Part shown: piece after piece, positions 1-64,000 of the stretch
Layout: every line of letters starts with the position of its first letter
How positions within the stretch are numbered: the first letter of the stretch is position 1
Assembly (NCBI GenBank): GCA_002433235.1
Contig: DJHS01000054.1
Location: forward strand, 17,918-81,917
DNA length: 64,000 bases
Direction of reading: 5' to 3'
Source of the DNA: Verrucomicrobia bacterium UBA6614
Lineage (GTDB): Bacteria; Verrucomicrobiota; Verrucomicrobiia; Limisphaerales; UBA1100
Program-made: the position numbers and the translations under genes
The notes under the pieces: model-generated
Told to the model about the DNA's origin: nothing
What the model saw: only the letters and a program-made list of their open reading frames with translations
Databases searched by the model: none

Positions 1-32
1 GGCGGGCGGAAGAGGCGAAGGAGTTTGGCGAC

Positions 33-341
33 ATGACTCTGGACTACATGCGCGAGGTAGCGCGGGTGTTTGGGGATGAAATGGAACGGCGCGAGGCGGT
101 GGCGATGGAAGCGGAAATGGCATCTTCGCCGGAGCATGCGGCGGTAATGAAATGGCGCAAGCGATCCATCGCGGCGGGGATTGGCGTGCTCTTGTGGCTG
201 GGCATCCGGCTTTATCCTTGGGTGCGGCAGTGGCAGCCCCAGCGGGGCCGTCGCCGAAATGAGCTGGTGGAAGATTCCACGGAAGACCGATTGGAGCGGG
301 AGCCGGAGTTGGTTACCTCTGGCGAAGAAGGCTCGACATAA
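33..341 (+). CDS. hypothetical small membrane protein (start may lie upstream of the window)
   Basis: ORF track gives 102 aa. The same frame stays open back to nt 3. It has one hydrophobic helix (IAAGIGVLLWLGIRLY) and then an Arg/Glu-rich tail. I recognise no family. Confidence 0.35.
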   Translation: MTLDYMREVARVFGDEMERREAVAMEAEMASSPEHAAVMKWRKRSIAAGIGVLLWLGIRLYPWVRQWQPQRGRRRNELVEDSTEDRLEREPELVTSGEEGST

Positions 342-370
342 TCCCGAGATTCCGCTTCAACGACCTTCAC

Positions 371-397
371 CCGCCGCTCCTCACGGGCGGCTTTTTT
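371..397 (+). terminator. putative intrinsic terminator
   Basis: GC stem CCGCC (371-375) / GGCGG (386-390) followed by T6 (392-397), 30 nt after the stop at 341. The stem is only 5 bp. Confidence 0.4.
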
Positions 398-410
398 ATC
401 GTCGCGACAA

Positions 411-1823
411 ATGGGCAAGGCCACAGACATTCGAGTCGTTGGGGCGCGGTTGTATTTTCTGCCGGTCCACACGCGCATGCCTTTAAAGTTTGGGGGGGAA
501 ACGGTGACCTTTGTCACCTGCGCCCGGGCCTGCCTGACGGTGCGGGGCAAGGATGGCCGTACGGCGGTGGGTTGGGGGGAAACGCCCCTTAGCGTGACGT
601 GGGTATGGCCGAGCACGCTGGGTTATGAGGAGCGCCATCAGGCGATGCGTGCCCTTTGCAAGAAGCTGGCCCAGGCTTGGGCGGACTGGGATTGCTGGGG
701 GCAAGCAATGGAGGTGGGGCAGGATTTTATTGATGAGGCGCTGCCCGGTCTTTTGGCGGAATTAAATGAAGGGCGCCCGGAGCCGATGCCTTGGCTGGGT
801 GCCTTGGTGTGTTGCTCGGTTTTTGACCAGGCACTTCACGACGCATTTGGAAAAATCCACGGGAAAGATGTGTACGGGATGTATGATGCGGAACACATGA
901 GCCGGTCGCTGGAGGATTTTCTGGAAGCGGAAGGGGCCGTTTCGTTCAAGGGACTGCATCCGGCGGATTTCATGGTGGCATCACCACCAGCCCGGCTTCG
1001 GGCATGGCACTTGGTGGGAGGAGTGGATCCACTGAGCAAGGAAGACCTGACAGGGAGTGAACCGGAGGACGGATATCCGATCTTGTTGGCCGACTGGATT
1101 CAGGAGGACGGCTTGAAATGTTTAAAGATAAAGCTGCGTGGAAACGACGCGGCCTGGGACTATGAGCGGGTGACGAGGGTGGGGGAGATCGCGGTGGCAC
1201 ATGGAGTGGACTGGTTGACAACCGATTTCAACTGCACGGTGACCGAACCGGCCTACGTGAACGAAATCTTGGATCGGCTTTGCGTGGAGCATCCGCGTAT
1301 TTATGGAATGCTGTTATACGTGGAGCAGCCTTTTCCATATGAGCTGGAAAAGGAACGGATCGATACCCACAGTTGCAGCGCGCGCAAGCCGCTGTTTCTG
1401 GATGAAAGTGCGCATGACTGGAAGCATGTGCGGCTGGGGCGGCAGTTGGGCTGGACGGGGGTGGCCTTGAAAACCTGCAAGACACAGACGGGCGCGTTGC
1501 TGAGTGCCTGTTGGGCCAAGGCTCACGGGATGACGTTGATGGTGCAGGACTTGACCAATCCCATGCTGGCGCAGGTGCCTCATGTTCGATTGGCGGCGCA
1601 CGTGGGAACGATCATGGGGGTGGAGACTAATGCGATGCAGTTTTACCCGGAGGCATCGACGGCGGAGGCCGCGGTCTTGCCGGGCATTTATCGACGCCGC
1701 AATGGGTGTGTGGATGTTGGGGAGTTGGCGGGAGCGGGCTTTGGTTATGGCGCCGCGGTTGAGGGCAGGGAATTGCCGGAGGTGGCTTTGGCGTGTGGAG
1801 AGCAGGGGGATTCCGGCTTGTGA
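411..1823 (+). CDS. enolase-superfamily enzyme (mandelate racemase / muconate lactonizing enzyme-like)
   Basis: 470 aa with an ATG start. Spacing of metal- and base-ligand-like motifs is typical of MR/MLE barrels (KIKLRG..., DFNCT, VEQPFP, LDESAHD, KTCKTQ). Confidence 0.75.
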   Translation: MGKATDIRVVGARLYFLPVHTRMPLKFGGETVTFVTCARACLTVRGKDGRTAVGWGETPLSVTWVWPSTLGYEERHQAMRALCKKLAQAWADWDCWGQAMEVGQDFIDEALPGLLAELNEGRPEPMPWLGALVCCSVFDQALHDAFGKIHGKDVYGMYDAEHMSRSLEDFLEAEGAVSFKGLHPADFMVASPPARLRAWHLVGGVDPLSKEDLTGSEPEDGYPILLADWIQEDGLKCLKIKLRGNDAAWDYERVTRVGEIAVAHGVDWLTTDFNCTVTEPAYVNEILDRLCVEHPRIYGMLLYVEQPFPYELEKERIDTHSCSARKPLFLDESAHDWKHVRLGRQLGWTGVALKTCKTQTGALLSACWAKAHGMTLMVQDLTNPMLAQVPHVRLAAHVGTIMGVETNAMQFYPEASTAEAAVLPGIYRRRNGCVDVGELAGAGFGYGAAVEGRELPEVALACGEQGDSGL

Positions 1824-1940
1824 ATAAGTTTGGAATAGAAAAGTGCTGATGTACAATGGGTGGTGCCGACTAATGGGCGTGGACTTGTCTCGGCGGGCCG
1901 GATTTCACTTGAATTGAGGATTTCCTAAAGGCGTCAATCC
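1819..1940 (+). promoter_or_regulatory. conserved non-coding leader element, copy 1 of 2, upstream of Tol-like cassette A
   Basis: Aligns with 9503-9625. Identical blocks are TGTGAATAAGTTTGGAATAGA (21 nt), AGTGCTGATG (10 nt) and GTGCCGACTAATGGG (15 nt), with further similarity through AGGCGTC. It overlaps the stop codon of the upstream gene. Function unknown. Confidence 0.6.
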
Positions 1941-1986
1941 AGCCGGGGGGGAGTTGTTTCGCGGTGGATTTGAATGGGAGTTTTTT

Positions 1987-4725
1987 ATGTTGAAAGTCAT
2001 GTTTGGTGATCGATTTTGGGTTCATGCGGCCGTTGTGCTGGCTGCGGTTGGTTTTGTGTTTGGGCCGGGTCAAGCTGGGGTGCGGGCGCAGGACAGTGAG
2101 GCGGAGGCGGCTTACGAAGCGGCCGCGGGGTTGTTTAACCTGGGCCTTTGGGAACAGGCGGCGGCGGCGTACAAGGAATATTTCAAGAAACATCCGCGCC
2201 ACACGCTGGCGGGGCACGCGCATTTTGGCTTGGGCTTGTGCCATTTCAACATGAAGGACTATGCCTCGGCCGCCGCGGAATTGAAGGCGGCCACGGGCAG
2301 CAAGGGGCCGGACAAAGTGGAGGCCAACCTGTATCTGGGGCAGGCCTTGATGCTCAAGCAGCCGGCAGTGCCGAAGGATGCAGAGACGGCATTTGAGGCT
2401 TCGTTGAAGACGCTGGGGTTTGCCAAGAAAGGATTCATCGATCGCGAGTGGGACAGTGCCAGCGTGAAGAGTTGGCTGGAAGAGAAGGAGAACGAGAAGA
2501 AGAAGCCGCTGGCGGCGGATGTTTTTATTGGCCTACTGGAGTCGACTTATCTGCAGGGCGACTGGAAATCGGTGGTGCGGAAGTCCGAGGCATTTGAGGG
2601 CTTGGCAAAGGGCTCGGGCGTGGAACAACGGACACGCGTGTTGGCGGGCGAGGCGCAGGAACAGCTGGAGAATTTCGAGGCGGCGGCGGTGGCATACAAG
2701 GCAGCGTCGGAATTGAAGGGCAATGATGCGGCGGAGGCCTTGTTCCGGCTGGGGATCGTGAGACTGAACAACCTGAAGAGTTTCGAGGCGGCGGCGGAGA
2801 ATTTTAATGCTTTTGCCGACAAATACAGGTCCAACCCCAAGCGGCCGGACGCGGCTTTCAATGAGGCGTTGTGCTATTATCAGAGTTACTTTGGTGGGAA
2901 GAAGGAGCACTTGGGGAAGGCGGTGGAGACGTTCGGGGGATTTGCCCGTACGCATCCCCAGCATAAGATGGCGGACACGGCACAGTATTATGTGGGTCGT
3001 TTGGAGCACACGCGGGAAAACTGGGCGGCCACGATCAAGGCCTTGGAGCCATTGATGAAGGAAGAGGTGGATCCGGCGTTTGACCAGTTGGTGTTCCTCG
3101 TGGCCGACAGTTATCACCGGATGCGGAACTGGGGGAAATCCGCGGAGTTGTACATGAAGTTTGCGAAGGGCAATGAGGGCGCGTTGAATGCCGATGTGGC
3201 CCTGCACAACGCGGGGGTGTCCTTTTCCAACTTGAGCAAGCCAGACACGGAGATGGCAATCACGGCCTATGAGTTGCTGGATGCAAAGTGTCCGGGTAGT
3301 CCGCACCTGCCCAGCGCTCGGCTGAAGCTGGGGATCATCCATTACGAGGCTGGCCGTTTTGATGAGGCTCAAAAGCCGCTGGCGAAGATTCCCGCCAACC
3401 ATCCGTTAAAGGCTGATGGCGACTATTATCTGGCGTGGACGGAACTGGACAACAAGCGTCCGGCGGCGGCGGCGGCCCGTTTTGAGGCGCTTGGGGAACG
3501 TTTGGCCAAGGCGGGGGGAAACCATCGATTGGTTCCGTTGTGCCGGCTTTACCAAGGCATTTCTGAATTTGAGGGGCGCAAATTCACCGCTTCGGCGCAG
3601 ACCTTGGGCCAGTTTGTGACGGGATTTCCAGAGCACGAGAAGCTCGATGAGGCGGCGTTTAACATGGGGCTGGCCCAGATGCAGCTTCGCAAGTGGGACG
3701 ACGCCATCAAGAGTTTTGACATTGTCCCGAAAAACTCGGCCATCCACGATCGCGCGCTTTATCAGGCGGCATGGAGCCAGCGCGAGGCCGGCAAGCCCGC
3801 GGAGGCGATCCCCTATTACAAGGCATTTCTGGAGCAACACGCGGACAGCGGGCTGGCCAACAACGTGGCTTTGGAATTGGCGGAAGTGGAGTTTGAGGTA
3901 GGCGGCGAAAATGGCGGTGAAGACGCCGTGGCGCGCTTGACCAAGTTGTTGGCCGGAAAGCCCAACCCGGATCTGCGCCGGTTGGCCCTTTACAGGCTGG
4001 GCATTGTGCAGTTCAGCCGTAAGCAATACCCGGCCTCGGCGAAGGCGTTTGAAGGCTTGCTGGAGGATCCTGCCGCGGCCTTGGTGGTTTCCACCGCGTG
4101 GCAGGCAGGGGAGGCGCGCCGAAACATGGCGCTTACCGCGAGCGGAGATGCGGGCAAGGCCGCGGAGTACAAGGCCGCGTTGGCCAATTATCAGGCTGCG
4201 TTGGCGGCCAAGGCACCGCCGAATGACGTGGGCCAGCTTCGGCTCCAGCAGCAGGCATTGTTGCGCGTGGGCCAGATGTTTGGCGCGCTGGAGGATTGGA
4301 AAAACTCGAATGCCTCCTTCCAGTCATTCATCAAGGATAATCCGCAACATGAGCTCGTTCGCACCGCCTACCTTGGCATGGGCTGGTCCATGCAGAACGA
4401 GGAGAATTATCAGGAGGCCATCGCGGCTTATGAGAAGACTGTGTCCGAGGGGGTGAGGGATGACACCGGTGCCCGCGCACAGTTTCTACTCGGCGAATGC
4501 TACTTCGAGAAAAAGGAATTTGAGAAGGCGATCATTGAGTTTGCGAAGGTGGAAGCGCTGTATGCCTTCCCGGACTGGCAGTCCAAGGCGGCCTATGAGA
4601 TGGCGCAGGCACTGCTGCGGCAGGACAAAAAAGACAGGGCGCGCGAACAGTTCGAGCGCCTGATCAAGCGGTATCCAGATACCAACGCCGCCAACGCCGC
4701 CGCCGAGGAGTTAAAAAACCTCTAG
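1987..4725 (+). CDS. giant periplasmic TPR-repeat protein (YbgF/CpoB- or BamD-like repeats), cassette A
   Basis: ORF 1954..4725. I prefer the ATG at 1987 (MLKVMFGDRFWVHAAVVLAAVGFVFG, a signal peptide). TPR-like A/Y/L periodicity runs throughout. The C-terminal ~150 aa is clearly paralogous to that of 9754..13023 (ARAQFLLGECYF / ARAQFHIGECHL, ...RYPDTNAA / ...KYPKSNAA). Confidence 0.85.
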   Translation: MLKVMFGDRFWVHAAVVLAAVGFVFGPGQAGVRAQDSEAEAAYEAAAGLFNLGLWEQAAAAYKEYFKKHPRHTLAGHAHFGLGLCHFNMKDYASAAAELKAATGSKGPDKVEANLYLGQALMLKQPAVPKDAETAFEASLKTLGFAKKGFIDREWDSASVKSWLEEKENEKKKPLAADVFIGLLESTYLQGDWKSVVRKSEAFEGLAKGSGVEQRTRVLAGEAQEQLENFEAAAVAYKAASELKGNDAAEALFRLGIVRLNNLKSFEAAAENFNAFADKYRSNPKRPDAAFNEALCYYQSYFGGKKEHLGKAVETFGGFARTHPQHKMADTAQYYVGRLEHTRENWAATIKALEPLMKEEVDPAFDQLVFLVADSYHRMRNWGKSAELYMKFAKGNEGALNADVALHNAGVSFSNLSKPDTEMAITAYELLDAKCPGSPHLPSARLKLGIIHYEAGRFDEAQKPLAKIPANHPLKADGDYYLAWTELDNKRPAAAAARFEALGERLAKAGGNHRLVPLCRLYQGISEFEGRKFTASAQTLGQFVTGFPEHEKLDEAAFNMGLAQMQLRKWDDAIKSFDIVPKNSAIHDRALYQAAWSQREAGKPAEAIPYYKAFLEQHADSGLANNVALELAEVEFEVGGENGGEDAVARLTKLLAGKPNPDLRRLALYRLGIVQFSRKQYPASAKAFEGLLEDPAAALVVSTAWQAGEARRNMALTASGDAGKAAEYKAALANYQAALAAKAPPNDVGQLRLQQQALLRVGQMFGALEDWKNSNASFQSFIKDNPQHELVRTAYLGMGWSMQNEENYQEAIAAYEKTVSEGVRDDTGARAQFLLGECYFEKKEFEKAIIEFAKVEALYAFPDWQSKAAYEMAQALLRQDKKDRAREQFERLIKRYPDTNAANAAAEELKNL

Positions 4726-4749
4726 CCAGAGCCTTTGCAAATCCCGCAC

Positions 4750-5607
4750 ATGGAAAAAATCAAATCCCACTTCCTTGTGGCCGTGCATTGCGCGGCACTT
4801 TTGTTTCTGGCGACGGACATCGTGGCCGCGCCGGCTACCAACGCTTCCCCGGCACAACCAGAGGTGGTGGAGACTGAACCCGGCGAGGAAACCCAAACCA
4901 AGACCCAGAAATCCATGTGGGATCTGGTGAGGGCCGGCGGAGCGGTGATGTGGGCGTTGGGTGCGCTGGCGCTGTACGGATTTTATACCGCGGGTTCGCT
5001 AATCTACGTCATCCTGTTTTCCAACGATGCTACCAAGGACAAGAAATTGGTGGGTGATCTTGTGGACTCCGGGGCATCTGCGCACGAAGTCTTGGAGGCT
5101 GAAATTCAGCGGCGCGACAAGGCGGCCTTTCCCCGCATTTGTGAGGCGGCACTGGAAGAGTCTGGCGGCGGCAAGCCAGCCATGGAGGATGCGCTGGTCA
5201 ACGAGGGAGCCATTCAGTTGGGTTCCTTGAAGCGAGGCTTGCGCCCGCTGCAGATCGTGGTGGCAGTGGCGCCCCTGCTGGGCTTGCTGGGCACGGTGTA
5301 TGGCATGATCTCCTCGTTCCAGAGCGTGGAAATCGCTGGCGCTGGTGGCGACAAGGTGGAGCTTCTTTCACGCGGCATCTACGAAGCATTGGTCACCACC
5401 GCCACGGGCCTGACTGTGGCGATTCCCTTCCTCCTCCTGTACCACTGGCTGGGTCGGCGGGTGGACGAAATTGGTGTTAATTTGAATCGACATTCCAAGG
5501 TATTCTTGGAAGCATTCACCTCTGGCGGCCAAAGGGGGTCCACTACAACAACCCAAGAAGCCGCCGTACCGCCGGATGCCCTGCAACCGGCACACAGCGC
5601 CGAGTGA
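4750..5607 (+). CDS. MotA/TolQ/ExbB-family proton channel, cassette A
   Basis: PLLGLLGTVYGMISSF and IYEALVTTATGLTVAIPFLLLYHWL are hallmark ExbB/TolQ TM2-TM3 motifs. N-terminal signal-like helix plus a short acidic/Pro region. The ATG at 4750 is preferred over the TTG at 4735. Confidence 0.9.
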   Translation: MEKIKSHFLVAVHCAALLFLATDIVAAPATNASPAQPEVVETEPGEETQTKTQKSMWDLVRAGGAVMWALGALALYGFYTAGSLIYVILFSNDATKDKKLVGDLVDSGASAHEVLEAEIQRRDKAAFPRICEAALEESGGGKPAMEDALVNEGAIQLGSLKRGLRPLQIVVAVAPLLGLLGTVYGMISSFQSVEIAGAGGDKVELLSRGIYEALVTTATGLTVAIPFLLLYHWLGRRVDEIGVNLNRHSKVFLEAFTSGGQRGSTTTTQEAAVPPDALQPAHSAE

Positions 5608-5608
5608 G

Positions 5609-6025
5609 ATGAAAATGATCGAAGCCCCAGCCGTGGAGGAATCGGGTCTGGACGTGGCCCCGATGATCGATATTCTCTTCACGCTCATTATCTTCTTTCT
5701 GGCGACCACCACCTTCCAAGCGCAGGAACGCGAGGAGCAAATCAAGCTGCCGCGCCATGGTGGCTCGTCCATCAGCAGCAAGGATCGCCCCTATGTGATC
5801 AACGTCACCAAGGACGGCACCTACATTGTGCGGACCGAGACGCTTACCTTGCCGGAACTCCGCGACTCGCTGGAAATGGAATTTAAGGAAAACCCCGAGC
5901 GCAAGGTTCTCATCCGAGGCGATGGCGACGCACTACACAGCCAGAGCACAGCCGCCCTGGCCGCCGCCAGTAATGCCGGCTTCAGTGAAGCCAAAATTGC
6001 GTGGGACACTAGCACTGTCAAGTAA
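5609..6025 (+). CDS. ExbD/TolR-family protein, cassette A
   Basis: APMIDILFTLIIFFL is a TM helix with the conserved Asp. Periplasmic domain motif VLIRGDGDALH. The ATG at 5609 lies 1 nt after the ExbB stop and is in frame with ORF 5576..6025. Confidence 0.9.
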   Translation: MKMIEAPAVEESGLDVAPMIDILFTLIIFFLATTTFQAQEREEQIKLPRHGGSSISSKDRPYVINVTKDGTYIVRTETLTLPELRDSLEMEFKENPERKVLIRGDGDALHSQSTAALAAASNAGFSEAKIAWDTSTVK

Positions 6026-6041
6026 GCCGCCCGTAGCGACC

Positions 6042-9000
6042 ATGAAACTCCAACTCAGAGGCATCTGGAACATCATCGAGTGGGGCTTCGAGTATCTTGC
6101 CGACCGGCTGGGTATTCGCCGGCGACACGTCGTCTTTGGGTTGGTTGTCCTGTTCATCTCTGCAATTTTCACTGGCTGGTATATCTACGAAAAGAACTGG
6201 ACCATCATTGGCACTAAACGCACCGGGGGAACCCGCAAAGTGCTGACGCTGGCACTGGATGGCGAGGCCTCCGCCGTGCAGCAGATGAGCCAAGAAATTC
6301 GGTCTTCCATCCTTGAGACACCCATGGCCGCGGCCTCGTCCCAATCCGCCGCCCAATCTAACTCCGGGGCCAGCGCCGCCGCGCGCAGTACGCCGCAAAA
6401 CACAGATGCCCAATCCGCCGCTGCAGCCGGGGCAAGTTCACCCAGCGCTCCCGCGGCGGCTGGTGCCACCAGCAACTTTACCCCTACCGTTTCCTCATCC
6501 TCCAGCGCTCGTGTGGAATCCGGCCAGGCGCGCGCTGAGAACAGCCAGCAAATGCAGCCCGCGTCCACCCAGTCCGTGGCGCAGCAGGCATCCGGTATAA
6601 ACGCCGCGCGCAGCACGCCGCAAAGCACTTCCTCCCAATCCGCTGCTGCCGCCAATGCCCCCTCGTCCAGTGCGGCCACCGCCTCGGGCGCAAGTGATTC
6701 GTTGGCGCCCACCGCCGCATCGGCACAGGCTAGGGTTGTCACCGGTCAGGCCCGAGCAGAGACCAGTCAACAAATGACCGCGCCCAGTTCGCAAAGCACT
6801 GCCCAGTCCGCAATCGGCAGCAATGCCGCCAGAAGTACCCCGCAGGATGCCTCCGCCCAGTCTGCCTCCGCTGCTAGTAGTGCGACCCCTAATTCCTTGA
6901 GTGCCTCCGGAGCCAGTGCCTCCATTGCACCCTCGGCTTCCAGTGCCCGTGCTGTGGATTCCTCTGTGGCGGCCACGGGCGCGCGCGCGGAGACCAGCCA
7001 GAAAATGGCCTCGGCCACCTCACAATCCATCTCGCAATCCGCCACGGGATTAAACGCAGCCCGCAGCAGCCCGCAGTCGTCCGGCGCGCAGTCCGCCGCC
7101 TCTGCTTCCAGTGCGGCATCCCAGAACAATCCCACGGCGTCAGCCACGGGAGCCAGTACCGCGTTTACACCTTCCAACTCCGGCGCACGGGCTTCGACCT
7201 CTGCCGTGCAGAGCAATAGTGCCCGGGCGGATTCCAGCAGCCAATCCATGTCAGGGGCCGCTTCCCAATCCATGGCACAAGCTTCCAGTAGCGCGCAGGG
7301 CACGGCCCGCAACAGCCCGGCTGGAGGTGCCAGCCACGCGTCGGGATCGGCCAATGCGCGGAGTGCATCCACCACGGTTTCTGGGTCCGGAGCCAGCGGG
7401 GCCTTTGTGCCGTCGGCTTCCGGCATGCGAGCCTCGGCCTCGTCGGTGCAAAGCAACGGGGCACGCGCGGAGACCGGGAGAGCAATGTCCGGCGCTTCTT
7501 CGCGATCGCTGGCGCACGCGTCCACCAGCGCGGGAGGAGCGACCAGGAACAGTCCCGCGGCTACGGCCAGTCAGACGGGTGGATCGGCGGCAGCCCGAAA
7601 CGCCACCACCGCTGTTTCTGGCTCTGGCGCCGGTGCCACGTTTTCGCCATCGGCTTCCGGTGCACGTGCCTCGGTGTCTGCGGTTCGCAGCAATGGAGCA
7701 CGCGCCGTGGCGGGCCGATCGATGTCTGGGGCCTCCTCGCAATCCATGGCCCGTGCATCCAGCGGCTCGGGTGGAGCGGCCCGCAACAGTCCGGCGGCAT
7801 CCGCGGGAGCAGCGGGTGGCTCGGCTCAGGCAAGCAATGCGGCTGCGGCGGTTTCCGGTTCAGGGATAAGGGGCAGCTTTTCGCCGTCAGCTTCCGGCGC
7901 TCGCGCGGCAACTTCAGGGATTCACAGTGGAATGGCCCGGGCAGTTGCTGGCCGATCGATGTCTGGGGTCTCCTCGCAATCCATGGCACAGGCCTCGACC
8001 AATGCGCAGGGATCGGCTCGCAACAGTCCGGTGGGAGCAACGGGGCAGCCAACGGGTTCCGCCAGCGCGATCAACGTGGCGAGTTCGGTTTCCGGCGCGG
8101 GCACGAGCGCGACGTTTGCGCCCTCGGTCTCGGGCTTGCGCGCCTCGGCTTCCGGCGTGCGCACCAATCCAGCCCGCGCGGTGGCAGGCAGAACGATGGC
8201 CCGTGCGCCTTCCCAGAATTTTGCGCAGGCAACAGCCAATGCCTTGAACTCGGCCAGGGTTGGGCCCGCCGCGATGTCCTCACGGATGGCCGGTTCGGCG
8301 CGTGCCAGCAATCCCTCAACGGCAGTGGCGGGGACTGGGGCGAGTGCTTCCTTCCGGCCGTCTTTGGCGGATGGATCGGCTACTCAGGTGGCCTCGGCTA
8401 GGCCCTCGGGCGGGAGTACTCCCAAGCCCACGCCTACGCCCGGTGGATCTAGGCTGGGCGGTGATGCGGTGAACACGGATCAAGTGATGATTCAGGTGGA
8501 TACCCAGTCGCTGTCCCGGCCCGTGGAGGATTTTACCAGCGTGCGCAGCCGGCCGGTCTCGGCGTTCCGGCCACGGACCGTTTCCTCGGCGTCATCCGCG
8601 GTGGCTAGCGTTCCCGAGCAGACTAACAACACGCCCGGCACATTTACGCCGACGGCCGCCCCGGTGCGGCGTCCGGTTCCGACGTTGGTGGATGTGCGGC
8701 CGCCACCACCGCCGCCGGTGCAAGTCGCCCAGGCAAAGCCGGAGGAGATTGAGCCCGTGCGCACACGACCCGTTGCGACTCCCCCGGAATCGGTTCAGGA
8801 CAACACCACCCCGGATTCGAACGAAGGTCTGTCCGCTGTTGAAATTTTTCGTACGCAAGGTTTTAACACCAGGGCCGAGGGCAAGGGGAAGGACTTTGTG
8901 TTCATCATCGACAGGTCGAGCAGCATGTCCGAGGACGACCGGTTGAATGCGGCCAAGCAGGCTCTGACCCGGTCCTTGGAGAAGATGGGGCCGGAAGAGA

Positions 9001-9428
9001 ATTTTTATATTTATTTTTTCAGCGACAAGACGGATGGGATGGATGAGGGAAGAATGGTCTCCGCTACGCCGGGCAATATCAGCAGCACGGGAGGCTGGGT
9101 GAACAGCATGTCGCCCAGTGGATTGACCAACCCGCGCGACGCGCTGAAGGATGCCTTTGCTAAGCTGAAGCCATCCACGATCTGGCTCTTGTCCGACGGT
9201 AAGTTTACCACCGTCAAGCAGGACAACCGCACCGGCAAGGGAAAGACCCGTTTGGTGAAGAAATTGCCGCCGGTCCTGAAGGTGATTCGTGGCCTGAACC
9301 CGAACGGCAATGTGAGAATCAATACGATCGGTTTCGCGGCGAACCAAGGCGATGTGGATGAATCGCTGAAGGAAATTGCCGAGGAAAACGACGGTGTCTA
9401 CACGTTCATCCGCTCGGGCGGCCGTTAG
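6042..9428 (+). CDS. membrane-anchored protein with a ~700-aa S/A/G/T-rich tandem-repeat spacer, a Pro-rich segment and a C-terminal von Willebrand factor A domain
   Basis: ORF 5826..9428. The ATG at 6042 (MKLQLRG...) avoids overlap with exbD. It has one TM helix (VVFGLVVLFISAIFTGWYIY), nine 74-79-aa repeats and RPPPPPPVQVAQAKPEE. The vWA domain has a MIDAS DxSxS motif (DRSSS, nt 8910-8924). Confidence 0.85.
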   Translation: MKLQLRGIWNIIEWGFEYLADRLGIRRRHVVFGLVVLFISAIFTGWYIYEKNWTIIGTKRTGGTRKVLTLALDGEASAVQQMSQEIRSSILETPMAAASSQSAAQSNSGASAAARSTPQNTDAQSAAAAGASSPSAPAAAGATSNFTPTVSSSSSARVESGQARAENSQQMQPASTQSVAQQASGINAARSTPQSTSSQSAAAANAPSSSAATASGASDSLAPTAASAQARVVTGQARAETSQQMTAPSSQSTAQSAIGSNAARSTPQDASAQSASAASSATPNSLSASGASASIAPSASSARAVDSSVAATGARAETSQKMASATSQSISQSATGLNAARSSPQSSGAQSAASASSAASQNNPTASATGASTAFTPSNSGARASTSAVQSNSARADSSSQSMSGAASQSMAQASSSAQGTARNSPAGGASHASGSANARSASTTVSGSGASGAFVPSASGMRASASSVQSNGARAETGRAMSGASSRSLAHASTSAGGATRNSPAATASQTGGSAAARNATTAVSGSGAGATFSPSASGARASVSAVRSNGARAVAGRSMSGASSQSMARASSGSGGAARNSPAASAGAAGGSAQASNAAAAVSGSGIRGSFSPSASGARAATSGIHSGMARAVAGRSMSGVSSQSMAQASTNAQGSARNSPVGATGQPTGSASAINVASSVSGAGTSATFAPSVSGLRASASGVRTNPARAVAGRTMARAPSQNFAQATANALNSARVGPAAMSSRMAGSARASNPSTAVAGTGASASFRPSLADGSATQVASARPSGGSTPKPTPTPGGSRLGGDAVNTDQVMIQVDTQSLSRPVEDFTSVRSRPVSAFRPRTVSSASSAVASVPEQTNNTPGTFTPTAAPVRRPVPTLVDVRPPPPPPVQVAQAKPEEIEPVRTRPVATPPESVQDNTTPDSNEGLSAVEIFRTQGFNTRAEGKGKDFVFIIDRSSSMSEDDRLNAAKQALTRSLEKMGPEENFYIYFFSDKTDGMDEGRMVSATPGNISSTGGWVNSMSPSGLTNPRDALKDAFAKLKPSTIWLLSDGKFTTVKQDNRTGKGKTRLVKKLPPVLKVIRGLNPNGNVRINTIGFAANQGDVDESLKEIAEENDGVYTFIRSGGR
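6280..8400 (+). repeat. in-frame tandem repeat, 9 units of 222-237 nt
   Basis: Repeat landmarks A(A/T)R(S/N)(T/S)PQ/PA recur nine times. Later units are nearly identical at the DNA level (GCCGATCGATGTCTGGGG.CTCCTCGCAATCCATGGC at 7714 and 7951, a 237-nt period). Confidence 0.85.
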
Positions 9429-9502
9429 GAGGCTGCCCATTGACGGTGCTTCTTCTCCTAAGTTTTCCAAACTTTCAATCTCCCCCTTGCATTTTCACGG
9501 AC

Positions 9503-9625
9503 TGTGAATAAGTTTGGAATAGATTAGTGCTGATGATCCCCGACCTGTGCCGACTAATGGGTGCGGTTTGACCATCTCTGGCCGGGTTTCAGGTGAAGTT
9601 GTGGCTTTAGGGAGGCGTCCAAACC
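9503..9625 (+). promoter_or_regulatory. conserved non-coding leader element, copy 2 of 2, upstream of Tol-like cassette B
   Basis: See 1819..1940. By hand count, 48 of the first 60 aligned positions are identical. It lies in a 325-nt intergenic region, 128 nt upstream of the ATG at 9754. Confidence 0.6.
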
Positions 9626-9753
9626 TTCGTTGATAACCCCGTGCCTTGATGGCGTGAACAACTTGTTTAATGTGAACAGGCTTGGGGTTTGGAATAAACG
9701 GTGCTGGAAAAAATTTTCGGTTGCGAAAATTCAAACTCCTACGAGATTAGACT

Positions 9754-12700
9754 ATGCAGACCTCTTCCCTCCCTCCTTTTAAAGAGGGCCGCAAGGCCCG
9801 TGGTGTCGGCGCGCGTGCGCGCCGGTTCGTTTTCCAATGCCTGCTAGGCGCGCTGATGATGTTGCTGGCATTGCCGGCTGCCGCGCAGCAGGACAAGAAG
9901 AAGGATCCCGCGCTGGAGAAATACTTCAACGCCAACGGGCTCTTCAACCGCAAGTTGTATCCGCTGGCGGCGGAGGAGTACGAGGATTTCCTGAAGACGT
10001 ACAAGGATCATCCCAAGACAAAGGACGTGGAGTTTGGCCTTGGGCTGTCCTACTATGGGATGAAAAAATTTGACGCAGCCGCGCCGTTGCTCAAGAAGCT
10101 GGCGGGCGACAAGAATTCCCCCCGCGCGCTGCTGGTTCACCTGTATCTCGGCAACTCCCTGCGCGAGTTGAAAAAGCCCGTGGAGGCGGAGTCTGTCTTT
10201 AAGGATGGTTTGGGCATCAAGGGCGGTGCGGAAAATGCACAATTGCGCAAGGGGCTGCTGGAATGCCTGTTCGACCAGAAAAAGTGGAAGCAGGTGATTC
10301 CCGAGGCGGAAAAGCTGGCGGGTCAGCCTGGTGCCGTGGGGGTGCGGGCAAGTTACCAGGGTGGTATTGCGCGGTTTGAACAGGGAGATTTCAAGGAGGC
10401 GGCGCAAGTGCTGGAGGTGTTAAAGGGTAAGGTGAAAGGCAATGAGGACTACGAGCAGACGACGCTGTACATGCTCGCGGAATCCCGCCGTGAATTGAAG
10501 GAGTTTGACGCCGCGGTGGCGGCTTATGAGGCGGCAGCGGATTTAAAGACGCGCAAGGAGGTGACGGCGGATGCGTTGTACCGTCTGGGCCGTGTCCGGT
10601 TCGATTCGCTGAAGGAATATCCGCAAGCGGCGGAGGCGTTCGGGAAATTCACGCGCGATTTTAAAGGGCACAAGTTGGCGGTGGATGCCGGGGTTTATCT
10701 GGGGCGTTCCCAACTGGAGGCTGGGGAATTTGCCAAAGCGGAGAACGTGTTTGGGGGGTTGGCCGGGGACAACGCATTGATCATTGAGGTTCCGCTGTGG
10801 CAGGCCCGGACATTTTTCCGGCAAAAGAAACACACGGAAGCGGTCAAGGTGCTGGAGGCGGTCAAGGGCAAATTTGCAAACAACGAGAAGCTTCCTGAGT
10901 TGTTGTTTGACCTAGGCAACAATCACTATGAGTTGAACGCGTTTCCGGAGGCGTCCAAGGCGTTCCAGACCCTGATTGCGGATCACGGCACATTTCCGCA
11001 AATGGATGACGCCATGAGGCTTTGCGCTGATTCGTTGCATCGGGAGAAAAAGTATGGAGCCAGCCATGACTTGTGCGGTGAATTCCTGAGCAAATATCCC
11101 AATGACAAGAAGGCTGGTGATGTGGCTTTTCTCCAGTGCGAGAACCTGTTTCTGCAGGACAAGTACAAGGAGGCTGTGGACGGCTTCAAGACGTTTGCGG
11201 ACAAGTACAGCGGTCATCCGCAGGCGGCGGCGGCGAACTATCGCATCGGCAGTTCCCATTACAATCAAAAGGAGTGGATGGAGGCGTTGAAGGTGCTTGA
11301 GCCCTTGGCGCGTGATGAAAAAGTGCGGTCCCGCTTTAAACAAATTGACTACCTTGTGGGTGACTGCAAGTTTCGGACAAAGCAGTGGGCTGCGGCAATC
11401 AAGTCATTCGAGCAATTTGTGGAAGCCAGCCCCGAGGGAGAGAATGCGGACGCGGCATTGCTGATGAGCGGGCTGGCCAGCCAGCAGGCGAAGGATACCA
11501 AGACGGCCATCGCTACGCTGACCAAGCTGACGGACAATTATTCCGGAAGCAGCCAGTTGGCCCAAGCCTATGTGGAAATTGGCAGAATGCAGTATTTGGA
11601 AAAGGAACTGGGCAAGGCACGCGTGGCGCTGGAGGTGGTGAAGGCGCGCCACAATGAGAGCAAGTGGTTGCCTGATGCGGAATATTACTTGGGATTCGTG
11701 GCGCGGGATGAAAACAAACTGGCTGAGGCCGAGAACCATTTTGCGGTGGTGGCGGACCGGCATGCCAAGCACAACTTCGCCGGGGATTCACGCTTCCAAC
11801 AGGGCATCGTCCTTTTGCAGCAGGAAGACTTCAAGGTGGCCCAGGGAGCGCTCGAAAAGCTGCTGGTTGACTATCCAAAGTACAACAAGCTGGACGAAGC
11901 GACCTACCGTCTTGGCTGGGCGCTGGAACAACAAGAGGACTGGGATGCGGCGCTCAAGGAATACTCCAAGGTGGCCGGAGTGAAGGCGGATGGCGACTGG
12001 ATTGACAACGCGTTGTACCAGTCCGCCTGGTGCGAGAAGGGTGCGGGCCGTGATGCCATGGCGATGGAGACCTACAAGAAACTGCTGGCCGAGCATCCGC
12101 AAAGCGACCTGGTGAATCGCGGCAGCTTTGAACTGGCGGAATTGGAGTTTCAGGCCAAGATGTATACGGAAGCTGCCGACCGCCTGTCCGGGTTGCTGAA
12201 ATTGGCAAAGGATGCGGGGTTGAAATCGCGCGCGCAGTACCGGCTGGCTTGGTCCAAGTTTGAGCTGGAGGAATTTGCATCGGCGGCCACGGCATTTGAG
12301 GATTTTGGTGGCATGTTGCCGAACAATCCACCGCAGACATTAAAGGATCTTACCGGCACGGCTGCTTATCAGGCGGGTGAGGCAAGGATGAAACTTGCGG
12401 AAGCGGCGGGTGCGGATGCCGACCGGGCAGCCAGCTACAAGGCCGCGCAGGCCAACTATGAGAAGGCTGTGGCCGAGAAAAATGGCGGTGAGGTGGTCCA
12501 GTCGCAGTCCCTGCTGCGACTTGGAGAATGCCAGGGCCGCCTGGACAACTGGAAGGATTCACAGTCGACCCACGAGCGGTTCATCCAGGCTTTCCCTGGG
12601 CATCGGCTAGTGCGCAATGCCTGGCAGGGCCTCGGGTGGGCGCAGGAAAACCAAGGCGACATTGCCGCAGCAATCACCAGTTACCAGAAGGTGACCGCGG

Positions 12701-13023
12701 AATTGAGAAAGGATGAACTGGGCGCCCGTGCACAATTCCATATCGGTGAATGTCACCTGAAGCTGGCCCGGAAAACGGACGACACCGACGGGAAAGCGGA
12801 TGCCTTTAAGTCTGCCATCAAGGCTTATGCCTATGTGGAGGCTAATTATCCGGAAGAAGTCAGCGAGGAAAAAGGCGCGTGGCAGGCGAGATCAATGCTT
12901 GGCATGGCCACCGCTCTGGACGAGAGCGGCAGTGGCGAGGCGGCACAATCGATTTTAAAGGAGCTGATTGGCAAATATCCAAAGTCCAACGCTGCGACAA
13001 TTGCAAAGAGCCGCATCAAGTAG
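9754..13023 (+). CDS. giant periplasmic TPR-repeat protein (YbgF/CpoB-like repeats), cassette B
   Basis: 1089 aa with a signal peptide (LLGALMMLLALPAAAQQ) and TPR periodicity throughout. Paralog of 1987..4725. Confidence 0.85.
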   Translation: MQTSSLPPFKEGRKARGVGARARRFVFQCLLGALMMLLALPAAAQQDKKKDPALEKYFNANGLFNRKLYPLAAEEYEDFLKTYKDHPKTKDVEFGLGLSYYGMKKFDAAAPLLKKLAGDKNSPRALLVHLYLGNSLRELKKPVEAESVFKDGLGIKGGAENAQLRKGLLECLFDQKKWKQVIPEAEKLAGQPGAVGVRASYQGGIARFEQGDFKEAAQVLEVLKGKVKGNEDYEQTTLYMLAESRRELKEFDAAVAAYEAAADLKTRKEVTADALYRLGRVRFDSLKEYPQAAEAFGKFTRDFKGHKLAVDAGVYLGRSQLEAGEFAKAENVFGGLAGDNALIIEVPLWQARTFFRQKKHTEAVKVLEAVKGKFANNEKLPELLFDLGNNHYELNAFPEASKAFQTLIADHGTFPQMDDAMRLCADSLHREKKYGASHDLCGEFLSKYPNDKKAGDVAFLQCENLFLQDKYKEAVDGFKTFADKYSGHPQAAAANYRIGSSHYNQKEWMEALKVLEPLARDEKVRSRFKQIDYLVGDCKFRTKQWAAAIKSFEQFVEASPEGENADAALLMSGLASQQAKDTKTAIATLTKLTDNYSGSSQLAQAYVEIGRMQYLEKELGKARVALEVVKARHNESKWLPDAEYYLGFVARDENKLAEAENHFAVVADRHAKHNFAGDSRFQQGIVLLQQEDFKVAQGALEKLLVDYPKYNKLDEATYRLGWALEQQEDWDAALKEYSKVAGVKADGDWIDNALYQSAWCEKGAGRDAMAMETYKKLLAEHPQSDLVNRGSFELAELEFQAKMYTEAADRLSGLLKLAKDAGLKSRAQYRLAWSKFELEEFASAATAFEDFGGMLPNNPPQTLKDLTGTAAYQAGEARMKLAEAAGADADRAASYKAAQANYEKAVAEKNGGEVVQSQSLLRLGECQGRLDNWKDSQSTHERFIQAFPGHRLVRNAWQGLGWAQENQGDIAAAITSYQKVTAELRKDELGARAQFHIGECHLKLARKTDDTDGKADAFKSAIKAYAYVEANYPEEVSEEKGAWQARSMLGMATALDESGSGEAAQSILKELIGKYPKSNAATIAKSRIK

Positions 13024-13096
13024 GAGCGACCGGGATACTGGCCCAAATAAAGGACCGGGAACCCAACCCAAAACCCAGACTGTGCAGATTCATAAA

Positions 13097-14044
13097 ATGA
13101 ACCCCGAAAAAAAATCCCCCCGCGAAATTTTGCGGCGGCGGCTGGCGTGGTTTAACGCCGGCATGGCCGCTGTGTGGTTGTTCTTTTGCGTTGGCCTGAC
13201 CCAGGCTTGGACAGCGCCTCCGGCCGCCGCCCCGGCGCCTGGTGCACAACCGGCCAATCCGGTGCCGGCCAATCCCCAGCCGGCTCCAAGTGATGATGCG
13301 GGAACTACGGGCGGCAAAGGCCAGCCGAAAAATTTTTGGGAACTGCTGGTCGCGGGTGGCCCCGTGATGATTCCATTGGCGATCTTTTCCATTGTGGGCT
13401 TGGCCAGCTCCTTCGAGCGCGCCATCAGCCTGTCGCGGGACCGGGTGGTGCCAGGTGGTTTCCTTGCCGGCTTGAAGGAGAAAATCTCGGGAGGCAACGT
13501 GAAGGCTGGCGTCAGCTACTGCGAGCAGGAAGGCCGGGAGACGCCCTTGGGCGAGATGATGAAAGCCGGGCTGGAGAAGGCGCATCAGGGAACCGAACAG
13601 GTTGAAAAGGCCGTGGAAGAGGCGGGCATCCGCGGGGCGGATCGCATGAAGCGCAGCCTGCGGCTGATCAGCCTGGTGGTGGCTATTGCCCCGCTGCTTG
13701 GGCTGGTGGGGACGGTTTACGGGATGATTGACGCCTTCCGTGACCTGAGTAATTTGCAAGAGGGCGCGAGCAAATCTGATGCGTTGTCAGCGGGCATTTA
13801 CGTGGCGTTGGTAACCACCGCCACGGGCCTGACCATCGCGATTCCCTTTCTTGCGGTGTATCATTTTTTGTCCTCCAAGGTGGACCGGTTAGTTGAGGAC
13901 ATGAGCATTGAGGCGCGCCGTTTCATCGACATCTGTCCGACTGGCGACCAAGTCGCCATCGCTGCGGCAGAACCGGCCGCCAGCGAGGGCGATGCTGGCG
14001 ATGACACTTCGCAGTCCGTTGAATCCCCCGCGCTTGCATCATGA
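13097..14044 (+). CDS. MotA/TolQ/ExbB-family proton channel, cassette B
   Basis: PLLGLVGTVYGMIDAF and IYVALVTTATGLTIAIPFLAVYHFL. The ATG at 13097 (MNPEKK...) is preferred over the ORF-track start at 12968, which overlaps the TPR gene. Confidence 0.9.
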   Translation: MNPEKKSPREILRRRLAWFNAGMAAVWLFFCVGLTQAWTAPPAAAPAPGAQPANPVPANPQPAPSDDAGTTGGKGQPKNFWELLVAGGPVMIPLAIFSIVGLASSFERAISLSRDRVVPGGFLAGLKEKISGGNVKAGVSYCEQEGRETPLGEMMKAGLEKAHQGTEQVEKAVEEAGIRGADRMKRSLRLISLVVAIAPLLGLVGTVYGMIDAFRDLSNLQEGASKSDALSAGIYVALVTTATGLTIAIPFLAVYHFLSSKVDRLVEDMSIEARRFIDICPTGDQVAIAAAEPAASEGDAGDDTSQSVESPALAS

Positions 14045-14448
14045 AAATCCGCGCCTCCAGTGACGCTGAAGCCAAGATGGAGATCACTCCGTTGATCGAC
14101 ATCCTGTTCACGCTGATCATCTTTTTCCTCGCTACCTCCACTTTTCAGGAGGAGGAAAATCCCGAGGACATCAATCTGCCCGACAGCACCCGCAAACCCT
14201 CCACCAAGCAGGAGAAATTCCTGGTCATCAACGTTCGTCAAAATGGCGAGATTCAGTTGGGCGATGCGGTGGTGAAGATGGATGTGCTGCGCGCGGCGTT
14301 GAAGCGGGAGCACACGGCAAATCCCACCACCAAGGTAAAGATTCGCGGCGACAATGCTGCTTTGCACGGCAAGGTTTCCGGCGTGCTGCTTGCCTGCAAA
14401 AACGCTGGTTTTGAAACCGCCAACATTGCGTACCACATTGAGCAGTGA
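14041..14448 (+). CDS. ExbD/TolR-family protein, cassette B
   Basis: TPLIDILFTLIIFFLATSTFQ is almost identical to the cassette A copy. ATGA start/stop overlap with the upstream ExbB gene. Confidence 0.9.
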   Translation: MKIRASSDAEAKMEITPLIDILFTLIIFFLATSTFQEEENPEDINLPDSTRKPSTKQEKFLVINVRQNGEIQLGDAVVKMDVLRAALKREHTANPTTKVKIRGDNAALHGKVSGVLLACKNAGFETANIAYHIEQ

Positions 14449-17400
14449 GTGAAGATTCTCCAGAAGCCAATACCAAGGCGCCGAGGTTGAGGACCAGACA
14501 CTGGGTTGTCGGCGCGTCGTGTCTGGCCGTGGCGATGCTGGCTTGGGTCCTGTGGCCAGCGGGCACCAAGACGGTTTATACCGACAATATCTCCGCCCGT
14601 GTTGATGCTGAGGATGTCACCCTGCGTGATGTTATTTGGGAACATCCCACGCCCGTGTTTCCCGGCAATCGTGACGAGGATGAACGGTATGATCCCGATG
14701 TGTCCGCCGACAATCTGACATTGGTCTTCGTCAAGGGCCGACCTGGCGAAGGGGCGGACCTATTTGTTGCCAAGCGCGAGGGGGAAGGCTGGGGTGAGGC
14801 CAGGTCGCTTGAGGATTTAAACACTGAATATGATGAACTGGGCCCCTCGTTCAGCCGGGATGGCAAGTGGTTGTTCTTCTATTCCAACCGTTCGGGAGGC
14901 TTGGGTGGCTATGATATCTGGGTATCCCGGCTTGGCGATTCAGGGTGGGAAGAACCGGTCAATCTTGGCCCCGCCATTAACACCGCTCATCACGAAATCG
15001 ATCCCACCGTGCACGATGCGCCCGTTGGTCGGATCGCTAAGGAAAACGAGACCCAAGGCGAGCCCGGATGGCAGGTTAAGGACCTCTATTTTGCGTCCAG
15101 CAGACCGCTTGGGGATTCAGCACCTCCACGCTGGAGAGGCACAGCGCGTGAGCAGGCTGTCCCGAGGGGAGATTTCAATTTGTTTCATGCCACCAACGAT
15201 GCAGCTGAGGGGCTGCAATTCACCGACGCCTCTCCGTTGTCAGCCTTGAACACAAAGGGGGATGACGCCCAGCCCACCATTACGCGGCGCGGCAACTATC
15301 TTTACTTTTCCTCCAACGGCCGCGGTGGCGCTGGAGGATTTGACCTGTTTCGCAGCCGTATTGAACGGAGGGCGTTCAAGGTGGTTGAGTTGCTGGACCG
15401 CAGCGTCAACACGCCCGCCAACGAAACCGACCCCACCCTGTTTCGAGACGGGCATCGTCTGGTGTTCAGTTCCGACCGTGCCCCGCATGGCCCCCGTTAT
15501 CAATTGTACGAGACTATCACCCGTGAGGTTTTTCCAATGGCCGAGGCGCCAGCGAAGGAACAGCCGGCTGTAGGCGGTGGCTTTCTGGATTTGTTCGAGA
15601 AATACAAGTGGTGGTTCGCGCTTCTGTTGTTGTCACTGTTGGCCCTGCTCGCGTTGTTGAAGAGTATGGCCAACGAGTCCCGTCGCGCACAGCTTTCCCT
15701 GATGCAGCGTTGCCTGCTGGGTTCCCTTGGCTTGCACATGTTGCTCGCGTTTTTGCTCAGCCTGTGGCTCATCTCCGAGGCCATTTACAAGCACGTCAAG
15801 GAACAGGTCGTTGAAATCACGCTGACCAATGACGACGAGGCCAGGCAAGAGGAGGAGGAGGCATTAAACAAACCCGTGCAAGCAAACCTCGCCCAAGCTT
15901 CGGCACAACTGCCCACCCCACGGGAGCCGAATACACCGTCAGATCCGGATGCCCAACCCGTTGAGCCGACCCCGCCCAACGTGGATACCACACAAGTGAA
16001 GCCGGATGAAATGGCTATCAAGCCACCCGAGGTCACGCTTCCTGACACCGAACCTGAAACCCTACGCACGCCGCAGTTGCCTACCGATTCCAATCAGCCG
16101 GCAACGCCGCAATTGCCCCGTGAATTGCTCGAGACTGCTCAGGTTACACCGGCTGCGGCCAGTCCGAAAGCCGCACCTGTGCCTAACGACCTGAAGGTAA
16201 ACCCTTCCCCACAGCAGCAGACTGCGGCTAATCCCGCCAGCACCAGCGCCCAGGCCCCCACTCCCGCCACTCAAAATCCAGCCACCGCAAAGCCGCTGGA
16301 ACAAACCGCCAACACAAGGGTCAACACCGAACGCTTAACTCCGGTTGAATCCGAGCAGTCCCTGCCCAAGCTCGAGGTGTCCGTGAACAAGGAACAACTT
16401 GAGCAATCGCATAAGACAACTGCCGATTCCAGCCAAAAAATGGTTAACGCCAGCGACAATCAGCAGGTCAAGGCCCAGCCATCAGAAACTCCGAGAACCC
16501 AGCCCGCGGCGACAAACACCCAAACGCCCGCGTCCCAGCCTGTGAAAGCGGCTCAGTCTCTTCCAAAAGAACAATCTCTGGAATCAATGGCTAGTTTGCC
16601 TACGCTGGAGACATCCCAACCCGCCAGCCAGCCAGACACCAGTCCGGCAACCCAAGCTTCGGCTGTGAAGCAGGAAACCAACACCACATCCGCCGCTTCA
16701 ACGCGCAAATTGGCAAATGCTTCCAGCGCCCAATCCTTGCCCAAGCAACCGACACAGGCCGCCACCGCCCGCCCCGAGCCACGAGAAGCCCTCAATACCG
16801 TTAATGTCCAGACCCAAAATACCACAACCGCCACCAAGGAATCAGCCATTGAATCCGCTTCAAAGCCCGCAAACGCGGTCAATCCCAATGCGCCGGCCGC
16901 GGTGCCGAAGGCTGAAGCTGCGCAAGTCTCCTCTGTAAAGCAGACCACAACGTCCAACACCGTAGAGGCTGCACAAACGCTCGAGCAGGCAACAGCCACT
17001 CAGCCACTTGTCCAGCAACCGGCTCCATCCTCAACTAGCAACGCTACTCCAACCGAAGCAAAATCCCAACCGGTAGAGGCCACTCCAGCCGCGTCACAAA
17101 GTGTGGCAGCTAAGGAGACGTCAGCACAAACCGAGGCAACGGAAGCCGCCCTCCACAAGAACAGCCAAGCATCTCCCAAGGCCGCAACCGTAGACACCAA
17201 TTCTATTGCCATGGAACAGAACCAGACGGCCGCCGAGCAGGGCAGTCAACTGTCTCATGCGGCCAGCCAGCAGACCGTTGCTCCGCAGTCCACGCCCAAT
17301 GCGCAGTCGGCACCCGCTCAAGCAAGTGTTAAAGCTGCGCAATCCACGCCCATCAATGCCCAGACCACCGCACAAACCCAGCAAGCCACTCAAACCCCCA

Positions 17401-20400
17401 CTGCCCCGGAGGCCATCGAATCCGCCCAATCTCAAACGCAGCTTCCACAAGGATCCCAATTCACCCTCAACCATGAATCTCTAGAGACCGCGAAATCGGG
17501 GGTGGAATCTTCCACCCAGCTAAGCCAAGCCAGCTCCAGTGTCACGCTCAAGGCGGCAGTGTCACCCGCGGCTGAGTCGGAGCCCACCACGGCAACATCC
17601 TCGCCGGTTCAGGCATCACAAGCTCCCAAGGCAACGGCGGTGGCCAAGAGCCAGACTGTCGATGCCCAAAGCCAGACCGCCAAGCTCAGTTCAGCTCAGG
17701 CCGTGAATAATCTTCCTCAGACATCCATGGCCGAGGCCAACAAAGTGACTCTCGAGCAGACTTCGCAATCATCAGAAACCGGCCAGAAACTCGCCCAAGC
17801 CTCGACTCGGGCAGCATTTGCCCAGGCCCAAGCCGCGGCCAATGCTCAAACCTCACCTCAGATCGCTGACCAATCCATTGTTCCGGCCCGGTCGACGGCC
17901 CAAGCCACGGCCGTTTCCAAAGTCAGTGCCGCAACCGCCAAGTCTGCTGACGCCAACTTGCAGGCATCCTCCACCAAGACAGATTCAAATTCACCAGCAG
18001 CCACTTTGAACGCCCAACTTGAGACCAGTGAAGCTGCTTCCACGGGTGCAACTAATCTGGCAAAAGCCACCAGCCAACAGGCTGTTCATCAAGCTGCCGC
18101 GCAACCCCTAGTTGCATCGGGTGCGGAACCTCTTACCAAGGCTGCAGAGGCATTGACTGCCGCCAACTCCAACGACCAGACTGCTGCCGTTAAGCCAAAC
18201 ACATCGGCTTCACAAGCCAATGCCAAGAAATTGGTGAAAGCGGAGTCATCAGGCTCTGTGGATAACGCTGTGGTGGACACCCTTGCAGGCCTTCAATTGG
18301 AGTCTCCAGAGACCGATGCGGAGTCTGGAGCGGCCGGTGCCAAGGTTGCCAGCCAGCAAGCTGTCCGTCCAATTACGTCCGGGATTACCGAAAGTAGCCC
18401 GCAATCACAAACAGCGGTCCGGCCGCAACCTGCCGCCATTCGCCCCTCCTCGTTGATGGCTACCAACATGGTTTCCATCCAACTTCCCACATCTTCGCGC
18501 GCCCTTTCTCAAGCTAATCTTTCCAGTACTCTTCTCAATAGCCCAGCCAATGAGCCCTTCAACCTGCATTTGCAAACCACAACGGGTGAAGCCGAGGCCT
18601 CACAATCCATGGCCAAGGGGGTTGACAATTCACAATCGGCCGCAGCACCGCCCACGCAACCCACCCTCAACGCGAACCCTACGGATCGCGCAAGCAGACC
18701 GGTGAACATTCCCCTGTCCGAGTCCGAGACGCAGACCACGGCGCAAAGGCAGGCCATCACTGATGCAAAGGTGGCCCCGGATATCCTGTCAGCTGCACCC
18801 GCTCTGCCAACCCAAGTGGAATCGGCATTGCCCAGCTCTCTGGAGATTAAGGCGGAAACCACGCTGCCTACCACCACGCCTTCCACTAGTTTCGCGGGGG
18901 CATCTAGAGGGCAGGCCATTAAACCGGCAATCCAATCCGCGAGTGCATCTCCTCGCCTGACCACCCGGCCGATGCCGTTTCTGGCCGCTGCGCAGTTCCA
19001 GCTCAACCCACTTCTTACAGCCCAGCAAACCGCCGCTACACCCATCGCAACAGGCCAGCCGCTGGATCGTGTGGACTTGAATCATGCCGAGATGGATGCC
19101 TCCAGACTTCCCGGTGTGCAAATGAAATTCCCCGACAATGGCCGCATAGAGCTGGCCCAAGGCGGGAGATTTGAAAATGTCACCAGCCAGGGAGCCTCGC
19201 TCACGGCTAGCTCCGCGGGCCCTCAATCCAACGGCAGCCCATTACCGACACGGGTGGAGGGGAACAAGCCGCCTACTCGCATGGAATCCCTCAATTTGGT
19301 TCAGCAGGATGATGTCACCCGCGTTGAGTACGCTTCTAATCCCCTCAAGGACATTCGTGATAACGGCAACATGATTCTCCCGGATAGCGGCATCCCCGAT
19401 GCCCCCATCCTTGAAGCTCCGGGGGAAATCAAGGATCCGCTGGTTCTGCGCCATGACCCGAAGATGCGCTTGGAGATTATCGATCAACTCGGTGGCAGCG
19501 AGGAAACCGAGCGGGCAATCATGCGGGCGTTGGACTGGTTCACCCGCAATCAGGAAGCTGATGGCCATTGGGATGGCCCCGCAGGGCACGACCATGCGGC
19601 CACCGGCATGGCCATGCTTGCCTACATGGGCTGGGGCGCAAAGCACACCGAGGCCGGCCCTTATCAGAAACCCCTCGCAAAGGCTGTTGACTGGATGATC
19701 CGCCATACCGGCCCTGACGGGGATCTGCGCGGCTTTCGTGGTCGCAATTTCATGTATGATCACGGGATCGCCGCAATCGCCGTTGCGGAGGCATACAGTT
19801 TGACAAAAGACCCGCGCCTGCGCCCCATCGTCGAACGGATTGTGGATTTCACTGTGCGGGCGCAGAACCCCAAGACTGGAGGCTGGCGCTATCAGCCCTT
19901 TGGGGAGCAGGGCTATTCGGATCGCGGCGACATGTCTGTGACGGGTTGGCAGATCATGGCATTGAAGAGTGCGAAGATGGGTGGGATCAAGGTGCCCGCA
20001 GAATCACTCGACAAGGCGATTCGTTTTATGCAGAGCGTTAGCAGTCAGCGAGTCGAGACGTTTCGCCTTAACGGGGGCCGACAGCGAATTGAGCAGCATA
20101 CCTACGGCTATTACACAAAAGGCGACCCCAACTTGGCCATGGTGGCCGAGGGAATGTTTTCCCAGCAGCTTTTGCGCAAACATTCCCTGGATCGTCGCAT
20201 ATTTACCAGCCGTCAACTGGACAAAATCATCAACAATTCCGCGCAGCACATTTTGTATAAAGACGATTTCATAAAGCCTGGAAAACGTCGCAATGCCCGG
20301 CCCGAGTTCAACTATTACTACTGGTACTACTCCAGCCTTGCCTTGCACCAACTTCAAGGCCCCGTCTGGGAACGGTGGAATCAAAAAATGCGTCCTGTGT

Positions 20401-20582
20401 TCCTGAAGGCACAAATTCACAACCCAGACCGCATCGACCTTCACGGCAGTTGGGATCCCATGGGCCAGTGGGGTGGTGAATCCGGTCGCTGCATCGTGAC
20501 AGCCATGGCAACCCTCAGTTTGGAGGTTTACTATCGCTACCTGCCCATGTACACCCCCGCTTGGGCTCAGAATGCCAAATAA
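14445..20582 (+). CDS. giant (2045 aa) envelope protein: N-terminal anchor, PD40/TolB-like beta-propeller repeats, two more TM helices, ~1100-aa Q/T/A/S/P-rich spacer, C-terminal squalene-cyclase/prenyltransferase-like alpha/alpha-toroid domain
   Basis: GTG start overlaps the exbD stop (GTGA). PD40-type repeats (SFSRDGKWLFFYSNRSGGLGGYDIWVS, YLYFSSNGRGGAGGFDLFRS, GHRLVFSSDR). TM helices WWFALLLLSLLALLALL and CLLGSLGLHMLLAFLLSLWLI. C-terminal motifs RALDWFTRNQEADGHWDG, GGWRYQP and VTGWQIMALKSAK are typical of prenyltransferase/SQHop-cyclase repeats. Confidence 0.85.
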   Translation: MSEDSPEANTKAPRLRTRHWVVGASCLAVAMLAWVLWPAGTKTVYTDNISARVDAEDVTLRDVIWEHPTPVFPGNRDEDERYDPDVSADNLTLVFVKGRPGEGADLFVAKREGEGWGEARSLEDLNTEYDELGPSFSRDGKWLFFYSNRSGGLGGYDIWVSRLGDSGWEEPVNLGPAINTAHHEIDPTVHDAPVGRIAKENETQGEPGWQVKDLYFASSRPLGDSAPPRWRGTAREQAVPRGDFNLFHATNDAAEGLQFTDASPLSALNTKGDDAQPTITRRGNYLYFSSNGRGGAGGFDLFRSRIERRAFKVVELLDRSVNTPANETDPTLFRDGHRLVFSSDRAPHGPRYQLYETITREVFPMAEAPAKEQPAVGGGFLDLFEKYKWWFALLLLSLLALLALLKSMANESRRAQLSLMQRCLLGSLGLHMLLAFLLSLWLISEAIYKHVKEQVVEITLTNDDEARQEEEEALNKPVQANLAQASAQLPTPREPNTPSDPDAQPVEPTPPNVDTTQVKPDEMAIKPPEVTLPDTEPETLRTPQLPTDSNQPATPQLPRELLETAQVTPAAASPKAAPVPNDLKVNPSPQQQTAANPASTSAQAPTPATQNPATAKPLEQTANTRVNTERLTPVESEQSLPKLEVSVNKEQLEQSHKTTADSSQKMVNASDNQQVKAQPSETPRTQPAATNTQTPASQPVKAAQSLPKEQSLESMASLPTLETSQPASQPDTSPATQASAVKQETNTTSAASTRKLANASSAQSLPKQPTQAATARPEPREALNTVNVQTQNTTTATKESAIESASKPANAVNPNAPAAVPKAEAAQVSSVKQTTTSNTVEAAQTLEQATATQPLVQQPAPSSTSNATPTEAKSQPVEATPAASQSVAAKETSAQTEATEAALHKNSQASPKAATVDTNSIAMEQNQTAAEQGSQLSHAASQQTVAPQSTPNAQSAPAQASVKAAQSTPINAQTTAQTQQATQTPTAPEAIESAQSQTQLPQGSQFTLNHESLETAKSGVESSTQLSQASSSVTLKAAVSPAAESEPTTATSSPVQASQAPKATAVAKSQTVDAQSQTAKLSSAQAVNNLPQTSMAEANKVTLEQTSQSSETGQKLAQASTRAAFAQAQAAANAQTSPQIADQSIVPARSTAQATAVSKVSAATAKSADANLQASSTKTDSNSPAATLNAQLETSEAASTGATNLAKATSQQAVHQAAAQPLVASGAEPLTKAAEALTAANSNDQTAAVKPNTSASQANAKKLVKAESSGSVDNAVVDTLAGLQLESPETDAESGAAGAKVASQQAVRPITSGITESSPQSQTAVRPQPAAIRPSSLMATNMVSIQLPTSSRALSQANLSSTLLNSPANEPFNLHLQTTTGEAEASQSMAKGVDNSQSAAAPPTQPTLNANPTDRASRPVNIPLSESETQTTAQRQAITDAKVAPDILSAAPALPTQVESALPSSLEIKAETTLPTTTPSTSFAGASRGQAIKPAIQSASASPRLTTRPMPFLAAAQFQLNPLLTAQQTAATPIATGQPLDRVDLNHAEMDASRLPGVQMKFPDNGRIELAQGGRFENVTSQGASLTASSAGPQSNGSPLPTRVEGNKPPTRMESLNLVQQDDVTRVEYASNPLKDIRDNGNMILPDSGIPDAPILEAPGEIKDPLVLRHDPKMRLEIIDQLGGSEETERAIMRALDWFTRNQEADGHWDGPAGHDHAATGMAMLAYMGWGAKHTEAGPYQKPLAKAVDWMIRHTGPDGDLRGFRGRNFMYDHGIAAIAVAEAYSLTKDPRLRPIVERIVDFTVRAQNPKTGGWRYQPFGEQGYSDRGDMSVTGWQIMALKSAKMGGIKVPAESLDKAIRFMQSVSSQRVETFRLNGGRQRIEQHTYGYYTKGDPNLAMVAEGMFSQQLLRKHSLDRRIFTSRQLDKIINNSAQHILYKDDFIKPGKRRNARPEFNYYYWYYSSLALHQLQGPVWERWNQKMRPVFLKAQIHNPDRIDLHGSWDPMGQWGGESGRCIVTAMATLSLEVYYRYLPMYTPAWAQNAK

Positions 20583-20630
20583 CCTTGCGCGGATTCATCC
20601 GTGGCGGAGAATTCCAAAAACCTTGTATAC

Positions 20631-21710
20631 ATGAAAAAACAACTATTGCTGACGTTTCTCCCGCTGTTGCTTCTGGCGCAGGACGACTTCAAGCCGCTTT
20701 TCAACGGCAAGAATTTCGATGGTTGGCGAAACATCAATTGTGCACCGAACACGTGGTCGGTGAAAGACGGCATGATCCACTGCAGCGGAAAGCCCATCGG
20801 CGAACTACGCACGCTGCGCATGTACGAAAACTTCATTCTCGAGGTCGAGTGGCGGCACCTCAAGCCCAAGGGCAACGCCGGAATTTTTGTTTGGGCGGAT
20901 GCGTACACGGCGAAAGGGCAGCCGTTTCATCGGGGAGTGGAGGTGCAGGTGCTTGAGAACGCCTATGGCAATACGCGGGGCTACACAACGCACGGCGATA
21001 TCTTCCCCATTCATGGCGCCAAGATGACGCCTATCAACGGTCGCGGTGGTTCGCGGGCGTTTCCCACCGAAAACCGTAGCAAGCCTTCGCCGCAATGGAA
21101 CCATTACCGCGTTGTTTGCAATAACGGGGACATCTCGCTAGCGGTCAACGGCAAGGTCGTCACCCGCGGCAAGGCGGCAAGACCGCGCAAAGGGTACATT
21201 TGCCTCGAGTCCGAAGGTTCGCCGGTTCAGTTCCGCAATCTGAAAATAAAAGAGCTGCCGAGCACGAACCCAAAGCCTGAGGAAATCGCCAAGGCGGAGG
21301 AGGGCTTTCACACACTCTACACCGGCATCGACCTCGCCGGCTGGAAGGCGGACAAAGCGGGTACGTGGTCCTCCAATGACTGGCGGCTAACGACAAAAGG
21401 CGGGACGGCGCTGCGCTCAGAGCCAAAGTTTACGGAGTATGTAATGTTTGCGGATTTCCGTGCTGAGGGGCAGAACGCGCCGTTTCACCTGCCCAACGTG
21501 GGTGACATCGGCGAGTTGAAAGCCATTACCAAGGGCTGGAATCGCATCCGTGTCACGCGCCGCCTCGGCCAAACAAAGATCGAGCTAAACGGCAAAGTCG
21601 TCATTGAGGAAGCCATCCGCGAGTCGGGGCCGTTGAAGGCAGGCGCCTTTGTGTTGACGCCGAAAGTGCCCACGCAGTTCGCGAATATATTCGTGAAAGA
21701 GCTCAAGTGA
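20631..21710 (+). CDS. secreted protein with two DUF1080 (3-keto-disaccharide hydrolase-like) domains
   Basis: Signal peptide MKKQLLLTFLPLLLLAQ. FKPLFNGKNFDGWRN...W.VKDGMI and a second LYTGIDLAGWKAD... module. Ends ...FRNLKIKEL / ...FANIFVKEL. Confidence 0.75.
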   Translation: MKKQLLLTFLPLLLLAQDDFKPLFNGKNFDGWRNINCAPNTWSVKDGMIHCSGKPIGELRTLRMYENFILEVEWRHLKPKGNAGIFVWADAYTAKGQPFHRGVEVQVLENAYGNTRGYTTHGDIFPIHGAKMTPINGRGGSRAFPTENRSKPSPQWNHYRVVCNNGDISLAVNGKVVTRGKAARPRKGYICLESEGSPVQFRNLKIKELPSTNPKPEEIAKAEEGFHTLYTGIDLAGWKADKAGTWSSNDWRLTTKGGTALRSEPKFTEYVMFADFRAEGQNAPFHLPNVGDIGELKAITKGWNRIRVTRRLGQTKIELNGKVVIEEAIRESGPLKAGAFVLTPKVPTQFANIFVKELK

Positions 21711-21717
21711 GCAGTGC

Positions 21718-23013
21718 TCAAACCCCCTTCGGCGTCGCCCAATGCTCGCGGTATCCTCGATGCACGAGCGCACCCGCCTTGGCATCGCCCACCATCAGCT
21801 CTTTCTCGGGATCAAAATTCAGCATGCCACCGGTGCGGATGGCGATGTTGCCAAGGTGACAAAGGCTTGAGGAAAGGTGACCGATCTCGATGTCCGCATG
21901 CGGTTTTTTGCCTTCGCGAATGCACGCGAGGAAATTGAGATGATGACCGCCTAGGTTTGGCCCGCCACCGCCTTGTTTCACCAGCCGGTTGCGCTCGGCA
22001 TACATTTTCCAGCCTTCCGCCTTGCCGAGCACCATCATTCCCTTGGTGCCGTAAAACACGTTTCCGTTTTCCATGCCCTGTTGCTTGTACGGCGACCAGA
22101 TTCGCATCTCAAAAATCAACTGCTTCGTGCGACCGTTCTTGTCCGGTGCGTACTCAAACAGGCAGTTCTGCGTGTCCGGCCACTGCATGTCGTCGTCGAA
22201 AACATACTTTCCGCCCATGGCGCAAATCTTTGAGGGATGCGTATCCATGCCCAAGCCCCAGCGGGCGAGGTCGATGTCGTGCACGCCATCATTGCCCATG
22301 TCGCCCGTGCCAAAGTCATGCCACCAACGCCAGATGCCGTGCAGCATGTTGGGCCGAAACTCCACCTTCGGGGCTGGCCCCAGCCAGGTGTCGAAATCCA
22401 GATGTGCAGGCGGCTTGCCCGGTTTGCTGCGACCGATGCTGCCGCGGCGCTGGCTGTTCCAGGCCTTGGCGACGAGCACCTCGCCGATGGCACCATCGTG
22501 GAGCAGCTCCATTGCCTCGCGAATACCCTCGGTGCTGCGCGTCTGCGTGCCCACCTGCACCACGCACTTGTTGCGGTGTGCGGCTTCCACCATCAGGCGG
22601 CCCTCGCGCAGGTTGTGGCTGGCGGGTTTCTCAACGTACACGTGCTTGCCCGCTTCGCAGGCGAGGATGGTTGCCGGTGCGTGCCAATGGTCGGGCGTGC
22701 CGATCCACACGGCATCGACATCCTTGTCCTCAAAAATCCGCCGCATGTCGCCCACCGCCTTGGGGGCCTTGCCCTTGGCTTTTTCAACCGTGGCTCGCGC
22801 CCGTGCCGTGCGTCGCTCATCCACGTCACACACGTAGGCGATGTTCACCGCTTTGTTGTGGCTGAGCGTACCCAAATGCGCACTCCCCATCCCGCCCGGG
22901 CCAATGATGCCCACAGTGATTTTCTCATTTGCGCCAACCGCGCGTGCCGCGAGGGGCAGGGAGAGGGCGGCGGTGGAGGAGGCTTGGATGAATTTGCGGC
23001 GGGTGGGGTCCAT
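21718..23013 (-). CDS. Gfo/Idh/MocA-family oxidoreductase with twin-arginine signal
   Basis: MDPTRRKFIQASSTAALSL is a TAT motif. Rossmann motif VGIIGPGGMG and EKP motif VYVEKPASHN. Confidence 0.85.
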   Translation of the reverse strand: MDPTRRKFIQASSTAALSLPLAARAVGANEKITVGIIGPGGMGSAHLGTLSHNKAVNIAYVCDVDERRTARARATVEKAKGKAPKAVGDMRRIFEDKDVDAVWIGTPDHWHAPATILACEAGKHVYVEKPASHNLREGRLMVEAAHRNKCVVQVGTQTRSTEGIREAMELLHDGAIGEVLVAKAWNSQRRGSIGRSKPGKPPAHLDFDTWLGPAPKVEFRPNMLHGIWRWWHDFGTGDMGNDGVHDIDLARWGLGMDTHPSKICAMGGKYVFDDDMQWPDTQNCLFEYAPDKNGRTKQLIFEMRIWSPYKQQGMENGNVFYGTKGMMVLGKAEGWKMYAERNRLVKQGGGGPNLGGHHLNFLACIREGKKPHADIEIGHLSSSLCHLGNIAIRTGGMLNFDPEKELMVGDAKAGALVHRGYREHWATPKGV

Positions 23014-23017
23014 GTGA

Positions 23018-23962
23018 TTATTTCTTTTTCAAAACACTCACCTTGTCGGCCGTCGGGAAATTCTCTGGAAGCTTCGTCGTCACCTTTCCCGTTGCCAGCC
23101 ACTCGCAGGCACGGTTGAGGGTGGTGGTGAAGCCAACACACTGGAGCGACACGCCGTTTTCGTGGCCCATGGGCGTGTGGAAGATGAGGCCTTTGCCGTA
23201 ATTGATGACCATCATCATTGGCTCATGCCGCTTGCTCTTGGGGCTCCAAGCGGTGGCGAGTACTTCCATGTTCACGGCGGGGCCGCGGAGTGAGTCGTAC
23301 AGTTCATCGCGCCCGTGCTTCCACTTGGCGGGCATGCCTTGTGTGACGGGGTGATCGCCGTTCCGGATCTCAATGGTGAATTCGTGCTGGGGCCCATGGC
23401 TGCCGCCGCGGCCCTTGCGGGTGTCGCGGACGAGTTTGCCTTCCTCGTTGTAATAGACGTATGGGCCGTGTTTTTCGGTGCGCCCGCCCCAGCCGCCGAG
23501 GCCAATCATTTTGTTATACTCTAACCAGTTGGGGAAGGAGTTGTCCGCGGCGTGCACAACCACGAAGCGGCCGCCGTCTTTCATGTATTTTTCAAAATCC
23601 GTTTTCACCGGAGCGGGCCATTCCTGACCGTTGTAATTGCTGACAATCACGTCGTACTTGGCAAACGCTGGCCGCCATTCCTTCCATTGCTTGGCATTCA
23701 GTTCGTTCGCCGCTTGGATTGCTCTGTCGCGTTGTTCTTTGCTGAGGTTGCCGGGGATGCGCGTGCGTTGAGGGGTCGTGGCAACATCGACAGAAAACAT
23801 TTTGGTCGCTTCAAACTGCGATTTCATCCACGGCGTCATCGCGCGCCAGTTGTGGTTGTTCTGCCCGTCAACAATGAGCAGTTTGATCGGTTTTGCCTCC
23901 GCATTTAGCGAAAGGGCGGCGAGGAAGGTGATGGTAAAAATGGATTTGATAATAGTCTTCAT
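23018..23962 (-). CDS. ThuA-domain protein (secreted)
   Basis: Start at MKTIIKSIFTITFLAALSL (CAT at 23960-23962). KLLIVDGQNNHNW... and FVVVHAADNSFPNW are typical of ThuA-like class I glutamine-amidotransferase-fold proteins. Confidence 0.7.
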   Translation of the reverse strand: MKTIIKSIFTITFLAALSLNAEAKPIKLLIVDGQNNHNWRAMTPWMKSQFEATKMFSVDVATTPQRTRIPGNLSKEQRDRAIQAANELNAKQWKEWRPAFAKYDVIVSNYNGQEWPAPVKTDFEKYMKDGGRFVVVHAADNSFPNWLEYNKMIGLGGWGGRTEKHGPYVYYNEEGKLVRDTRKGRGGSHGPQHEFTIEIRNGDHPVTQGMPAKWKHGRDELYDSLRGPAVNMEVLATAWSPKSKRHEPMMMVINYGKGLIFHTPMGHENGVSLQCVGFTTTLNRACEWLATGKVTTKLPENFPTADKVSVLKKK

Positions 23963-24040
23963 GGGAATGTGACAGCCCCAAGTGTAGGCGACCGGAAGAG
24001 TGTGCAAAGGAAAAAAGGAGGGAACGAACCGGTTGTTTTA

Positions 24041-24066
24041 TCACAGAGACACAGAGCGCACAGAGA
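24041..24066. repeat. three direct CACAGAG units at 8-9 nt spacing
   Basis: CACAGAGACACAGAGCGCACAGAGAC lies in the 154-nt spacer between the TPR-redoxin gene stop and the ThuA start. Confidence 0.5.
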
Positions 24067-24116
24067 CTGGAATTGAATTCTCCATGTGCTCGGTGTTTCT
24101 GCAGTGAAATCCCAAC

Positions 24117-26456
24117 TTAGTTGGGCAACGAAAGTAAGCGCTCGGCTTCTTCGAGCAGGAAGTTAACGGCAGTGAAGGGTTCGTGGCTAATATCCTGCCA
24201 GCGGATTTTGCCGGTGCCGTCGATGAGGAAGGTGCCGTGTAGTGGCGTTTGCTCAAAGTCGTCGTAGGCGCGGAAGGCCTTGAAGGTGTCGAGCCGGGCA
24301 TCGCTGACCAACGGGAAGGGGAATTGCTTCGCCTCGGCTGAAAATGTTTGAAACGTCTCCCGCAATCCGGTCACGGTGTCGGTGCTTACGGCCACGATGT
24401 CGATGCCCAAATTATTGAACTTCGGCACGGCCGGCGCAAACGCATTTAATTGCTCCATGCAATGAGAGCATCCTTTGCCAAGATAAAAGACGACCAGTAC
24501 AGGGCGTCCTCGGAAATCTGCCAGCGAGAGTGGCTTGCCGGTTTTGTCCCGCAAGATCCACTGTGGGGCAGGGGAGGGTTGCCAGCGGAAAGGGCCCAAC
24601 TGGTCGAGATCCGGGCGGAGGCCCATGTCTTTCGCTTCGGTGGGGTTTTTGCGCCAATCAGCGGGCAGGCCCAGTGATTTTGCCAATGGTGCGAGCCGGG
24701 CAAAGGCTTCAATTGTTAGGTCTGCCCCCGGTGCTATGCGACGAAGGTGCTCGAAGGCGTCCTTGGCCTCCTTGGCTTTGCCGGAGGCATGCAGCAGATA
24801 GGCTTGTGCGGCGAGCGGTCGAGCCTGTTCGGCACCTGATTTCACGGCGGCGGCGACGGTGGTGATGGCGGCGGCGGTGTCGCCCACGCGGTGCTGCATC
24901 AGTGCCTTGCGTTCGTTGCGGATATCGGTGGCCTTGGCAAGGAGACTTTTGGCCTCGGTCTTGTTACCGGTGGCTAGCGCACGGTGTACCTTTACTTCGG
25001 CGATGCCTCGGTTTAATGCGCTGATGGTTGTATTGAATGGGCGCTCAGCGGCGGTTCGGGCCTTGCGTACGTCACTGTCTTTTTTCTTTTCTTCCTTGGC
25101 CTTGGCTTCAGCGGCATCTCCCGCCTTTTTTTTGCCGGCGGTTTGCTCGGCGAGCAACTGGTTCATTTTGGCCAGCAGCGCATTGCCTTCGGCGGTGTTG
25201 CCGGTGTTAAAAAATGCGCTGCCCACGAGGCGTTGCCATTTGGCTTGGTCCGCAGCGCTTTTGCCCGGGCGCAGATAATGGGTGTCCTTTAATTCGATGA
25301 TTTCCCACCACAACTCGTAGTTTTGCAGCAATCCGTAAAGGTGGCGTTTTCCATAAACATGGCTGCTGCGAGTGGACACGCTCCAAGTGCCATCATCCTT
25401 TACGCTGGGGATGCGCGGCAGTTCAATCATGTTCTTGGCCATGGTCAATGCGTGGCCCACGCGGCCGGCATGGCTGAGGTTTCGGGTGAGCCATTCATTG
25501 TTGTGGGCAAAGTTGTGGATGCGGTCAGGTAACACGCCGTCGCGCATTTGCAGGGCGTGGTCCACGCGGGCGCTGGCTTCCATCTGCCACGAGGCATCGT
25601 CGTAGCGCTTTAATCGCGAGAGGATATGGCCGGGCATGTGCCACATGTGCGCGATGCTTGGGGAGGATTGGCCGCACTTGCCGATGGAGTCCACGGCGCG
25701 TTTTGGATCCTTGTGGTCCCAAAGATGAATTCGATAATGATGGCAGGGGTGCTCCGGATTCACCTTGAGAATTTCACCAATGAGTTTGTCAATATTTTCG
25801 TAGTGTGATGTCTTCTTGCCGCGTACGCCGTTTCGGTACATTTGTAACACCACAAAGGCCTTTGCCTCGATGTCGTCCGGGTACTGGGTGCTGATGGCCT
25901 GCAATGCCTTAAGGTAGGCGGCATCGCGTTTTTTCTTGTCACTCTCCTTTTGGAAAGCAGCACGCGCCGAAATCCACATCCGACCTTTTTCATCCGTGTG
26001 GGCTTGGTGCTTTAAGGCTTTTTCCATGAACTCCTTCGCGCGGGTATTGGTGCCGTTGGCCATCGCCATACCCCAGTAAGCCATGGGGTTTTCGGGATCC
26101 AACTTCAGAACCTGTCGAAATGAGCGCTCTGCCTCGAATGTCCAGAAGCCGTGCAGTTGGCCAATGCCTTGATTAAAAAACTTCTGCGCTTCTTCACTAT
26201 TGGTCTTGATGGGAAAGGAGACATTGCCGGTTTTGCCTTCCATCCAACGCGCGGCTTGCCGTGGGCCCTTGTTGAAAGCTGCGCCGTGGCTGGAATGTCC
26301 AGCCAGCGGCGCGGATGGATCAGTAGGGGCCTCATAAACGGGATCCACCAACTCAACTGGCAGCACAGGCGCGTTGGTGGTGTCGGTTGTGGATGAACTG
26401 GCGCAGCCAAGCAGGAATGCAAAGAGCGGGAGCAAATGCAGGGTGGGGTAACGCAT
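24117..26456 (-). CDS. lipoprotein fusing a TPR-like/helical region to a C-terminal thioredoxin-fold redoxin (AhpC/TSA or TlpA-like) domain
   Basis: Lipobox LFAFLLGCASS. TPR-like repeats. The C-terminal GRPVLVVFYLGKGCSHCMEQL carries a CxxC motif. Confidence 0.75.
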   Translation of the reverse strand: MRYPTLHLLPLFAFLLGCASSSTTDTTNAPVLPVELVDPVYEAPTDPSAPLAGHSSHGAAFNKGPRQAARWMEGKTGNVSFPIKTNSEEAQKFFNQGIGQLHGFWTFEAERSFRQVLKLDPENPMAYWGMAMANGTNTRAKEFMEKALKHQAHTDEKGRMWISARAAFQKESDKKKRDAAYLKALQAISTQYPDDIEAKAFVVLQMYRNGVRGKKTSHYENIDKLIGEILKVNPEHPCHHYRIHLWDHKDPKRAVDSIGKCGQSSPSIAHMWHMPGHILSRLKRYDDASWQMEASARVDHALQMRDGVLPDRIHNFAHNNEWLTRNLSHAGRVGHALTMAKNMIELPRIPSVKDDGTWSVSTRSSHVYGKRHLYGLLQNYELWWEIIELKDTHYLRPGKSAADQAKWQRLVGSAFFNTGNTAEGNALLAKMNQLLAEQTAGKKKAGDAAEAKAKEEKKKDSDVRKARTAAERPFNTTISALNRGIAEVKVHRALATGNKTEAKSLLAKATDIRNERKALMQHRVGDTAAAITTVAAAVKSGAEQARPLAAQAYLLHASGKAKEAKDAFEHLRRIAPGADLTIEAFARLAPLAKSLGLPADWRKNPTEAKDMGLRPDLDQLGPFRWQPSPAPQWILRDKTGKPLSLADFRGRPVLVVFYLGKGCSHCMEQLNAFAPAVPKFNNLGIDIVAVSTDTVTGLRETFQTFSAEAKQFPFPLVSDARLDTFKAFRAYDDFEQTPLHGTFLIDGTGKIRWQDISHEPFTAVNFLLEEAERLLSLPN

Positions 26457-26457
26457 G

Positions 26458-27519
26458 TTAAATGAGTCCGGTGGTTTCGTCCCAGCCTTGGGCGGCGTTC
26501 AGACATTGGACGGCTTGGCCGCTGGCACCCTTCACGAGGTTGTCAATGGCGCTCATTACGATGAGGCGGCCAGTGCGGCGGTCAAGCCGCCAGGCGAGGT
26601 CGAGGTGATTGCTGCGGGTGACATGCTTGGTGTCCGGCAAAGTGCCCGCAGGCAGCAGCCGGATGAACGGCTCTTCGTCATAGGCAGCAGCGTAACAAGC
26701 GGTGATGTTTTTCGCGAGAGCGGCTTCCTCGGCTTCCGTCATAAATGAAACGGCTGGCGCGAGGTACAGCGTACTGAGGATGCCGCGCGTGACAGGCGCC
26801 AAATGTGGCGTGAATTGTATCGTCACCTTCGTTCCCGCCGCAGCGGAAAGTTCCTGTTCCATTTCTGACAGATGGCGGTGTTTGGGCACGCCGTAGGGGC
26901 GCAGGCTTTCGTTGCATTCGGCGTACAGGAAGGGGATGTCCGCCTTGCGCCCGGCTCCACTTACGCCGCTATGGCTATCGGCAATGATGCCGGTGGGCTT
27001 GATGAGTCTCGCGCGCAGCAAGGGAGCAATGGGCAGTAGAATGCTGGTGGGATAACAGCCTGGCGCAGCGATGAGTTGGGCGCCGGCGATGGCATCACGA
27101 TGCAACTCGGGCATGCCATAGACGGCCTGCCCCAGCAAGTTGGGCGCGGGATGGGGGTTGCCGTAAAATTCCTCGTACACCGCCGCATCATTCAGCCGGA
27201 AATCCGCGGAGAGATCGATGACCGTACGGCCCGCTTTGACCAATGGCAGGGCAAACTCCGCCGCCACTCCATGAGGGAGAGCGAGAAAAATGACTCCCGC
27301 CGTCTCGGCGAGCAAAGCGGGGTTTGGTTCGGTGAATGTCAGCGACGAGTGATTGCCAAAGCTTGGAAAAACCTCGGCCAACGATTGGCCTGCGTATTGG
27401 CGCGAGGTGGCCGCCGTCAACTCAACGCGCGGGTGCCTTAGAAGCAGCCGCATGAGTTCCTCACCGGAATAGCCGGACGCGCCGACCACGGCGGTCTTCA
27501 ATGTTGTTGCCTCACTCAT
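26458..27519 (-). CDS. argC: N-acetyl-gamma-glutamyl-phosphate reductase
   Basis: VVGASGYSGEELMRLLLRHP, active-site APGCYPTS, C-terminal NLVKGASGQAVQ. Confidence 0.9.
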   Translation of the reverse strand: MSEATTLKTAVVGASGYSGEELMRLLLRHPRVELTAATSRQYAGQSLAEVFPSFGNHSSLTFTEPNPALLAETAGVIFLALPHGVAAEFALPLVKAGRTVIDLSADFRLNDAAVYEEFYGNPHPAPNLLGQAVYGMPELHRDAIAGAQLIAAPGCYPTSILLPIAPLLRARLIKPTGIIADSHSGVSGAGRKADIPFLYAECNESLRPYGVPKHRHLSEMEQELSAAAGTKVTIQFTPHLAPVTRGILSTLYLAPAVSFMTEAEEAALAKNITACYAAAYDEEPFIRLLPAGTLPDTKHVTRSNHLDLAWRLDRRTGRLIVMSAIDNLVKGASGQAVQCLNAAQGWDETTGLI

Positions 27520-27560
27520 GCCTTGGTTGTTGTGCGTTGTTTCGGGTCTCTTGAAAACAC

Positions 27561-27588
27561 AAAAAAACCCGCCGGCAAGACCGGCGGG
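27561..27588 (-). terminator. intrinsic terminator downstream of rpsI
   Basis: On the minus strand: CCCGCCGG-tcttg-CCGGCGGG followed by T7. Plus-strand A-run 27561-27567, stems 27568-27575 and 27581-27588. Confidence 0.85.
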
Positions 27589-27606
27589 CGCGAAAAGGTC
27601 TTTGGC

Positions 27607-28008
27607 TTAACGTTTGCTGTATTGGAAGCGTTTGCGCGCACCGGGTTGGCCGTATTTCTTGCGCTCCTTAACACGGGCGTCGCGTGTGAGCAGGCCCTCG
27701 GCCTTGAGAGTGGGACGCAACTCGGAGTCGTGCTCCAGCAGTGCGCGGGCAATGCCCAATCGCACAGCACCGGCTTGGCCGGACTGGCCACCGCCTGTTA
27801 CATTCACGCGCACGTCAAACTTGTCCGTGTTCTCCGTGGCCACGAAGGGCTCGGCGACCACAATACGATGCTCCTCCACGGGAAAGTATGCCTCGAAAGG
27901 CCGCTTGTTGATGGTGATCTTGCCGTTGCCGGGCTTGATGCGTACGCGGGCGGTCGCGCTTTTGCGTCGGCCGGTGCCAAGAAATTCGCCTGTCTTTTCG
28001 TCTGGCAT
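27607..28008 (-). CDS. rpsI: 30S ribosomal protein S9
   Basis: [24 protein letters not shown] ... [17 protein letters not shown]. Confidence 0.95.
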
Positions 28009-28020
28009 GCTTGAATTTGT

Positions 28021-28449
28021 TTAAAGGGTGACAACTTCAGGTTGTTGGGCAGTGTGTGGGTGGTCCACGCCGGAGTGCACCTTCAGCTTGGTGAGCATTT
28101 TGCTGCCGAGCCGGTTCTTGGGGAGCATACCTTTCACGGCGCGCATGATAAGTCGCTCGGGATGCTTGGCACGCACGTCGGCCACGGTTTCGCTTTTTTG
28201 ACCGCCGCGCCAGCCGCTGTAGCGGGTGTAAATTTTGTTGGTCTCTTTGCGACCGGTCACACGCACCTTCTCAGCGTTGATCACCACCACGAAATCGCCG
28301 GCGTCCAAGTGCGGCGTGTAGGTGGGCTTATCGCGCCCGCGCAGGATATTGGCGGCTTTTTCGGCGACGTGGCCGAGCACTTGACCGTCGGCATCGATGA
28401 TGCGCCACTTGCGCCGTTGCATGTCAATTTTGGGCAAAAAAGTCTTCAT
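28021..28449 (-). CDS. rplM: 50S ribosomal protein L13
   Basis: Start at MKTFLPK (CAT at 28447-28449). RKWRIIDADGQVLGHVAEKAANILRGRDKPTYTPH. The longer ORF-track N-terminus looks spurious. Confidence 0.93.
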   Translation of the reverse strand: MKTFLPKIDMQRRKWRIIDADGQVLGHVAEKAANILRGRDKPTYTPHLDAGDFVVVINAEKVRVTGRKETNKIYTRYSGWRGGQKSETVADVRAKHPERLIMRAVKGMLPKNRLGSKMLTKLKVHSGVDHPHTAQQPEVVTL

Positions 28450-28514
28450 TCTCGCAATGAGGGGCGGAGAAGATACCAGAAAAAGGGGTCGAGTCAACAG
28501 GGTTTTTGGCCAAA

Positions 28515-29594
28515 TTATTCGGGTTTTTCGGTGGCATCTGATTCCGGTGGTTTTCCGGGGCGAGCGGCTGTTTCCTGTGGGATGCGGGTTTTCACAAATT
28601 TCTCGAAGCGATTGAATCGTCGCAACAGCTCGGGCAGTTTTTGCAGCGCGAGCAGTTGGCGCTTCATCGAACGGTCTGGCTGTGCGGGGGTGCCAAACCA
28701 CTTTTCGCCCTCACGAATGTCACGCATAACACCAGACTGTGCGGCAATGGTAACGCCGTCGCCAATGCGTAAATGCCCGGCGAGGCCCACCTGCCCGGCG
28801 AGGATTACATTCTTGCCGAGCTTTGTGCTGCCGGCGATGCCCGCTTGGGCCACTACGAGGCAGTTTTCGCCGGTGGTCACGTTGTGCGCGATTTGCACAA
28901 GGTTGTCGATCTTGGTGCCCTTGCCGATGGTGGTGGGACCGAGGGCACCGCGGTCAATCGTTACGTTGGCACCGATTTCCACATCATCGCAAATCACCAC
29001 ATTGCCAATCTGCGGCACCTTGATGTGTTGGCCACCCTCCTGCACATAGCCAAAGCCGTCGCTGCCCACAATAGTGCCGGCATGAATGCGCACGCGATCA
29101 CCAATTTCCGTGCGCGGGTAAAGCGTCACGTTATGGAACACCGCGCTGTCCGCGCCGATCACACAGCCTTCATCCACATAATTGTTACCGTGCAACACGC
29201 TGCGCGCGCCGATCTTCACGCCATCACAAATGATTACGTGCGCGCCAATGCAAGCCTCCGGGTGTACCTCGGCCTTATCCGAAATAATCGCGGAAGCATG
29301 CACGCCCTGCGGCGGTTGCGGTTCCGGGTAAAAGAGCGGCACCACCTTGGCAAAGGCCGTGCGCGCGCTGTCCACGCGGATGAGAACCTTGCGTTCAGAG
29401 ACAAAATTTTTGTCGACGATGACCGCGCTCGCAGCGCTTTGCTCGGCTCGCTCAAAGAAGGTGCGGTTTTCGGCGAAGGTGAGGTCGCCGTCGCGCGCGC
29501 GGTCGGCGGCTTGAAAACCGGTGAGCGGCATCGTGCGGTCGCCAATCACCTTGCCGCCAAGATGGGCGGCGATGTCTCCCGCGGTAAATCGCAT
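28515..29594 (-). CDS. lpxD: UDP-3-O-acylglucosamine N-acyltransferase
   Basis: N-terminal MRFTAGDIAAHLGG, a long left-handed beta-helix hexapeptide repeat region, ~359 aa. Confidence 0.85.
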   Translation of the reverse strand: MRFTAGDIAAHLGGKVIGDRTMPLTGFQAADRARDGDLTFAENRTFFERAEQSAASAVIVDKNFVSERKVLIRVDSARTAFAKVVPLFYPEPQPPQGVHASAIISDKAEVHPEACIGAHVIICDGVKIGARSVLHGNNYVDEGCVIGADSAVFHNVTLYPRTEIGDRVRIHAGTIVGSDGFGYVQEGGQHIKVPQIGNVVICDDVEIGANVTIDRGALGPTTIGKGTKIDNLVQIAHNVTTGENCLVVAQAGIAGSTKLGKNVILAGQVGLAGHLRIGDGVTIAAQSGVMRDIREGEKWFGTPAQPDRSMKRQLLALQKLPELLRRFNRFEKFVKTRIPQETAARPGKPPESDATEKPE

Positions 29595-29639
29595 GGGCTA
29601 AAGCCTTTCGGTTAGTTGTGGTCAGTGGCGCGAAAGCGC

Positions 29640-29996
29640 CTAACGACGGGCGATAGTAGCGTTGTCCTCGCCGAGTACAATCACTTTCGGCTGCCAATCC
29701 ACTGCCGCTGTGTCATTCACGCCGGCAAAAGTCATGATTGTCAGCCGGTCACCCACCTTGCCGAGGTGCGCAGTGGCACCGTTGAGGATGATCGCACCGC
29801 TGTTGGGTTCGCCGGCGATGACGTAAGTTTCGAAGCGCTCGCCGTTGGCCATGTTGCCACACAGTACGCGCTCGTACTCGCGCATATCCACATCGTCCAT
29901 TAACGTGCGGTCAATAGTGAGGCTGCCCTCGTAATTTACGTTGGCATCGGTCACCGCAGCGCGGTGAATTTTCGACTTGAGCAGCTGCAAGGTCAT
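29640..29996 (-). CDS. panD: aspartate 1-decarboxylase proenzyme
   Basis: LLKSKIHRAAVTDANVNYEGSLTID contains the self-cleavage G-S site. The ATG at 29996 is preferred over the TTG at 30002. Confidence 0.92.
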   Translation of the reverse strand: MTLQLLKSKIHRAAVTDANVNYEGSLTIDRTLMDDVDMREYERVLCGNMANGERFETYVIAGEPNSGAIILNGATAHLGKVGDRLTIMTFAGVNDTAAVDWQPKVIVLGEDNATIARR

Positions 29997-30076
29997 GTCC
30001 AATCGCGTTGACTTGCCGTGGGCGCGGCACTATACACGCGGCGAACACCAAAGCAATCCCTCGTTAATTTTTTATC

Positions 30077-31240
30077 ATGAGCAGAAAAATTCGTTACGGA
30101 ATGGTCGGCGGCGGCCGCGGCGCGTTTATTGGCGCGGTGCATCGCATCGCCGCGAACATGGACGGCCAGATCGAGCTGGTCTGCGGTGCGTTTTCCTCCA
30201 ACCCGCGCAAATCCAAGGCCAGCGGCAAGGATCTCTTCCTGCCGGCCAAGCGCTGCTACGGCACGTTCGAGGAAATGATCGAGAAGGAAAAGGCTCTGCC
30301 CGAGAGTGAGCGAATGAATTTCATTTCGATTGTGACACCGAATCACATGCACTTTCCTCCCGCCAAGATGGCGCTGGAAAACGGGTTCCACGTGCTCAGC
30401 GACAAGCCGGCTACTTTCGATCTCAAGGAAGCCAAAACGCTTGAGAAGCTTGTTAAAAAAACCAAGTGCCTCTACGGCCTGACGCATAATTACACCGGGT
30501 ATCCGCTGGTGAAAGAGGCGCGCGACATGATCGCCGCCGGCAAGCTGGGCAAGATTCGCAAGGTGGTGGTGGAGTATCCGCAAGGCTGGCTCGCCACGCG
30601 TCTGGAGGCCAGCGGCCAGAAACAGGCCGACTGGCGTACCGACCCCAAGCGCAGCGGCGCGGCCGGCTGCATTGGCGACATCGGCACCCACGCGGAGAAT
30701 CTTGCCGAATACATCACCGGCCTGAAGATCAAGGAACTCGCCGCCGACATCACTACTTTCGTGAAGGGCCGCAAGCTCGATGACGACGGCAATGTGTTGC
30801 TGCGCTTCACCAACGGCGCCAAAGGCGTGCTGCATAGCTCGCAGATTTCCGTGGGCGAAGAAAACAACATCAACATCCGCGTTTACGGCGAGCTGGGTGG
30901 CATTGAGTGGCACCAAAACGAGCCGAACACCATGCTGGTCAAATGGCTTGATCAACCGATGCAAGTTTTCCGGACGGCCAATGGGTACCTTGGTGCCGCC
31001 GCCGCTGCGGCGACACGCACGCCCCCGGCACACCCCGAAGGCTATCTTGAGGCGTTTGCGAACATTTACGTGAACTTCGCCAACCACATCCGCGCCAAAC
31101 AGGAACGCCGCAAGCTGGCCAAGGACGATCCCGCGCTGGATTATCCGAAGATCAAGGACGGCATTCGCGGCATGGCTTTCATTGAGGCCGTCGTGAAATC
31201 CTCCAAGAACAACGCCCGCTGGACGAAGCTGGCGAAGTAA
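30077..31240 (+). CDS. Gfo/Idh/MocA-family oxidoreductase
   Basis: [15 protein letters not shown] Rossmann motif and SDKPATFDL (EKP-like) motif. 387 aa. Confidence 0.8.
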
Positions 31241-31261
31241 GGTTGCGCCCAGTTTAAACCC

Positions 31262-31292
31262 ACGCGCGGCCTAAAACGGTCGCGCGTTTTTT
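31262..31292 (+). terminator. intrinsic terminator-like hairpin + U-tract abutting the next start codon
   Basis: ACGCGCGGCC-taaaac-GGTCGCGCGT (10 bp including one G-U) followed by TTTTT(A). The ATG of the next gene is at 31293. Confidence 0.65.
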
Positions 31293-32432
31293 ATGATGCC
31301 AAAGAAAACACTGAACATCGGCCTCATCGGCTACCGTTTCATGGGCAAGGCGCACAGCAATGCCTGGCGGCAGGCGCCGCGATTTTTTGACCTGAAACGG
31401 GAGGTGCACCTGCACACCATTTGCGGTCGCAATGCCGTTGAGGTGGAAAAGGCACGTGTGCAGTTCGGCTGGGAACAGGCCGCCACCGATTGGCGGACTG
31501 TGGTGGCAAATCCGGAAATCGACGTAATCGACATCAATACGCCGAATGATTCGCATGCCGAGATCGCCGTCGCCGCCGCCAAGGCCGGCAAGCATGTGCT
31601 TTGTGAAAAACCGCTCGCGCTGGATGTTAAGGAGTGCCGACAAATGCTGCAGGCGGTGAAGCGTGCCAAGGTGGTGCACATGATCTGTCACAATTACCGC
31701 CGCATCCCCGCCATTGCGCAGGCAAAAAAGATGATCGATGAAGGCGCCATTGGTGACATCCGCCATTATTATGCCCGTTACGCGCAGGGCTGGTTAGTCG
31801 ACCCTAAGATGCCGCGCTTGTGGCGGTTGCAGAAACAACACGCCGGCAGCGGCGCTCATGGCGACATTCACGCGCACATCATTGATCTGGCGCGTTTCCT
31901 GGTGGGCGAGTTCGATGAGGTCTGCGGCCAAATGCACACCTTCATTAAGCAACGCCCGCTGCCGGACAACCCCAAGAAGATGGGGCGCGTGACGGTTGAC
32001 GATGCCGCTCAGTGCATTGGCCGATTCAAGAATGGTGCACTCGCCAACCTTGAGGCTACTCGCTACGCCACCGGTCGCAAAAACCACATCCATCTCGAAA
32101 TCAACGGGAGCAAGGGTTCGCTGGAGTTTAATTTCGAGGACATGAATCGCCTCAAGTTTTTCGACAACAACGTCTCCGCCGATCGTCAGGGCTTTGCCGA
32201 CATCCTTGTCACGCAAAAGGACGGCGTGCATCCCTACGTCGGCCAATGGTGGCCGCCTGGGCACATCATCGGCTACGAGCATACCTTTGTGCACACCATC
32301 GCAGATTTTGTGAACGCCATCGCCAAGGGCTGCGCGGTGCAGCCGACCTTTGAGGATGGGTTAAAAAACCAACAGGTGCTCGAGGCGGTGGAGCAATCCG
32401 CCGAGAAACGGCGTTGGGTGAGGGTGAAGTGA
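31293..32432 (+). CDS. Gfo/Idh/MocA-family oxidoreductase
   Basis: LNIGLIGYRFMGKAHSNAW Rossmann motif and LCEKPLALD motif. 379 aa. Confidence 0.85.
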   Translation: MMPKKTLNIGLIGYRFMGKAHSNAWRQAPRFFDLKREVHLHTICGRNAVEVEKARVQFGWEQAATDWRTVVANPEIDVIDINTPNDSHAEIAVAAAKAGKHVLCEKPLALDVKECRQMLQAVKRAKVVHMICHNYRRIPAIAQAKKMIDEGAIGDIRHYYARYAQGWLVDPKMPRLWRLQKQHAGSGAHGDIHAHIIDLARFLVGEFDEVCGQMHTFIKQRPLPDNPKKMGRVTVDDAAQCIGRFKNGALANLEATRYATGRKNHIHLEINGSKGSLEFNFEDMNRLKFFDNNVSADRQGFADILVTQKDGVHPYVGQWWPPGHIIGYEHTFVHTIADFVNAIAKGCAVQPTFEDGLKNQQVLEAVEQSAEKRRWVRVK

Positions 32433-32494
32433 AGTCCGAATAATTTCCTCTTTCCAAACTCCCCAAACCCTCCATCATCGCCGCAGCTTTCTGC

Positions 32495-34375
32495 ATGAGT
32501 GCTACACCTTCTCCCGAAAACCGCGGCCAATGGGGCTCCAAGATCGGTTTCATTCTCGCCGCTGCCGGCTCTGCGGTGGGGCTTGGCAACATTTGGCGTT
32601 TTCCGTATGTCACCGGTGAAAACGGTGGCGCGGCATTCGTCGTCATCTATTTGGCATGCGTGTTGTTTATCGGCCTGCCGCTGATGTGGGCTGAATTAAC
32701 GCTGGGGCGGCTTACGGGTAAAAACCCAGTCGATGCCTTTCGCGATACCGGGGAAGCCAAGGATGTGTGGCTGTATAAGTACGGCGCACCGGCGGTGGGT
32801 TGGCTTTGCTTGGCGGCGTGTTTTTGCGTGTTGAGCTATTATGGTGTGATTGCCGGATGGACGATCGGCTTTATTTACAACACCGTGGCTCAAGCGGGCA
32901 TGGAGTTTAAATCATTCTCCGCGAATCCAAACTGGGTGATCCCGCTGTTTGCCGTTTTCATTGGCGGCACGATTTACATCGTTCAAGCCGGTATCGAAAG
33001 AGGCATCGAGAAATGGTCAAAGATCCTCATGCCACTGCTGCTCGGTTTGGTGTTCGTGGTGATCATTCGCAGCCTCACGCTGGAAGGAGCCTCGGAAGGC
33101 ATCAAGTGGTATCTCTCACCGGATTTTTCGGTGATTGATGGCAAGGTGGTTTTGGCTGCGCTGGGACAGGCGTTTTTCTCCCTGAGTGTCGGCTGGGGCC
33201 TGATGATTACCTACGGCTCGTACATGCCCAAGAGCCAAAACATTGTGTCCAACGGCTTTTGGGTGGCCTTGATGGACACCGGCGTCGCGTTGCTTGGCGG
33301 TCTGATGGTGATTCCCGCAGTGTTCGCCTTGGGCTTCCCGGTGGACGCCGGCCCAACGCTGACATTTGAGACCCTGCCGGCGGTGTTCGAAAAAATGCCC
33401 TTCGGCATCGTAGTGGGCGGCTTGTTCTTCCTATTGCTGACGGTGGCGGCACTTACATCCTCGATCTCCATGCTCGAAGTGCCGGTCTCCTATTTCGTGG
33501 ATGGCAAACGTGCCACGCGCAAAAAAGCCGCCGTGCTGGTTGGCATCGTGGCGTTCGCGGTGGGGTTGCCTTCCGCGTTGTCGTTCGGCGGTTCGGATGC
33601 GTTTAGCAAAATTGTCACCACCGATGAGTCGACCCTGAAACTCACCGGCATCGATGCAGCGAAAGCCACGCCGGAAAGTCTTTCGGCAATCCTTGATGGC
33701 ACCAACGCTGAAGTGGGCGCCATCAGTTTTCCCGTCACGCAATTGGAGGACATGAAATTTGCCGTGCCGATGGATGATCAAAACAACACCTTGGCGATCA
33801 TTGGCGAACTAAAAGCTGGGAAAGTGACGCACCTGAGCCACGATGCCATCGATAAAGGCGACTCGGTTGAGTTCACTTTGATCTCCGTGGATGGCGGCAA
33901 AGATGCCGTGGCCGAGCTGCGCCGCGCGTTGGCCAAGGTGGATATTCGCATTCCGGAATCAGCTGTGACGCTCAGCCCCACCACCGCAGCCATCAAGGCG
34001 CGTACGGACGTTTCCTTCGCCGTGCCACACGCTCACACCAATGCCGTGCACACTACGCTGGTTGAAAACAATGCCACCATCGGGTTTGCATCCCTCAGCC
34101 TCACCACCAAATCAGTTAGCTTTTTCGAAGTGATGGACAAATATTTCGGCACGCTGTGCCTGATAATCATCTCGCTGTCGGTCAGCGTTTACGTGGGCTG
34201 GATGATGGATTCGAGCAAGATGGTCAAGGAACTGGCGCAAGGCTGCTCCAGCTTCACGAAACCGATCTTTGGCAATGTGGCACCCTCGGATATCTGGGTG
34301 TTTTTCCTGAGGATCATTTGCCCGATTGTGATCTTTATCGTGCTGCTCGGGCAGTTTGGCGTGGAGATTATTTAG
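32495..34375 (+). CDS. neurotransmitter:sodium symporter (NSS/SNF) family transporter with a ~170-aa inserted soluble domain
   Basis: WGSKIGFILAAAGSAVGLGNIWRFPYVTGENGGAAF is the NSS signature. Multiple TM helices. A non-hydrophobic stretch runs from about aa 370 to 545. Confidence 0.85.
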   Translation: MSATPSPENRGQWGSKIGFILAAAGSAVGLGNIWRFPYVTGENGGAAFVVIYLACVLFIGLPLMWAELTLGRLTGKNPVDAFRDTGEAKDVWLYKYGAPAVGWLCLAACFCVLSYYGVIAGWTIGFIYNTVAQAGMEFKSFSANPNWVIPLFAVFIGGTIYIVQAGIERGIEKWSKILMPLLLGLVFVVIIRSLTLEGASEGIKWYLSPDFSVIDGKVVLAALGQAFFSLSVGWGLMITYGSYMPKSQNIVSNGFWVALMDTGVALLGGLMVIPAVFALGFPVDAGPTLTFETLPAVFEKMPFGIVVGGLFFLLLTVAALTSSISMLEVPVSYFVDGKRATRKKAAVLVGIVAFAVGLPSALSFGGSDAFSKIVTTDESTLKLTGIDAAKATPESLSAILDGTNAEVGAISFPVTQLEDMKFAVPMDDQNNTLAIIGELKAGKVTHLSHDAIDKGDSVEFTLISVDGGKDAVAELRRALAKVDIRIPESAVTLSPTTAAIKARTDVSFAVPHAHTNAVHTTLVENNATIGFASLSLTTKSVSFFEVMDKYFGTLCLIIISLSVSVYVGWMMDSSKMVKELAQGCSSFTKPIFGNVAPSDIWVFFLRIICPIVIFIVLLGQFGVEII

Positions 34376-34381
34376 GCGCGC

Positions 34382-35197
34382 CTACTCGGCAAACGCTTCC
34401 TTCAGATTGGCCAAGCTCTGCGTGGCAATCACCTCCGGGCCTTCGTCGAACTTGAACACTTCCACGGACACGACGCCGTCGTAATCCACTTCCTTGAGGG
34501 CGGCGCCGATCGGTTTGAAATCCACGTCGCCAAAGCCGGGGCCTTTGAGGTTTTCGTCGTTGGCGTGGAAGTAGCCGAATTCGCCGGCGCTCTCGCGGAT
34601 AATGTCCGGGATCGGTTTTCCCATGGAACACATGGCTTTCACATCGAGGATCACCTTGAAATGGGGGTTCTCCAATTGCTGCACAAACTGGATCGCCTCG
34701 GTGTGCGTGTTGATGAAATTGGTTTCGCTGGGCGCCAGTGGTTCAAAGTTGATCACCACATCCCGTTCGGCGGCGTGCGCCACGCTGTCCTTGAATACGT
34801 CGGTGGCCCATTCCCACGCCTGCTCGTAGCTGACGCCGTCCATTAGGTTGCGTTGGTACGGTGAGCCGACGATGATTGAGCGGCCGCCGAAATCCGCACA
34901 GCAATCGACGAGGTCCACGAAGTAACGCGCGGTCTTCTCGCGAATGCTCGCGTCGGTATGCGTCATGTGCATGCCCTCGGCCTTCACCAGCACCCAATGG
35001 ATGCCGGAAATCTCGATGCCGGTCTGGGCCGCCAGATCCTTCACCCGCTGGCGCTCGGCTGCGGAGATGTCGGTGACGTGATTGGAAATGGTGAAGGGCG
35101 CAATCTCCAGGCAGTCGTAGCCGGTCTTGGCCGCGTACTCCATCGTGTCCTCCATCGTCCACCCCTCAAAAATCTCGTTGCAGATACCAAATTTCAT
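34382..35197 (-). CDS. sugar phosphate isomerase/epimerase (xylose isomerase-like TIM barrel)
   Basis: 271 aa. MKFGICNEIF... and ...INFEPLAPSETNFINT are typical of the AP-endonuclease-2/xylose-isomerase-like barrel family. Confidence 0.75.
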   Translation of the reverse strand: MKFGICNEIFEGWTMEDTMEYAAKTGYDCLEIAPFTISNHVTDISAAERQRVKDLAAQTGIEISGIHWVLVKAEGMHMTHTDASIREKTARYFVDLVDCCADFGGRSIIVGSPYQRNLMDGVSYEQAWEWATDVFKDSVAHAAERDVVINFEPLAPSETNFINTHTEAIQFVQQLENPHFKVILDVKAMCSMGKPIPDIIRESAGEFGYFHANDENLKGPGFGDVDFKPIGAALKEVDYDGVVSVEVFKFDEGPEVIATQSLANLKEAFAE

Positions 35198-35205
35198 CTC
35201 GCGAA

Positions 35206-35463
35206 ATGAGGCCGTTTGGCGGATGCTTTGTCGAGGAATTTGTCATGGACGGCATGCGACTCTTTCATACCTGCCCGGTGGATAACGCGGAACTGCTCGC
35301 GGTGATGCTCGGCAATCACGACATCAAGGCGGTGGAAAAAATGATCGAGCCAATGCCCGAGGGCGAGGACGAATTCAGCCGCCCTGTGGAGGTGTACGTG
35401 CCCGAGGCTGAATACGATCGCGCTTACGAGTTGTTTTTCGGGGATAACGAGAGCGAGATTTGA
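35206..35463 (+). CDS. small hypothetical protein (possibly DUF2007-like)
   Basis: 85 aa with alternative ATGs at 35245 and 35254. Its stop is directly adjacent to the ATG of the DUF1501 gene. Weak resemblance only. Confidence 0.4.
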   Translation: MRPFGGCFVEEFVMDGMRLFHTCPVDNAELLAVMLGNHDIKAVEKMIEPMPEGEDEFSRPVEVYVPEAEYDRAYELFFGDNESEI

Positions 35464-36822
35464 ATGAACCTAAATAGGCGAGAACTGTTGCGCGCGGGCA
35501 GCTTGGGTCTGATGGGCCTGTCATTGCCTGAACTGCTTGCGGCCCGGGAGCAAAACGGCTTCGGCAAGGCGAAGGCGTGCATCCTTCTCTTCATGTGGGG
35601 CGGGCCGGCGCAACAGGATACTTGGGACATGAAACCGGAGGCACCGGCGGAGTTTCGCGGAGAGTTTTCGCCGATCCGATCGAAGGTGCCAGGCATTCAC
35701 GTCAGTGAACATTTTCCCGAGCTGGCCAAGCGCACGGACCAGCTCAGCATCGTGCGTTCGATGACCCACACCAATTTTGATCACACGGCCTCCACTCATT
35801 ATCTGCTCACAGGCGAGCCGCCGCCCATCTCCAAGTCCAAAGCCGATCAATGGCCGCACATGGGCTCGGTGCTTTCCAAGCTCGGACGAGGGAAAGGCGC
35901 CTTGCCGCCGTTTGTTTCCATGCGCCCGGAATTGCCCGGCGACGTGCCGCGATTTGTGGAGCAGAGCCAGGGACAATTCGCCGGCTGGCTCGGGCCATTG
36001 CATGATCCGCTGACGATTGATGCTGACCCGAGCAAAAAGGATTACAAGGTGGGCGAAATGACACTGCAGCCGGAGCTGTCACTGACACGGCTGGAAGGGC
36101 GCAAGACGCTGCAGCAAAAACTCGACCGCACCTTGGCCAGTGCCAATCCCGCGTTTGCTGCCACGGATAAAAATAATCAACGCGCCTACGACCTGCTGAC
36201 CACCGCCGCCAATCAACGAGGCGCCTTTGATCTCACGGAAGAAACGCCAAAGATGCGCGAGCGGTATGGACTGCATCCGCATGGCCAGTCCGTCCTGCAG
36301 GCACGCCGGCTCGTGGAACGCGGTGTGCCGCTCGTCACGGTTTTCTGGCCGAATGACGGCATCAAAAACGTGAGCGTGTATTGGGACACGCACAGCCGCA
36401 ATTTCATCGACCTCAAGCAACGCCTCATGCCGCCCGCCGATCAAGCCTTCAGTGCGTTGCTGGACGACCTGCGCGAGCGCGGCATGCTCGATGAAACGCT
36501 GGTGCTGTGGACCGGCGAATTCGGCCGCAACCCCAAGGTTGGACAACGCAGCAGCGATGCCGGAGCCGGTCGTGATGGGCGCGACCATTGGGGGCGCTGT
36601 TTCAGCTCCGTGCTCGCAGGCGGCGGCGTAAAGGGCGGGTTTGTCTATGGCAAAAGCGACAAGGTGGCCGGCGAGCCCGCGGAAAATGCCGTGGCGCCGC
36701 GGGATCTCATCGCCACGGTGTACAATCAACTCGGCGTACCTGCGGAACAAATGCTTCACGACGTCAATGGTCGCCCGCAATTTGTGCGACCTGGACGGGT
36801 GATCCGGGACTTGATCCTTTAG
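35464..36822 (+). CDS. DUF1501-domain protein (sulfatase-fold) with TAT signal
   Basis: MNLNRRELLRAGSLGLMGLSLPELLAA, then CILLFMWGGPAQQDTWDMKPEAP and LVLWTGEFGRNP, the hallmark DUF1501 motifs of PVC genomes. Confidence 0.85.
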   Translation: MNLNRRELLRAGSLGLMGLSLPELLAAREQNGFGKAKACILLFMWGGPAQQDTWDMKPEAPAEFRGEFSPIRSKVPGIHVSEHFPELAKRTDQLSIVRSMTHTNFDHTASTHYLLTGEPPPISKSKADQWPHMGSVLSKLGRGKGALPPFVSMRPELPGDVPRFVEQSQGQFAGWLGPLHDPLTIDADPSKKDYKVGEMTLQPELSLTRLEGRKTLQQKLDRTLASANPAFAATDKNNQRAYDLLTTAANQRGAFDLTEETPKMRERYGLHPHGQSVLQARRLVERGVPLVTVFWPNDGIKNVSVYWDTHSRNFIDLKQRLMPPADQAFSALLDDLRERGMLDETLVLWTGEFGRNPKVGQRSSDAGAGRDGRDHWGRCFSSVLAGGGVKGGFVYGKSDKVAGEPAENAVAPRDLIATVYNQLGVPAEQMLHDVNGRPQFVRPGRVIRDLIL

Positions 36823-38483
36823 CCCAGTAACTCTTCGGCGTGTTTCGTGGCCGCCTCGACTTTACCGCCGAGCATTCGGGCCAGTTCCTCCACGCGGGAT
36901 TTTTCATCGAGCAAGGAAATATTCGATTCTGTGCGGCCATCAATGACGGCTTTGCTGACGACGTAATGCGTCTGTGCGGCGGCGGCGACAGGGGCAAGGT
37001 GGGTGATACAGAGCACCTGCCGCTGGTCAGCGATCTGGCGCATGCGCTCGCCGACGGCATGGGCGGTCTCGCCGCCGACATTGGCGTCGACTTCGTCAAA
37101 AATCAAAACGGGGATTGAATCCTCGGCGGCGAGGACGGTCTTGAGCGCGAGCATCACGCGGGCGAGCTCGCCGGAGGAGGCAATGGCGCGCAAGGGGCGG
37201 GCGGGTTCGCCGGGGTTGGGGGCAAATTGAAATTCGACGGTGTCCAAGCCGGTGGACTTGGCCTCGGCGGGTTGATCGGTGCTGGTGAGGGCGACATCGA
37301 GCTGGCTTTGGGCAAAGCCGAGGTCGTTGAGGTGCGCGGTGACGGCCTTGGTGAGCTTGGGGATGAGCTTGGCGCGTTGGGCGGTGAGCTTTTGGCCGGC
37401 GGCGATGAGTTCGGTTTCGAGTGAATCGAGTTCGGCGTTCAATCGGGCCAATTCCTCATCGCGACTCTCGAGTGTGGCGAGTTTTTGGGCGGCCTCGTCG
37501 CCGAAGGCATTCACGGCCTCGATGCTGCCGCCGTATTTGCGCTTGAGCGATTGGGCGAGGTTAACGCGTTCCTCCAGTGTGGCGAGCTGGGCGGGATCGA
37601 TGTCCACGCGATCAGCGTATGCCGTAAGAGCGCTTTGGAGTTCCTGCAGGTTGGTGCGGGCTTCCTCGTGGAGGTTGACCAGCTCGGTGGCGCTGTCATC
37701 CACCTGCTGCAAATCGGCCAACACACGGCCGAGATCGCCGGAGCGGTCGAGCAGTGAGCCTTCATTTTCACTGACCAACTGCAAGGCGCCCTGGCAAAGC
37801 TCGAGCAATCGGGCCGCGTTGCTGGAGCGTTGGTAATCGGCCTCAAGGTTTTCCTCTTCAGCCGGATCCAGCGCGGCATCGGTGATTTCCTTCACTTGGA
37901 ACCGCAGCAAATCGAGCTGCTGCGCGTAGGTGGCTTCATCAACCACCAGATCGGCCTTGGCCTGTTCGATGGCGGTGCGGCGCTGGAGCAATTCGGTGAA
38001 AGCGGCGCGCGATGCCTGCAATCCGCCAAAGGCATCAAGGATGGCGAGCTGGCGTGCGGGATGCAGCAGCGATTGATGATCGTGGGGACCGTGCATGTCG
38101 ACGAGCCATTCGCCGATTTGCTTGAGAACGGCGAGCGTGGTGGCGCTGCCGTTGACAAACTGACGGTTGCTGCCGGCGGCGGTGAAGGTCCGTTTGAGAA
38201 GGAGTTGATTGTCCTCACAGGGTTCGAGGCCATGTTCCTCGAGGAATGTGGGCAGAGGAGCGTCGAGCTTGGCGAGGTCAAACGTGGCCTCGACCGTGCA
38301 TTGATCGGCCTCAGCGCGAATGAGCGTGCGGTCGGCTCGTTCGCCCAGCACGAGATTGAGCGCGCCAATGAGGATGGATTTGCCTGCGCCCGTCTCGCCG
38401 CTGATGGCGTTGTAGCCGGGGCCGAGCTCCAGCGTGAGGTCGGTGACCAAGGCGAGATTTCGGATGCGCAGCGTTTCAAGCAT
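36819..38483 (-). CDS. recN: DNA repair protein RecN
   Basis: [13 protein letters not shown]...[16 protein letters not shown] is a Walker A motif. Coiled-coil middle region. C-terminal [14 protein letters not shown] and [12 protein letters not shown]. Confidence 0.92.
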
Positions 38484-38553
38484 GCGGGGGCATTGTTACC
38501 GATTGGGCGCGCGGGAAAATAAAATTGTGTTCACCGTGCCGATCGGGCATCCC

Positions 38554-39351
38554 ATGCGGCGCATGGCGTTTGAGTTTACGTTCCTAGGCACGGGCACCTC
38601 GCAGGGTGTGCCGGTCATCGGCAAGGAATATCCGGAGGAGTTTCTGGCCAACCAGAAAAATCATCGGCTGCGTTCTTCGATTTACGTGGTTACCAGTGAA
38701 GTCAAGCTGGTGGTTGACACCACGCCGGATTTCCGCACGCAGTGTCTGCGGGAAAACATCAGTTGGCTCGACGCCGTGCTGGTTACCCATGCACATACCG
38801 ACCACATCATGGGCATGGACGACTGCCGGCGCTTTTGCGACATCCGCCAAGGGCCGCTGCCGGTTTACGCCAATGCAGAGACCATGGGGCACTTGCGGCG
38901 GGTTCACGCCCATTCGTTTCATGACGGCGAACATCCGCGTGGTTATTTTGTGCCGGAGGAGCATGTGGTCGATGGGCCGTTTGAGATTGGCGATTTGCGC
39001 ATCACGCCATTCGACCTGCCGCATGGGAGCATGGGATCGACAGGATTTCTCTTCGAGCAAGCGGGCAAAAAAAAGTTGGCTTATCTCACCGATGCCAAGG
39101 CGGTGCCGGCTGAGGTGGTCGAGGCGGTGCGTGGTGTGGAGGTGGTTGTGCTCGACGCGCTTCGACCGCAAGAACATTGGACGCATATGAGCACCGGTGA
39201 GGCGTTGGCCGTGGCTGAGCAGGTTGGTGCCGGCCAGACTTTTTTCACGCACCTGACGCACTATTACGATCACGATGTGGATCAGGCGAAGTTGCCGGAA
39301 GGGGTGCGGCTGGCGTGGGATGGGCTAAAGGTATTTTCCAAGGACCAATGA
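38554..39351 (+). CDS. MBL-fold metallo-hydrolase (PhnP/GPMB-like)
   Basis: [13 protein letters not shown] and the THAHTDH motif. An alternative ATG lies at 38563. Confidence 0.8.
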
Positions 39352-39417
39352 CCAAGATCCAAGGAATGTCCAATGCCCAGATTCCAATAGGTCATTGGAA
39401 ATTGAAAATTGGTCATT

Positions 39418-39471
39418 AAAAAACGGCCGCCAATGGCGACCGTTCTTCAATGGCTTTATCGGCCGTTTTTT
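39418..39471. terminator. bidirectional terminator between convergent genes
   Basis: AAAAAACGGCCG (39418-39429) is the reverse complement of CGGCCGTTTTTT (39460-39471). An inner hairpin ACGGCCGCC-aat-GGCGACCGT is flanked by an A-run on the plus strand, which is a T-run on the minus strand. Confidence 0.7.
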
Positions 39472-40522
39472 AGGCCCCCATTTCGTCTTCAAAGGACCCT
39501 TCGGCAACCGGGAAACATAGCTGGTCGCGGACGTATTGGATGCCCTCAATGGCGGTGGCGTCCGGGTCGCGGTAGTTGCTCTCGGTCTCAGCGATAAGCG
39601 GCGCGGTTTCGGTGCCCATGATCTTGTTGTAGCGCGCGGGGTAGCCGATGTTGATGAGCATTTCGACGTAGCGCACCATGTTGAGGTCGCCGCTGCCAAG
39701 GTCGGTGAACTGCATCGCGCGGTTGCGCCAGTTTCCGTCCATCTTGCGCAGGGGCACGTTGGGGCGGACGACGAAGTTCTTCACGTGGCAGGCATACACG
39801 CGATCGCGCACGGCGGGGTGGGTGAAACGTGTTTCCCAATCCTCACCTTCCCAACAGTGGGAGGGGTCGGCATTGACGGTGAGGGTTTCGTCGCCGTCGC
39901 AAATGTCCACGAGTGTGCCGAATTCCTCCGCACACATGGCGGCGGTGCCGGGGTGAATCTCGTGAGCGAGATAAATGCCAAGGCTTTTGGCGTGCGCGCG
40001 AATCTTGGCGGTTTTGTTCACGAAACGCTCGTTGCCTTCCTTGATGAGGTCGCCGCCGCCGGGGGAGGTCCAGAAACCCCACGGGTAACCAGTGGCCAGT
40101 TCCCAGCCGTGGGAAGCACCCCAGAACATGGGCAGGATTTTGATGTCCAATTCGGCGCACAGATCCATCAGACGCAGCAGGTAATCCTCATACCACTGCT
40201 CCAGTTCCTCCGGGCTCTTGTCCTGATTTTGGCCGTGGATAAATGCATGGCCGCTCTTGGTTCCCGTCCAAGCACTGGTGTGCACCCAGAACGCGCAGTG
40301 GCCGCTGACGCCGTCGAGCTTGAGGCCGTTTTGTTCGAAAGTGTCTTTTATGTCCGAGGCACTGCGGAACTTGGAGCCGTCCGAGCCGTCCTCTTCCATC
40401 ATGTAGTTGCTCGGCTGCGCGCCAGCCGCACCGGCTTCCTTGGCGAACTTGAGAAAACCTTCAAGTCCCTTGCCACCGTGTTGTGCGCCTTCAATACTGC
40501 TGTGGTAGATCGGTTTCGCCAT
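39470..40522 (-). CDS. sugar phosphate isomerase/epimerase-like TIM-barrel protein
   Basis: 350 aa. LAHEIHPGTAA and NADPSHCW are metal-ligand-like motifs of the xylose-isomerase-like barrel family. Confidence 0.65.
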   Translation of the reverse strand: MAKPIYHSSIEGAQHGGKGLEGFLKFAKEAGAAGAQPSNYMMEEDGSDGSKFRSASDIKDTFEQNGLKLDGVSGHCAFWVHTSAWTGTKSGHAFIHGQNQDKSPEELEQWYEDYLLRLMDLCAELDIKILPMFWGASHGWELATGYPWGFWTSPGGGDLIKEGNERFVNKTAKIRAHAKSLGIYLAHEIHPGTAAMCAEEFGTLVDICDGDETLTVNADPSHCWEGEDWETRFTHPAVRDRVYACHVKNFVVRPNVPLRKMDGNWRNRAMQFTDLGSGDLNMVRYVEMLINIGYPARYNKIMGTETAPLIAETESNYRDPDATAIEGIQYVRDQLCFPVAEGSFEDEMGA

Positions 40523-40619
40523 AAATCACCTGTAGGGTTGAATTTGGGTGGCGAAGGGATAGCGGAGTTTTTTGGGGAAGGCAACCAGTTTTAGAAAATA
40601 CACCTATGCTGAAGTGGCA

Positions 40620-41612
40620 TTAGGGGCCTTTTTTCTTTTTTTCCTCGCGAATTTTCATCAATTCCGCGCGGGCATTGATTTCGATCCACGATTGCCAGCC
40701 GACCTCAAAGGTCTCAATGCCGGTCAGTTGCTGTCCGTTTGGTCGGCGAATTTTGGGCCAAACAGTGTCAACGGCCTGAGTGAAGATAATTTCGGGAGGC
40801 CGATTTGGCATTTGTTGTGAACGCCGGGTGGCTTCCGCCAGTGCTTGTTGTGGCCAAACCACTTTTGCGCTCCTGCCGGAGCGAATGAAGAAATCGAAGA
40901 TGGACCACCCAATGTCGTAGCCTAAGCCGATATCCTTGTCGAACATGTTGGACCAGTCTTCGTATTTGTCCGTCAAAAAATATTGTCGAATGTCGGGCAA
41001 CCTGCCTTTGCGACGCATGTCCTCGAGCCGAAGCCAGCGGTTGCGTTGATCTCTCCCAACGGGCAACAGGCCCTTGTCGTTTTTTTGCAGCCAAGCTGGT
41101 GCCTCGCCGAACCAATCCGCGCTGCCCTCAATCATCCAGAACGGTAGATTGCCATACATGGCATCCATTACCGCGTGGCAGCCTTCATGTTGCAGTGTGG
41201 GCATCAGGCGCCATGGCTCTGATTGGCGCCAAGTGACGATCTCCTTGCCGCGTGGGCTATAGTAGCCAAGCATGCGGCGGTCGATTTTTTTCCGGTAGAC
41301 CCTCTGAGAGTAGGCCTCGTAGTCGCTGAACTCTCCAAAAATTCTGTACTGCACCTTGAACCCGGCGGGGATGCGTTTACCAAAAGCCTGCTGATGGGCA
41401 ACGACGAGATTGGTCAGGCCGAAATTGACAGCATACTCAAGATTGCGATCCACGGTGAACTTGTACGTGGCAAACTTGGCCAAGCCTTTGCCTTGAAAAT
41501 CACGCGGGTTTGCCGCGGCACAGAGCTGCATCACCGGGCCGAAAAGCAGCCCGACGCAAGGCAACACCACGTAAAAAAGGCGGGTCAAACCCAAGGACTT
41601 GATTGGATTCAT
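40620..41612 (-). CDS. secreted putative zinc metallopeptidase (HExxH; DUF1570-like)
   Basis: Start at MNPIKSLGLTRLFYVVLPCVGLLFG (CAT at 41610-41612). LQHEGCHAVMD is an HExxH motif, followed by WMIEGSADWFGE. Confidence 0.6.
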   Translation of the reverse strand: MNPIKSLGLTRLFYVVLPCVGLLFGPVMQLCAAANPRDFQGKGLAKFATYKFTVDRNLEYAVNFGLTNLVVAHQQAFGKRIPAGFKVQYRIFGEFSDYEAYSQRVYRKKIDRRMLGYYSPRGKEIVTWRQSEPWRLMPTLQHEGCHAVMDAMYGNLPFWMIEGSADWFGEAPAWLQKNDKGLLPVGRDQRNRWLRLEDMRRKGRLPDIRQYFLTDKYEDWSNMFDKDIGLGYDIGWSIFDFFIRSGRSAKVVWPQQALAEATRRSQQMPNRPPEIIFTQAVDTVWPKIRRPNGQQLTGIETFEVGWQSWIEINARAELMKIREEKKKKGP

Positions 41613-41702
41613 GGGGTGGTCAATCCTTGTGGGGATAGCGTGCCTGAAAAACGGGCACTTGTAAAGAACGCACACAAAGAGCTGACCGCAGTTAAATAGT
41701 AC

Positions 41703-42509
41703 ATGACCGAGTTCTACGATACCCACGCACACTTGACGTTTCCGGATTTTGCGGAGGAGATTGACCAAGTTCTCAGCCGCGCCGCTGATGCTGGCATAAC
41801 ACGTATCGTTACCATTGGCACTGATCTGGACAGTAGTCGGCGTGCTGTTGCGCTTGCCGAGAAGCATGAGGGGATTTACGCAGTTGTCGGATGGCATCCC
41901 AATGACTTGGAGTCGGCTCCGGATGACGTGTGCCCGGATTTAAGGGAATTGTGCGCCCATGAGAAAGTTGTGGCCATCGGTGAGACCGGGATCGACCACT
42001 ACCGGCTGCCCAGCAGCCGCGGTGGATCTGTGGTCGATGATGCGGTATGGAAGGAACGGCAGATCCGTGTATTCAGGCAGCAATTGGACTTGGCCGTTGA
42101 ATTGAAGCGCAATGTTGTGATTCACCAGCGAGTTGCCTTGAAACCGACCCTAGAAATTTTTGAGCAGTACGCCAGTCGTGTGCGTGGACAATTCCATTGT
42201 TTCGTTGACGATGTTGCGAGCATGCAACGCGTGGTGGAGCTTGGTTCCCTAATCAGCTTCACGGGCATTTTGACCTTCAAAAATGCGAAGGATGTGCGAG
42301 AGACACTGGCGGCTACTCCTGAGGATCGGTTTATGCTGGAAACCGACAGCCCCTTTCTTGCGCCCGTGCCTTACCGTGGAAAACGGTGTGAGCCGGCGTA
42401 TGTGAAGGAAATCGCGGCCATTGCCGCGGAGGTGCGTGGCTGCTCGCTGAAAAAACTGAGCGGAGAGACATGTGCCACGGCACGCGATTTTTTCAAGGGG
42501 CTGAATTGA
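41703..42509 (+). CDS. tatD: TatD-family metal-dependent hydrolase
   Basis: FYDTHAHLTFPDF, GETGIDHYR, VIHQR, ETDSPFLAP. Confidence 0.88.
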   Translation: MTEFYDTHAHLTFPDFAEEIDQVLSRAADAGITRIVTIGTDLDSSRRAVALAEKHEGIYAVVGWHPNDLESAPDDVCPDLRELCAHEKVVAIGETGIDHYRLPSSRGGSVVDDAVWKERQIRVFRQQLDLAVELKRNVVIHQRVALKPTLEIFEQYASRVRGQFHCFVDDVASMQRVVELGSLISFTGILTFKNAKDVRETLAATPEDRFMLETDSPFLAPVPYRGKRCEPAYVKEIAAIAAEVRGCSLKKLSGETCATARDFFKGLN

Positions 42510-42521
42510 GGCGTTGATTGG

Positions 42522-43373
42522 TCAGCCAATCAACCTCTGGTAGAGCCAGCTCAAACGCTCAGGATGCATAAGGAGCAGGCCACCCCAAGCCGCTGCCATG
42601 GCCGCCAAGGGCGCGAAATCCACCTTGCCCCACTGCAACGGGAACAACCGTAAAGGACTGAGCATGGCCTGCCCTGAGGAATCGATGATCTTCCAGAATT
42701 TGTGTTCCCCAAAATAAATGTAGCTGTTGAGTACATACAGGCCGAGCACCCCCAAGGCCATCCATGCCACAATACGCAGGTTCAAGACTGCCATGCCGCT
42801 AGCCAGATGAAGCAAGGCCTCGGGGGATTGGCCGGGAAGGATGCCCAATTGCATGAGCCACCACGCTGAACCATAATGCACAGAGGCCCCCAGCAAAATT
42901 GCGAGTGGAACAATCAGCACGGCTGGAAGCATATCCAGAAAACCCAATTGGCTTCTCAAAAAATATCTCCACCTGCGGGCATCTTCAGTGGCCGGCTTAA
43001 TGGTGGATGCAAATACCAGTACAAAATTATATAAAACCAGCCAACCAGAAAAGCTGATCACGGAAAACGCAAGCTGCTTGCCAAAATCCGCCCAAGTAAA
43101 TGGCAGCGAGAACGCAGCTGAGAATTCCGGCGTAAAAGCTATGAACGTGACCCGGGGCTGCCAGTCAACTTCCGGCGCAATGCGATGATAAAACCATGCG
43201 CGGCCAACCAGCAAAATCGCCAAAAGCAGGAGCCCAACCGAGCCGCGTGCCAGCCGGGTGCCGTGTCTTTTAAAGAAACCTGCCTTGGATCCTGATGAAT
43301 GGGCAGGCGTATGCCGCCAGTGTATCCACAACAGCAACGCCGCGAGGTTTAGAATCAGGTGCAACCACTCCAT
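42522..43373 (-). CDS. polytopic integral membrane protein, unknown function
   Basis: Start at MEWLHLILNLAALLLWIHW (CAT at 43371-43373). About 7 hydrophobic helices. The ORF-track N-terminal extension overlaps sucD and looks spurious. Confidence 0.6.
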   Translation of the reverse strand: MEWLHLILNLAALLLWIHWRHTPAHSSGSKAGFFKRHGTRLARGSVGLLLLAILLVGRAWFYHRIAPEVDWQPRVTFIAFTPEFSAAFSLPFTWADFGKQLAFSVISFSGWLVLYNFVLVFASTIKPATEDARRWRYFLRSQLGFLDMLPAVLIVPLAILLGASVHYGSAWWLMQLGILPGQSPEALLHLASGMAVLNLRIVAWMALGVLGLYVLNSYIYFGEHKFWKIIDSSGQAMLSPLRLFPLQWGKVDFAPLAAMAAAWGGLLLMHPERLSWLYQRLIG

Positions 43374-43390
43374 CCTTGACGGACGAAAGG

Positions 43391-44281
43391 CTACATCATC
43401 TCCAGCAAAGTGCCAGCCATTTCTGATGGCGTTTCCGCCACGCCAATGCCCGCCTCGCGGAAGGCGGCTTTCTTCGCCTCCGCCGTGCCCTTGCCGCCAC
43501 TCACGATGGCGCCCGCATGGCCCATGCGGCGTCCTGGCGGGGCGGTGGCGCCGGCGATGAAGCCGGCAATCGGCTTGTCGCAGTTCACCGCTGCCCACGC
43601 GGCGGCTTCCTCCTCGGCGGTGCCGCCGATCTCGCCGATCATGATGATGCCGTGCGTGTCGGGGTCGTCATTGAAAAGCTTGAGCACATCGAGATGCGAC
43701 ATGCCCGGCACGGGATCGCCGCCGATGCCCACGCAGGTCGATTGGCCGACTCCAGCGCTGGTGAGTTGCCACACCGCCTCGTAGGTGAGCGTGCCACTGC
43801 GGGAAACGACGCCGATGTTGCCCGCCTTGTGAATGTAGCCGGGCGAAATGCCGATGCGGCAGCCGCCGCTGGAATCTTCGCCCTCGCCGGGCGTGACGAC
43901 ACCGGGGCAGTTCGGGCCAATCAATTTCGTTTCGCTGGCATCCAAAACTTTTTTCACGCTCACCATGTCGCGCACGGGAATGCCCTCGGTGATGGCCACG
44001 ACCAGCTCCAGCCCGGCATCGATGCCCTCAAGAATGGCATCGGCGGCAAAGGGCGGTGGCACGAAAACAGCCGTCGCCGTCGCCCCCGTCTCCGCGACGG
44101 CCTCGGCGACGCTGTCGTAGATGGGCACGGTTTCGGCAAACGTTTGCCCGCCCTTGCCGGGAGTGACGCCGGCGACGAGTTGCGAGCCGTAGTCGAGGCT
44201 CAGTTGGGCATGGCGTCCGCCGAAACCGCCGGTGATGCCTTGGACGATGAACTTGGTGTCAGGTTTTACGAGAATGGACAT
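43391..44281 (-). CDS. sucD: succinate--CoA ligase subunit alpha
   Basis: [35 protein letters not shown] (catalytic His loop). Confidence 0.95.
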
Positions 44282-44285
44282 GGCG

Positions 44286-45488
44286 TTACTTGGCGGCTTC
44301 GACTGATTTTTGCGCGGCCTCGGCCATTGTGCCGGCGGTGATGATGGAGATGCCGGACTCGGCCAGGGTTTCGCGTCCGGCGTCGACGTTGTTGCCCTCG
44401 AGACGAACGACGAGCGGGAGCTTGAGGTCGGTTTCCTGGGCGGCAGCCACGACGCCCTCGGCGATGGTGTTGCAGTTCATGATGCCGCCGAAAATGTTGA
44501 CGAGGATCGCCTCGACGGCGGGATCGCTGAGGATTATCTCGAAGGCGGCTTTGACCTGTTCCTGCGTGGCGCCGCCGCCGACGTCGAGGAAGTTGGCTGG
44601 TTCGCCGCCGTAATGCTTGATGGCGTCCATCGTGGACATCGCCAGCCCGGCGCCGTTGACAAGGCAGGCGATGTTGCCGTCGAGCTTGATGTAGTTGAGG
44701 TCAAACTTGCCTGCCTCAACCTCCAGCGGATCCTCTTCGGACAGGTCGCGCATCTCGGCGATGTCCTTGTGGCGAAACATCGCGTTGGAGTCGATGGACA
44801 TTTTCGCATCCAGCGCCACCACCGACTCGGTTCCGTCGTCGTTGGCGATGAGCGCCATCGGGTTCACCTCCACCATCGAGGCATCGCACTCAGCCCACGT
44901 GCGGTACAAATTCTGCAGCAACCGCGCGCACTGCCCGATGAGCTTGCCGCGCAATCCGAGGGCAATCGCGATCTTGCGCCCCTGAAACGACTGCATGCCC
45001 AAATCGGGATCAATCGTCTCCTTAAAAATCTTCTCCGGCGTCGCCTCCGCCACCTCCTCGATGTTCACGCCGCCTTCCGCGCTCGCCATCAAGATCGGCC
45101 GTCCCTGCGCGCGGTCCAGCAACACCGCCACATAATATTCGCTTTTAATATCCTGCGCCGAGGTGATCAGCAACCGGTTCACCTGCTTGCCCTCTTCACC
45201 CGTTTGCTTCGTCACCAACACATTGCCAAACATCGCCTCCGCCTTGGCAAATGCATCCTCCGCCGAATCCGCCAAATGCACCCCGCCCTGAAAGCCATCC
45301 TTAAACGTCCCTTTCCCCCGGCCGCCGGCGTGGATTTGGCTTTTGACAACCACGCGGCTATTGCCCTCGGCAAAGAGTTTCTCAATCGCCGCCTTGGCTT
45401 CATCCAGCGAAGTGGCCGGCTCGCCGGCGGGCACGGCCACCCCGTGGCGCCGCATCAATTCCTTGGCCTGATATTCGTGCAGATTCAT
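44286..45488 (-). CDS. sucC: succinate--CoA ligase subunit beta (ADP-forming)
   Basis: [40 protein letters not shown]. Confidence 0.95.
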
Positions 45489-45490
45489 AT

Positions 45491-45529
45491 AAAAAAACCG
45501 GTGCCCCTGCTATGCGGCAAGGGCACCGG
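45491..45529 (-). terminator. intrinsic terminator-like hairpin + U-tract between citrate synthase and sucC
   Basis: On the minus strand: CCGGTGCCC-ttgccgcatagca-GGGGCACCGG followed by T7. The T-run ends 2 nt before the sucC ATG (45488). Confidence 0.8.
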
Positions 45530-45551
45530 GCGTTCAAGTAATTTGTGGTGT

Positions 45552-46694
45552 TTAACGATTCTCCACCGGCACCCACTCGAGGCCCTCGTCGCCGGCATAC
45601 TCGGCCTTGGGGCGGATGAGGCGGTTGCCGTCGAGGTGCTCGAGGATGTGCGCCGTCCAGCCCGCCGTGCGCGCGATGGCGAAGATGGGCGTGAACAGGT
45701 CGGTCGGGATGCCGAGGCTGTAGTAGACGGTGGCGGAGTAGAAGTCCACATTGGCGTTGAGGTTCTTCTTTTCCTTCATCAACTCGGCGATGCGCTCGCT
45801 CATGTCGATCCACTTGGTCTCGCCCAGCTCGTTGGTGAGCTTTTGCGCCATGCGCTTGAGGTGCGGTGCGCGCGGGTCCAGCGTGGTGTACACGCGGTGG
45901 CCGATGCCCATGATGCGGCGTTTGTTGGCCAGGCAATCCTCAACGTAGGCGTCCACCTTGTCGACCTCGCCGATCTCGTGGAGCATCTTGATGACGCCCT
46001 CGTTGGCGCCGCCGTGCAACGGGCCCTTGAGGGTGCCGATGGCACTGGTGATGGCGCTGTAAACGTCGCTCAGCGTCGCGATGGTCACGCGGCTGCTGAA
46101 GGTGCTGGCATTGAAGCCGTGGTCGGCGTGCAGGATGTAGCAGATGTCGATGGTGCGCTCCATGTCGGCGCTGGGCTTCTCGCCATTGATCAGCCACAGA
46201 AAGTTGGCCGCCTCGCCCAGCTCGGGATCGCTCGCGAGGATCTCCTTGCCCTGGCGGTTGCGGTGGAAGGCCGCGATGAGCACGGGCACCTGCGCGATGA
46301 GATTCAGGCTCTTGGTGCGCGCGCCGTCAAGGTCGTCGCCGGTCTCGGGATTGTCATCGTAACAACCCAGCGCGCTGACGGCGGTGCGCAGTGCGTGCAT
46401 CGGCTGCGTGTCGGCCGGCAGGCCCTTGATCAGCTCGACCACGCCCGCGGGGATTTCGCGCCGCGAGGCGAGGTCTTGCTTCAGCGCCGCCAGTTCGTCG
46501 GCGTTGGGCAGCCGCTTGTGGTAAAGCAGATAGACAACTTCCTCGTACGTCGCGTTTTCCGCGAGGTCATTGATATTGTAGCCGCAGTAAATCAGCTCGC
46601 CGATGTCGCCGCGCACGTCGCTGAGGTACGTGTTCGCCGCGACCACTCCGGCCATGCCTTTGTCGATTTGTTGGGTGGATTCACTCATAGTCAT
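45552..46694 (-). CDS. gltA: citrate synthase (short ~380-aa type)
   Basis: GPLHGGANEGV, MGIGHRVY and NVDFYSATV are catalytic motifs. Start at MTMSEST (CAT at 46692-46694). Confidence 0.92.
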   Translation of the reverse strand: MTMSESTQQIDKGMAGVVAANTYLSDVRGDIGELIYCGYNINDLAENATYEEVVYLLYHKRLPNADELAALKQDLASRREIPAGVVELIKGLPADTQPMHALRTAVSALGCYDDNPETGDDLDGARTKSLNLIAQVPVLIAAFHRNRQGKEILASDPELGEAANFLWLINGEKPSADMERTIDICYILHADHGFNASTFSSRVTIATLSDVYSAITSAIGTLKGPLHGGANEGVIKMLHEIGEVDKVDAYVEDCLANKRRIMGIGHRVYTTLDPRAPHLKRMAQKLTNELGETKWIDMSERIAELMKEKKNLNANVDFYSATVYYSLGIPTDLFTPIFAIARTAGWTAHILEHLDGNRLIRPKAEYAGDEGLEWVPVENR

Positions 46695-46808
46695 GGCGAT
46701 TGCCCTTGTGTAAAATTGGATAAGGGACGGGCAATCTAGGGATACCGCGGCCATGAGTCAAGTTTTTGGGCGTGACGAATCTGCCGCACTCCTCCCACAT
46801 TCCACCCC

Positions 46809-47612
46809 ATGGCGGACGCCACACAATCCATCGGCATCTTTGACTCCGGCATTGGCGGCCTTACTGTGGTACGGCAAGTCCGTCGTCTGTTGCCCTCCGA
46901 ACATCTGGTGTATCTGGGAGACACGGCTCGTGTGCCGTACGGCACAAAATCCGCCGAGACAGTCACGCGCTTTGCCTGCGAGGACGCTGAATTCTTGGCG
47001 AAACACAATGTCAAGGCTCTGGTGGTTGCGTGCAATAGCGCCAGTGCCACCGCCCTGTCTGAGTTGGAAAGGCGGTTTTCGATGCCTGTGTTTGGAGTGA
47101 TCTCGCCCGGGGCCATTGCCGCCATCGAGCGGACGAGCACGGGCCGTATCGGCGTGATTGGCACCGCTGCAACCATCCGCAGCCAAGCTTATCATCGTGC
47201 CATCGTTGCCCTCAAGCCGGATGCACAGGTTCATGCCCGTCCGTGTCCACTGTTGGTTCCTTTGGCCGAGGAGGGCTGGCAGCAACATGAGGTGACGGGT
47301 TCGGTTTTAAAGGAATACTTAGCGCCTCTTCTCGCTCAAAAAATCGATACGCTGGTCTTGGGTTGCACACATTATCCTATCCTGAAACAGGCCATAGCCG
47401 ATACTGTTGGCGAGACTGTTTTTCTGGTGGATTCCGCCGAAAGCTGTGCCCAGTTCATTCAACGTGAACTGGAACGGTTGGGATTGCTTAACGAACAGGG
47501 TGGGCAGGGCAACCTGCGGCTTTTTTTTACGGACGCGGTCCCCAAGTTTTCTGAACTGGGAGTCCAATTCCTTGGGCAGCCCGCGGAGGTCGAACAGGTG
47601 AGCCTTCTTTAA
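46809..47612 (+). CDS. murI: glutamate racemase
   Basis: IGIFDSGIGGLTV, GDTARVPYG, VVACNSAS, VLGCTHYP. Confidence 0.93.
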   Translation: MADATQSIGIFDSGIGGLTVVRQVRRLLPSEHLVYLGDTARVPYGTKSAETVTRFACEDAEFLAKHNVKALVVACNSASATALSELERRFSMPVFGVISPGAIAAIERTSTGRIGVIGTAATIRSQAYHRAIVALKPDAQVHARPCPLLVPLAEEGWQQHEVTGSVLKEYLAPLLAQKIDTLVLGCTHYPILKQAIADTVGETVFLVDSAESCAQFIQRELERLGLLNEQGGQGNLRLFFTDAVPKFSELGVQFLGQPAEVEQVSLL

Positions 47613-48295
47613 TCTGTACGATATACCAAAAACACCTCGCCGCTTGCGGGGCGCATTGATTTCAATTTGAACTGTCGGGCGTCCATGAGGCTTTCGGCAA
47701 TCGGGCTGTCGGCGATGGTCGGGGCTGATTTGCCGGACATGATCTTGGGGCAAATGGTCAGGTTAATTTCATCAACCAATCCCGCAGCTAGCAGGGTGCC
47801 GTTCAATTGACCGCCGCCTTCACAAAGGAGTCGCTTGACGCCATTTTCAACTCGCAACCAGTTCAAAGCCTTGCGCATGTCAATTTTGCTGCGTCCAAAT
47901 TCACAAACTTCGGCGGCGGTTTCGGCGAGAGTATGTCGGCGCGCCCGATGCATTTGTTTGGTCGTGAGGACAATGATGGGGGCTCCGGGGGAACGGAAAA
48001 TCTTTGCCTTGGGGTTTAGTCGTCCGGAACCGCTTGCTAAGATTCGCAGGGGGGCGTCGGAGAGTCCCCTTGCCGCCCTTATTTCAGAATACTGGCGAGA
48101 ACCGGGGCCAAGGGTGATATCCGGTTGAGCATTTATAGTGCCTGCACCGGTCATCACGGCATCAACAGTGGCGCGCAATGAAAGCAGATGGCCAAAGTCT
48201 CGGCGGCTGCCCAGCTTGGTTACGGCGCGGTTTGCCGAGGCGATTTTACCATCGGCGGTCATGGCCATGTTGATGAGGACGAAGGGGCGGATCAC
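47609..48295 (-). CDS. RibD C-terminal-domain reductase (diaminohydroxyphosphoribosylaminopyrimidine reductase-like)
   Basis: RPFVLINMAMTADGKIA and LLCEGGGQLNGTLL are typical of RibD_C / DHFR-like reductases. There is no deaminase domain. Confidence 0.75.
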   Translation of the reverse strand: MIRPFVLINMAMTADGKIASANRAVTKLGSRRDFGHLLSLRATVDAVMTGAGTINAQPDITLGPGSRQYSEIRAARGLSDAPLRILASGSGRLNPKAKIFRSPGAPIIVLTTKQMHRARRHTLAETAAEVCEFGRSKIDMRKALNWLRVENGVKRLLCEGGGQLNGTLLAAGLVDEINLTICPKIMSGKSAPTIADSPIAESLMDARQFKLKSMRPASGEVFLVYRTD

Positions 48296-49368
48296 TGTAT
48301 AAACATGGCATCGCCGTAGCTGAAGAAGCGATATTTTTTGCGGATAGCGGTGGCGTAGGTGGCTAGGATGGTTTCGCGGCCGTGAAGTTGGCCGGGGGTG
48401 GCGAAGGCACTTATCAGCATAAGGAGGGTCGACTGGGGAAGGTGGAAATTAGTGATCAAGGCGTCGACGGCATGAAACTCGCTGGGTGGATAAATGAATA
48501 TCCTCGTCCGACCCGTGGCTGGCCCGAAGGTCGCATGGCTGCGTGCGAGAGATTCGAGAACGCGGAGGGAGGTGGTTCCGACGGCAATGATGCGGCGGTG
48601 GTCGCGGCGTGCCTTGTTAAGAATAGCCGCGGTGGGGCCAGAAAGTGTATAGCGTTCCTCATGCATTCGATGGTCCTGAATGCGCGAGGCTTTGACGGGG
48701 GAAAAGGTGCCGAGTCCGACGTGAAGTGTGAGTGTACACGGGATGACGCCTCTACGACGTAGTTTGTTTAGGAGAGCAGGAGTAAAGTGGAGTCCGGCCG
48801 TGGGAGCGGCAACGGATCCGGGGGATTGGGCAAAGACGGTTTGGTAGCGGGCAAGGTCGGCGGGGCGGCTGCCTGAGGGGCGTCGTATGTAGGGAGGCAA
48901 AGGAGGCTCGCCAATCTGTTCCAAGATTGGATGAATGTTTTTGCTGAACTGAATGCGGGCGTGACCTTCCACGCTTTTCCCGGTGATGATTGCGGTGGTG
49001 CCAGTGGACTTACGTCGGTGATCACAAATTTCGATCTCCATCCCAATTTTCAGTCGCTTGCTGGGGCGAAGGAGGGCCCACCAGTCGTTCTCGGTGTTTT
49101 CCTCCAGCAACAGCAATTCGATCCGAGCACCTGTGAGTTTTCTGGCGCGGAGCCGGGCAGGAATAACGCGGGAATCGTTCATAACCAATACATCCCCGGG
49201 ATGGAGCAAAGACGGGAGATCACGAAATTGGTGGTGGGAAACAGTTCCCGTGACCCGGTCAAGCGACAGTAATTGCGAAGCGTCCCGCTGTCTTGACGGG
49301 GTTTGTGCAATCAGGGCGGGGGGGAGGGTGTAATCAAAATCGGCAGTTTTCAGGAGGGGCAGAGCCAC
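48292..49368 (-). CDS. queA: S-adenosylmethionine:tRNA ribosyltransferase-isomerase
   Basis: DFDYTLPPALIAQTP, VAAPTAGLHFT, VGTTSLRVLES. Confidence 0.92.
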   Translation of the reverse strand: MALPLLKTADFDYTLPPALIAQTPSRQRDASQLLSLDRVTGTVSHHQFRDLPSLLHPGDVLVMNDSRVIPARLRARKLTGARIELLLLEENTENDWWALLRPSKRLKIGMEIEICDHRRKSTGTTAIITGKSVEGHARIQFSKNIHPILEQIGEPPLPPYIRRPSGSRPADLARYQTVFAQSPGSVAAPTAGLHFTPALLNKLRRRGVIPCTLTLHVGLGTFSPVKASRIQDHRMHEERYTLSGPTAAILNKARRDHRRIIAVGTTSLRVLESLARSHATFGPATGRTRIFIYPPSEFHAVDALITNFHLPQSTLLMLISAFATPGQLHGRETILATYATAIRKKYRFFSYGDAMFIQ

Positions 49369-49494
49369 AGGGCGGATTCTAGAGGGGGAAGAAACCAGAA
49401 TGCGAGTTTTCTGTGAATAGTGTGAATAAAGCTGGAAAAAACCCCTTTAAATGGTCATTTTTGTGGTTGACCTATGTGAATAAATATAAATAAA

Positions 49495-49530
49495 GTGTTG
49501 CGTTGTGTGGCGAAGTGGGTTAATAGTGCA
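49495..49530 (+). promoter_or_regulatory. putative MraZ operator (direct GTG-core repeats at ~10-nt spacing)
   Basis: GTGTT (49495), GTGTGG (49505), GTGGG (49515) and GTGCA (49526) are spaced 10, 10 and 11 nt apart and lie 12-47 nt upstream of the mraZ ATG. Confidence 0.45.
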
Positions 49531-49541
49531 GCACGCGATCG

Positions 49542-50006
49542 ATGTCGGAATATGGCACAAATACGCCTGTGTATTACAATTCACTCTATCGACATGGAGT
49601 GGACGGGAAGCGGCGTGTTCAGGTGCCTGCGAAGTGGCGGCCAACGGAAAAGGGGTTTGAATTCACCATGATGGTTTGGCCGAAATCAAAACAAGGGACT
49701 TGTTTGCGGGTGTTGCCTCCCGGGCAAATGGCAAAGCTAATGGGTGATATTGATGCCATGGGAAATGATGACCCGAACAAGGTTTTGCTCAAACGATTTA
49801 TTGGAAGCGAATCGGTGCAGGTTGCCTTGGATAAGGCTGGCCGCATTTGCCTCCCCGAGGAAATGGCGGCCAAAGCCGGAATAGTGGAGGAAGCGGTGCT
49901 GGTAGGTTTGCTGGATCGGTTTGAGATTTGGCAGCCGGGCCGTTATGAGGCGGTGGCTGAATCCGACCGAATGATGGCTTCGGAGGCTTTTCGGATGATG
50001 GAATAA
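49542..50006 (+). CDS. mraZ: transcriptional regulator MraZ
   Basis: 154 aa with two SpoVT/AbrB-like halves (DGKRRVQVPAKWR... and LDKAGRICLPEEM...). It is the first gene of the dcw cluster. Confidence 0.9.
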   Translation: MSEYGTNTPVYYNSLYRHGVDGKRRVQVPAKWRPTEKGFEFTMMVWPKSKQGTCLRVLPPGQMAKLMGDIDAMGNDDPNKVLLKRFIGSESVQVALDKAGRICLPEEMAAKAGIVEEAVLVGLLDRFEIWQPGRYEAVAESDRMMASEAFRMME

Positions 50007-50231
50007 ATCGAGAGCGACAGAAAATGCAGCTTGCGAAACATCATCAAGGGATTTTTACGACAGAGCCAAGGGGGTGCGCGGCTGCCCTGCCATTCGGTGG
50101 GTTGGCCGCGTCTTATGATACCAACAAAGCCGGTCGGTGAGCCGTTGTGCAAGGCAGCGGCTGCCGGCCGGTCTTTGTGGGTAAAACCCGGGGGGCTGTG
50201 TACAAGGACACGCCCGACGGATCCAGGAGAC

Positions 50232-53200
50232 ATGAAATGGAACGGGCGAAAGAGGCCGCTTTTGGCCTTGTGCGCGGCGTTGCTGCTAGGCGGCGGCGTT
50301 GAGGGCGGCGCGTTCTCGCTGATTGGCCCCGTAAACCCTGGCACGCCTGCGGTGGCCATTAATAATGCCAATTACTATTCATTTCCTCCCCCAGGGACAG
50401 TTTTCCCGCCAGGTGTTAACACCCCTCCGAATGGAACTCAGCAACAGGGGTATCTCAATCATTTTGATCCGATGGGCTGGCCTGTCCCAATCAAGCAGTT
50501 TTATCGGTGGAACTTTCCTGAGTTGACGTATGCCTTTGACAGCACCTTCGTGCATCATTTCGGGCACAATGGGATGCAGGCCATACACAGTGCCTTCGAG
50601 GTATTGAATGATTTTTTTCAGCCACAGGATGGCAGTTATAGTGGAGTCAGCGCCCTGAACCTGATTGAGGAATACGATAAGCACTATGCAACCTGGAAAT
50701 TCAATCCATCCGCCAATGTAAACAATATTGTGGACATGGAGACCATGACGCTTGGCCTCCTGGTGAATCACTTGGGGCTGGGCAATCCGCATCGTCACTG
50801 TTTCACCATTCGGGATATCCTGAGTTATAATCCGGGCGCTTCCACCGGCAACTTCCAGATCGCCATACGAAATTACGACCCCTTTACATATCATCCGAGC
50901 AGGGTAATTAACGGTGTGACTTATAGTTATTTTATATACAGCGGGGTAATTGGCACCCCGACTGTGGTGGATGCCATTGAGTATGCGATTAGCAGTGACT
51001 ATGAATACAGTGCGGTGGCCGGCATTCGGGATGTAATCAATTTTCCAAATGCATTGCCTTGGCCGATGATTGCGCCAACAGTTTTTCGGACACCGGGTGT
51101 GTATTTTGCGCCGGACGATCCTTTGAACAAGCCCGCTCCGCAAAACGTGACTAGGCAGGTTCGCTCGCAGCCAAGGCATACGCTGACGTTCGACGACGCA
51201 GGAGGATTGCGATATCTTTACCGTACAAACAATATCGTGTGGGAAACATATGATGCCACGGTGCAGCGTATTGAGGTGCCCAACATGAACCCCCAGAAAA
51301 GCGGCATTCCCAACGCTAATTGGCCATTCAATAATTTCGCGCTGCGGACATTTGCGGGCGGTGCCGCAAATGCCATAACACCCATTCATCCGGCAGGCGT
51401 TCTTCGCCCGCAGCCGGTGGCCGCGGCTTTTCCGGCTGCTGCTGCGAGGTCTGGTTTGCGTGGGGGTATAGATAAAATCCAATTCACATATCAGCCCTAC
51501 GATTCACTTTTGGGAACCCTGTATCGTTCGAAGACGACCGTCTGGACGGATGTGTTTGTGACAAACACTTTACCATCAGATGTGCCCCAGGCTGATCCCC
51601 CATATTTTGCCCAGAAAGTGGGGAGGACGAGAGCTATTCCGGACATTGTTTTCATTGCAGATGATTTGAGTTTGGGTGCGGCGGGTGCATTGCCCGTTAT
51701 TCAAATTCCTGGGCCGGGTATTGATTGGGACGGTTCCCAAATTGCAAATAATTCACAGCAGGGTGTTACCAGTCAAATGCTTGGACCCGGGGTGATTGAG
51801 CCTCCTGGGGCAACGCCTATTCGGTATTTTTTTACAACACGCGCGCCATTTAATTCGGTGATATGGACTGGTGAGCCGGGGCTGGAGGGTAACTTTATTA
51901 CCCAATTTCAATGGGGTTGGATTACAAACACGGGGCCGAACGATTATATAAAATTCCCGGAAACGGACAAGACACAGGTGGAATCCATTGTTGGTCCGTC
52001 GGGAACGCCTCCAAAGGTGACCCGCATCACGGTATATGATGCGCTGGGCCTGAACTTTCAGCCTGTCCCCTTTGACATCGACAGGTCGCGCGATACAATC
52101 ACAATTTATGGACAACGGCTAGATTCAGTGACTTCGATAAAAATTCTCGATCATGACACGATAGTGGACGGCAATTATGTGACGTTGGAAACAATTGAGG
52201 CGCGTCCATACATTCTTAGTGACCAGCAGATTATAATTCCACCTGGCACCTTGGGGCATAAATCAGTCAGTCCATCAACGGGCACAACGGGTTATCGGAA
52301 GATCGTCTTGGTTAATTCAAAGGGTGAAAGCGAGGCCGCTTTTTTATATGTCGTTCGGGATGGGCGTCCAATAATAAACAGTACGCAGTTTGATGGTTTG
52401 CCGTTGAATACCAGCAAGAGCCTGATTCTCCAAGGAAGCGGATTCAAGCTGAGTGGGGGGGATGTTAATCAGTTGTGGTTCTTTGATGACAGTAACAGTT
52501 CTAACTATAATCTGGAGCCGGGTAGTGCGCCGGGAGCATTTCCGGACCCGATTGCGATTCTGGATATCAATTCATCAAACACTTCGTTTGCGTCAACAAC
52601 TGGTGTGCCGGTGAATTATTCGGACATTGTCGTGACCGACACGATGATTTACCTGCCGCCAAATATCTTGAGCGACGGAAATTATACGTACACTACAAGC
52701 GGGTTTGGTTCTATGGGGCTGGGAACGGTCATGGGACGCAGTGATGGCAATAATACAAGTATTGCCGTGGATGCCTTCACGCGACAGGTCAGGCTGGTTT
52801 TCAATCCGGACGACAATGGGTTGCCCAATGCGAACGTGAATATCAGCCCGCCTCGCGCGTTATCGCAGGCGTACACACATTTGGGAGTGGGTGGAGACAG
52901 GAACAGTACTGTTTCCGGGTATCCTTTGGTGACGCCAAATATTGTTGAGGTGTTTACCTCGGCGGCAATTCCTGGTGTACCCGCCACTCCGGATGATGCG
53001 AACAGGACTTGGATTCGGGGCAACGATGCCGATGTGTTGACCATTCGGGGAACCGGATTGGACTTGGCTTTGTCCGTGGAATTTGTCGATGGCAATGGGA
53101 ACCCGATTCTGTCCACTGATCCGGCTACGGGTTTGCCGCCGCAACCAATCAGCTTGCGTGATGCTGCGGAGCCCAGTTCATTGACGGCGGGGATTACAAT

Positions 53201-53393
53201 TACTGATTATCCTCCCTTGGGAAGGGACGGATATCAGATTCAGATTGCCCCTGTTGCGTTCGGAATGAACGCGAATCCTTTGTTTGATTCGCAAGCGGGA
53301 ACAAACATCAACCAGTTAAGGCGGGTTGTGATTCGCACGCCATTTGGAACAGCCATGGCGCCATCGACGGCGTATATGATGATTCAGCAATAG
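50232..53393 (+). CDS. large (1053 aa) secreted protein of unknown function with C-terminal IPT/TIG-like beta-sandwich repeats
   Basis: AGGAGA RBS at 50225-50230, then ATG at 50232. Signal peptide KRPLLALCAALLLGGGV. Segments such as ITIYGQRLDSVTSIKILD, LILQGSGFKL and LTIRGTGLDLALSVEFVD resemble IPT/TIG strands. N/Y/I/F-rich and visibly AT-richer than the flanks. Confidence 0.75.
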   Translation: MKWNGRKRPLLALCAALLLGGGVEGGAFSLIGPVNPGTPAVAINNANYYSFPPPGTVFPPGVNTPPNGTQQQGYLNHFDPMGWPVPIKQFYRWNFPELTYAFDSTFVHHFGHNGMQAIHSAFEVLNDFFQPQDGSYSGVSALNLIEEYDKHYATWKFNPSANVNNIVDMETMTLGLLVNHLGLGNPHRHCFTIRDILSYNPGASTGNFQIAIRNYDPFTYHPSRVINGVTYSYFIYSGVIGTPTVVDAIEYAISSDYEYSAVAGIRDVINFPNALPWPMIAPTVFRTPGVYFAPDDPLNKPAPQNVTRQVRSQPRHTLTFDDAGGLRYLYRTNNIVWETYDATVQRIEVPNMNPQKSGIPNANWPFNNFALRTFAGGAANAITPIHPAGVLRPQPVAAAFPAAAARSGLRGGIDKIQFTYQPYDSLLGTLYRSKTTVWTDVFVTNTLPSDVPQADPPYFAQKVGRTRAIPDIVFIADDLSLGAAGALPVIQIPGPGIDWDGSQIANNSQQGVTSQMLGPGVIEPPGATPIRYFFTTRAPFNSVIWTGEPGLEGNFITQFQWGWITNTGPNDYIKFPETDKTQVESIVGPSGTPPKVTRITVYDALGLNFQPVPFDIDRSRDTITIYGQRLDSVTSIKILDHDTIVDGNYVTLETIEARPYILSDQQIIIPPGTLGHKSVSPSTGTTGYRKIVLVNSKGESEAAFLYVVRDGRPIINSTQFDGLPLNTSKSLILQGSGFKLSGGDVNQLWFFDDSNSSNYNLEPGSAPGAFPDPIAILDINSSNTSFASTTGVPVNYSDIVVTDTMIYLPPNILSDGNYTYTTSGFGSMGLGTVMGRSDGNNTSIAVDAFTRQVRLVFNPDDNGLPNANVNISPPRALSQAYTHLGVGGDRNSTVSGYPLVTPNIVEVFTSAAIPGVPATPDDANRTWIRGNDADVLTIRGTGLDLALSVEFVDGNGNPILSTDPATGLPPQPISLRDAAEPSSLTAGITITDYPPLGRDGYQIQIAPVAFGMNANPLFDSQAGTNINQLRRVVIRTPFGTAMAPSTAYMMIQQ

Positions 53394-53423
53394 TCGAAAT
53401 GTTTGGAGAGTGGGTGAGTTGTT

Positions 53424-54308
53424 TTGAAAGAGTTTTTACATGTGCCAGTCATGGCAGGACTGGTCGTAGGGGCGCTGGGGGTGCGGCCCGGTGGGAGATT
53501 TGTGGATGGTACTCTGGGAGGGGGAGGACATGCACAGGTTATTTTAAAAGAAAGTTCACCAGATGGTTGGCTGGGAGGATGCGATCGGGATGCAGAGGCA
53601 TTGGCGGCAGCAAAGGCCAAACTGGATGGTTATCCCGGTCGATGGGAGGTTCGGCATGGAGCGTTTGAGGATTTGGGGGAGTGGGTCGAGCATGGCAGTG
53701 TTGACGGTGTTTTGTTGGATTTGGGGGTCAGTTCGCCGCAGTTGGATTGGCCCGAGAGGGGATTCAGTTTTGCCGCAGATGGCCCCTTGGACATGCGAAT
53801 GGATACCCGGCAGAAGATGACGGCTGCTGACTTGGTGAATACGATGGGTGAGAAGGATTTAGCTAACTTGTTTTGGGTGATGGGAGGTGAAAGACAGTCC
53901 CGCCGGATTGCCCGGGTTTTGATTGAAGAACGGGAAAAAGAACCGCTGGAAACAACGGGGCAGTTGGCGGCGGTTGCCGAGCGTGTCGTGCGGCGGAAAG
54001 GTGGGCGCCTGCATCCGGCGACGCGGGTTTTTCAGGCGCTTCGGGTGGCTGTGAATGATGAAATGGGTGCCTTGCGGCGGGGACTGCCGGTGATGGTTGA
54101 CTTGTTGAAACCGGGTGGCCGGTTGGTAACGATTACCTTTCAGGGACTGGAAGCGAAGATGGTTAAGGATTTTGGTGACGAGATGGCCAAAAGGGAGAAA
54201 CCAGTTTTGCGATGGGAGCGCCGAAAATCATTGAAGCCCGATGCGGAGGAGTTGGCTGCGAATCCAAGGAGTCGCAGTGCGCAGCTGAGGATTCTGGAGA
54301 AAATTTGA
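53424..54308 (+). CDS. rsmH: 16S rRNA (cytosine1402-N4)-methyltransferase
   Basis: A TTG start retains the conserved HVPVM motif. FVDGTLGGGGHA is the SAM motif. Also DLGVSSPQLD and FQALRVAVNDE. Confidence 0.92.
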   Translation: MKEFLHVPVMAGLVVGALGVRPGGRFVDGTLGGGGHAQVILKESSPDGWLGGCDRDAEALAAAKAKLDGYPGRWEVRHGAFEDLGEWVEHGSVDGVLLDLGVSSPQLDWPERGFSFAADGPLDMRMDTRQKMTAADLVNTMGEKDLANLFWVMGGERQSRRIARVLIEEREKEPLETTGQLAAVAERVVRRKGGRLHPATRVFQALRVAVNDEMGALRRGLPVMVDLLKPGGRLVTITFQGLEAKMVKDFGDEMAKREKPVLRWERRKSLKPDAEELAANPRSRSAQLRILEKI

Positions 54309-54310
54309 GG

Positions 54311-56569
54311 ATGCGAAGTGAAATGACAAACATGGGGAGGCGTTTGCTTATGCTTGCATGGGCCGGATGCATTTCGTTGGGTGTCATGGGGGCGTTGAGT
54401 GTGGAGTTAAAGCCGTATCCCATTATGGGCGAGTTGGGTGGGCACCAGCAGGAGCCTGTGGTGGCAATGGGACCGGATGGGGGGGTGATGGTTTGGCACC
54501 ACCAAGCGAACCATGCCGGATCGAGGGGGCGGTTGGTTGTCCAGAGAATCAATAAGGGTGGAGTGGGGATTGGAGTGCCTGTGCCATTGAGTGGATCAGA
54601 TTTTGGGGTGCGGGAAATGCGGCCGCAGGTGGCGCTTTTGCTGAATGGAGGGGCTGTGGTGGCATGGGAATCTGGGCCCAAGTCGAATCGGGATGTCCGG
54701 CTGCGGTTTCTTTCGGCGAACGGCTTGTTCACCTCGGAAGTTAAAACTGCAAATACTTTCACTGAAGGAGATCAGTTTCAGCCAGCACTAGCCGCCTTGA
54801 GGGATGGCAGCGTGATGGTGGCGTGGGTGAGCAACGGACAGGACAACAGCGGTAATGGAGTGTTTGGGCAACGATTCACGGCACTGGGGGCGGCGATGGG
54901 GCGCGAGATTCGGTTAAATGAGAATATTGAAATGAACCAGTCGCAGCCGGCATTAGCGCCGCTTTCGGATGGCAGATTTGTTGGTGTGTGGATCAGTGAA
55001 TCGATGGAAGGGAAGAATGAGACGGGCGCGCCAAATTTGCGGGGACATTTGGTGGGCCGATTCTACGGCGCGAACGGTATGCCGGCTGCGGGAGAGTTTC
55101 GAATCAACAGCATGTCGGGATTGTGTTCAAGACCTGTGGTTGCGGCATTGGGGGATGGATTTGTGGCTGCTTGGGAAAAACGTGATGAGGTGGAGATGAT
55201 GAACCAAACGGATATATTTGTGCGGTCATTTGGGAGGAATGGGTTGCCGACCGGCATGGAGGCCCGATGGAATGCGTACAAGGCTGGTCGTCAGGGCCGG
55301 ATTTCATTGGCAACCCAAGGAGGGGATGGCTTGCTCGTTTGGGAAAGTGAAGTCAGGGCGACCTTGGGAAGGGAAATTCATGGTCGGATGCTTTCTGGTG
55401 GGGCGGAGTTTCGGGTTAATGAGCGGGTGAAATATCATCAGCAACAACCAGCCGTTGTGAGTTTGGGACAGGGAGGCTTTCTGGTGACTTGGGTTGATTT
55501 TGTGAAATCAAACAACGCGATCCTGACGGCTGTCCAGTATGGTTCTTCATCAGTTGGCGATTTAACGAAAGGAGCACATGTAAGCTATCAGGAGACGGGG
55601 ACAAAACCTTTGGTCCTGACGGCGCATATTGAAACACAGGATGATCCCGTGGGCGCTGCAATTGAGAATCAGGTGTTGGAGCAGCAGTTGGCGGTTGAAT
55701 TTTCAGCAGATGAAAAAACACGCCAAGCAGCGGTAGTCGCCCAAGCGGCTGCCGCTGTGAAAGCCAGTGGTTTGTTGCAGCAAATGGCGGCCAAGGCTCC
55801 AGCGGCGACTGCGGTAGGAGGATTGTCTCTCCAAAGCGGGGGAATTCGCCGGACGCCTATGGGTTTTGCAAGTGCAGCGGCGCCAGCTCAGTCACTTGCA
55901 CAGACACCCTCGATTAAAGCGGGGCGTGAAGCCCTTGAGTCGGTTGCACAAGCCAGTCTACATGGCACCAGGGTGGCTCCAACGCAGCCCATGCTCAGGA
56001 CAAACTTCAGTTTTCCAAGGCCAGTGCAAACGCAAACGGCTGGAAATTCATACCGGACACCTCACGCTGCTCCTCTGCCTTCTCGATTGAGCCGGGCGGG
56101 ACTGTTGGCTCAACCGGGGCGTTCATTACGGGGGATGCGGTTGACCCGTCCCTCGGCGGTGACACAGCGAACGGCAAGCCCTCATCGACCTTTGGTGGGC
56201 GGTTCATCAATGACTAGCCGCCGGGTCAACACGCAGGGCTTGGCCACTGTGCGCTCTCAACTTCCTAGCATGTTGAGTCAACGATTGGGATCGGCATCAG
56301 ACCGGTATCGAAACATGACGCAACGGACACCGATGCAGCCGACTGTTCGCCGAAATGTGCCGGTGAGCGCTTCGTTGGTGCAGGGTAGAGGGAATTATCA
56401 GTTGCAGTGGAGGACACAGGTGGGGGCGCGTTATCAAGTGCAAAAATCGCGTGACAGCCAGACTTGGATGAACGAAGGGCCGGTTAGGCGGGGAACAGGC
56501 AGGGCAGTTCAGTCGCCGGTTGGTTCCGGTGGTTCGTATCGTTTTTATAGAGTTATCAAAACCCAATGA
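54311..56569 (+). CDS. secreted repeat protein: about seven ~55-aa propeller-like repeats, an R/S/T/Q-rich linker and a C-terminal YQVQ...FYRV module
   Basis: Signal-like RRLLMLAWAGCISLGVMGA. Repeats follow the pattern Q.QPA(L/V)A.L.DG.F.V.W ... G(V/I)F(G/V)(Q/R)(R/S)F...G....E(F/I)R(V/I/L)N. C-terminus is NYQLQWRTQVGARYQVQKSRDSQTWMNEG...YRFYRVIKTQ. Confidence 0.7.
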   Translation: MRSEMTNMGRRLLMLAWAGCISLGVMGALSVELKPYPIMGELGGHQQEPVVAMGPDGGVMVWHHQANHAGSRGRLVVQRINKGGVGIGVPVPLSGSDFGVREMRPQVALLLNGGAVVAWESGPKSNRDVRLRFLSANGLFTSEVKTANTFTEGDQFQPALAALRDGSVMVAWVSNGQDNSGNGVFGQRFTALGAAMGREIRLNENIEMNQSQPALAPLSDGRFVGVWISESMEGKNETGAPNLRGHLVGRFYGANGMPAAGEFRINSMSGLCSRPVVAALGDGFVAAWEKRDEVEMMNQTDIFVRSFGRNGLPTGMEARWNAYKAGRQGRISLATQGGDGLLVWESEVRATLGREIHGRMLSGGAEFRVNERVKYHQQQPAVVSLGQGGFLVTWVDFVKSNNAILTAVQYGSSSVGDLTKGAHVSYQETGTKPLVLTAHIETQDDPVGAAIENQVLEQQLAVEFSADEKTRQAAVVAQAAAAVKASGLLQQMAAKAPAATAVGGLSLQSGGIRRTPMGFASAAAPAQSLAQTPSIKAGREALESVAQASLHGTRVAPTQPMLRTNFSFPRPVQTQTAGNSYRTPHAAPLPSRLSRAGLLAQPGRSLRGMRLTRPSAVTQRTASPHRPLVGGSSMTSRRVNTQGLATVRSQLPSMLSQRLGSASDRYRNMTQRTPMQPTVRRNVPVSASLVQGRGNYQLQWRTQVGARYQVQKSRDSQTWMNEGPVRRGTGRAVQSPVGSGGSYRFYRVIKTQ

Positions 56570-57096
56570 GAACCATGTTCAATAAAACAATCATCCAGAT
56601 TTTGGCAGCGGCTGCGCTTATCGCGCATACAGCAAGCGCGGCGGAACGGCCTGTTTTGGCGGTGCTATTGGGCGAGGGTGACGCGATGCGCGTGGAGTGG
56701 GAAACACAGGAAGGGGCTAGGTATCAGGTTCAGGCTTCACGCGACAAAACGAGTTGGAAGAATGTCGGGGCGCAAATGATTGGTGAGGGCCGTCCGTTGA
56801 CGGTGCCGGTTAGCATATCGGGCGGTCTTCCGCATTTGAGAATTCGTCGTGTGGATGACGGGGCTGATTTGCCGAAGCCAAGGGCGGAGATTACCAGACG
56901 AGGGAGGGAATATCGGTTGCGTTGGACGACTGTGAAGGGTGGTTGGTATCAGGTGCAGGGTTCAGTTGATGAGATGGCGTGGGCGAATATGGGGGATGTA
57001 CGGCGTGGGTCGGGGCAGATGGATTTCGTTGTGGTGGATGTTCTGGGTGATATCCGGTTTTACAGGGTGTTGTTGGTGGGGAGGGAAAGGGAATGA
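56566..57096 (+). CDS. small secreted protein made of two YQVQ...FYRV-type modules
   Basis: ATGA overlap with the upstream gene. Signal peptide IIQILAAAALIAHTASA. Module 1 is MRVEWETQEGARYQVQASRDKTSWKNVG...LRIRRV. Module 2 is YRLRWTTVKGGWYQVQGSVDEMAWANMG...IRFYRVLLV. Confidence 0.65.
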   Translation: MRTMFNKTIIQILAAAALIAHTASAAERPVLAVLLGEGDAMRVEWETQEGARYQVQASRDKTSWKNVGAQMIGEGRPLTVPVSISGGLPHLRIRRVDDGADLPKPRAEITRRGREYRLRWTTVKGGWYQVQGSVDEMAWANMGDVRRGSGQMDFVVVDVLGDIRFYRVLLVGRERE

Positions 57097-57452
57097 CCCG
57101 TCGCAACGGCACAATGTTGGCGAGGTTTGGTCCGGCCGTTAAGGCAGCGGCGATCTGTTTGGTAACATGCGGGCTCGGCCTGGGTTATGTTTGGCAAAAG
57201 CAACAGATTGCGCAGTTGGGCAAGGAGATTAAGGGGCTAGAAACGCGGCTGGGAGATTTGAATAAGGAAAACAAGGAATTGGGCGACACGCTGGCACAGT
57301 TAAAATCACCGCAGGTGCTGGATCAACTGGTGAAACAGTGGCGCTTGGAACTAGAGATGCCGAGGCCCAGCCAAGTGGTTGTCTTGGAGGAAAAATCTCC
57401 GACACGGGCAAACCATGATTCAAGTCGGCCAACCCGAACGGCAAGCCGATGA
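57093..57452 (+). CDS. ftsL: FtsL-like cell division protein
   Basis: 119 aa with ATGA overlap to the upstream gene. One TM helix (AAAICLVTCGLGLGYVW), then a coiled-coil/leucine-zipper-like stretch. Lies immediately upstream of ftsI. Confidence 0.65.
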   Translation: MTRRNGTMLARFGPAVKAAAICLVTCGLGLGYVWQKQQIAQLGKEIKGLETRLGDLNKENKELGDTLAQLKSPQVLDQLVKQWRLELEMPRPSQVVVLEEKSPTRANHDSSRPTRTASR

Positions 57453-57458
57453 ATTGAT

Positions 57459-59300
57459 ATGGAGGAATCCGCGACATCCAAAGGCCGGCGCTGGCTGTTG
57501 GCGTGTGCAGTGTTTCTGCTGTTGGCATTCTCGGGCTTGGCATATCGATTGGTCGATCTTCAAGTCTATCGGCATGATCAATTACGGGATACTGCCCGGG
57601 GCAACACGACCCGCACGGTAATCGTCCATCCGCGACGTGGTGACATTTTTGATGCGAATGGCAACAAGCTGGCGACGAGCCGCTTCGTGAAAACGATATG
57701 TGCGGATCCGGTAATGATAGGTTCGCATTATCCGGCCGTGGCGCGGGCATTGGCGCCCTTGCTAGGGTTGGAAGAAAAAGAGTTGGAAGCAAAACTGAAA
57801 CCGAGATTGATCCGCACCCCTTCGGGCCAAGTGAAGACTAACCGTTATGTTCGTTTGAAAAGAAAGGTTCTACCGGAGGTTTTCGAGCAGATTACGAGGA
57901 CGATGGCTGAATTCCCGATTGATGACCCATCAGTTGCGCTGGACAGAAAAAAGCAACGGTTAGTCAGAGATATGCGGCGCCGGGCTGTGTTCGCTGATCG
58001 CGCGGAGGATCAATTGCGTCTGTATCCAGCGGGCACCTTGGGGGCTCATGTTCTTGGATTTGTTGGCGGTGATGATCACCGAGGTAAGGAAGGTTTGGAG
58101 GCGGTGCTGGATTCCAAACTTACCGGTGCCCGTGGCTGGCGTGTGATCGAGACTGATTCAAAGAAGCGAGAACAGGTCGAGCGCCGGGTGCAGGATGTGC
58201 CTGCGAGGAATGGACTGAACGCTTTCCTAACACTAGATGCCGGGGTGCAGAACATCGTTGAAAGCGAATTGAAACTGGCTATGGAGAAACACCTTGCCGC
58301 TGGAGTGACAGCCATTGTTGTGCGGCCAAGGAGCGGGGATGTGTTGGCCATGGCCAACCTTCCGACTTTCGATCCTCGGCATCCCGGCGATGTTGAGGCG
58401 GCAGCGCGGCGCAATCGTGCGGTTACGGACACCTTTGAGCCTGGCTCAACATTCAAGGCGGTAACAGTTGCGGGCGCATTAAATGAAGGGTTGGTCACGC
58501 TGGAATCCCGTTTCCATTGCAGCAACGGCCGGTTTCTGTATGCAGGGAAAATTTTGCGCGACCATCATCCATACGGGCTTCTTTCAGTGGAGAAAATTAT
58601 TACTAAATCATCTAATATTGGTTCTGCAAAGCTGGGGATGAGATTGGGGGCGCCAAGATTGTATCAGTACATTCGTGATTTTGGTTTTGGCTCACGGCTG
58701 GGCATCCAACTGCCGGGGGAAGTGGGAGGCATCGTCCATCCGCTGGAGAAGTGGACCAAGTTGTCGGTCTCACGCGTGCCCATGGGGCATGAGGTGGCGG
58801 GTACGCCATTGCAGGTTACAATGATGATGAGCGCGATCGCAAATGAAGGCCGGCTGATGAAACCAAGAATCGCGGATCGCTTGGAGGATGAGCAGGGCAG
58901 GCTTGTTTTAAAATACCCGGCCAAATCCATTCGGCAGGTGGTTTCACCTGCCGTCGCCCATGAAGTGACCAAGGCACTGAAAACCGTGGTGGCTTCCGGG
59001 GGCACGGCGCGGCGCGCGGAATTGGATTACTATACGGTGGCTGGAAAGACGGGAACGGCTCAGAAAGCGGGGCGGGGCGGTTATATTCCCGGGAAGTATT
59101 ATGCCTCTTTCGTCGGATTTTTACCGGCGGACAGGCCCGAGTTGTGTATCCTCGTCGCGGTTGACGAGCCGCAAGGCGACTACTACGGAGGGCTGGTGGC
59201 GGCGCCTGTTTTTAAAAAAATTGCCGAAAGAACCGCCAGCTATTTGGGAATTCCGCCGGACAAAAAGCCGGAAGAGTTGGCTGCGGGAGATCGTCGCTGA
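57459..59300 (+). CDS. ftsI: peptidoglycan D,D-transpeptidase (class B PBP, FtsI-type)
   Basis: N-terminal TM helix and PBP dimerisation domain. Catalytic motifs STFK (GSTFKAVT), SSN (KSSNIG) and KTGT (GKTGTAQ). Confidence 0.92.
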   Translation: MEESATSKGRRWLLACAVFLLLAFSGLAYRLVDLQVYRHDQLRDTARGNTTRTVIVHPRRGDIFDANGNKLATSRFVKTICADPVMIGSHYPAVARALAPLLGLEEKELEAKLKPRLIRTPSGQVKTNRYVRLKRKVLPEVFEQITRTMAEFPIDDPSVALDRKKQRLVRDMRRRAVFADRAEDQLRLYPAGTLGAHVLGFVGGDDHRGKEGLEAVLDSKLTGARGWRVIETDSKKREQVERRVQDVPARNGLNAFLTLDAGVQNIVESELKLAMEKHLAAGVTAIVVRPRSGDVLAMANLPTFDPRHPGDVEAAARRNRAVTDTFEPGSTFKAVTVAGALNEGLVTLESRFHCSNGRFLYAGKILRDHHPYGLLSVEKIITKSSNIGSAKLGMRLGAPRLYQYIRDFGFGSRLGIQLPGEVGGIVHPLEKWTKLSVSRVPMGHEVAGTPLQVTMMMSAIANEGRLMKPRIADRLEDEQGRLVLKYPAKSIRQVVSPAVAHEVTKALKTVVASGGTARRAELDYYTVAGKTGTAQKAGRGGYIPGKYYASFVGFLPADRPELCILVAVDEPQGDYYGGLVAAPVFKKIAERTASYLGIPPDKKPEELAAGDRR

Positions 59301-59305
59301 TCTGA

Positions 59306-60784
59306 ATGAGACTTTCGCGGCTGTTGGATGGGCAGGACGAAATCCAAGCCCGGGGCGCGGTGGATCCCGAGTGTGTCGGGCTGGCTTACGACTCGCGACG
59401 GGTGACGCCGGGCAAGGTGTTCTTTGCCCTCCCAGGGGAGAACACCGATGGGCTTGAGTTTGCAGCGGATGCTATCGAGCGCGGTGCCGTGGCGATTGTC
59501 GCAGAACGGAAGATTGATGCCGTTGCTGGCGCCGAATGGATTTTGGTTCCAAGTGCGCGGCGGGCCTTGGCGCAGGCGGCTTCGGTTTATTACGATGGCC
59601 CTTCAAAAAACCTGAAGGTTGTCGGGGTCACGGGCACAAACGGCAAAACCACCGTGGCCTATATGGTCCGACATCTCCTGCGGCAAGCGGGGGTTTCCAC
59701 GGGTATGTTGGGGACTGTTGAGTACGACTTGGGCAATCGTGTTTTTCCTGCCACGCGCACAACACCAGAGGCGCTTGAACTGCAACACTTGCTTGCGCAA
59801 ATGCGCGATGCTGGATGCAAGGCGTGCGTTATGGAAGTCAGTTCACATGCCCTTGCGCAATGCCGGGTGGATGGAGTGGATTTCGATGTGGCGGTGTTCA
59901 CCAATTTGACTCAGGATCACTTGGACTATCACGGGGACATGGTTTCGTACTTTGAAACAAAGGCATCATTATTTGAATTCGTCGACAGACGTAAACCTCC
60001 CGGGCTTGCCATCCTGAATGTTGATGATGATCACGCTCTCAGCCTAGTGCCGCGTCTCACAGGGAAGCCGCTTTTGTATGGGACAAGTAACAGAGCAGCC
60101 GTTCGCGGGACTGGGTTGCAACCAGCCACGGATGGCACTTTGTTTGACTTGAATTTGCGAGGGGATATTTCCCGTGTGCGGTTGCCGTTGATTGGACGGC
60201 ACAACATCCACAATGCACTGGCGGCGGCGGGAGTGGCTCTGGAGTTGGGGCTGGAATCAAAAGTGATTCGCGAGGGCCTAGAATCAATGCCCCCTGTGCC
60301 TGGCCGTCTTGAGTCAGTTGTGGCCGGACAGCCTTTTGTGGTTCTGGTGGATTACGCCCATACGGATGATGCCTTACGCGCGGTGTTAAAGGCTCTGCGG
60401 GATGACACGAAGGGACGATTAATAGTGGCGTTTGGCTGCGGGGGTAATCGTGATGCTGGCAAGCGACGGTTGATGGGGGAGGCGGCTGGGCTTTTGGCAG
60501 ATGAGGTAATCATTACCACGGATAACCCGCGGCGCGAAGATCCCGCGGAGATCGCTCGGCAAGTTGGCTCGGGCTTTGAATCGGTGCGCGGGAAAGGGAT
60601 GGAAATTGAACTCGACCGGGCGAGGGCCATTGATGAAATCATCCGGCGCGCCCGACCTGGCGATACGGTGCTGATTGCCGGCAAGGGCCATGAGACTTGC
60701 CAGGAAATTGGGGAGACGGTGATGCCGTTTGATGATCGCGAACATGCGCGTGCCACCTTGGCGGCGTTGGGATACGAGGAGTGA
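59306..60784 (+). CDS. murE: UDP-N-acetylmuramoyl-L-alanyl-D-glutamate--2,6-diaminopimelate ligase
   Basis: VGVTGTNGKTT P-loop, DNPR motif (TTDNPRRED), Mur ligase domain order. Confidence 0.92.
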   Translation: MRLSRLLDGQDEIQARGAVDPECVGLAYDSRRVTPGKVFFALPGENTDGLEFAADAIERGAVAIVAERKIDAVAGAEWILVPSARRALAQAASVYYDGPSKNLKVVGVTGTNGKTTVAYMVRHLLRQAGVSTGMLGTVEYDLGNRVFPATRTTPEALELQHLLAQMRDAGCKACVMEVSSHALAQCRVDGVDFDVAVFTNLTQDHLDYHGDMVSYFETKASLFEFVDRRKPPGLAILNVDDDHALSLVPRLTGKPLLYGTSNRAAVRGTGLQPATDGTLFDLNLRGDISRVRLPLIGRHNIHNALAAAGVALELGLESKVIREGLESMPPVPGRLESVVAGQPFVVLVDYAHTDDALRAVLKALRDDTKGRLIVAFGCGGNRDAGKRRLMGEAAGLLADEVIITTDNPRREDPAEIARQVGSGFESVRGKGMEIELDRARAIDEIIRRARPGDTVLIAGKGHETCQEIGETVMPFDDREHARATLAALGYEE

Positions 60785-60785
60785 A

Positions 60786-62150
60786 ATGGAAGCTCGGCCC
60801 CTCCATTACATCGCCGAGGCTGTGAAGGGTCGGCTTGTGCGCGGTGATGGCGGGACATTTGTGCATCGCCTGATCACAGACTCACGAAAGATCCAGCCCG
60901 AAGATTTGTTTCTGGCTATTCAGGGGGACAGATTTGACGGGCACGATTATTTGGAACAGGTGGTTCAAGGGGGTGCCGCCGCAGTGTTGGTGGACCGGCC
61001 CGTTGATGTGGATTGCGCTGTGATCGAAGTGGATGACACCCGATCCGCGCTCGGACGGTTTGGCGCACGATATCGGCATGATTATCATCTTCCGGTTGTG
61101 GGTGTGGCCGGCTCAAATGGTAAAACCACCACGAAGGAGTTGTTGGCGTCCATCCTGCGCCGGCATTTTGCTGCGGTGTGGAGCGAGGCTAGTTTTAACA
61201 ATGATATCGGGGTGCCACTGACCTTGTTGAAAATTGAGAATTTTCATCATGCAGCCGTGCTGGAACTGGGGACGAATCATCATGGGGAACTGGCCGGGCT
61301 GGTGAGGATGGCGGCACCACAATATGGCATCCTTACCTCGATTGGTCGGGAACATTTGGAGTTTTTCGGCAACGTTGAAGGTGTGGCCCAGGAGGAAGGG
61401 ATGCTGGGGGAATTGTTGCCAAGTAGTGGAAAACTATTCCTGTACGGCGACAGTGAGTGGAGTAAACCCATTGCGGCAAGGAGCGCGGCCCCGGTTTGTA
61501 CCGTCGGCTTTGAGGCTGGAAACGATTGGCGGGCGGAGAATGTGGAAACTCATTCCACCGGAATCTCGTTTCATGCCGAGGGGGGTATTTCTGGTGAGGT
61601 GCGTTTGAGCTTGCTGGGGAGGCATCAAGCAACCAACGCGTTGCTAGCCATGGCCGTGGCTGTGGAGTTGGGTGTGCCCCCAGATGCCATCTTGGCTGGG
61701 CTGGCCGAGTGCCGGGCACCGAGCAGGCGGCTGCAGGCGGAGGAATTGGGTGGAGTATGCGTGATCGACGATTCATACAATGCCAACGCCGATTCCGTGG
61801 CTGCTGCATTGTCGGTGCTCGCGGATATGCCTTGTGAGGGTCGGCGCATAGCTGTGGTTGGCTCCATGGCCGAATTGGGCGATGACACAGGTCGGGCCCA
61901 TGAAGAGGCAGGGACTGAAGCTGCGAGATGTGGTATTGATGTCCTATTTTCGGTCGGGTCGGATGCGCGGGTGACTGCCGATGCCGCGCTGGCGGCTGGA
62001 GTGACCGAGGTGGAGGCGTTTGACAACAATGTTTCCGCCGGGGAGGTCTTGGGCTTGCGCGTCAAGGCGGGTGATGTGGTTTTGTTAAAAGGCTCCCGTG
62101 CGGCGCGCCTGGAGGAAGTGGGTGATTATTTAAAGAAGGACAGAAAATAG
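60786..62150 (+). CDS. murF: UDP-N-acetylmuramoyl-tripeptide--D-alanyl-D-alanine ligase
   Basis: ATG at 60786, 1 nt after the murE stop. VGVAGSNGKTTTKE P-loop and DSYNANADS motif. Confidence 0.92.
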   Translation: MEARPLHYIAEAVKGRLVRGDGGTFVHRLITDSRKIQPEDLFLAIQGDRFDGHDYLEQVVQGGAAAVLVDRPVDVDCAVIEVDDTRSALGRFGARYRHDYHLPVVGVAGSNGKTTTKELLASILRRHFAAVWSEASFNNDIGVPLTLLKIENFHHAAVLELGTNHHGELAGLVRMAAPQYGILTSIGREHLEFFGNVEGVAQEEGMLGELLPSSGKLFLYGDSEWSKPIAARSAAPVCTVGFEAGNDWRAENVETHSTGISFHAEGGISGEVRLSLLGRHQATNALLAMAVAVELGVPPDAILAGLAECRAPSRRLQAEELGGVCVIDDSYNANADSVAAALSVLADMPCEGRRIAVVGSMAELGDDTGRAHEEAGTEAARCGIDVLFSVGSDARVTADAALAAGVTEVEAFDNNVSAGEVLGLRVKAGDVVLLKGSRAARLEEVGDYLKKDRK

Positions 62151-62178
62151 GGCGGACCGGTCGGGTCCGAGGCCGGAG

Positions 62179-63633
62179 ATGTTTTATTACCTGAGTCAGT
62201 TGCCGGAGTACCTTGCCAGCCAGGGGCATGCTGGTTGGGCGGATTGGCTCTCGGGGCTTCGGGTGTTTCAATACATCACCTTTCGAGCCGCTGGCGCGGC
62301 GGTTACGGCACTGCTCTTGAGCCTTTGGTTGGGGCCATTCGTCATTCGCTGGCTTCGCGGCCTGCGCGTTCGGCAGGAATACGAGGATCGTGCCCGTCAA
62401 ATGGGTGGCATGGTTTCGGACGGTGTCACCAAGATGGGCGTGCCGACGATGGGAGGACTGTTGATCGTGAGCGTGTTGGATATCACTGCGTTGCTTTGGG
62501 CGCAATGGAACCCGTTGGTTACATTAACCCTTCTGGCGGTTCTTGTCCTGTGCCTCCTTGGGTTTTACGACGACTACTCCAAGATTTCAGCGCAGGAAAG
62601 CAGTGGCATCGCCGGGAAAGTCAAGTTGGTCGTGCAGTTTGCGCTGGCGGCGTTCATCGGCGTTTATCTCTGGAAGTTGCCGATGCACAGCGAGGTTTTC
62701 GTCACAAACGATTCAACCAAGCATCCTCCAGTCAAGGCGTGGCATTTTACCGAGCGGCACAGTGAGGGCGAAATCGAGGCGAAGTTTGACAACAATAACA
62801 CGCGTTATCGGTTGGCCTTTGCGGAGGGGTTGATGGTGAGAGGGCGTTCGTTTAAACCTGACGGAACTGAATCCGGTCGAGTGGAGGCGGGTGAAGGTCG
62901 TCTGGCTTTCTACTCTTCAGGCGGAAAGCGGGAGTTGGAACAGATTTATCGGGAGGGGAAATTGGTGCGGCACAGTTCGTGGGTGTCGCACAATCTCGTG
63001 GCGTCGATTATGCTTCCATTTGCCAAGCATCCCGTGTTGACGGGGTCGGGCATTCTGGGGCTTGTGCTGGTTATGTTGGCGATCGTGGGCAGTTCCAACG
63101 CGGTCAATCTTACGGATGGCCTCGATGGTCTGGCCATCGGCTGCACGATTATTGTTGCGGCCGTGTTTCTAGCCTTCACATACATCGCCAGCCACACTGA
63201 GTTGGCGGCTTACCTGAACATGCCACATGTGCTTGGCGCAGGAGAGTTGTCCATTCTTTGCGCGGCGCTTATTGGGGCATCATTGGGATTTCTTTGGTTT
63301 AACTGTCATCCCGCCCAAGTTTTCATGGGCGACACAGGGGCATTGGCGCTGGGAGGGATGCTGGGGATTATTGCAGTGCTCATCCATCAACCGTTTGTGC
63401 TCCTGATAGCGGGTGGCGTGTTCGTGTTGGAAGCTCTTTCCGTGATGTTGCAGAGCGGTTGGTTCAAGTACACCCGGCTACGTTCAGGTGAGGGACGGCG
63501 CATTTTTCTGATGGCGCCGCTGCATCATCATTTCCAGATGAAGCATTGGCATGAAAACCAGGTGGTCGTCCGTTTTTACATTCTCGGCGTACTCTTTGCC
63601 GTACTTGCGTTGGCCACATTGAAACTTCGTTGA
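62179..63633 (+). CDS. mraY: phospho-N-acetylmuramoyl-pentapeptide transferase with a ~105-aa insertion in the TM4-TM5 periplasmic loop
   Basis: GFYDDYSKI, SSNAVNLTDGLDGLA, FMGDTGALALGG and APLHHHF motifs. 484 aa, against roughly 360 aa for typical MraY. Confidence 0.92.
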   Translation: MFYYLSQLPEYLASQGHAGWADWLSGLRVFQYITFRAAGAAVTALLLSLWLGPFVIRWLRGLRVRQEYEDRARQMGGMVSDGVTKMGVPTMGGLLIVSVLDITALLWAQWNPLVTLTLLAVLVLCLLGFYDDYSKISAQESSGIAGKVKLVVQFALAAFIGVYLWKLPMHSEVFVTNDSTKHPPVKAWHFTERHSEGEIEAKFDNNNTRYRLAFAEGLMVRGRSFKPDGTESGRVEAGEGRLAFYSSGGKRELEQIYREGKLVRHSSWVSHNLVASIMLPFAKHPVLTGSGILGLVLVMLAIVGSSNAVNLTDGLDGLAIGCTIIVAAVFLAFTYIASHTELAAYLNMPHVLGAGELSILCAALIGASLGFLWFNCHPAQVFMGDTGALALGGMLGIIAVLIHQPFVLLIAGGVFVLEALSVMLQSGWFKYTRLRSGEGRRIFLMAPLHHHFQMKHWHENQVVVRFYILGVLFAVLALATLKLR

Positions 63634-64000
63634 TGGACTCGGTGGCTGGCAAGCGCGTGGTGGTGATGGGCCTTGGAGTGAGCGGGTTTGCCGCTTGCCG
63701 GTTGCTGTTGGCTGAGGGCGCGAATGTCACGGCGGTGGATGCATCAAACTCAGAGGCACTTTGCGTTCGAGGGCGATCATTGGAAGAAGAGGGCGCGACG
63801 GTGCATCTTGGGGGTAGCGGAAAGTTGACTGGCGAATATGATTTGGTGGTCATCAGTCCTGGGGTTCCAACTTCCAATCCGACTGTGCAAACACTGCGCG
63901 CGGCGGGGATTCCCATTATTGGCGAATTGGAATTGGGCTGGCGGCATTCGCTATGCCTGAGCATTGGGGTGACCGGCACCAACGGCAAGACCACCACCAC
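63633..64000 (+). CDS. murD: UDP-N-acetylmuramoylalanine--D-glutamate ligase (3'-truncated by the window edge)
   Basis: My own translation of frame 3 from the ATG at 63633, which overlaps the mraY TGA by 1 nt: MDSVAGKRVVVMGLGVSGFAACRLLLAEG...IGVTGTNGKTTT. Not in the ORF track because there is no stop before the window end. Confidence 0.88.
   Translation, partial: MDSVAGKRVVVMGLGVSGFAACRLLLAEGANVTAVDASNSEALCVRGRSLEEEGATVHLGGSGKLTGEYDLVVISPGVPTSNPTVQTLRAAGIPIIGELELGWRHSLCLSIGVTGTNGKTTT

Follow-up and report, generated by a model that had tools for sequence, protein, structure and literature searches.

Two gene cassettes that each begin with a giant TPR gene follow one another in the window (the whole 64,000-nt stretch of DNA that was analyzed), and a non-coding stretch of about 122 nt is found upstream of both. 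The question raised by this locus is what that shared stretch does. The earlier note labeled the cassettes TPR-ExbBD; family models lead us to correct this label to Tol-Pal-like (a YbgF/CpoB-type TPR protein, TolQ, and TolR). The gene 5′ of copy 1 encodes a member of the enolase superfamily (MR_MLE_C). The host is a marine verrucomicrobium. The coordinates of the features discussed below are given in Table 1.

The conserved stretch is real. In a global alignment, copies 1 and 2 were identical in 92 of 126 columns (73%), and their local alignment score was 75, compared to a mean of 18.4 (SD 2.5, maximum 32) for 1000 dinucleotide-preserving shuffles. On re-examination, the coordinates and conserved blocks of the earlier note proved correct, its count of 48 identities over the first 60 aligned positions was obtained again from the global alignment, the flanks outside the element aligned poorly, as it had said, and the distances from the element to the start codon of the TPR gene were reproduced (46 nt for copy 1, ATG at 1987; 128 nt for copy 2, ATG at 9754). 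The sequence TGTGAATAAGTTTGGAATAGA has exactly two matches in the window (at 1819 and 9503), where none would be expected by chance even with three mismatches allowed, and the blocks AGTGCTGATG and GTGCCGACTAATGGG are unchanged between the copies. Copy 1 includes the stop codon (1821–1823) of the gene before it. The gaps between the two copies disrupt the reading frame; therefore, the conservation is not coding.

Table 1. Coordinates of the features in the window.
Feature	Position	Strand	Remark
Conserved non-coding element, copy 1	1819–1940	+	5′ of cassette 1
Conserved non-coding element, copy 2	9503–9625	+	5′ of cassette 2
Module A box TGTGAATAAGTT, copy 1	1819–1830	+	Overlaps stop codon of upstream gene
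Module A box TGTGAATAAGTT, copy 2	9503–9514	+	
−10-like A/T-rich hexamer TAGAAA (1836–1841), then GTGCTGA (1843–1849), copy 1	1836–1849	+	Read from the sequences
TAGATT (9520–9525), then GTGCTGA (9527–9533), copy 2	9520–9533	+	
Clade-specific box GTGCCGACTAATGGG, copy 1	1863–1877	+	Box also in L002, L055, L056
Clade-specific box GTGCCGACTAATGGG, copy 2	9547–9561	+	
Module B, copy 1: TGAAT (1910–1914), 17-nt spacer, CGTCAA (1932–1937)	1910–1937	+	
Module B, copy 2: TGAAG (9594–9598), 17-nt spacer, CGTCCA (9616–9621)	9594–9621	+	
Third copy of module A, weak and partial (TGTGAACAG..GTTTGGAATAAACGGTGCTGG)	9671–9715	+	Cassette-2 leader; marginal significance
Three TGTGAATA boxes at 49412, 49421, and 49475	49412–49483	+	mraZ/dcw promoter region
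Cassette 1	TPR 1987–4725; TolQ-like 4735–5607; TolR-like 5576–6025; VWA protein 5826–9428		
Cassette 2	TPR 9754–13023; TolQ-like 12968–14044; TolR-like 14041–14448; PD40 giant protein 14445–20582		

The 122 nt had been described as a single unit, whereas we found it to be composite, with two or more separable modules that differ in phylogenetic depth: a 5′ module A (TGTGAAYAAsTT, then an A/T-rich hexamer, then sCTGA), a clade-specific middle box (GyGCCGAyTAATGG), and a 3′ module B (TGAAk-N17-CGTCsAA) that resembles an ECF-sigma promoter. Many Verrucomicrobiota MAGs have modules A and B again 5′ of their orthologous TPR-TolQ-TolR cassettes, and the core motifs extend to MAGs in which the TPR protein is only 33–52% identical. 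The internal spacing of the two modules is constant across distant lineages, whereas the spacers vary freely. Modules A and B lie 47, 80, 89–91, 105–106, or 148 nt apart, distances that are not always helically phased. The full 122-nt form is limited to the nearest relatives, where it is kept at the orthologous loci L002, L055, L056, L006, and L007, the opposite of what the earlier note had named as refuting its reading, and the middle box is present in the closest clade only. The widely conserved features are TGTGAAYAA, sCTGA, and TGAAk-N17-CGTC; the TTCA-nn-TGAA palindrome and the GTGCTGA/GTGCCGA repeat, which the earlier note had singled out, turned out to be clade-specific.

Thirteen distinct lineages have module B 5′ of the TPR gene, with unrelated spacer sequences and a spacer length of 17 nt throughout, except for 16 nt at cassette 2 of L056; at cassette 1 of L056, module B is degenerate. 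A strict form of the pattern gave 24 matches in 657 kb, about 15 of them upstream of TPR genes, compared to 1–7 in shuffled sequence, and in the window there were 3 matches relative to 0.18 expected. ECF promoters have "CGT" (often CGTC) in the −10 element and typically a spacer of about 16 ± 1 nt (PMC3426412). The CGTC of module B is invariant across the 13 lineages and both window copies, in agreement with the ECF −10 element, and the fixed spacer fits the ECF range. The "AAC" typical of the ECF −35 element is absent from module B, which has TGAAG, TGAAT, TGATG, or TGAGG, and because no C follows the AA, we term module B ECF-like rather than a typical member of the class. Like ECF promoters such as that of ECF41 (TGTCACA-N16-CGTC), it has a short −35 block, a CGTC −10, and a fixed spacer of free sequence, and it sits 45–130 nt 5′ of operons with envelope functions; unlike them, it has TGAAk as the −35 block and no cognate sigma/anti-sigma gene nearby. 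The RpoE promoter consensus is GGAACTT-N16-TCTGA. ECF promoters start transcription 5–9 nt past the −10 block in dependence on their sigma factor, whose gene usually adjoins that of its anti-sigma factor and is autoregulated. A tblastn search of 972 kb with RpoE and SigW queries gave no match to an ECF sigma gene, the small genes within the cassettes of relatives encode no sigma domains, and no ECF sigma/anti-sigma gene, and hence no cognate pair, was found in any locus examined.

The sCTGA box of module A stands at a constant 19–20 nt from position 7 of the 5′ box in most lineages. It was found that 16 of the 22 occurrences of TGTGAAYAA in 1.31 Mb fall in 19 kb of TPR-upstream sequence, and that the window contains 5 copies of TGTGAATA where 0.75 would be expected, all of them in intergenic sequence and on the + strand. 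The module A box was not found at the argJ, eamA, thuA, GFO_IDH, and ahpC operons of the same loci, nor at a sigma-70 promoter of canonical form that lies at 30002–30077 in the window (TTGACT-17-TATACA). In relatives, a TGTGAATAA box also precedes the neighboring TPR/MR_MLE operon. An upstream half-site, ATTCAC-N4-GTGAAT, matched in at least 4 of 6 positions at 13 of 31 sites, compared to 19% of background windows, and is kept as a hint only because the lineages are not independent.

We consider it probable that the element is transcription-control DNA shared by two paralogous Tol-Pal-like operons and made up of a factor box and an alternative-sigma-type promoter. The element would work as DNA with at least two functional parts. 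Its 3′ end would be a bipartite promoter of the ECF type (group 4), from which a polymerase carrying an ECF-like sigma factor would start transcription a few bases past CGTC, at predicted positions of about 1942–1946 (copy 1) and 9626–9630 (copy 2), leaving leaders of about 45 nt for cassette 1 and about 127 nt for cassette 2. The 5′ box, together with a degenerate second repeat or the A/T-rich hexamer 10–12 bp further on and with sCTGA, would be the site of a trans-acting protein, which might either control the downstream promoter or create a second, factor-dependent promoter upstream, and which may tie the Tol-Pal-like envelope machines into a small envelope/division regulon. Against this explanation stand the atypical −35 block of module B, the lack of an ECF sigma or anti-sigma gene in the loci examined, the degenerate module B at cassette 1 of L056, the uneven phasing between the modules, and the short hairpin described below. 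The geometry of module A also speaks against it: the box lies 7–9 nt 5′ of a −10-like hexamer at the TPR cassettes and 7 nt 5′ of a −35-like TTGCGC at the neighboring-operon sites, so that the two classes of site differ.

The same hexamer is the starting point of an explanation that we regard as unlikely but worth weighing, in which module A would be the main promoter, used by the housekeeping sigma factor with TAGAWW as a −10-like element and a start in CTGA, and everything from there to the start codon would belong to a long 5′ leader. A repressor or a sigma-replacing activator would then bind the TGTGAATAA box, which would lie at about −30 to −22. The conserved blocks further 3′ (GCCGACTAATGGG, TGAAk, and CGTC) would not form a second promoter but would function either through the leader RNA or as operators of the roadblock type. 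Nearly all lineages do have, 7–9 nt past the box, a hexamer with A in its second and T in its sixth position (TAGATT, TAGAAT, GAAAAT, AAGATT, AACATT, TAAAAT, and GATAAT), the extended −10 of L002 is perfect (TGGTAGAAT), the third mraZ box has a like geometry between TTGACC and TAAAGT, and sCTGA is located where a purine start would be expected. However, there is no conserved −35 element, a promoter scanner finds no conserved sigma-70 promoter, and no fold is conserved. Furthermore, TGAAk-N17-CGTC is exact across 13 lineages while its spacer is free, a pattern that points to a protein reading DNA and not to a leader RNA. That pattern, together with the folding results, likewise upholds the preference of the earlier note for protein-binding DNA over a stable RNA fold. 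The element had no Rfam match at the gathering score or at E ≤ 10, single-sequence folds of both strands were no better than those of shuffles (z-scores of +1.5 and −0.3), and the RNAalifold consensus of 7 homologues over 135 columns reached just −3.3 kcal/mol. The 5′-UTR RNA and small RNA options that the earlier note had kept alongside are left with one short hairpin at 1881–1899 (alignment columns 67–85), in which both partners of 4 pairs have changed and the share of paired cells is 93%, numbers that come from a structure derived from that same alignment, with many of the pairs being G-U. In a cis-regulatory or small RNA starting near CTGA, GCCGACUAAUGGG would serve as a single-stranded seed or ligand site, and termination or attenuation would fall to this hairpin with a U-rich tract; L055 does have a hairpin resembling a terminator, with GGTTTTGAG, at the equivalent place, but a hairpin with a T-run between the modules is inconsistent across lineages. 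The sole metatranscriptome contig (1730–1953) spans the whole element and puts the region in RNA, but it begins 89 nt 5′ of the element and enters from the upstream gene, so that initiation is indistinguishable from read-through or DNA carry-over. An RNA function is, on this evidence, improbable.

The copies within one genome are 65% alike (79% in the 5′ half), whereas orthologous copies are 50–59% alike. This is expected if both copies co-evolve with the same trans factors, and gene conversion between the copies would likewise bring it about. Nevertheless, functionless similarity, whether by gene conversion or as a remnant of cassette duplication, is very improbable and largely refuted: the TPR proteins of the two cassettes have fallen to 33% identity, compared to 73% for the elements before them, while non-coding blocks have stayed identical, and these blocks are kept at both cassette types in other species. 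For a dispersed repeat (REP, MITE, or similar) the only argument is that one window contains two copies, and the chance of it is practically negligible. Two copies were all that the 64 kb contained, without terminal inverted repeats or target duplications; an nhmmer profile search of 972 kb gave nothing further except one weak match, at another TPR-upstream site, and a two-block pattern scan of metagenomes gave one true match (same species and locus) and two chance matches. The element thus occurs only 5′ of TPR cassettes in the 972 kb, so a REP or MITE is refuted within the sequence searched, and the dispersal that the earlier note had named as refuting did not turn up.

Several known motifs were compared with the element, and the sigma-70, sigma-54, sigma-28, Fur, CRP, and ARG-box readings were rejected. 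A canonical sigma-70 promoter, with hexamers resembling TTGACA and TATAAT at a spacing of 16–18 nt, is present in copy 1 alone (TTGGAA-16-TACAAT) and absent from copy 2, L002, L055, and L056. For sigma-54 (GG-N10-GC; TGGCAC-N5-TTGC), both copies have GG-N11-GC (TTGGAATAGAnnAGTGC), and homologues vary from N9 to N11; for sigma-28 (TAAA-N15-GCCGATAA), the nearest sequences (TAAGTTT..GCTGATG or GCCGAyTAA) have the wrong spacing or core in every register. The best matches to the Fur box GATAATGATAATCATTATC were 9/19 and 11/19, no better than in shuffles. The element resembles Fur-controlled exbBD/tonB in having an operator-like sequence 5′ of an ExbB/ExbD-family operon but differs in lacking a Fur box. 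A CRP-like palindrome (TGTGA-N6-TCACA) occurs in L001/L009 only, and there with N7, and the half-site spacing is unsuitable for an ARG-box. As in OmpR/PhoB boxes, there are non-palindromic tandem direct repeats 10–12 bp apart at a −35 position (TGTGAA..TTGGAA in the window and GAACAACTTG/GAAGAACTTG in L061), but the second repeat of the element is poorly conserved. The pho box is CTGTCAT-N4-CTGTCAT, and ArcA recognizes TGTTAA repeats at 11-bp spacing.

A promoter with an operator is an ordinary kind of feature, and our verdict is that its motifs are undescribed, not that the element is of a new kind. Almost nothing is known of the promoters and regulons of marine Verrucomicrobiota. The analysis yields two testable motifs, TGAAk-N17-CGTCsAA and TGTGAAYAAsTT, with defined target operons, namely the Tol-Pal-like cassettes (giant TPR, PD40/VWA), the neighboring TPR/enolase-superfamily operon, and possibly mraZ-dcw. 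These motifs could be used for annotating regulons in MAGs and for the choice of promoters in genetic tools, and they hint that unusual envelope machines are controlled jointly with cell division.

The sequence TGTGAATAA, which forms the first 9 nt of the module A box, is the reverse complement of TTATTCACA, and this 9-mer fully fits the DnaA-box consensus TTATNCACA (PMC1888806). Because of this perfect match, we name DnaA as a candidate binder of the module A box. The window copies have a second, degenerate 9-mer 2 bp further on (TTGGAATAG), and such 11-bp phasing resembles DnaA arrays. The observed variants TTGTTCACA and CTATTCACA alter positions of the DnaA box that are known to tolerate change. 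The element differs from DnaA boxes in that the variable N is always T, in that conservation runs 3 nt past the 9-mer, and in that a relative keeps the boxes 5′ of mraZ only loosely. No dnaA gene was found in the loci examined, and a reading of the boxes before mraZ as oriC was rejected, since the window shows no GC-skew switch.

The mraZ/dcw boxes possibly belong to the regulon of the element, and the occurrence of TGTGAATAA 5′ of both the neighboring TPR operon and mraZ suggests an envelope/division regulon. The weak partial copy at 9671 and an extended similarity to the mraZ upstream region were not relied on because their p values are only about 0.03–0.04. A speculative and rather doubtful extension is that TGTGAAYAA marks sites of DnaA or another cell-cycle regulator, so that in Verrucomicrobiota the replication initiator would directly co-regulate mraZ-dcw and multiple giant Tol-Pal-like machines, in addition to control by an ECF-type envelope-stress promoter. 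If true, a phylum in which gene regulation is almost unstudied would have a compact replication-division-envelope regulon.

The MraZ operator consists of at least three GTG(G/T) boxes with 6-nt gaps (PMC12957436). In the element, the GTG boxes are 23 and 20 nt apart, whereas a canonical array (GTGT-N6-GTGT-N6-GTGG) lies before mraZ at 49495–49518. The TPR-cassette sites differ from this operator in having one strong box without a 10-nt-phased GTG array and in being conserved over 9–12 nt, with A as the fourth base, rather than as GTG(G/T). The likeness lies in the TGTGAATA boxes, which are directly 5′ of the array and, in relative L067, are in 10-nt phase with it.

The conserved element upstream of the two paralogous gene sets (cassettes 1 and 2) is real. 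The window contains the 21-mer TGTGAATAAGTTTGGAATAGA at two places only, 1819 and 9503, and allowing up to 3 mismatches gave no third match in the whole window and none in shuffles. The blocks AGTGCTGATG and GTGCCGACTAATGGG are identical between copies, and a global alignment of the copies had 92/126 identical columns, including 48 of the first 60, so the coordinates, blocks and 48/60 identity in the earlier note were all reproduced. The local alignment score was 75, relative to a mean of 18.4 (sd 2.5, maximum 32) for 1000 dinucleotide-preserving shuffles. The distances from the element to the start codon of the TPR gene, 46 nt (copy 1, ATG at 1987) and 128 nt (copy 2, ATG at 9754), were also borne out. 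The TPR proteins of the two cassettes are only 33% identical, whereas the non-coding stretch is 73% identical, and therefore the stretch is under constraint. The best explanation of the element is that a composite control region in the DNA, parts of which are conserved across Verrucomicrobiota, serves two paralogous Tol-Pal-like operons. The 5′ part (module A) would be a box bound by a factor and might also hold a factor-dependent promoter of its own, and the 3′ part (module B), located about 90 nt downstream of the box, would be an ECF-like promoter. This supports the earlier proposal of a shared promoter/operator, with promoter function, start sites and trans factors being what we infer from sequence. 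Although this kind of element is ordinary, the motifs and the outlined regulon appear to be undescribed.

A hidden coding sequence was rejected as the cause of the likeness because alignment gaps disrupt the reading frame. A dispersed repeat was rejected from the distribution: an nhmmer profile of 7 full-length homologues (both copies in the window, L006 and L007 from the same species, and L002, L055 and L056), searched against 972 kb, matched these 7 members and, weakly, one other TPR-upstream site, with no others, and a two-block pattern scan of a metagenome collection matched the same species only. The L002 element precedes a cassette-2 orthologue (68% TPR identity) and those of L055 and L056 precede cassette-1 orthologues (71 and 68%); the search in relatives suggested earlier thus located the element upstream of orthologous TPR cassettes. 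The full-length element is restricted to a narrow clade; the window derives from a marine Verrucomicrobiales population, with L007 (a Tara Red Sea MAG) 98% identical. The paralogous copies in this genome are 65% alike overall and 79% in the 5′ half, compared to 50–59% for orthologous copies (L002/L055/L056), which is consistent with co-evolution alongside shared trans factors or with a degree of gene conversion. This pattern also suggests concerted evolution of both control regions.

The earlier lean against a stable RNA fold held up. The Rfam scan that had been suggested gave no match for the element at the gathering score or at E ≤ 10, single-sequence folds of the copies had z-scores of +1.5 and −0.3, and the RNAalifold consensus over 135 columns was −3.3 kcal/mol. 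A short hairpin between the modules of copy 1 (GGACTTG..CGGGCC) has four pairs changed on both sides, but the alignment in which they were counted is also the one that yielded the structure, and many of its pairs are G-U. Compensatory changes occur in L056 (ACTTT..AAAGC), and at the equivalent position L055 has a hairpin resembling a terminator, with GGTTTTGAG after it; scanning between modules A and B for a hairpin plus T-run found nothing consistent. The sole metatranscriptome run containing this sequence gave a 224-nt contig over copy 1 and none over copy 2, so the region can occur in RNA, and the contig is not informative on start sites. Among protein-read alternatives, a Fur box is absent from the element, a conserved canonical sigma-70 promoter was rejected because TTGGAA-16-TACAAT is in copy 1 only, a sigma-54 promoter is off by one in spacing, and the registers of sigma-28 do not fit.

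The composite control region was not upheld as the single 122-nt unit described earlier, as it splits into modules differing in phylogenetic depth. In 13 distinct lineages, some of them MAGs with just 33–52% TPR identity, module B, TGA[A/G/T][G/T]-N17-CGTC[C/G/A]A, lies 77–160 nt before the start codon of the TPR gene, and its spacer is exactly 17 nt long, with unrelated sequences. The strict pattern had 24 matches in 657 kb (1–7 in shuffles), about 15 of them at the TPR-upstream position; the window had 3, one of them intragenic, compared to 0.18 expected. Two short blocks at a fixed distance with a free spacer sequence indicate that module B would be DNA read by a protein. Its CGTC block and spacer length are in the range of ECF-sigma promoters, which usually combine a CGTC −10 block with about 16 ± 1 nt of spacer (PMC3426412), whereas its −35 block does not have the usual AAC. 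Because of this, and because no ECF sigma gene was found in any locus examined, we call module B ECF-like, rather than a proven ECF member.

Module A begins with the box TGTGAAYAAsTT; 7–9 nt after it comes an A/T-rich hexamer whose second base is A and whose sixth is T (TAGATT, TAGAAT, AAGATT, AACATT and others), and then an sCTGA(C) block at a fixed 19–20 nt from the seventh position of the box. TGTGAAYAA was found 22 times on the two strands of 1.31 Mb of verrucomicrobial sequence, and 16 of these occurrences fell in 19 kb of TPR-upstream sequence. A second class of sites, in relatives, has the box directly after the stop codon that ends a ~290-aa TPR gene, 5′ of a ~350-aa TPR gene and the MR_MLE_C gene, with the fixed geometry TGTGAATAk-N7-TTGCGC-N17/18-TAGnnT-..GAGGAGG; in this species the site is just beyond the window's left end. 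The box probably marks a small regulon rather than a general promoter feature, because it is absent from other operons of the same loci and from the canonical sigma-70 promoter TTGACT-17-TATACA (30002–30077) of the window. The cassette-2 leader contains a degenerate second module A copy, TGTGAACAG..GTTTGGAATAAACGGTGCTGG (alignment p only ~0.03), which matches the GG-N10-GC spacing of sigma-54 promoters.

Candidates for the binder of the box are DnaA, a tandem-binding response regulator, or another factor. The reverse complement of TGTGAATAA is exactly TTATTCACA, which fits the DnaA-box consensus TTATNCACA (PMC1888806); variant counts in the loci were 16 for TGTGAATAA, 3 for TGTGTATAA and 0 for G or C, with enrichment for the A variant only. 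TGTGAATA occurs 5 times in the window, compared to 0.75 expected, each time in intergenic sequence and on the + strand. Three of these boxes lie between queA and mraZ, two in tandem with 9-nt spacing. No GC-skew switch was found at the mraZ upstream region, which was therefore rejected as an origin of replication. This region has a canonical MraZ operator, continuing N7-GTGC to 49529, in keeping with the rule that three GTG(G/T) boxes are set 6 nt apart (PMC12957436). In L067 (77% MraZ identity) the MraZ boxes are conserved as GTGT-N6-GTGG-N6-GTGT, and the TGTGAATA boxes are only approximate (TGTGAGTAA, TGTGAAATAA), in 10-nt phase with them. TPR-cassette sites, unlike the MraZ operator, have no GTG array; they have one strong box and a degenerate direct repeat 10–12 bp downstream (for example, TTGGAATAG in the window, GAACAACTTG/GAAGAACTTG in L061). 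Immediately 5′ of the MraZ operator is a likely dcw promoter, TTGACC-18-TAAAGT.

Coordinates of the features (window positions unless a locus is named)
Feature	Position	Strand	Remark
Element copy 1	1819-1940	+	
Element copy 2	9503-9625	+	
Module B, copy 1	TGAAT 1910-1914, CGTC 1932-1935	+	
Module B, copy 2	TGAAG 9594-9598, CGTC 9616-9619	+	
Hairpin, copy 1	1881-1899		
Metatranscriptome contig	1730-1953		
Degenerate module A copy	9671-9715		
Cassette-2-type TPR leader	9718-9760; L001:9960-10005; L002:375-420; L056:11100-11145		
Giant TPR genes	1987-4725; 9754-13023		
VWA gene repeats	6377-6691; 7240-8069		225-nt and 237-nt spacing
TGTGAATA boxes, queA-mraZ	49412, 49421, 49475 (span 49412-49483)	+	DnaA-box consensus on other strand
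MraZ operator	49495-49518		GTGT-N6-GTGT-N6-GTGG, 5′ of mraZ (49542-50006)
Second-class sites	L055:6356; L056:115; L058:4276; L061:3930; L064:3843; L034:1128		
Second-class site	L006:9867	-	
Opitutales palindrome	L014:5950-5986; L024:5930-5965; L016; L025		

Each cassette has four genes, for a large TPR protein, a MotA/ExbB-family protein, an ExbD-family protein and a giant protein (1200 aa with VWA domains in cassette 1; 2045 aa with PD40 and SQHop_cyclase-like domains in cassette 2). The TPR proteins scored 184 and 272 bits against the NCBIfam Tol-Pal YbgF/CpoB model (curated cut-off 90), and the small proteins ranked TolQ and TolR first, with scores under those models' cut-offs. Because of these results, the cassettes, previously named TPR-ExbBD, are better called Tol-Pal-like than TonB-type. 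Both look like oversized Tol-Pal-like systems, and the PD40 repeats of the protein closing cassette 2 are TolB-like. The giant TPR proteins contain 5–9 tandem YbgF/CpoB-like units. The VWA gene has four tandem units (62–71% identity) and a further, more closely spaced repeat; these are internal protein repeats. Cassette-2-type TPR genes have a separate conserved leader abutting the start codon, GGTTGCGAAA..ACGAsATTA..ATGCAGA, outside the 122-nt element. In Opitutales MAGs, the gene 5′ of the TPR gene is one that we take, from our own reading of the DNA, to have a CsrA-like translation. About 30 nt ahead of the start codon is TTCACG-N4-CGTGAA, a perfect palindrome that has a GTGAA half-site in common with module A.
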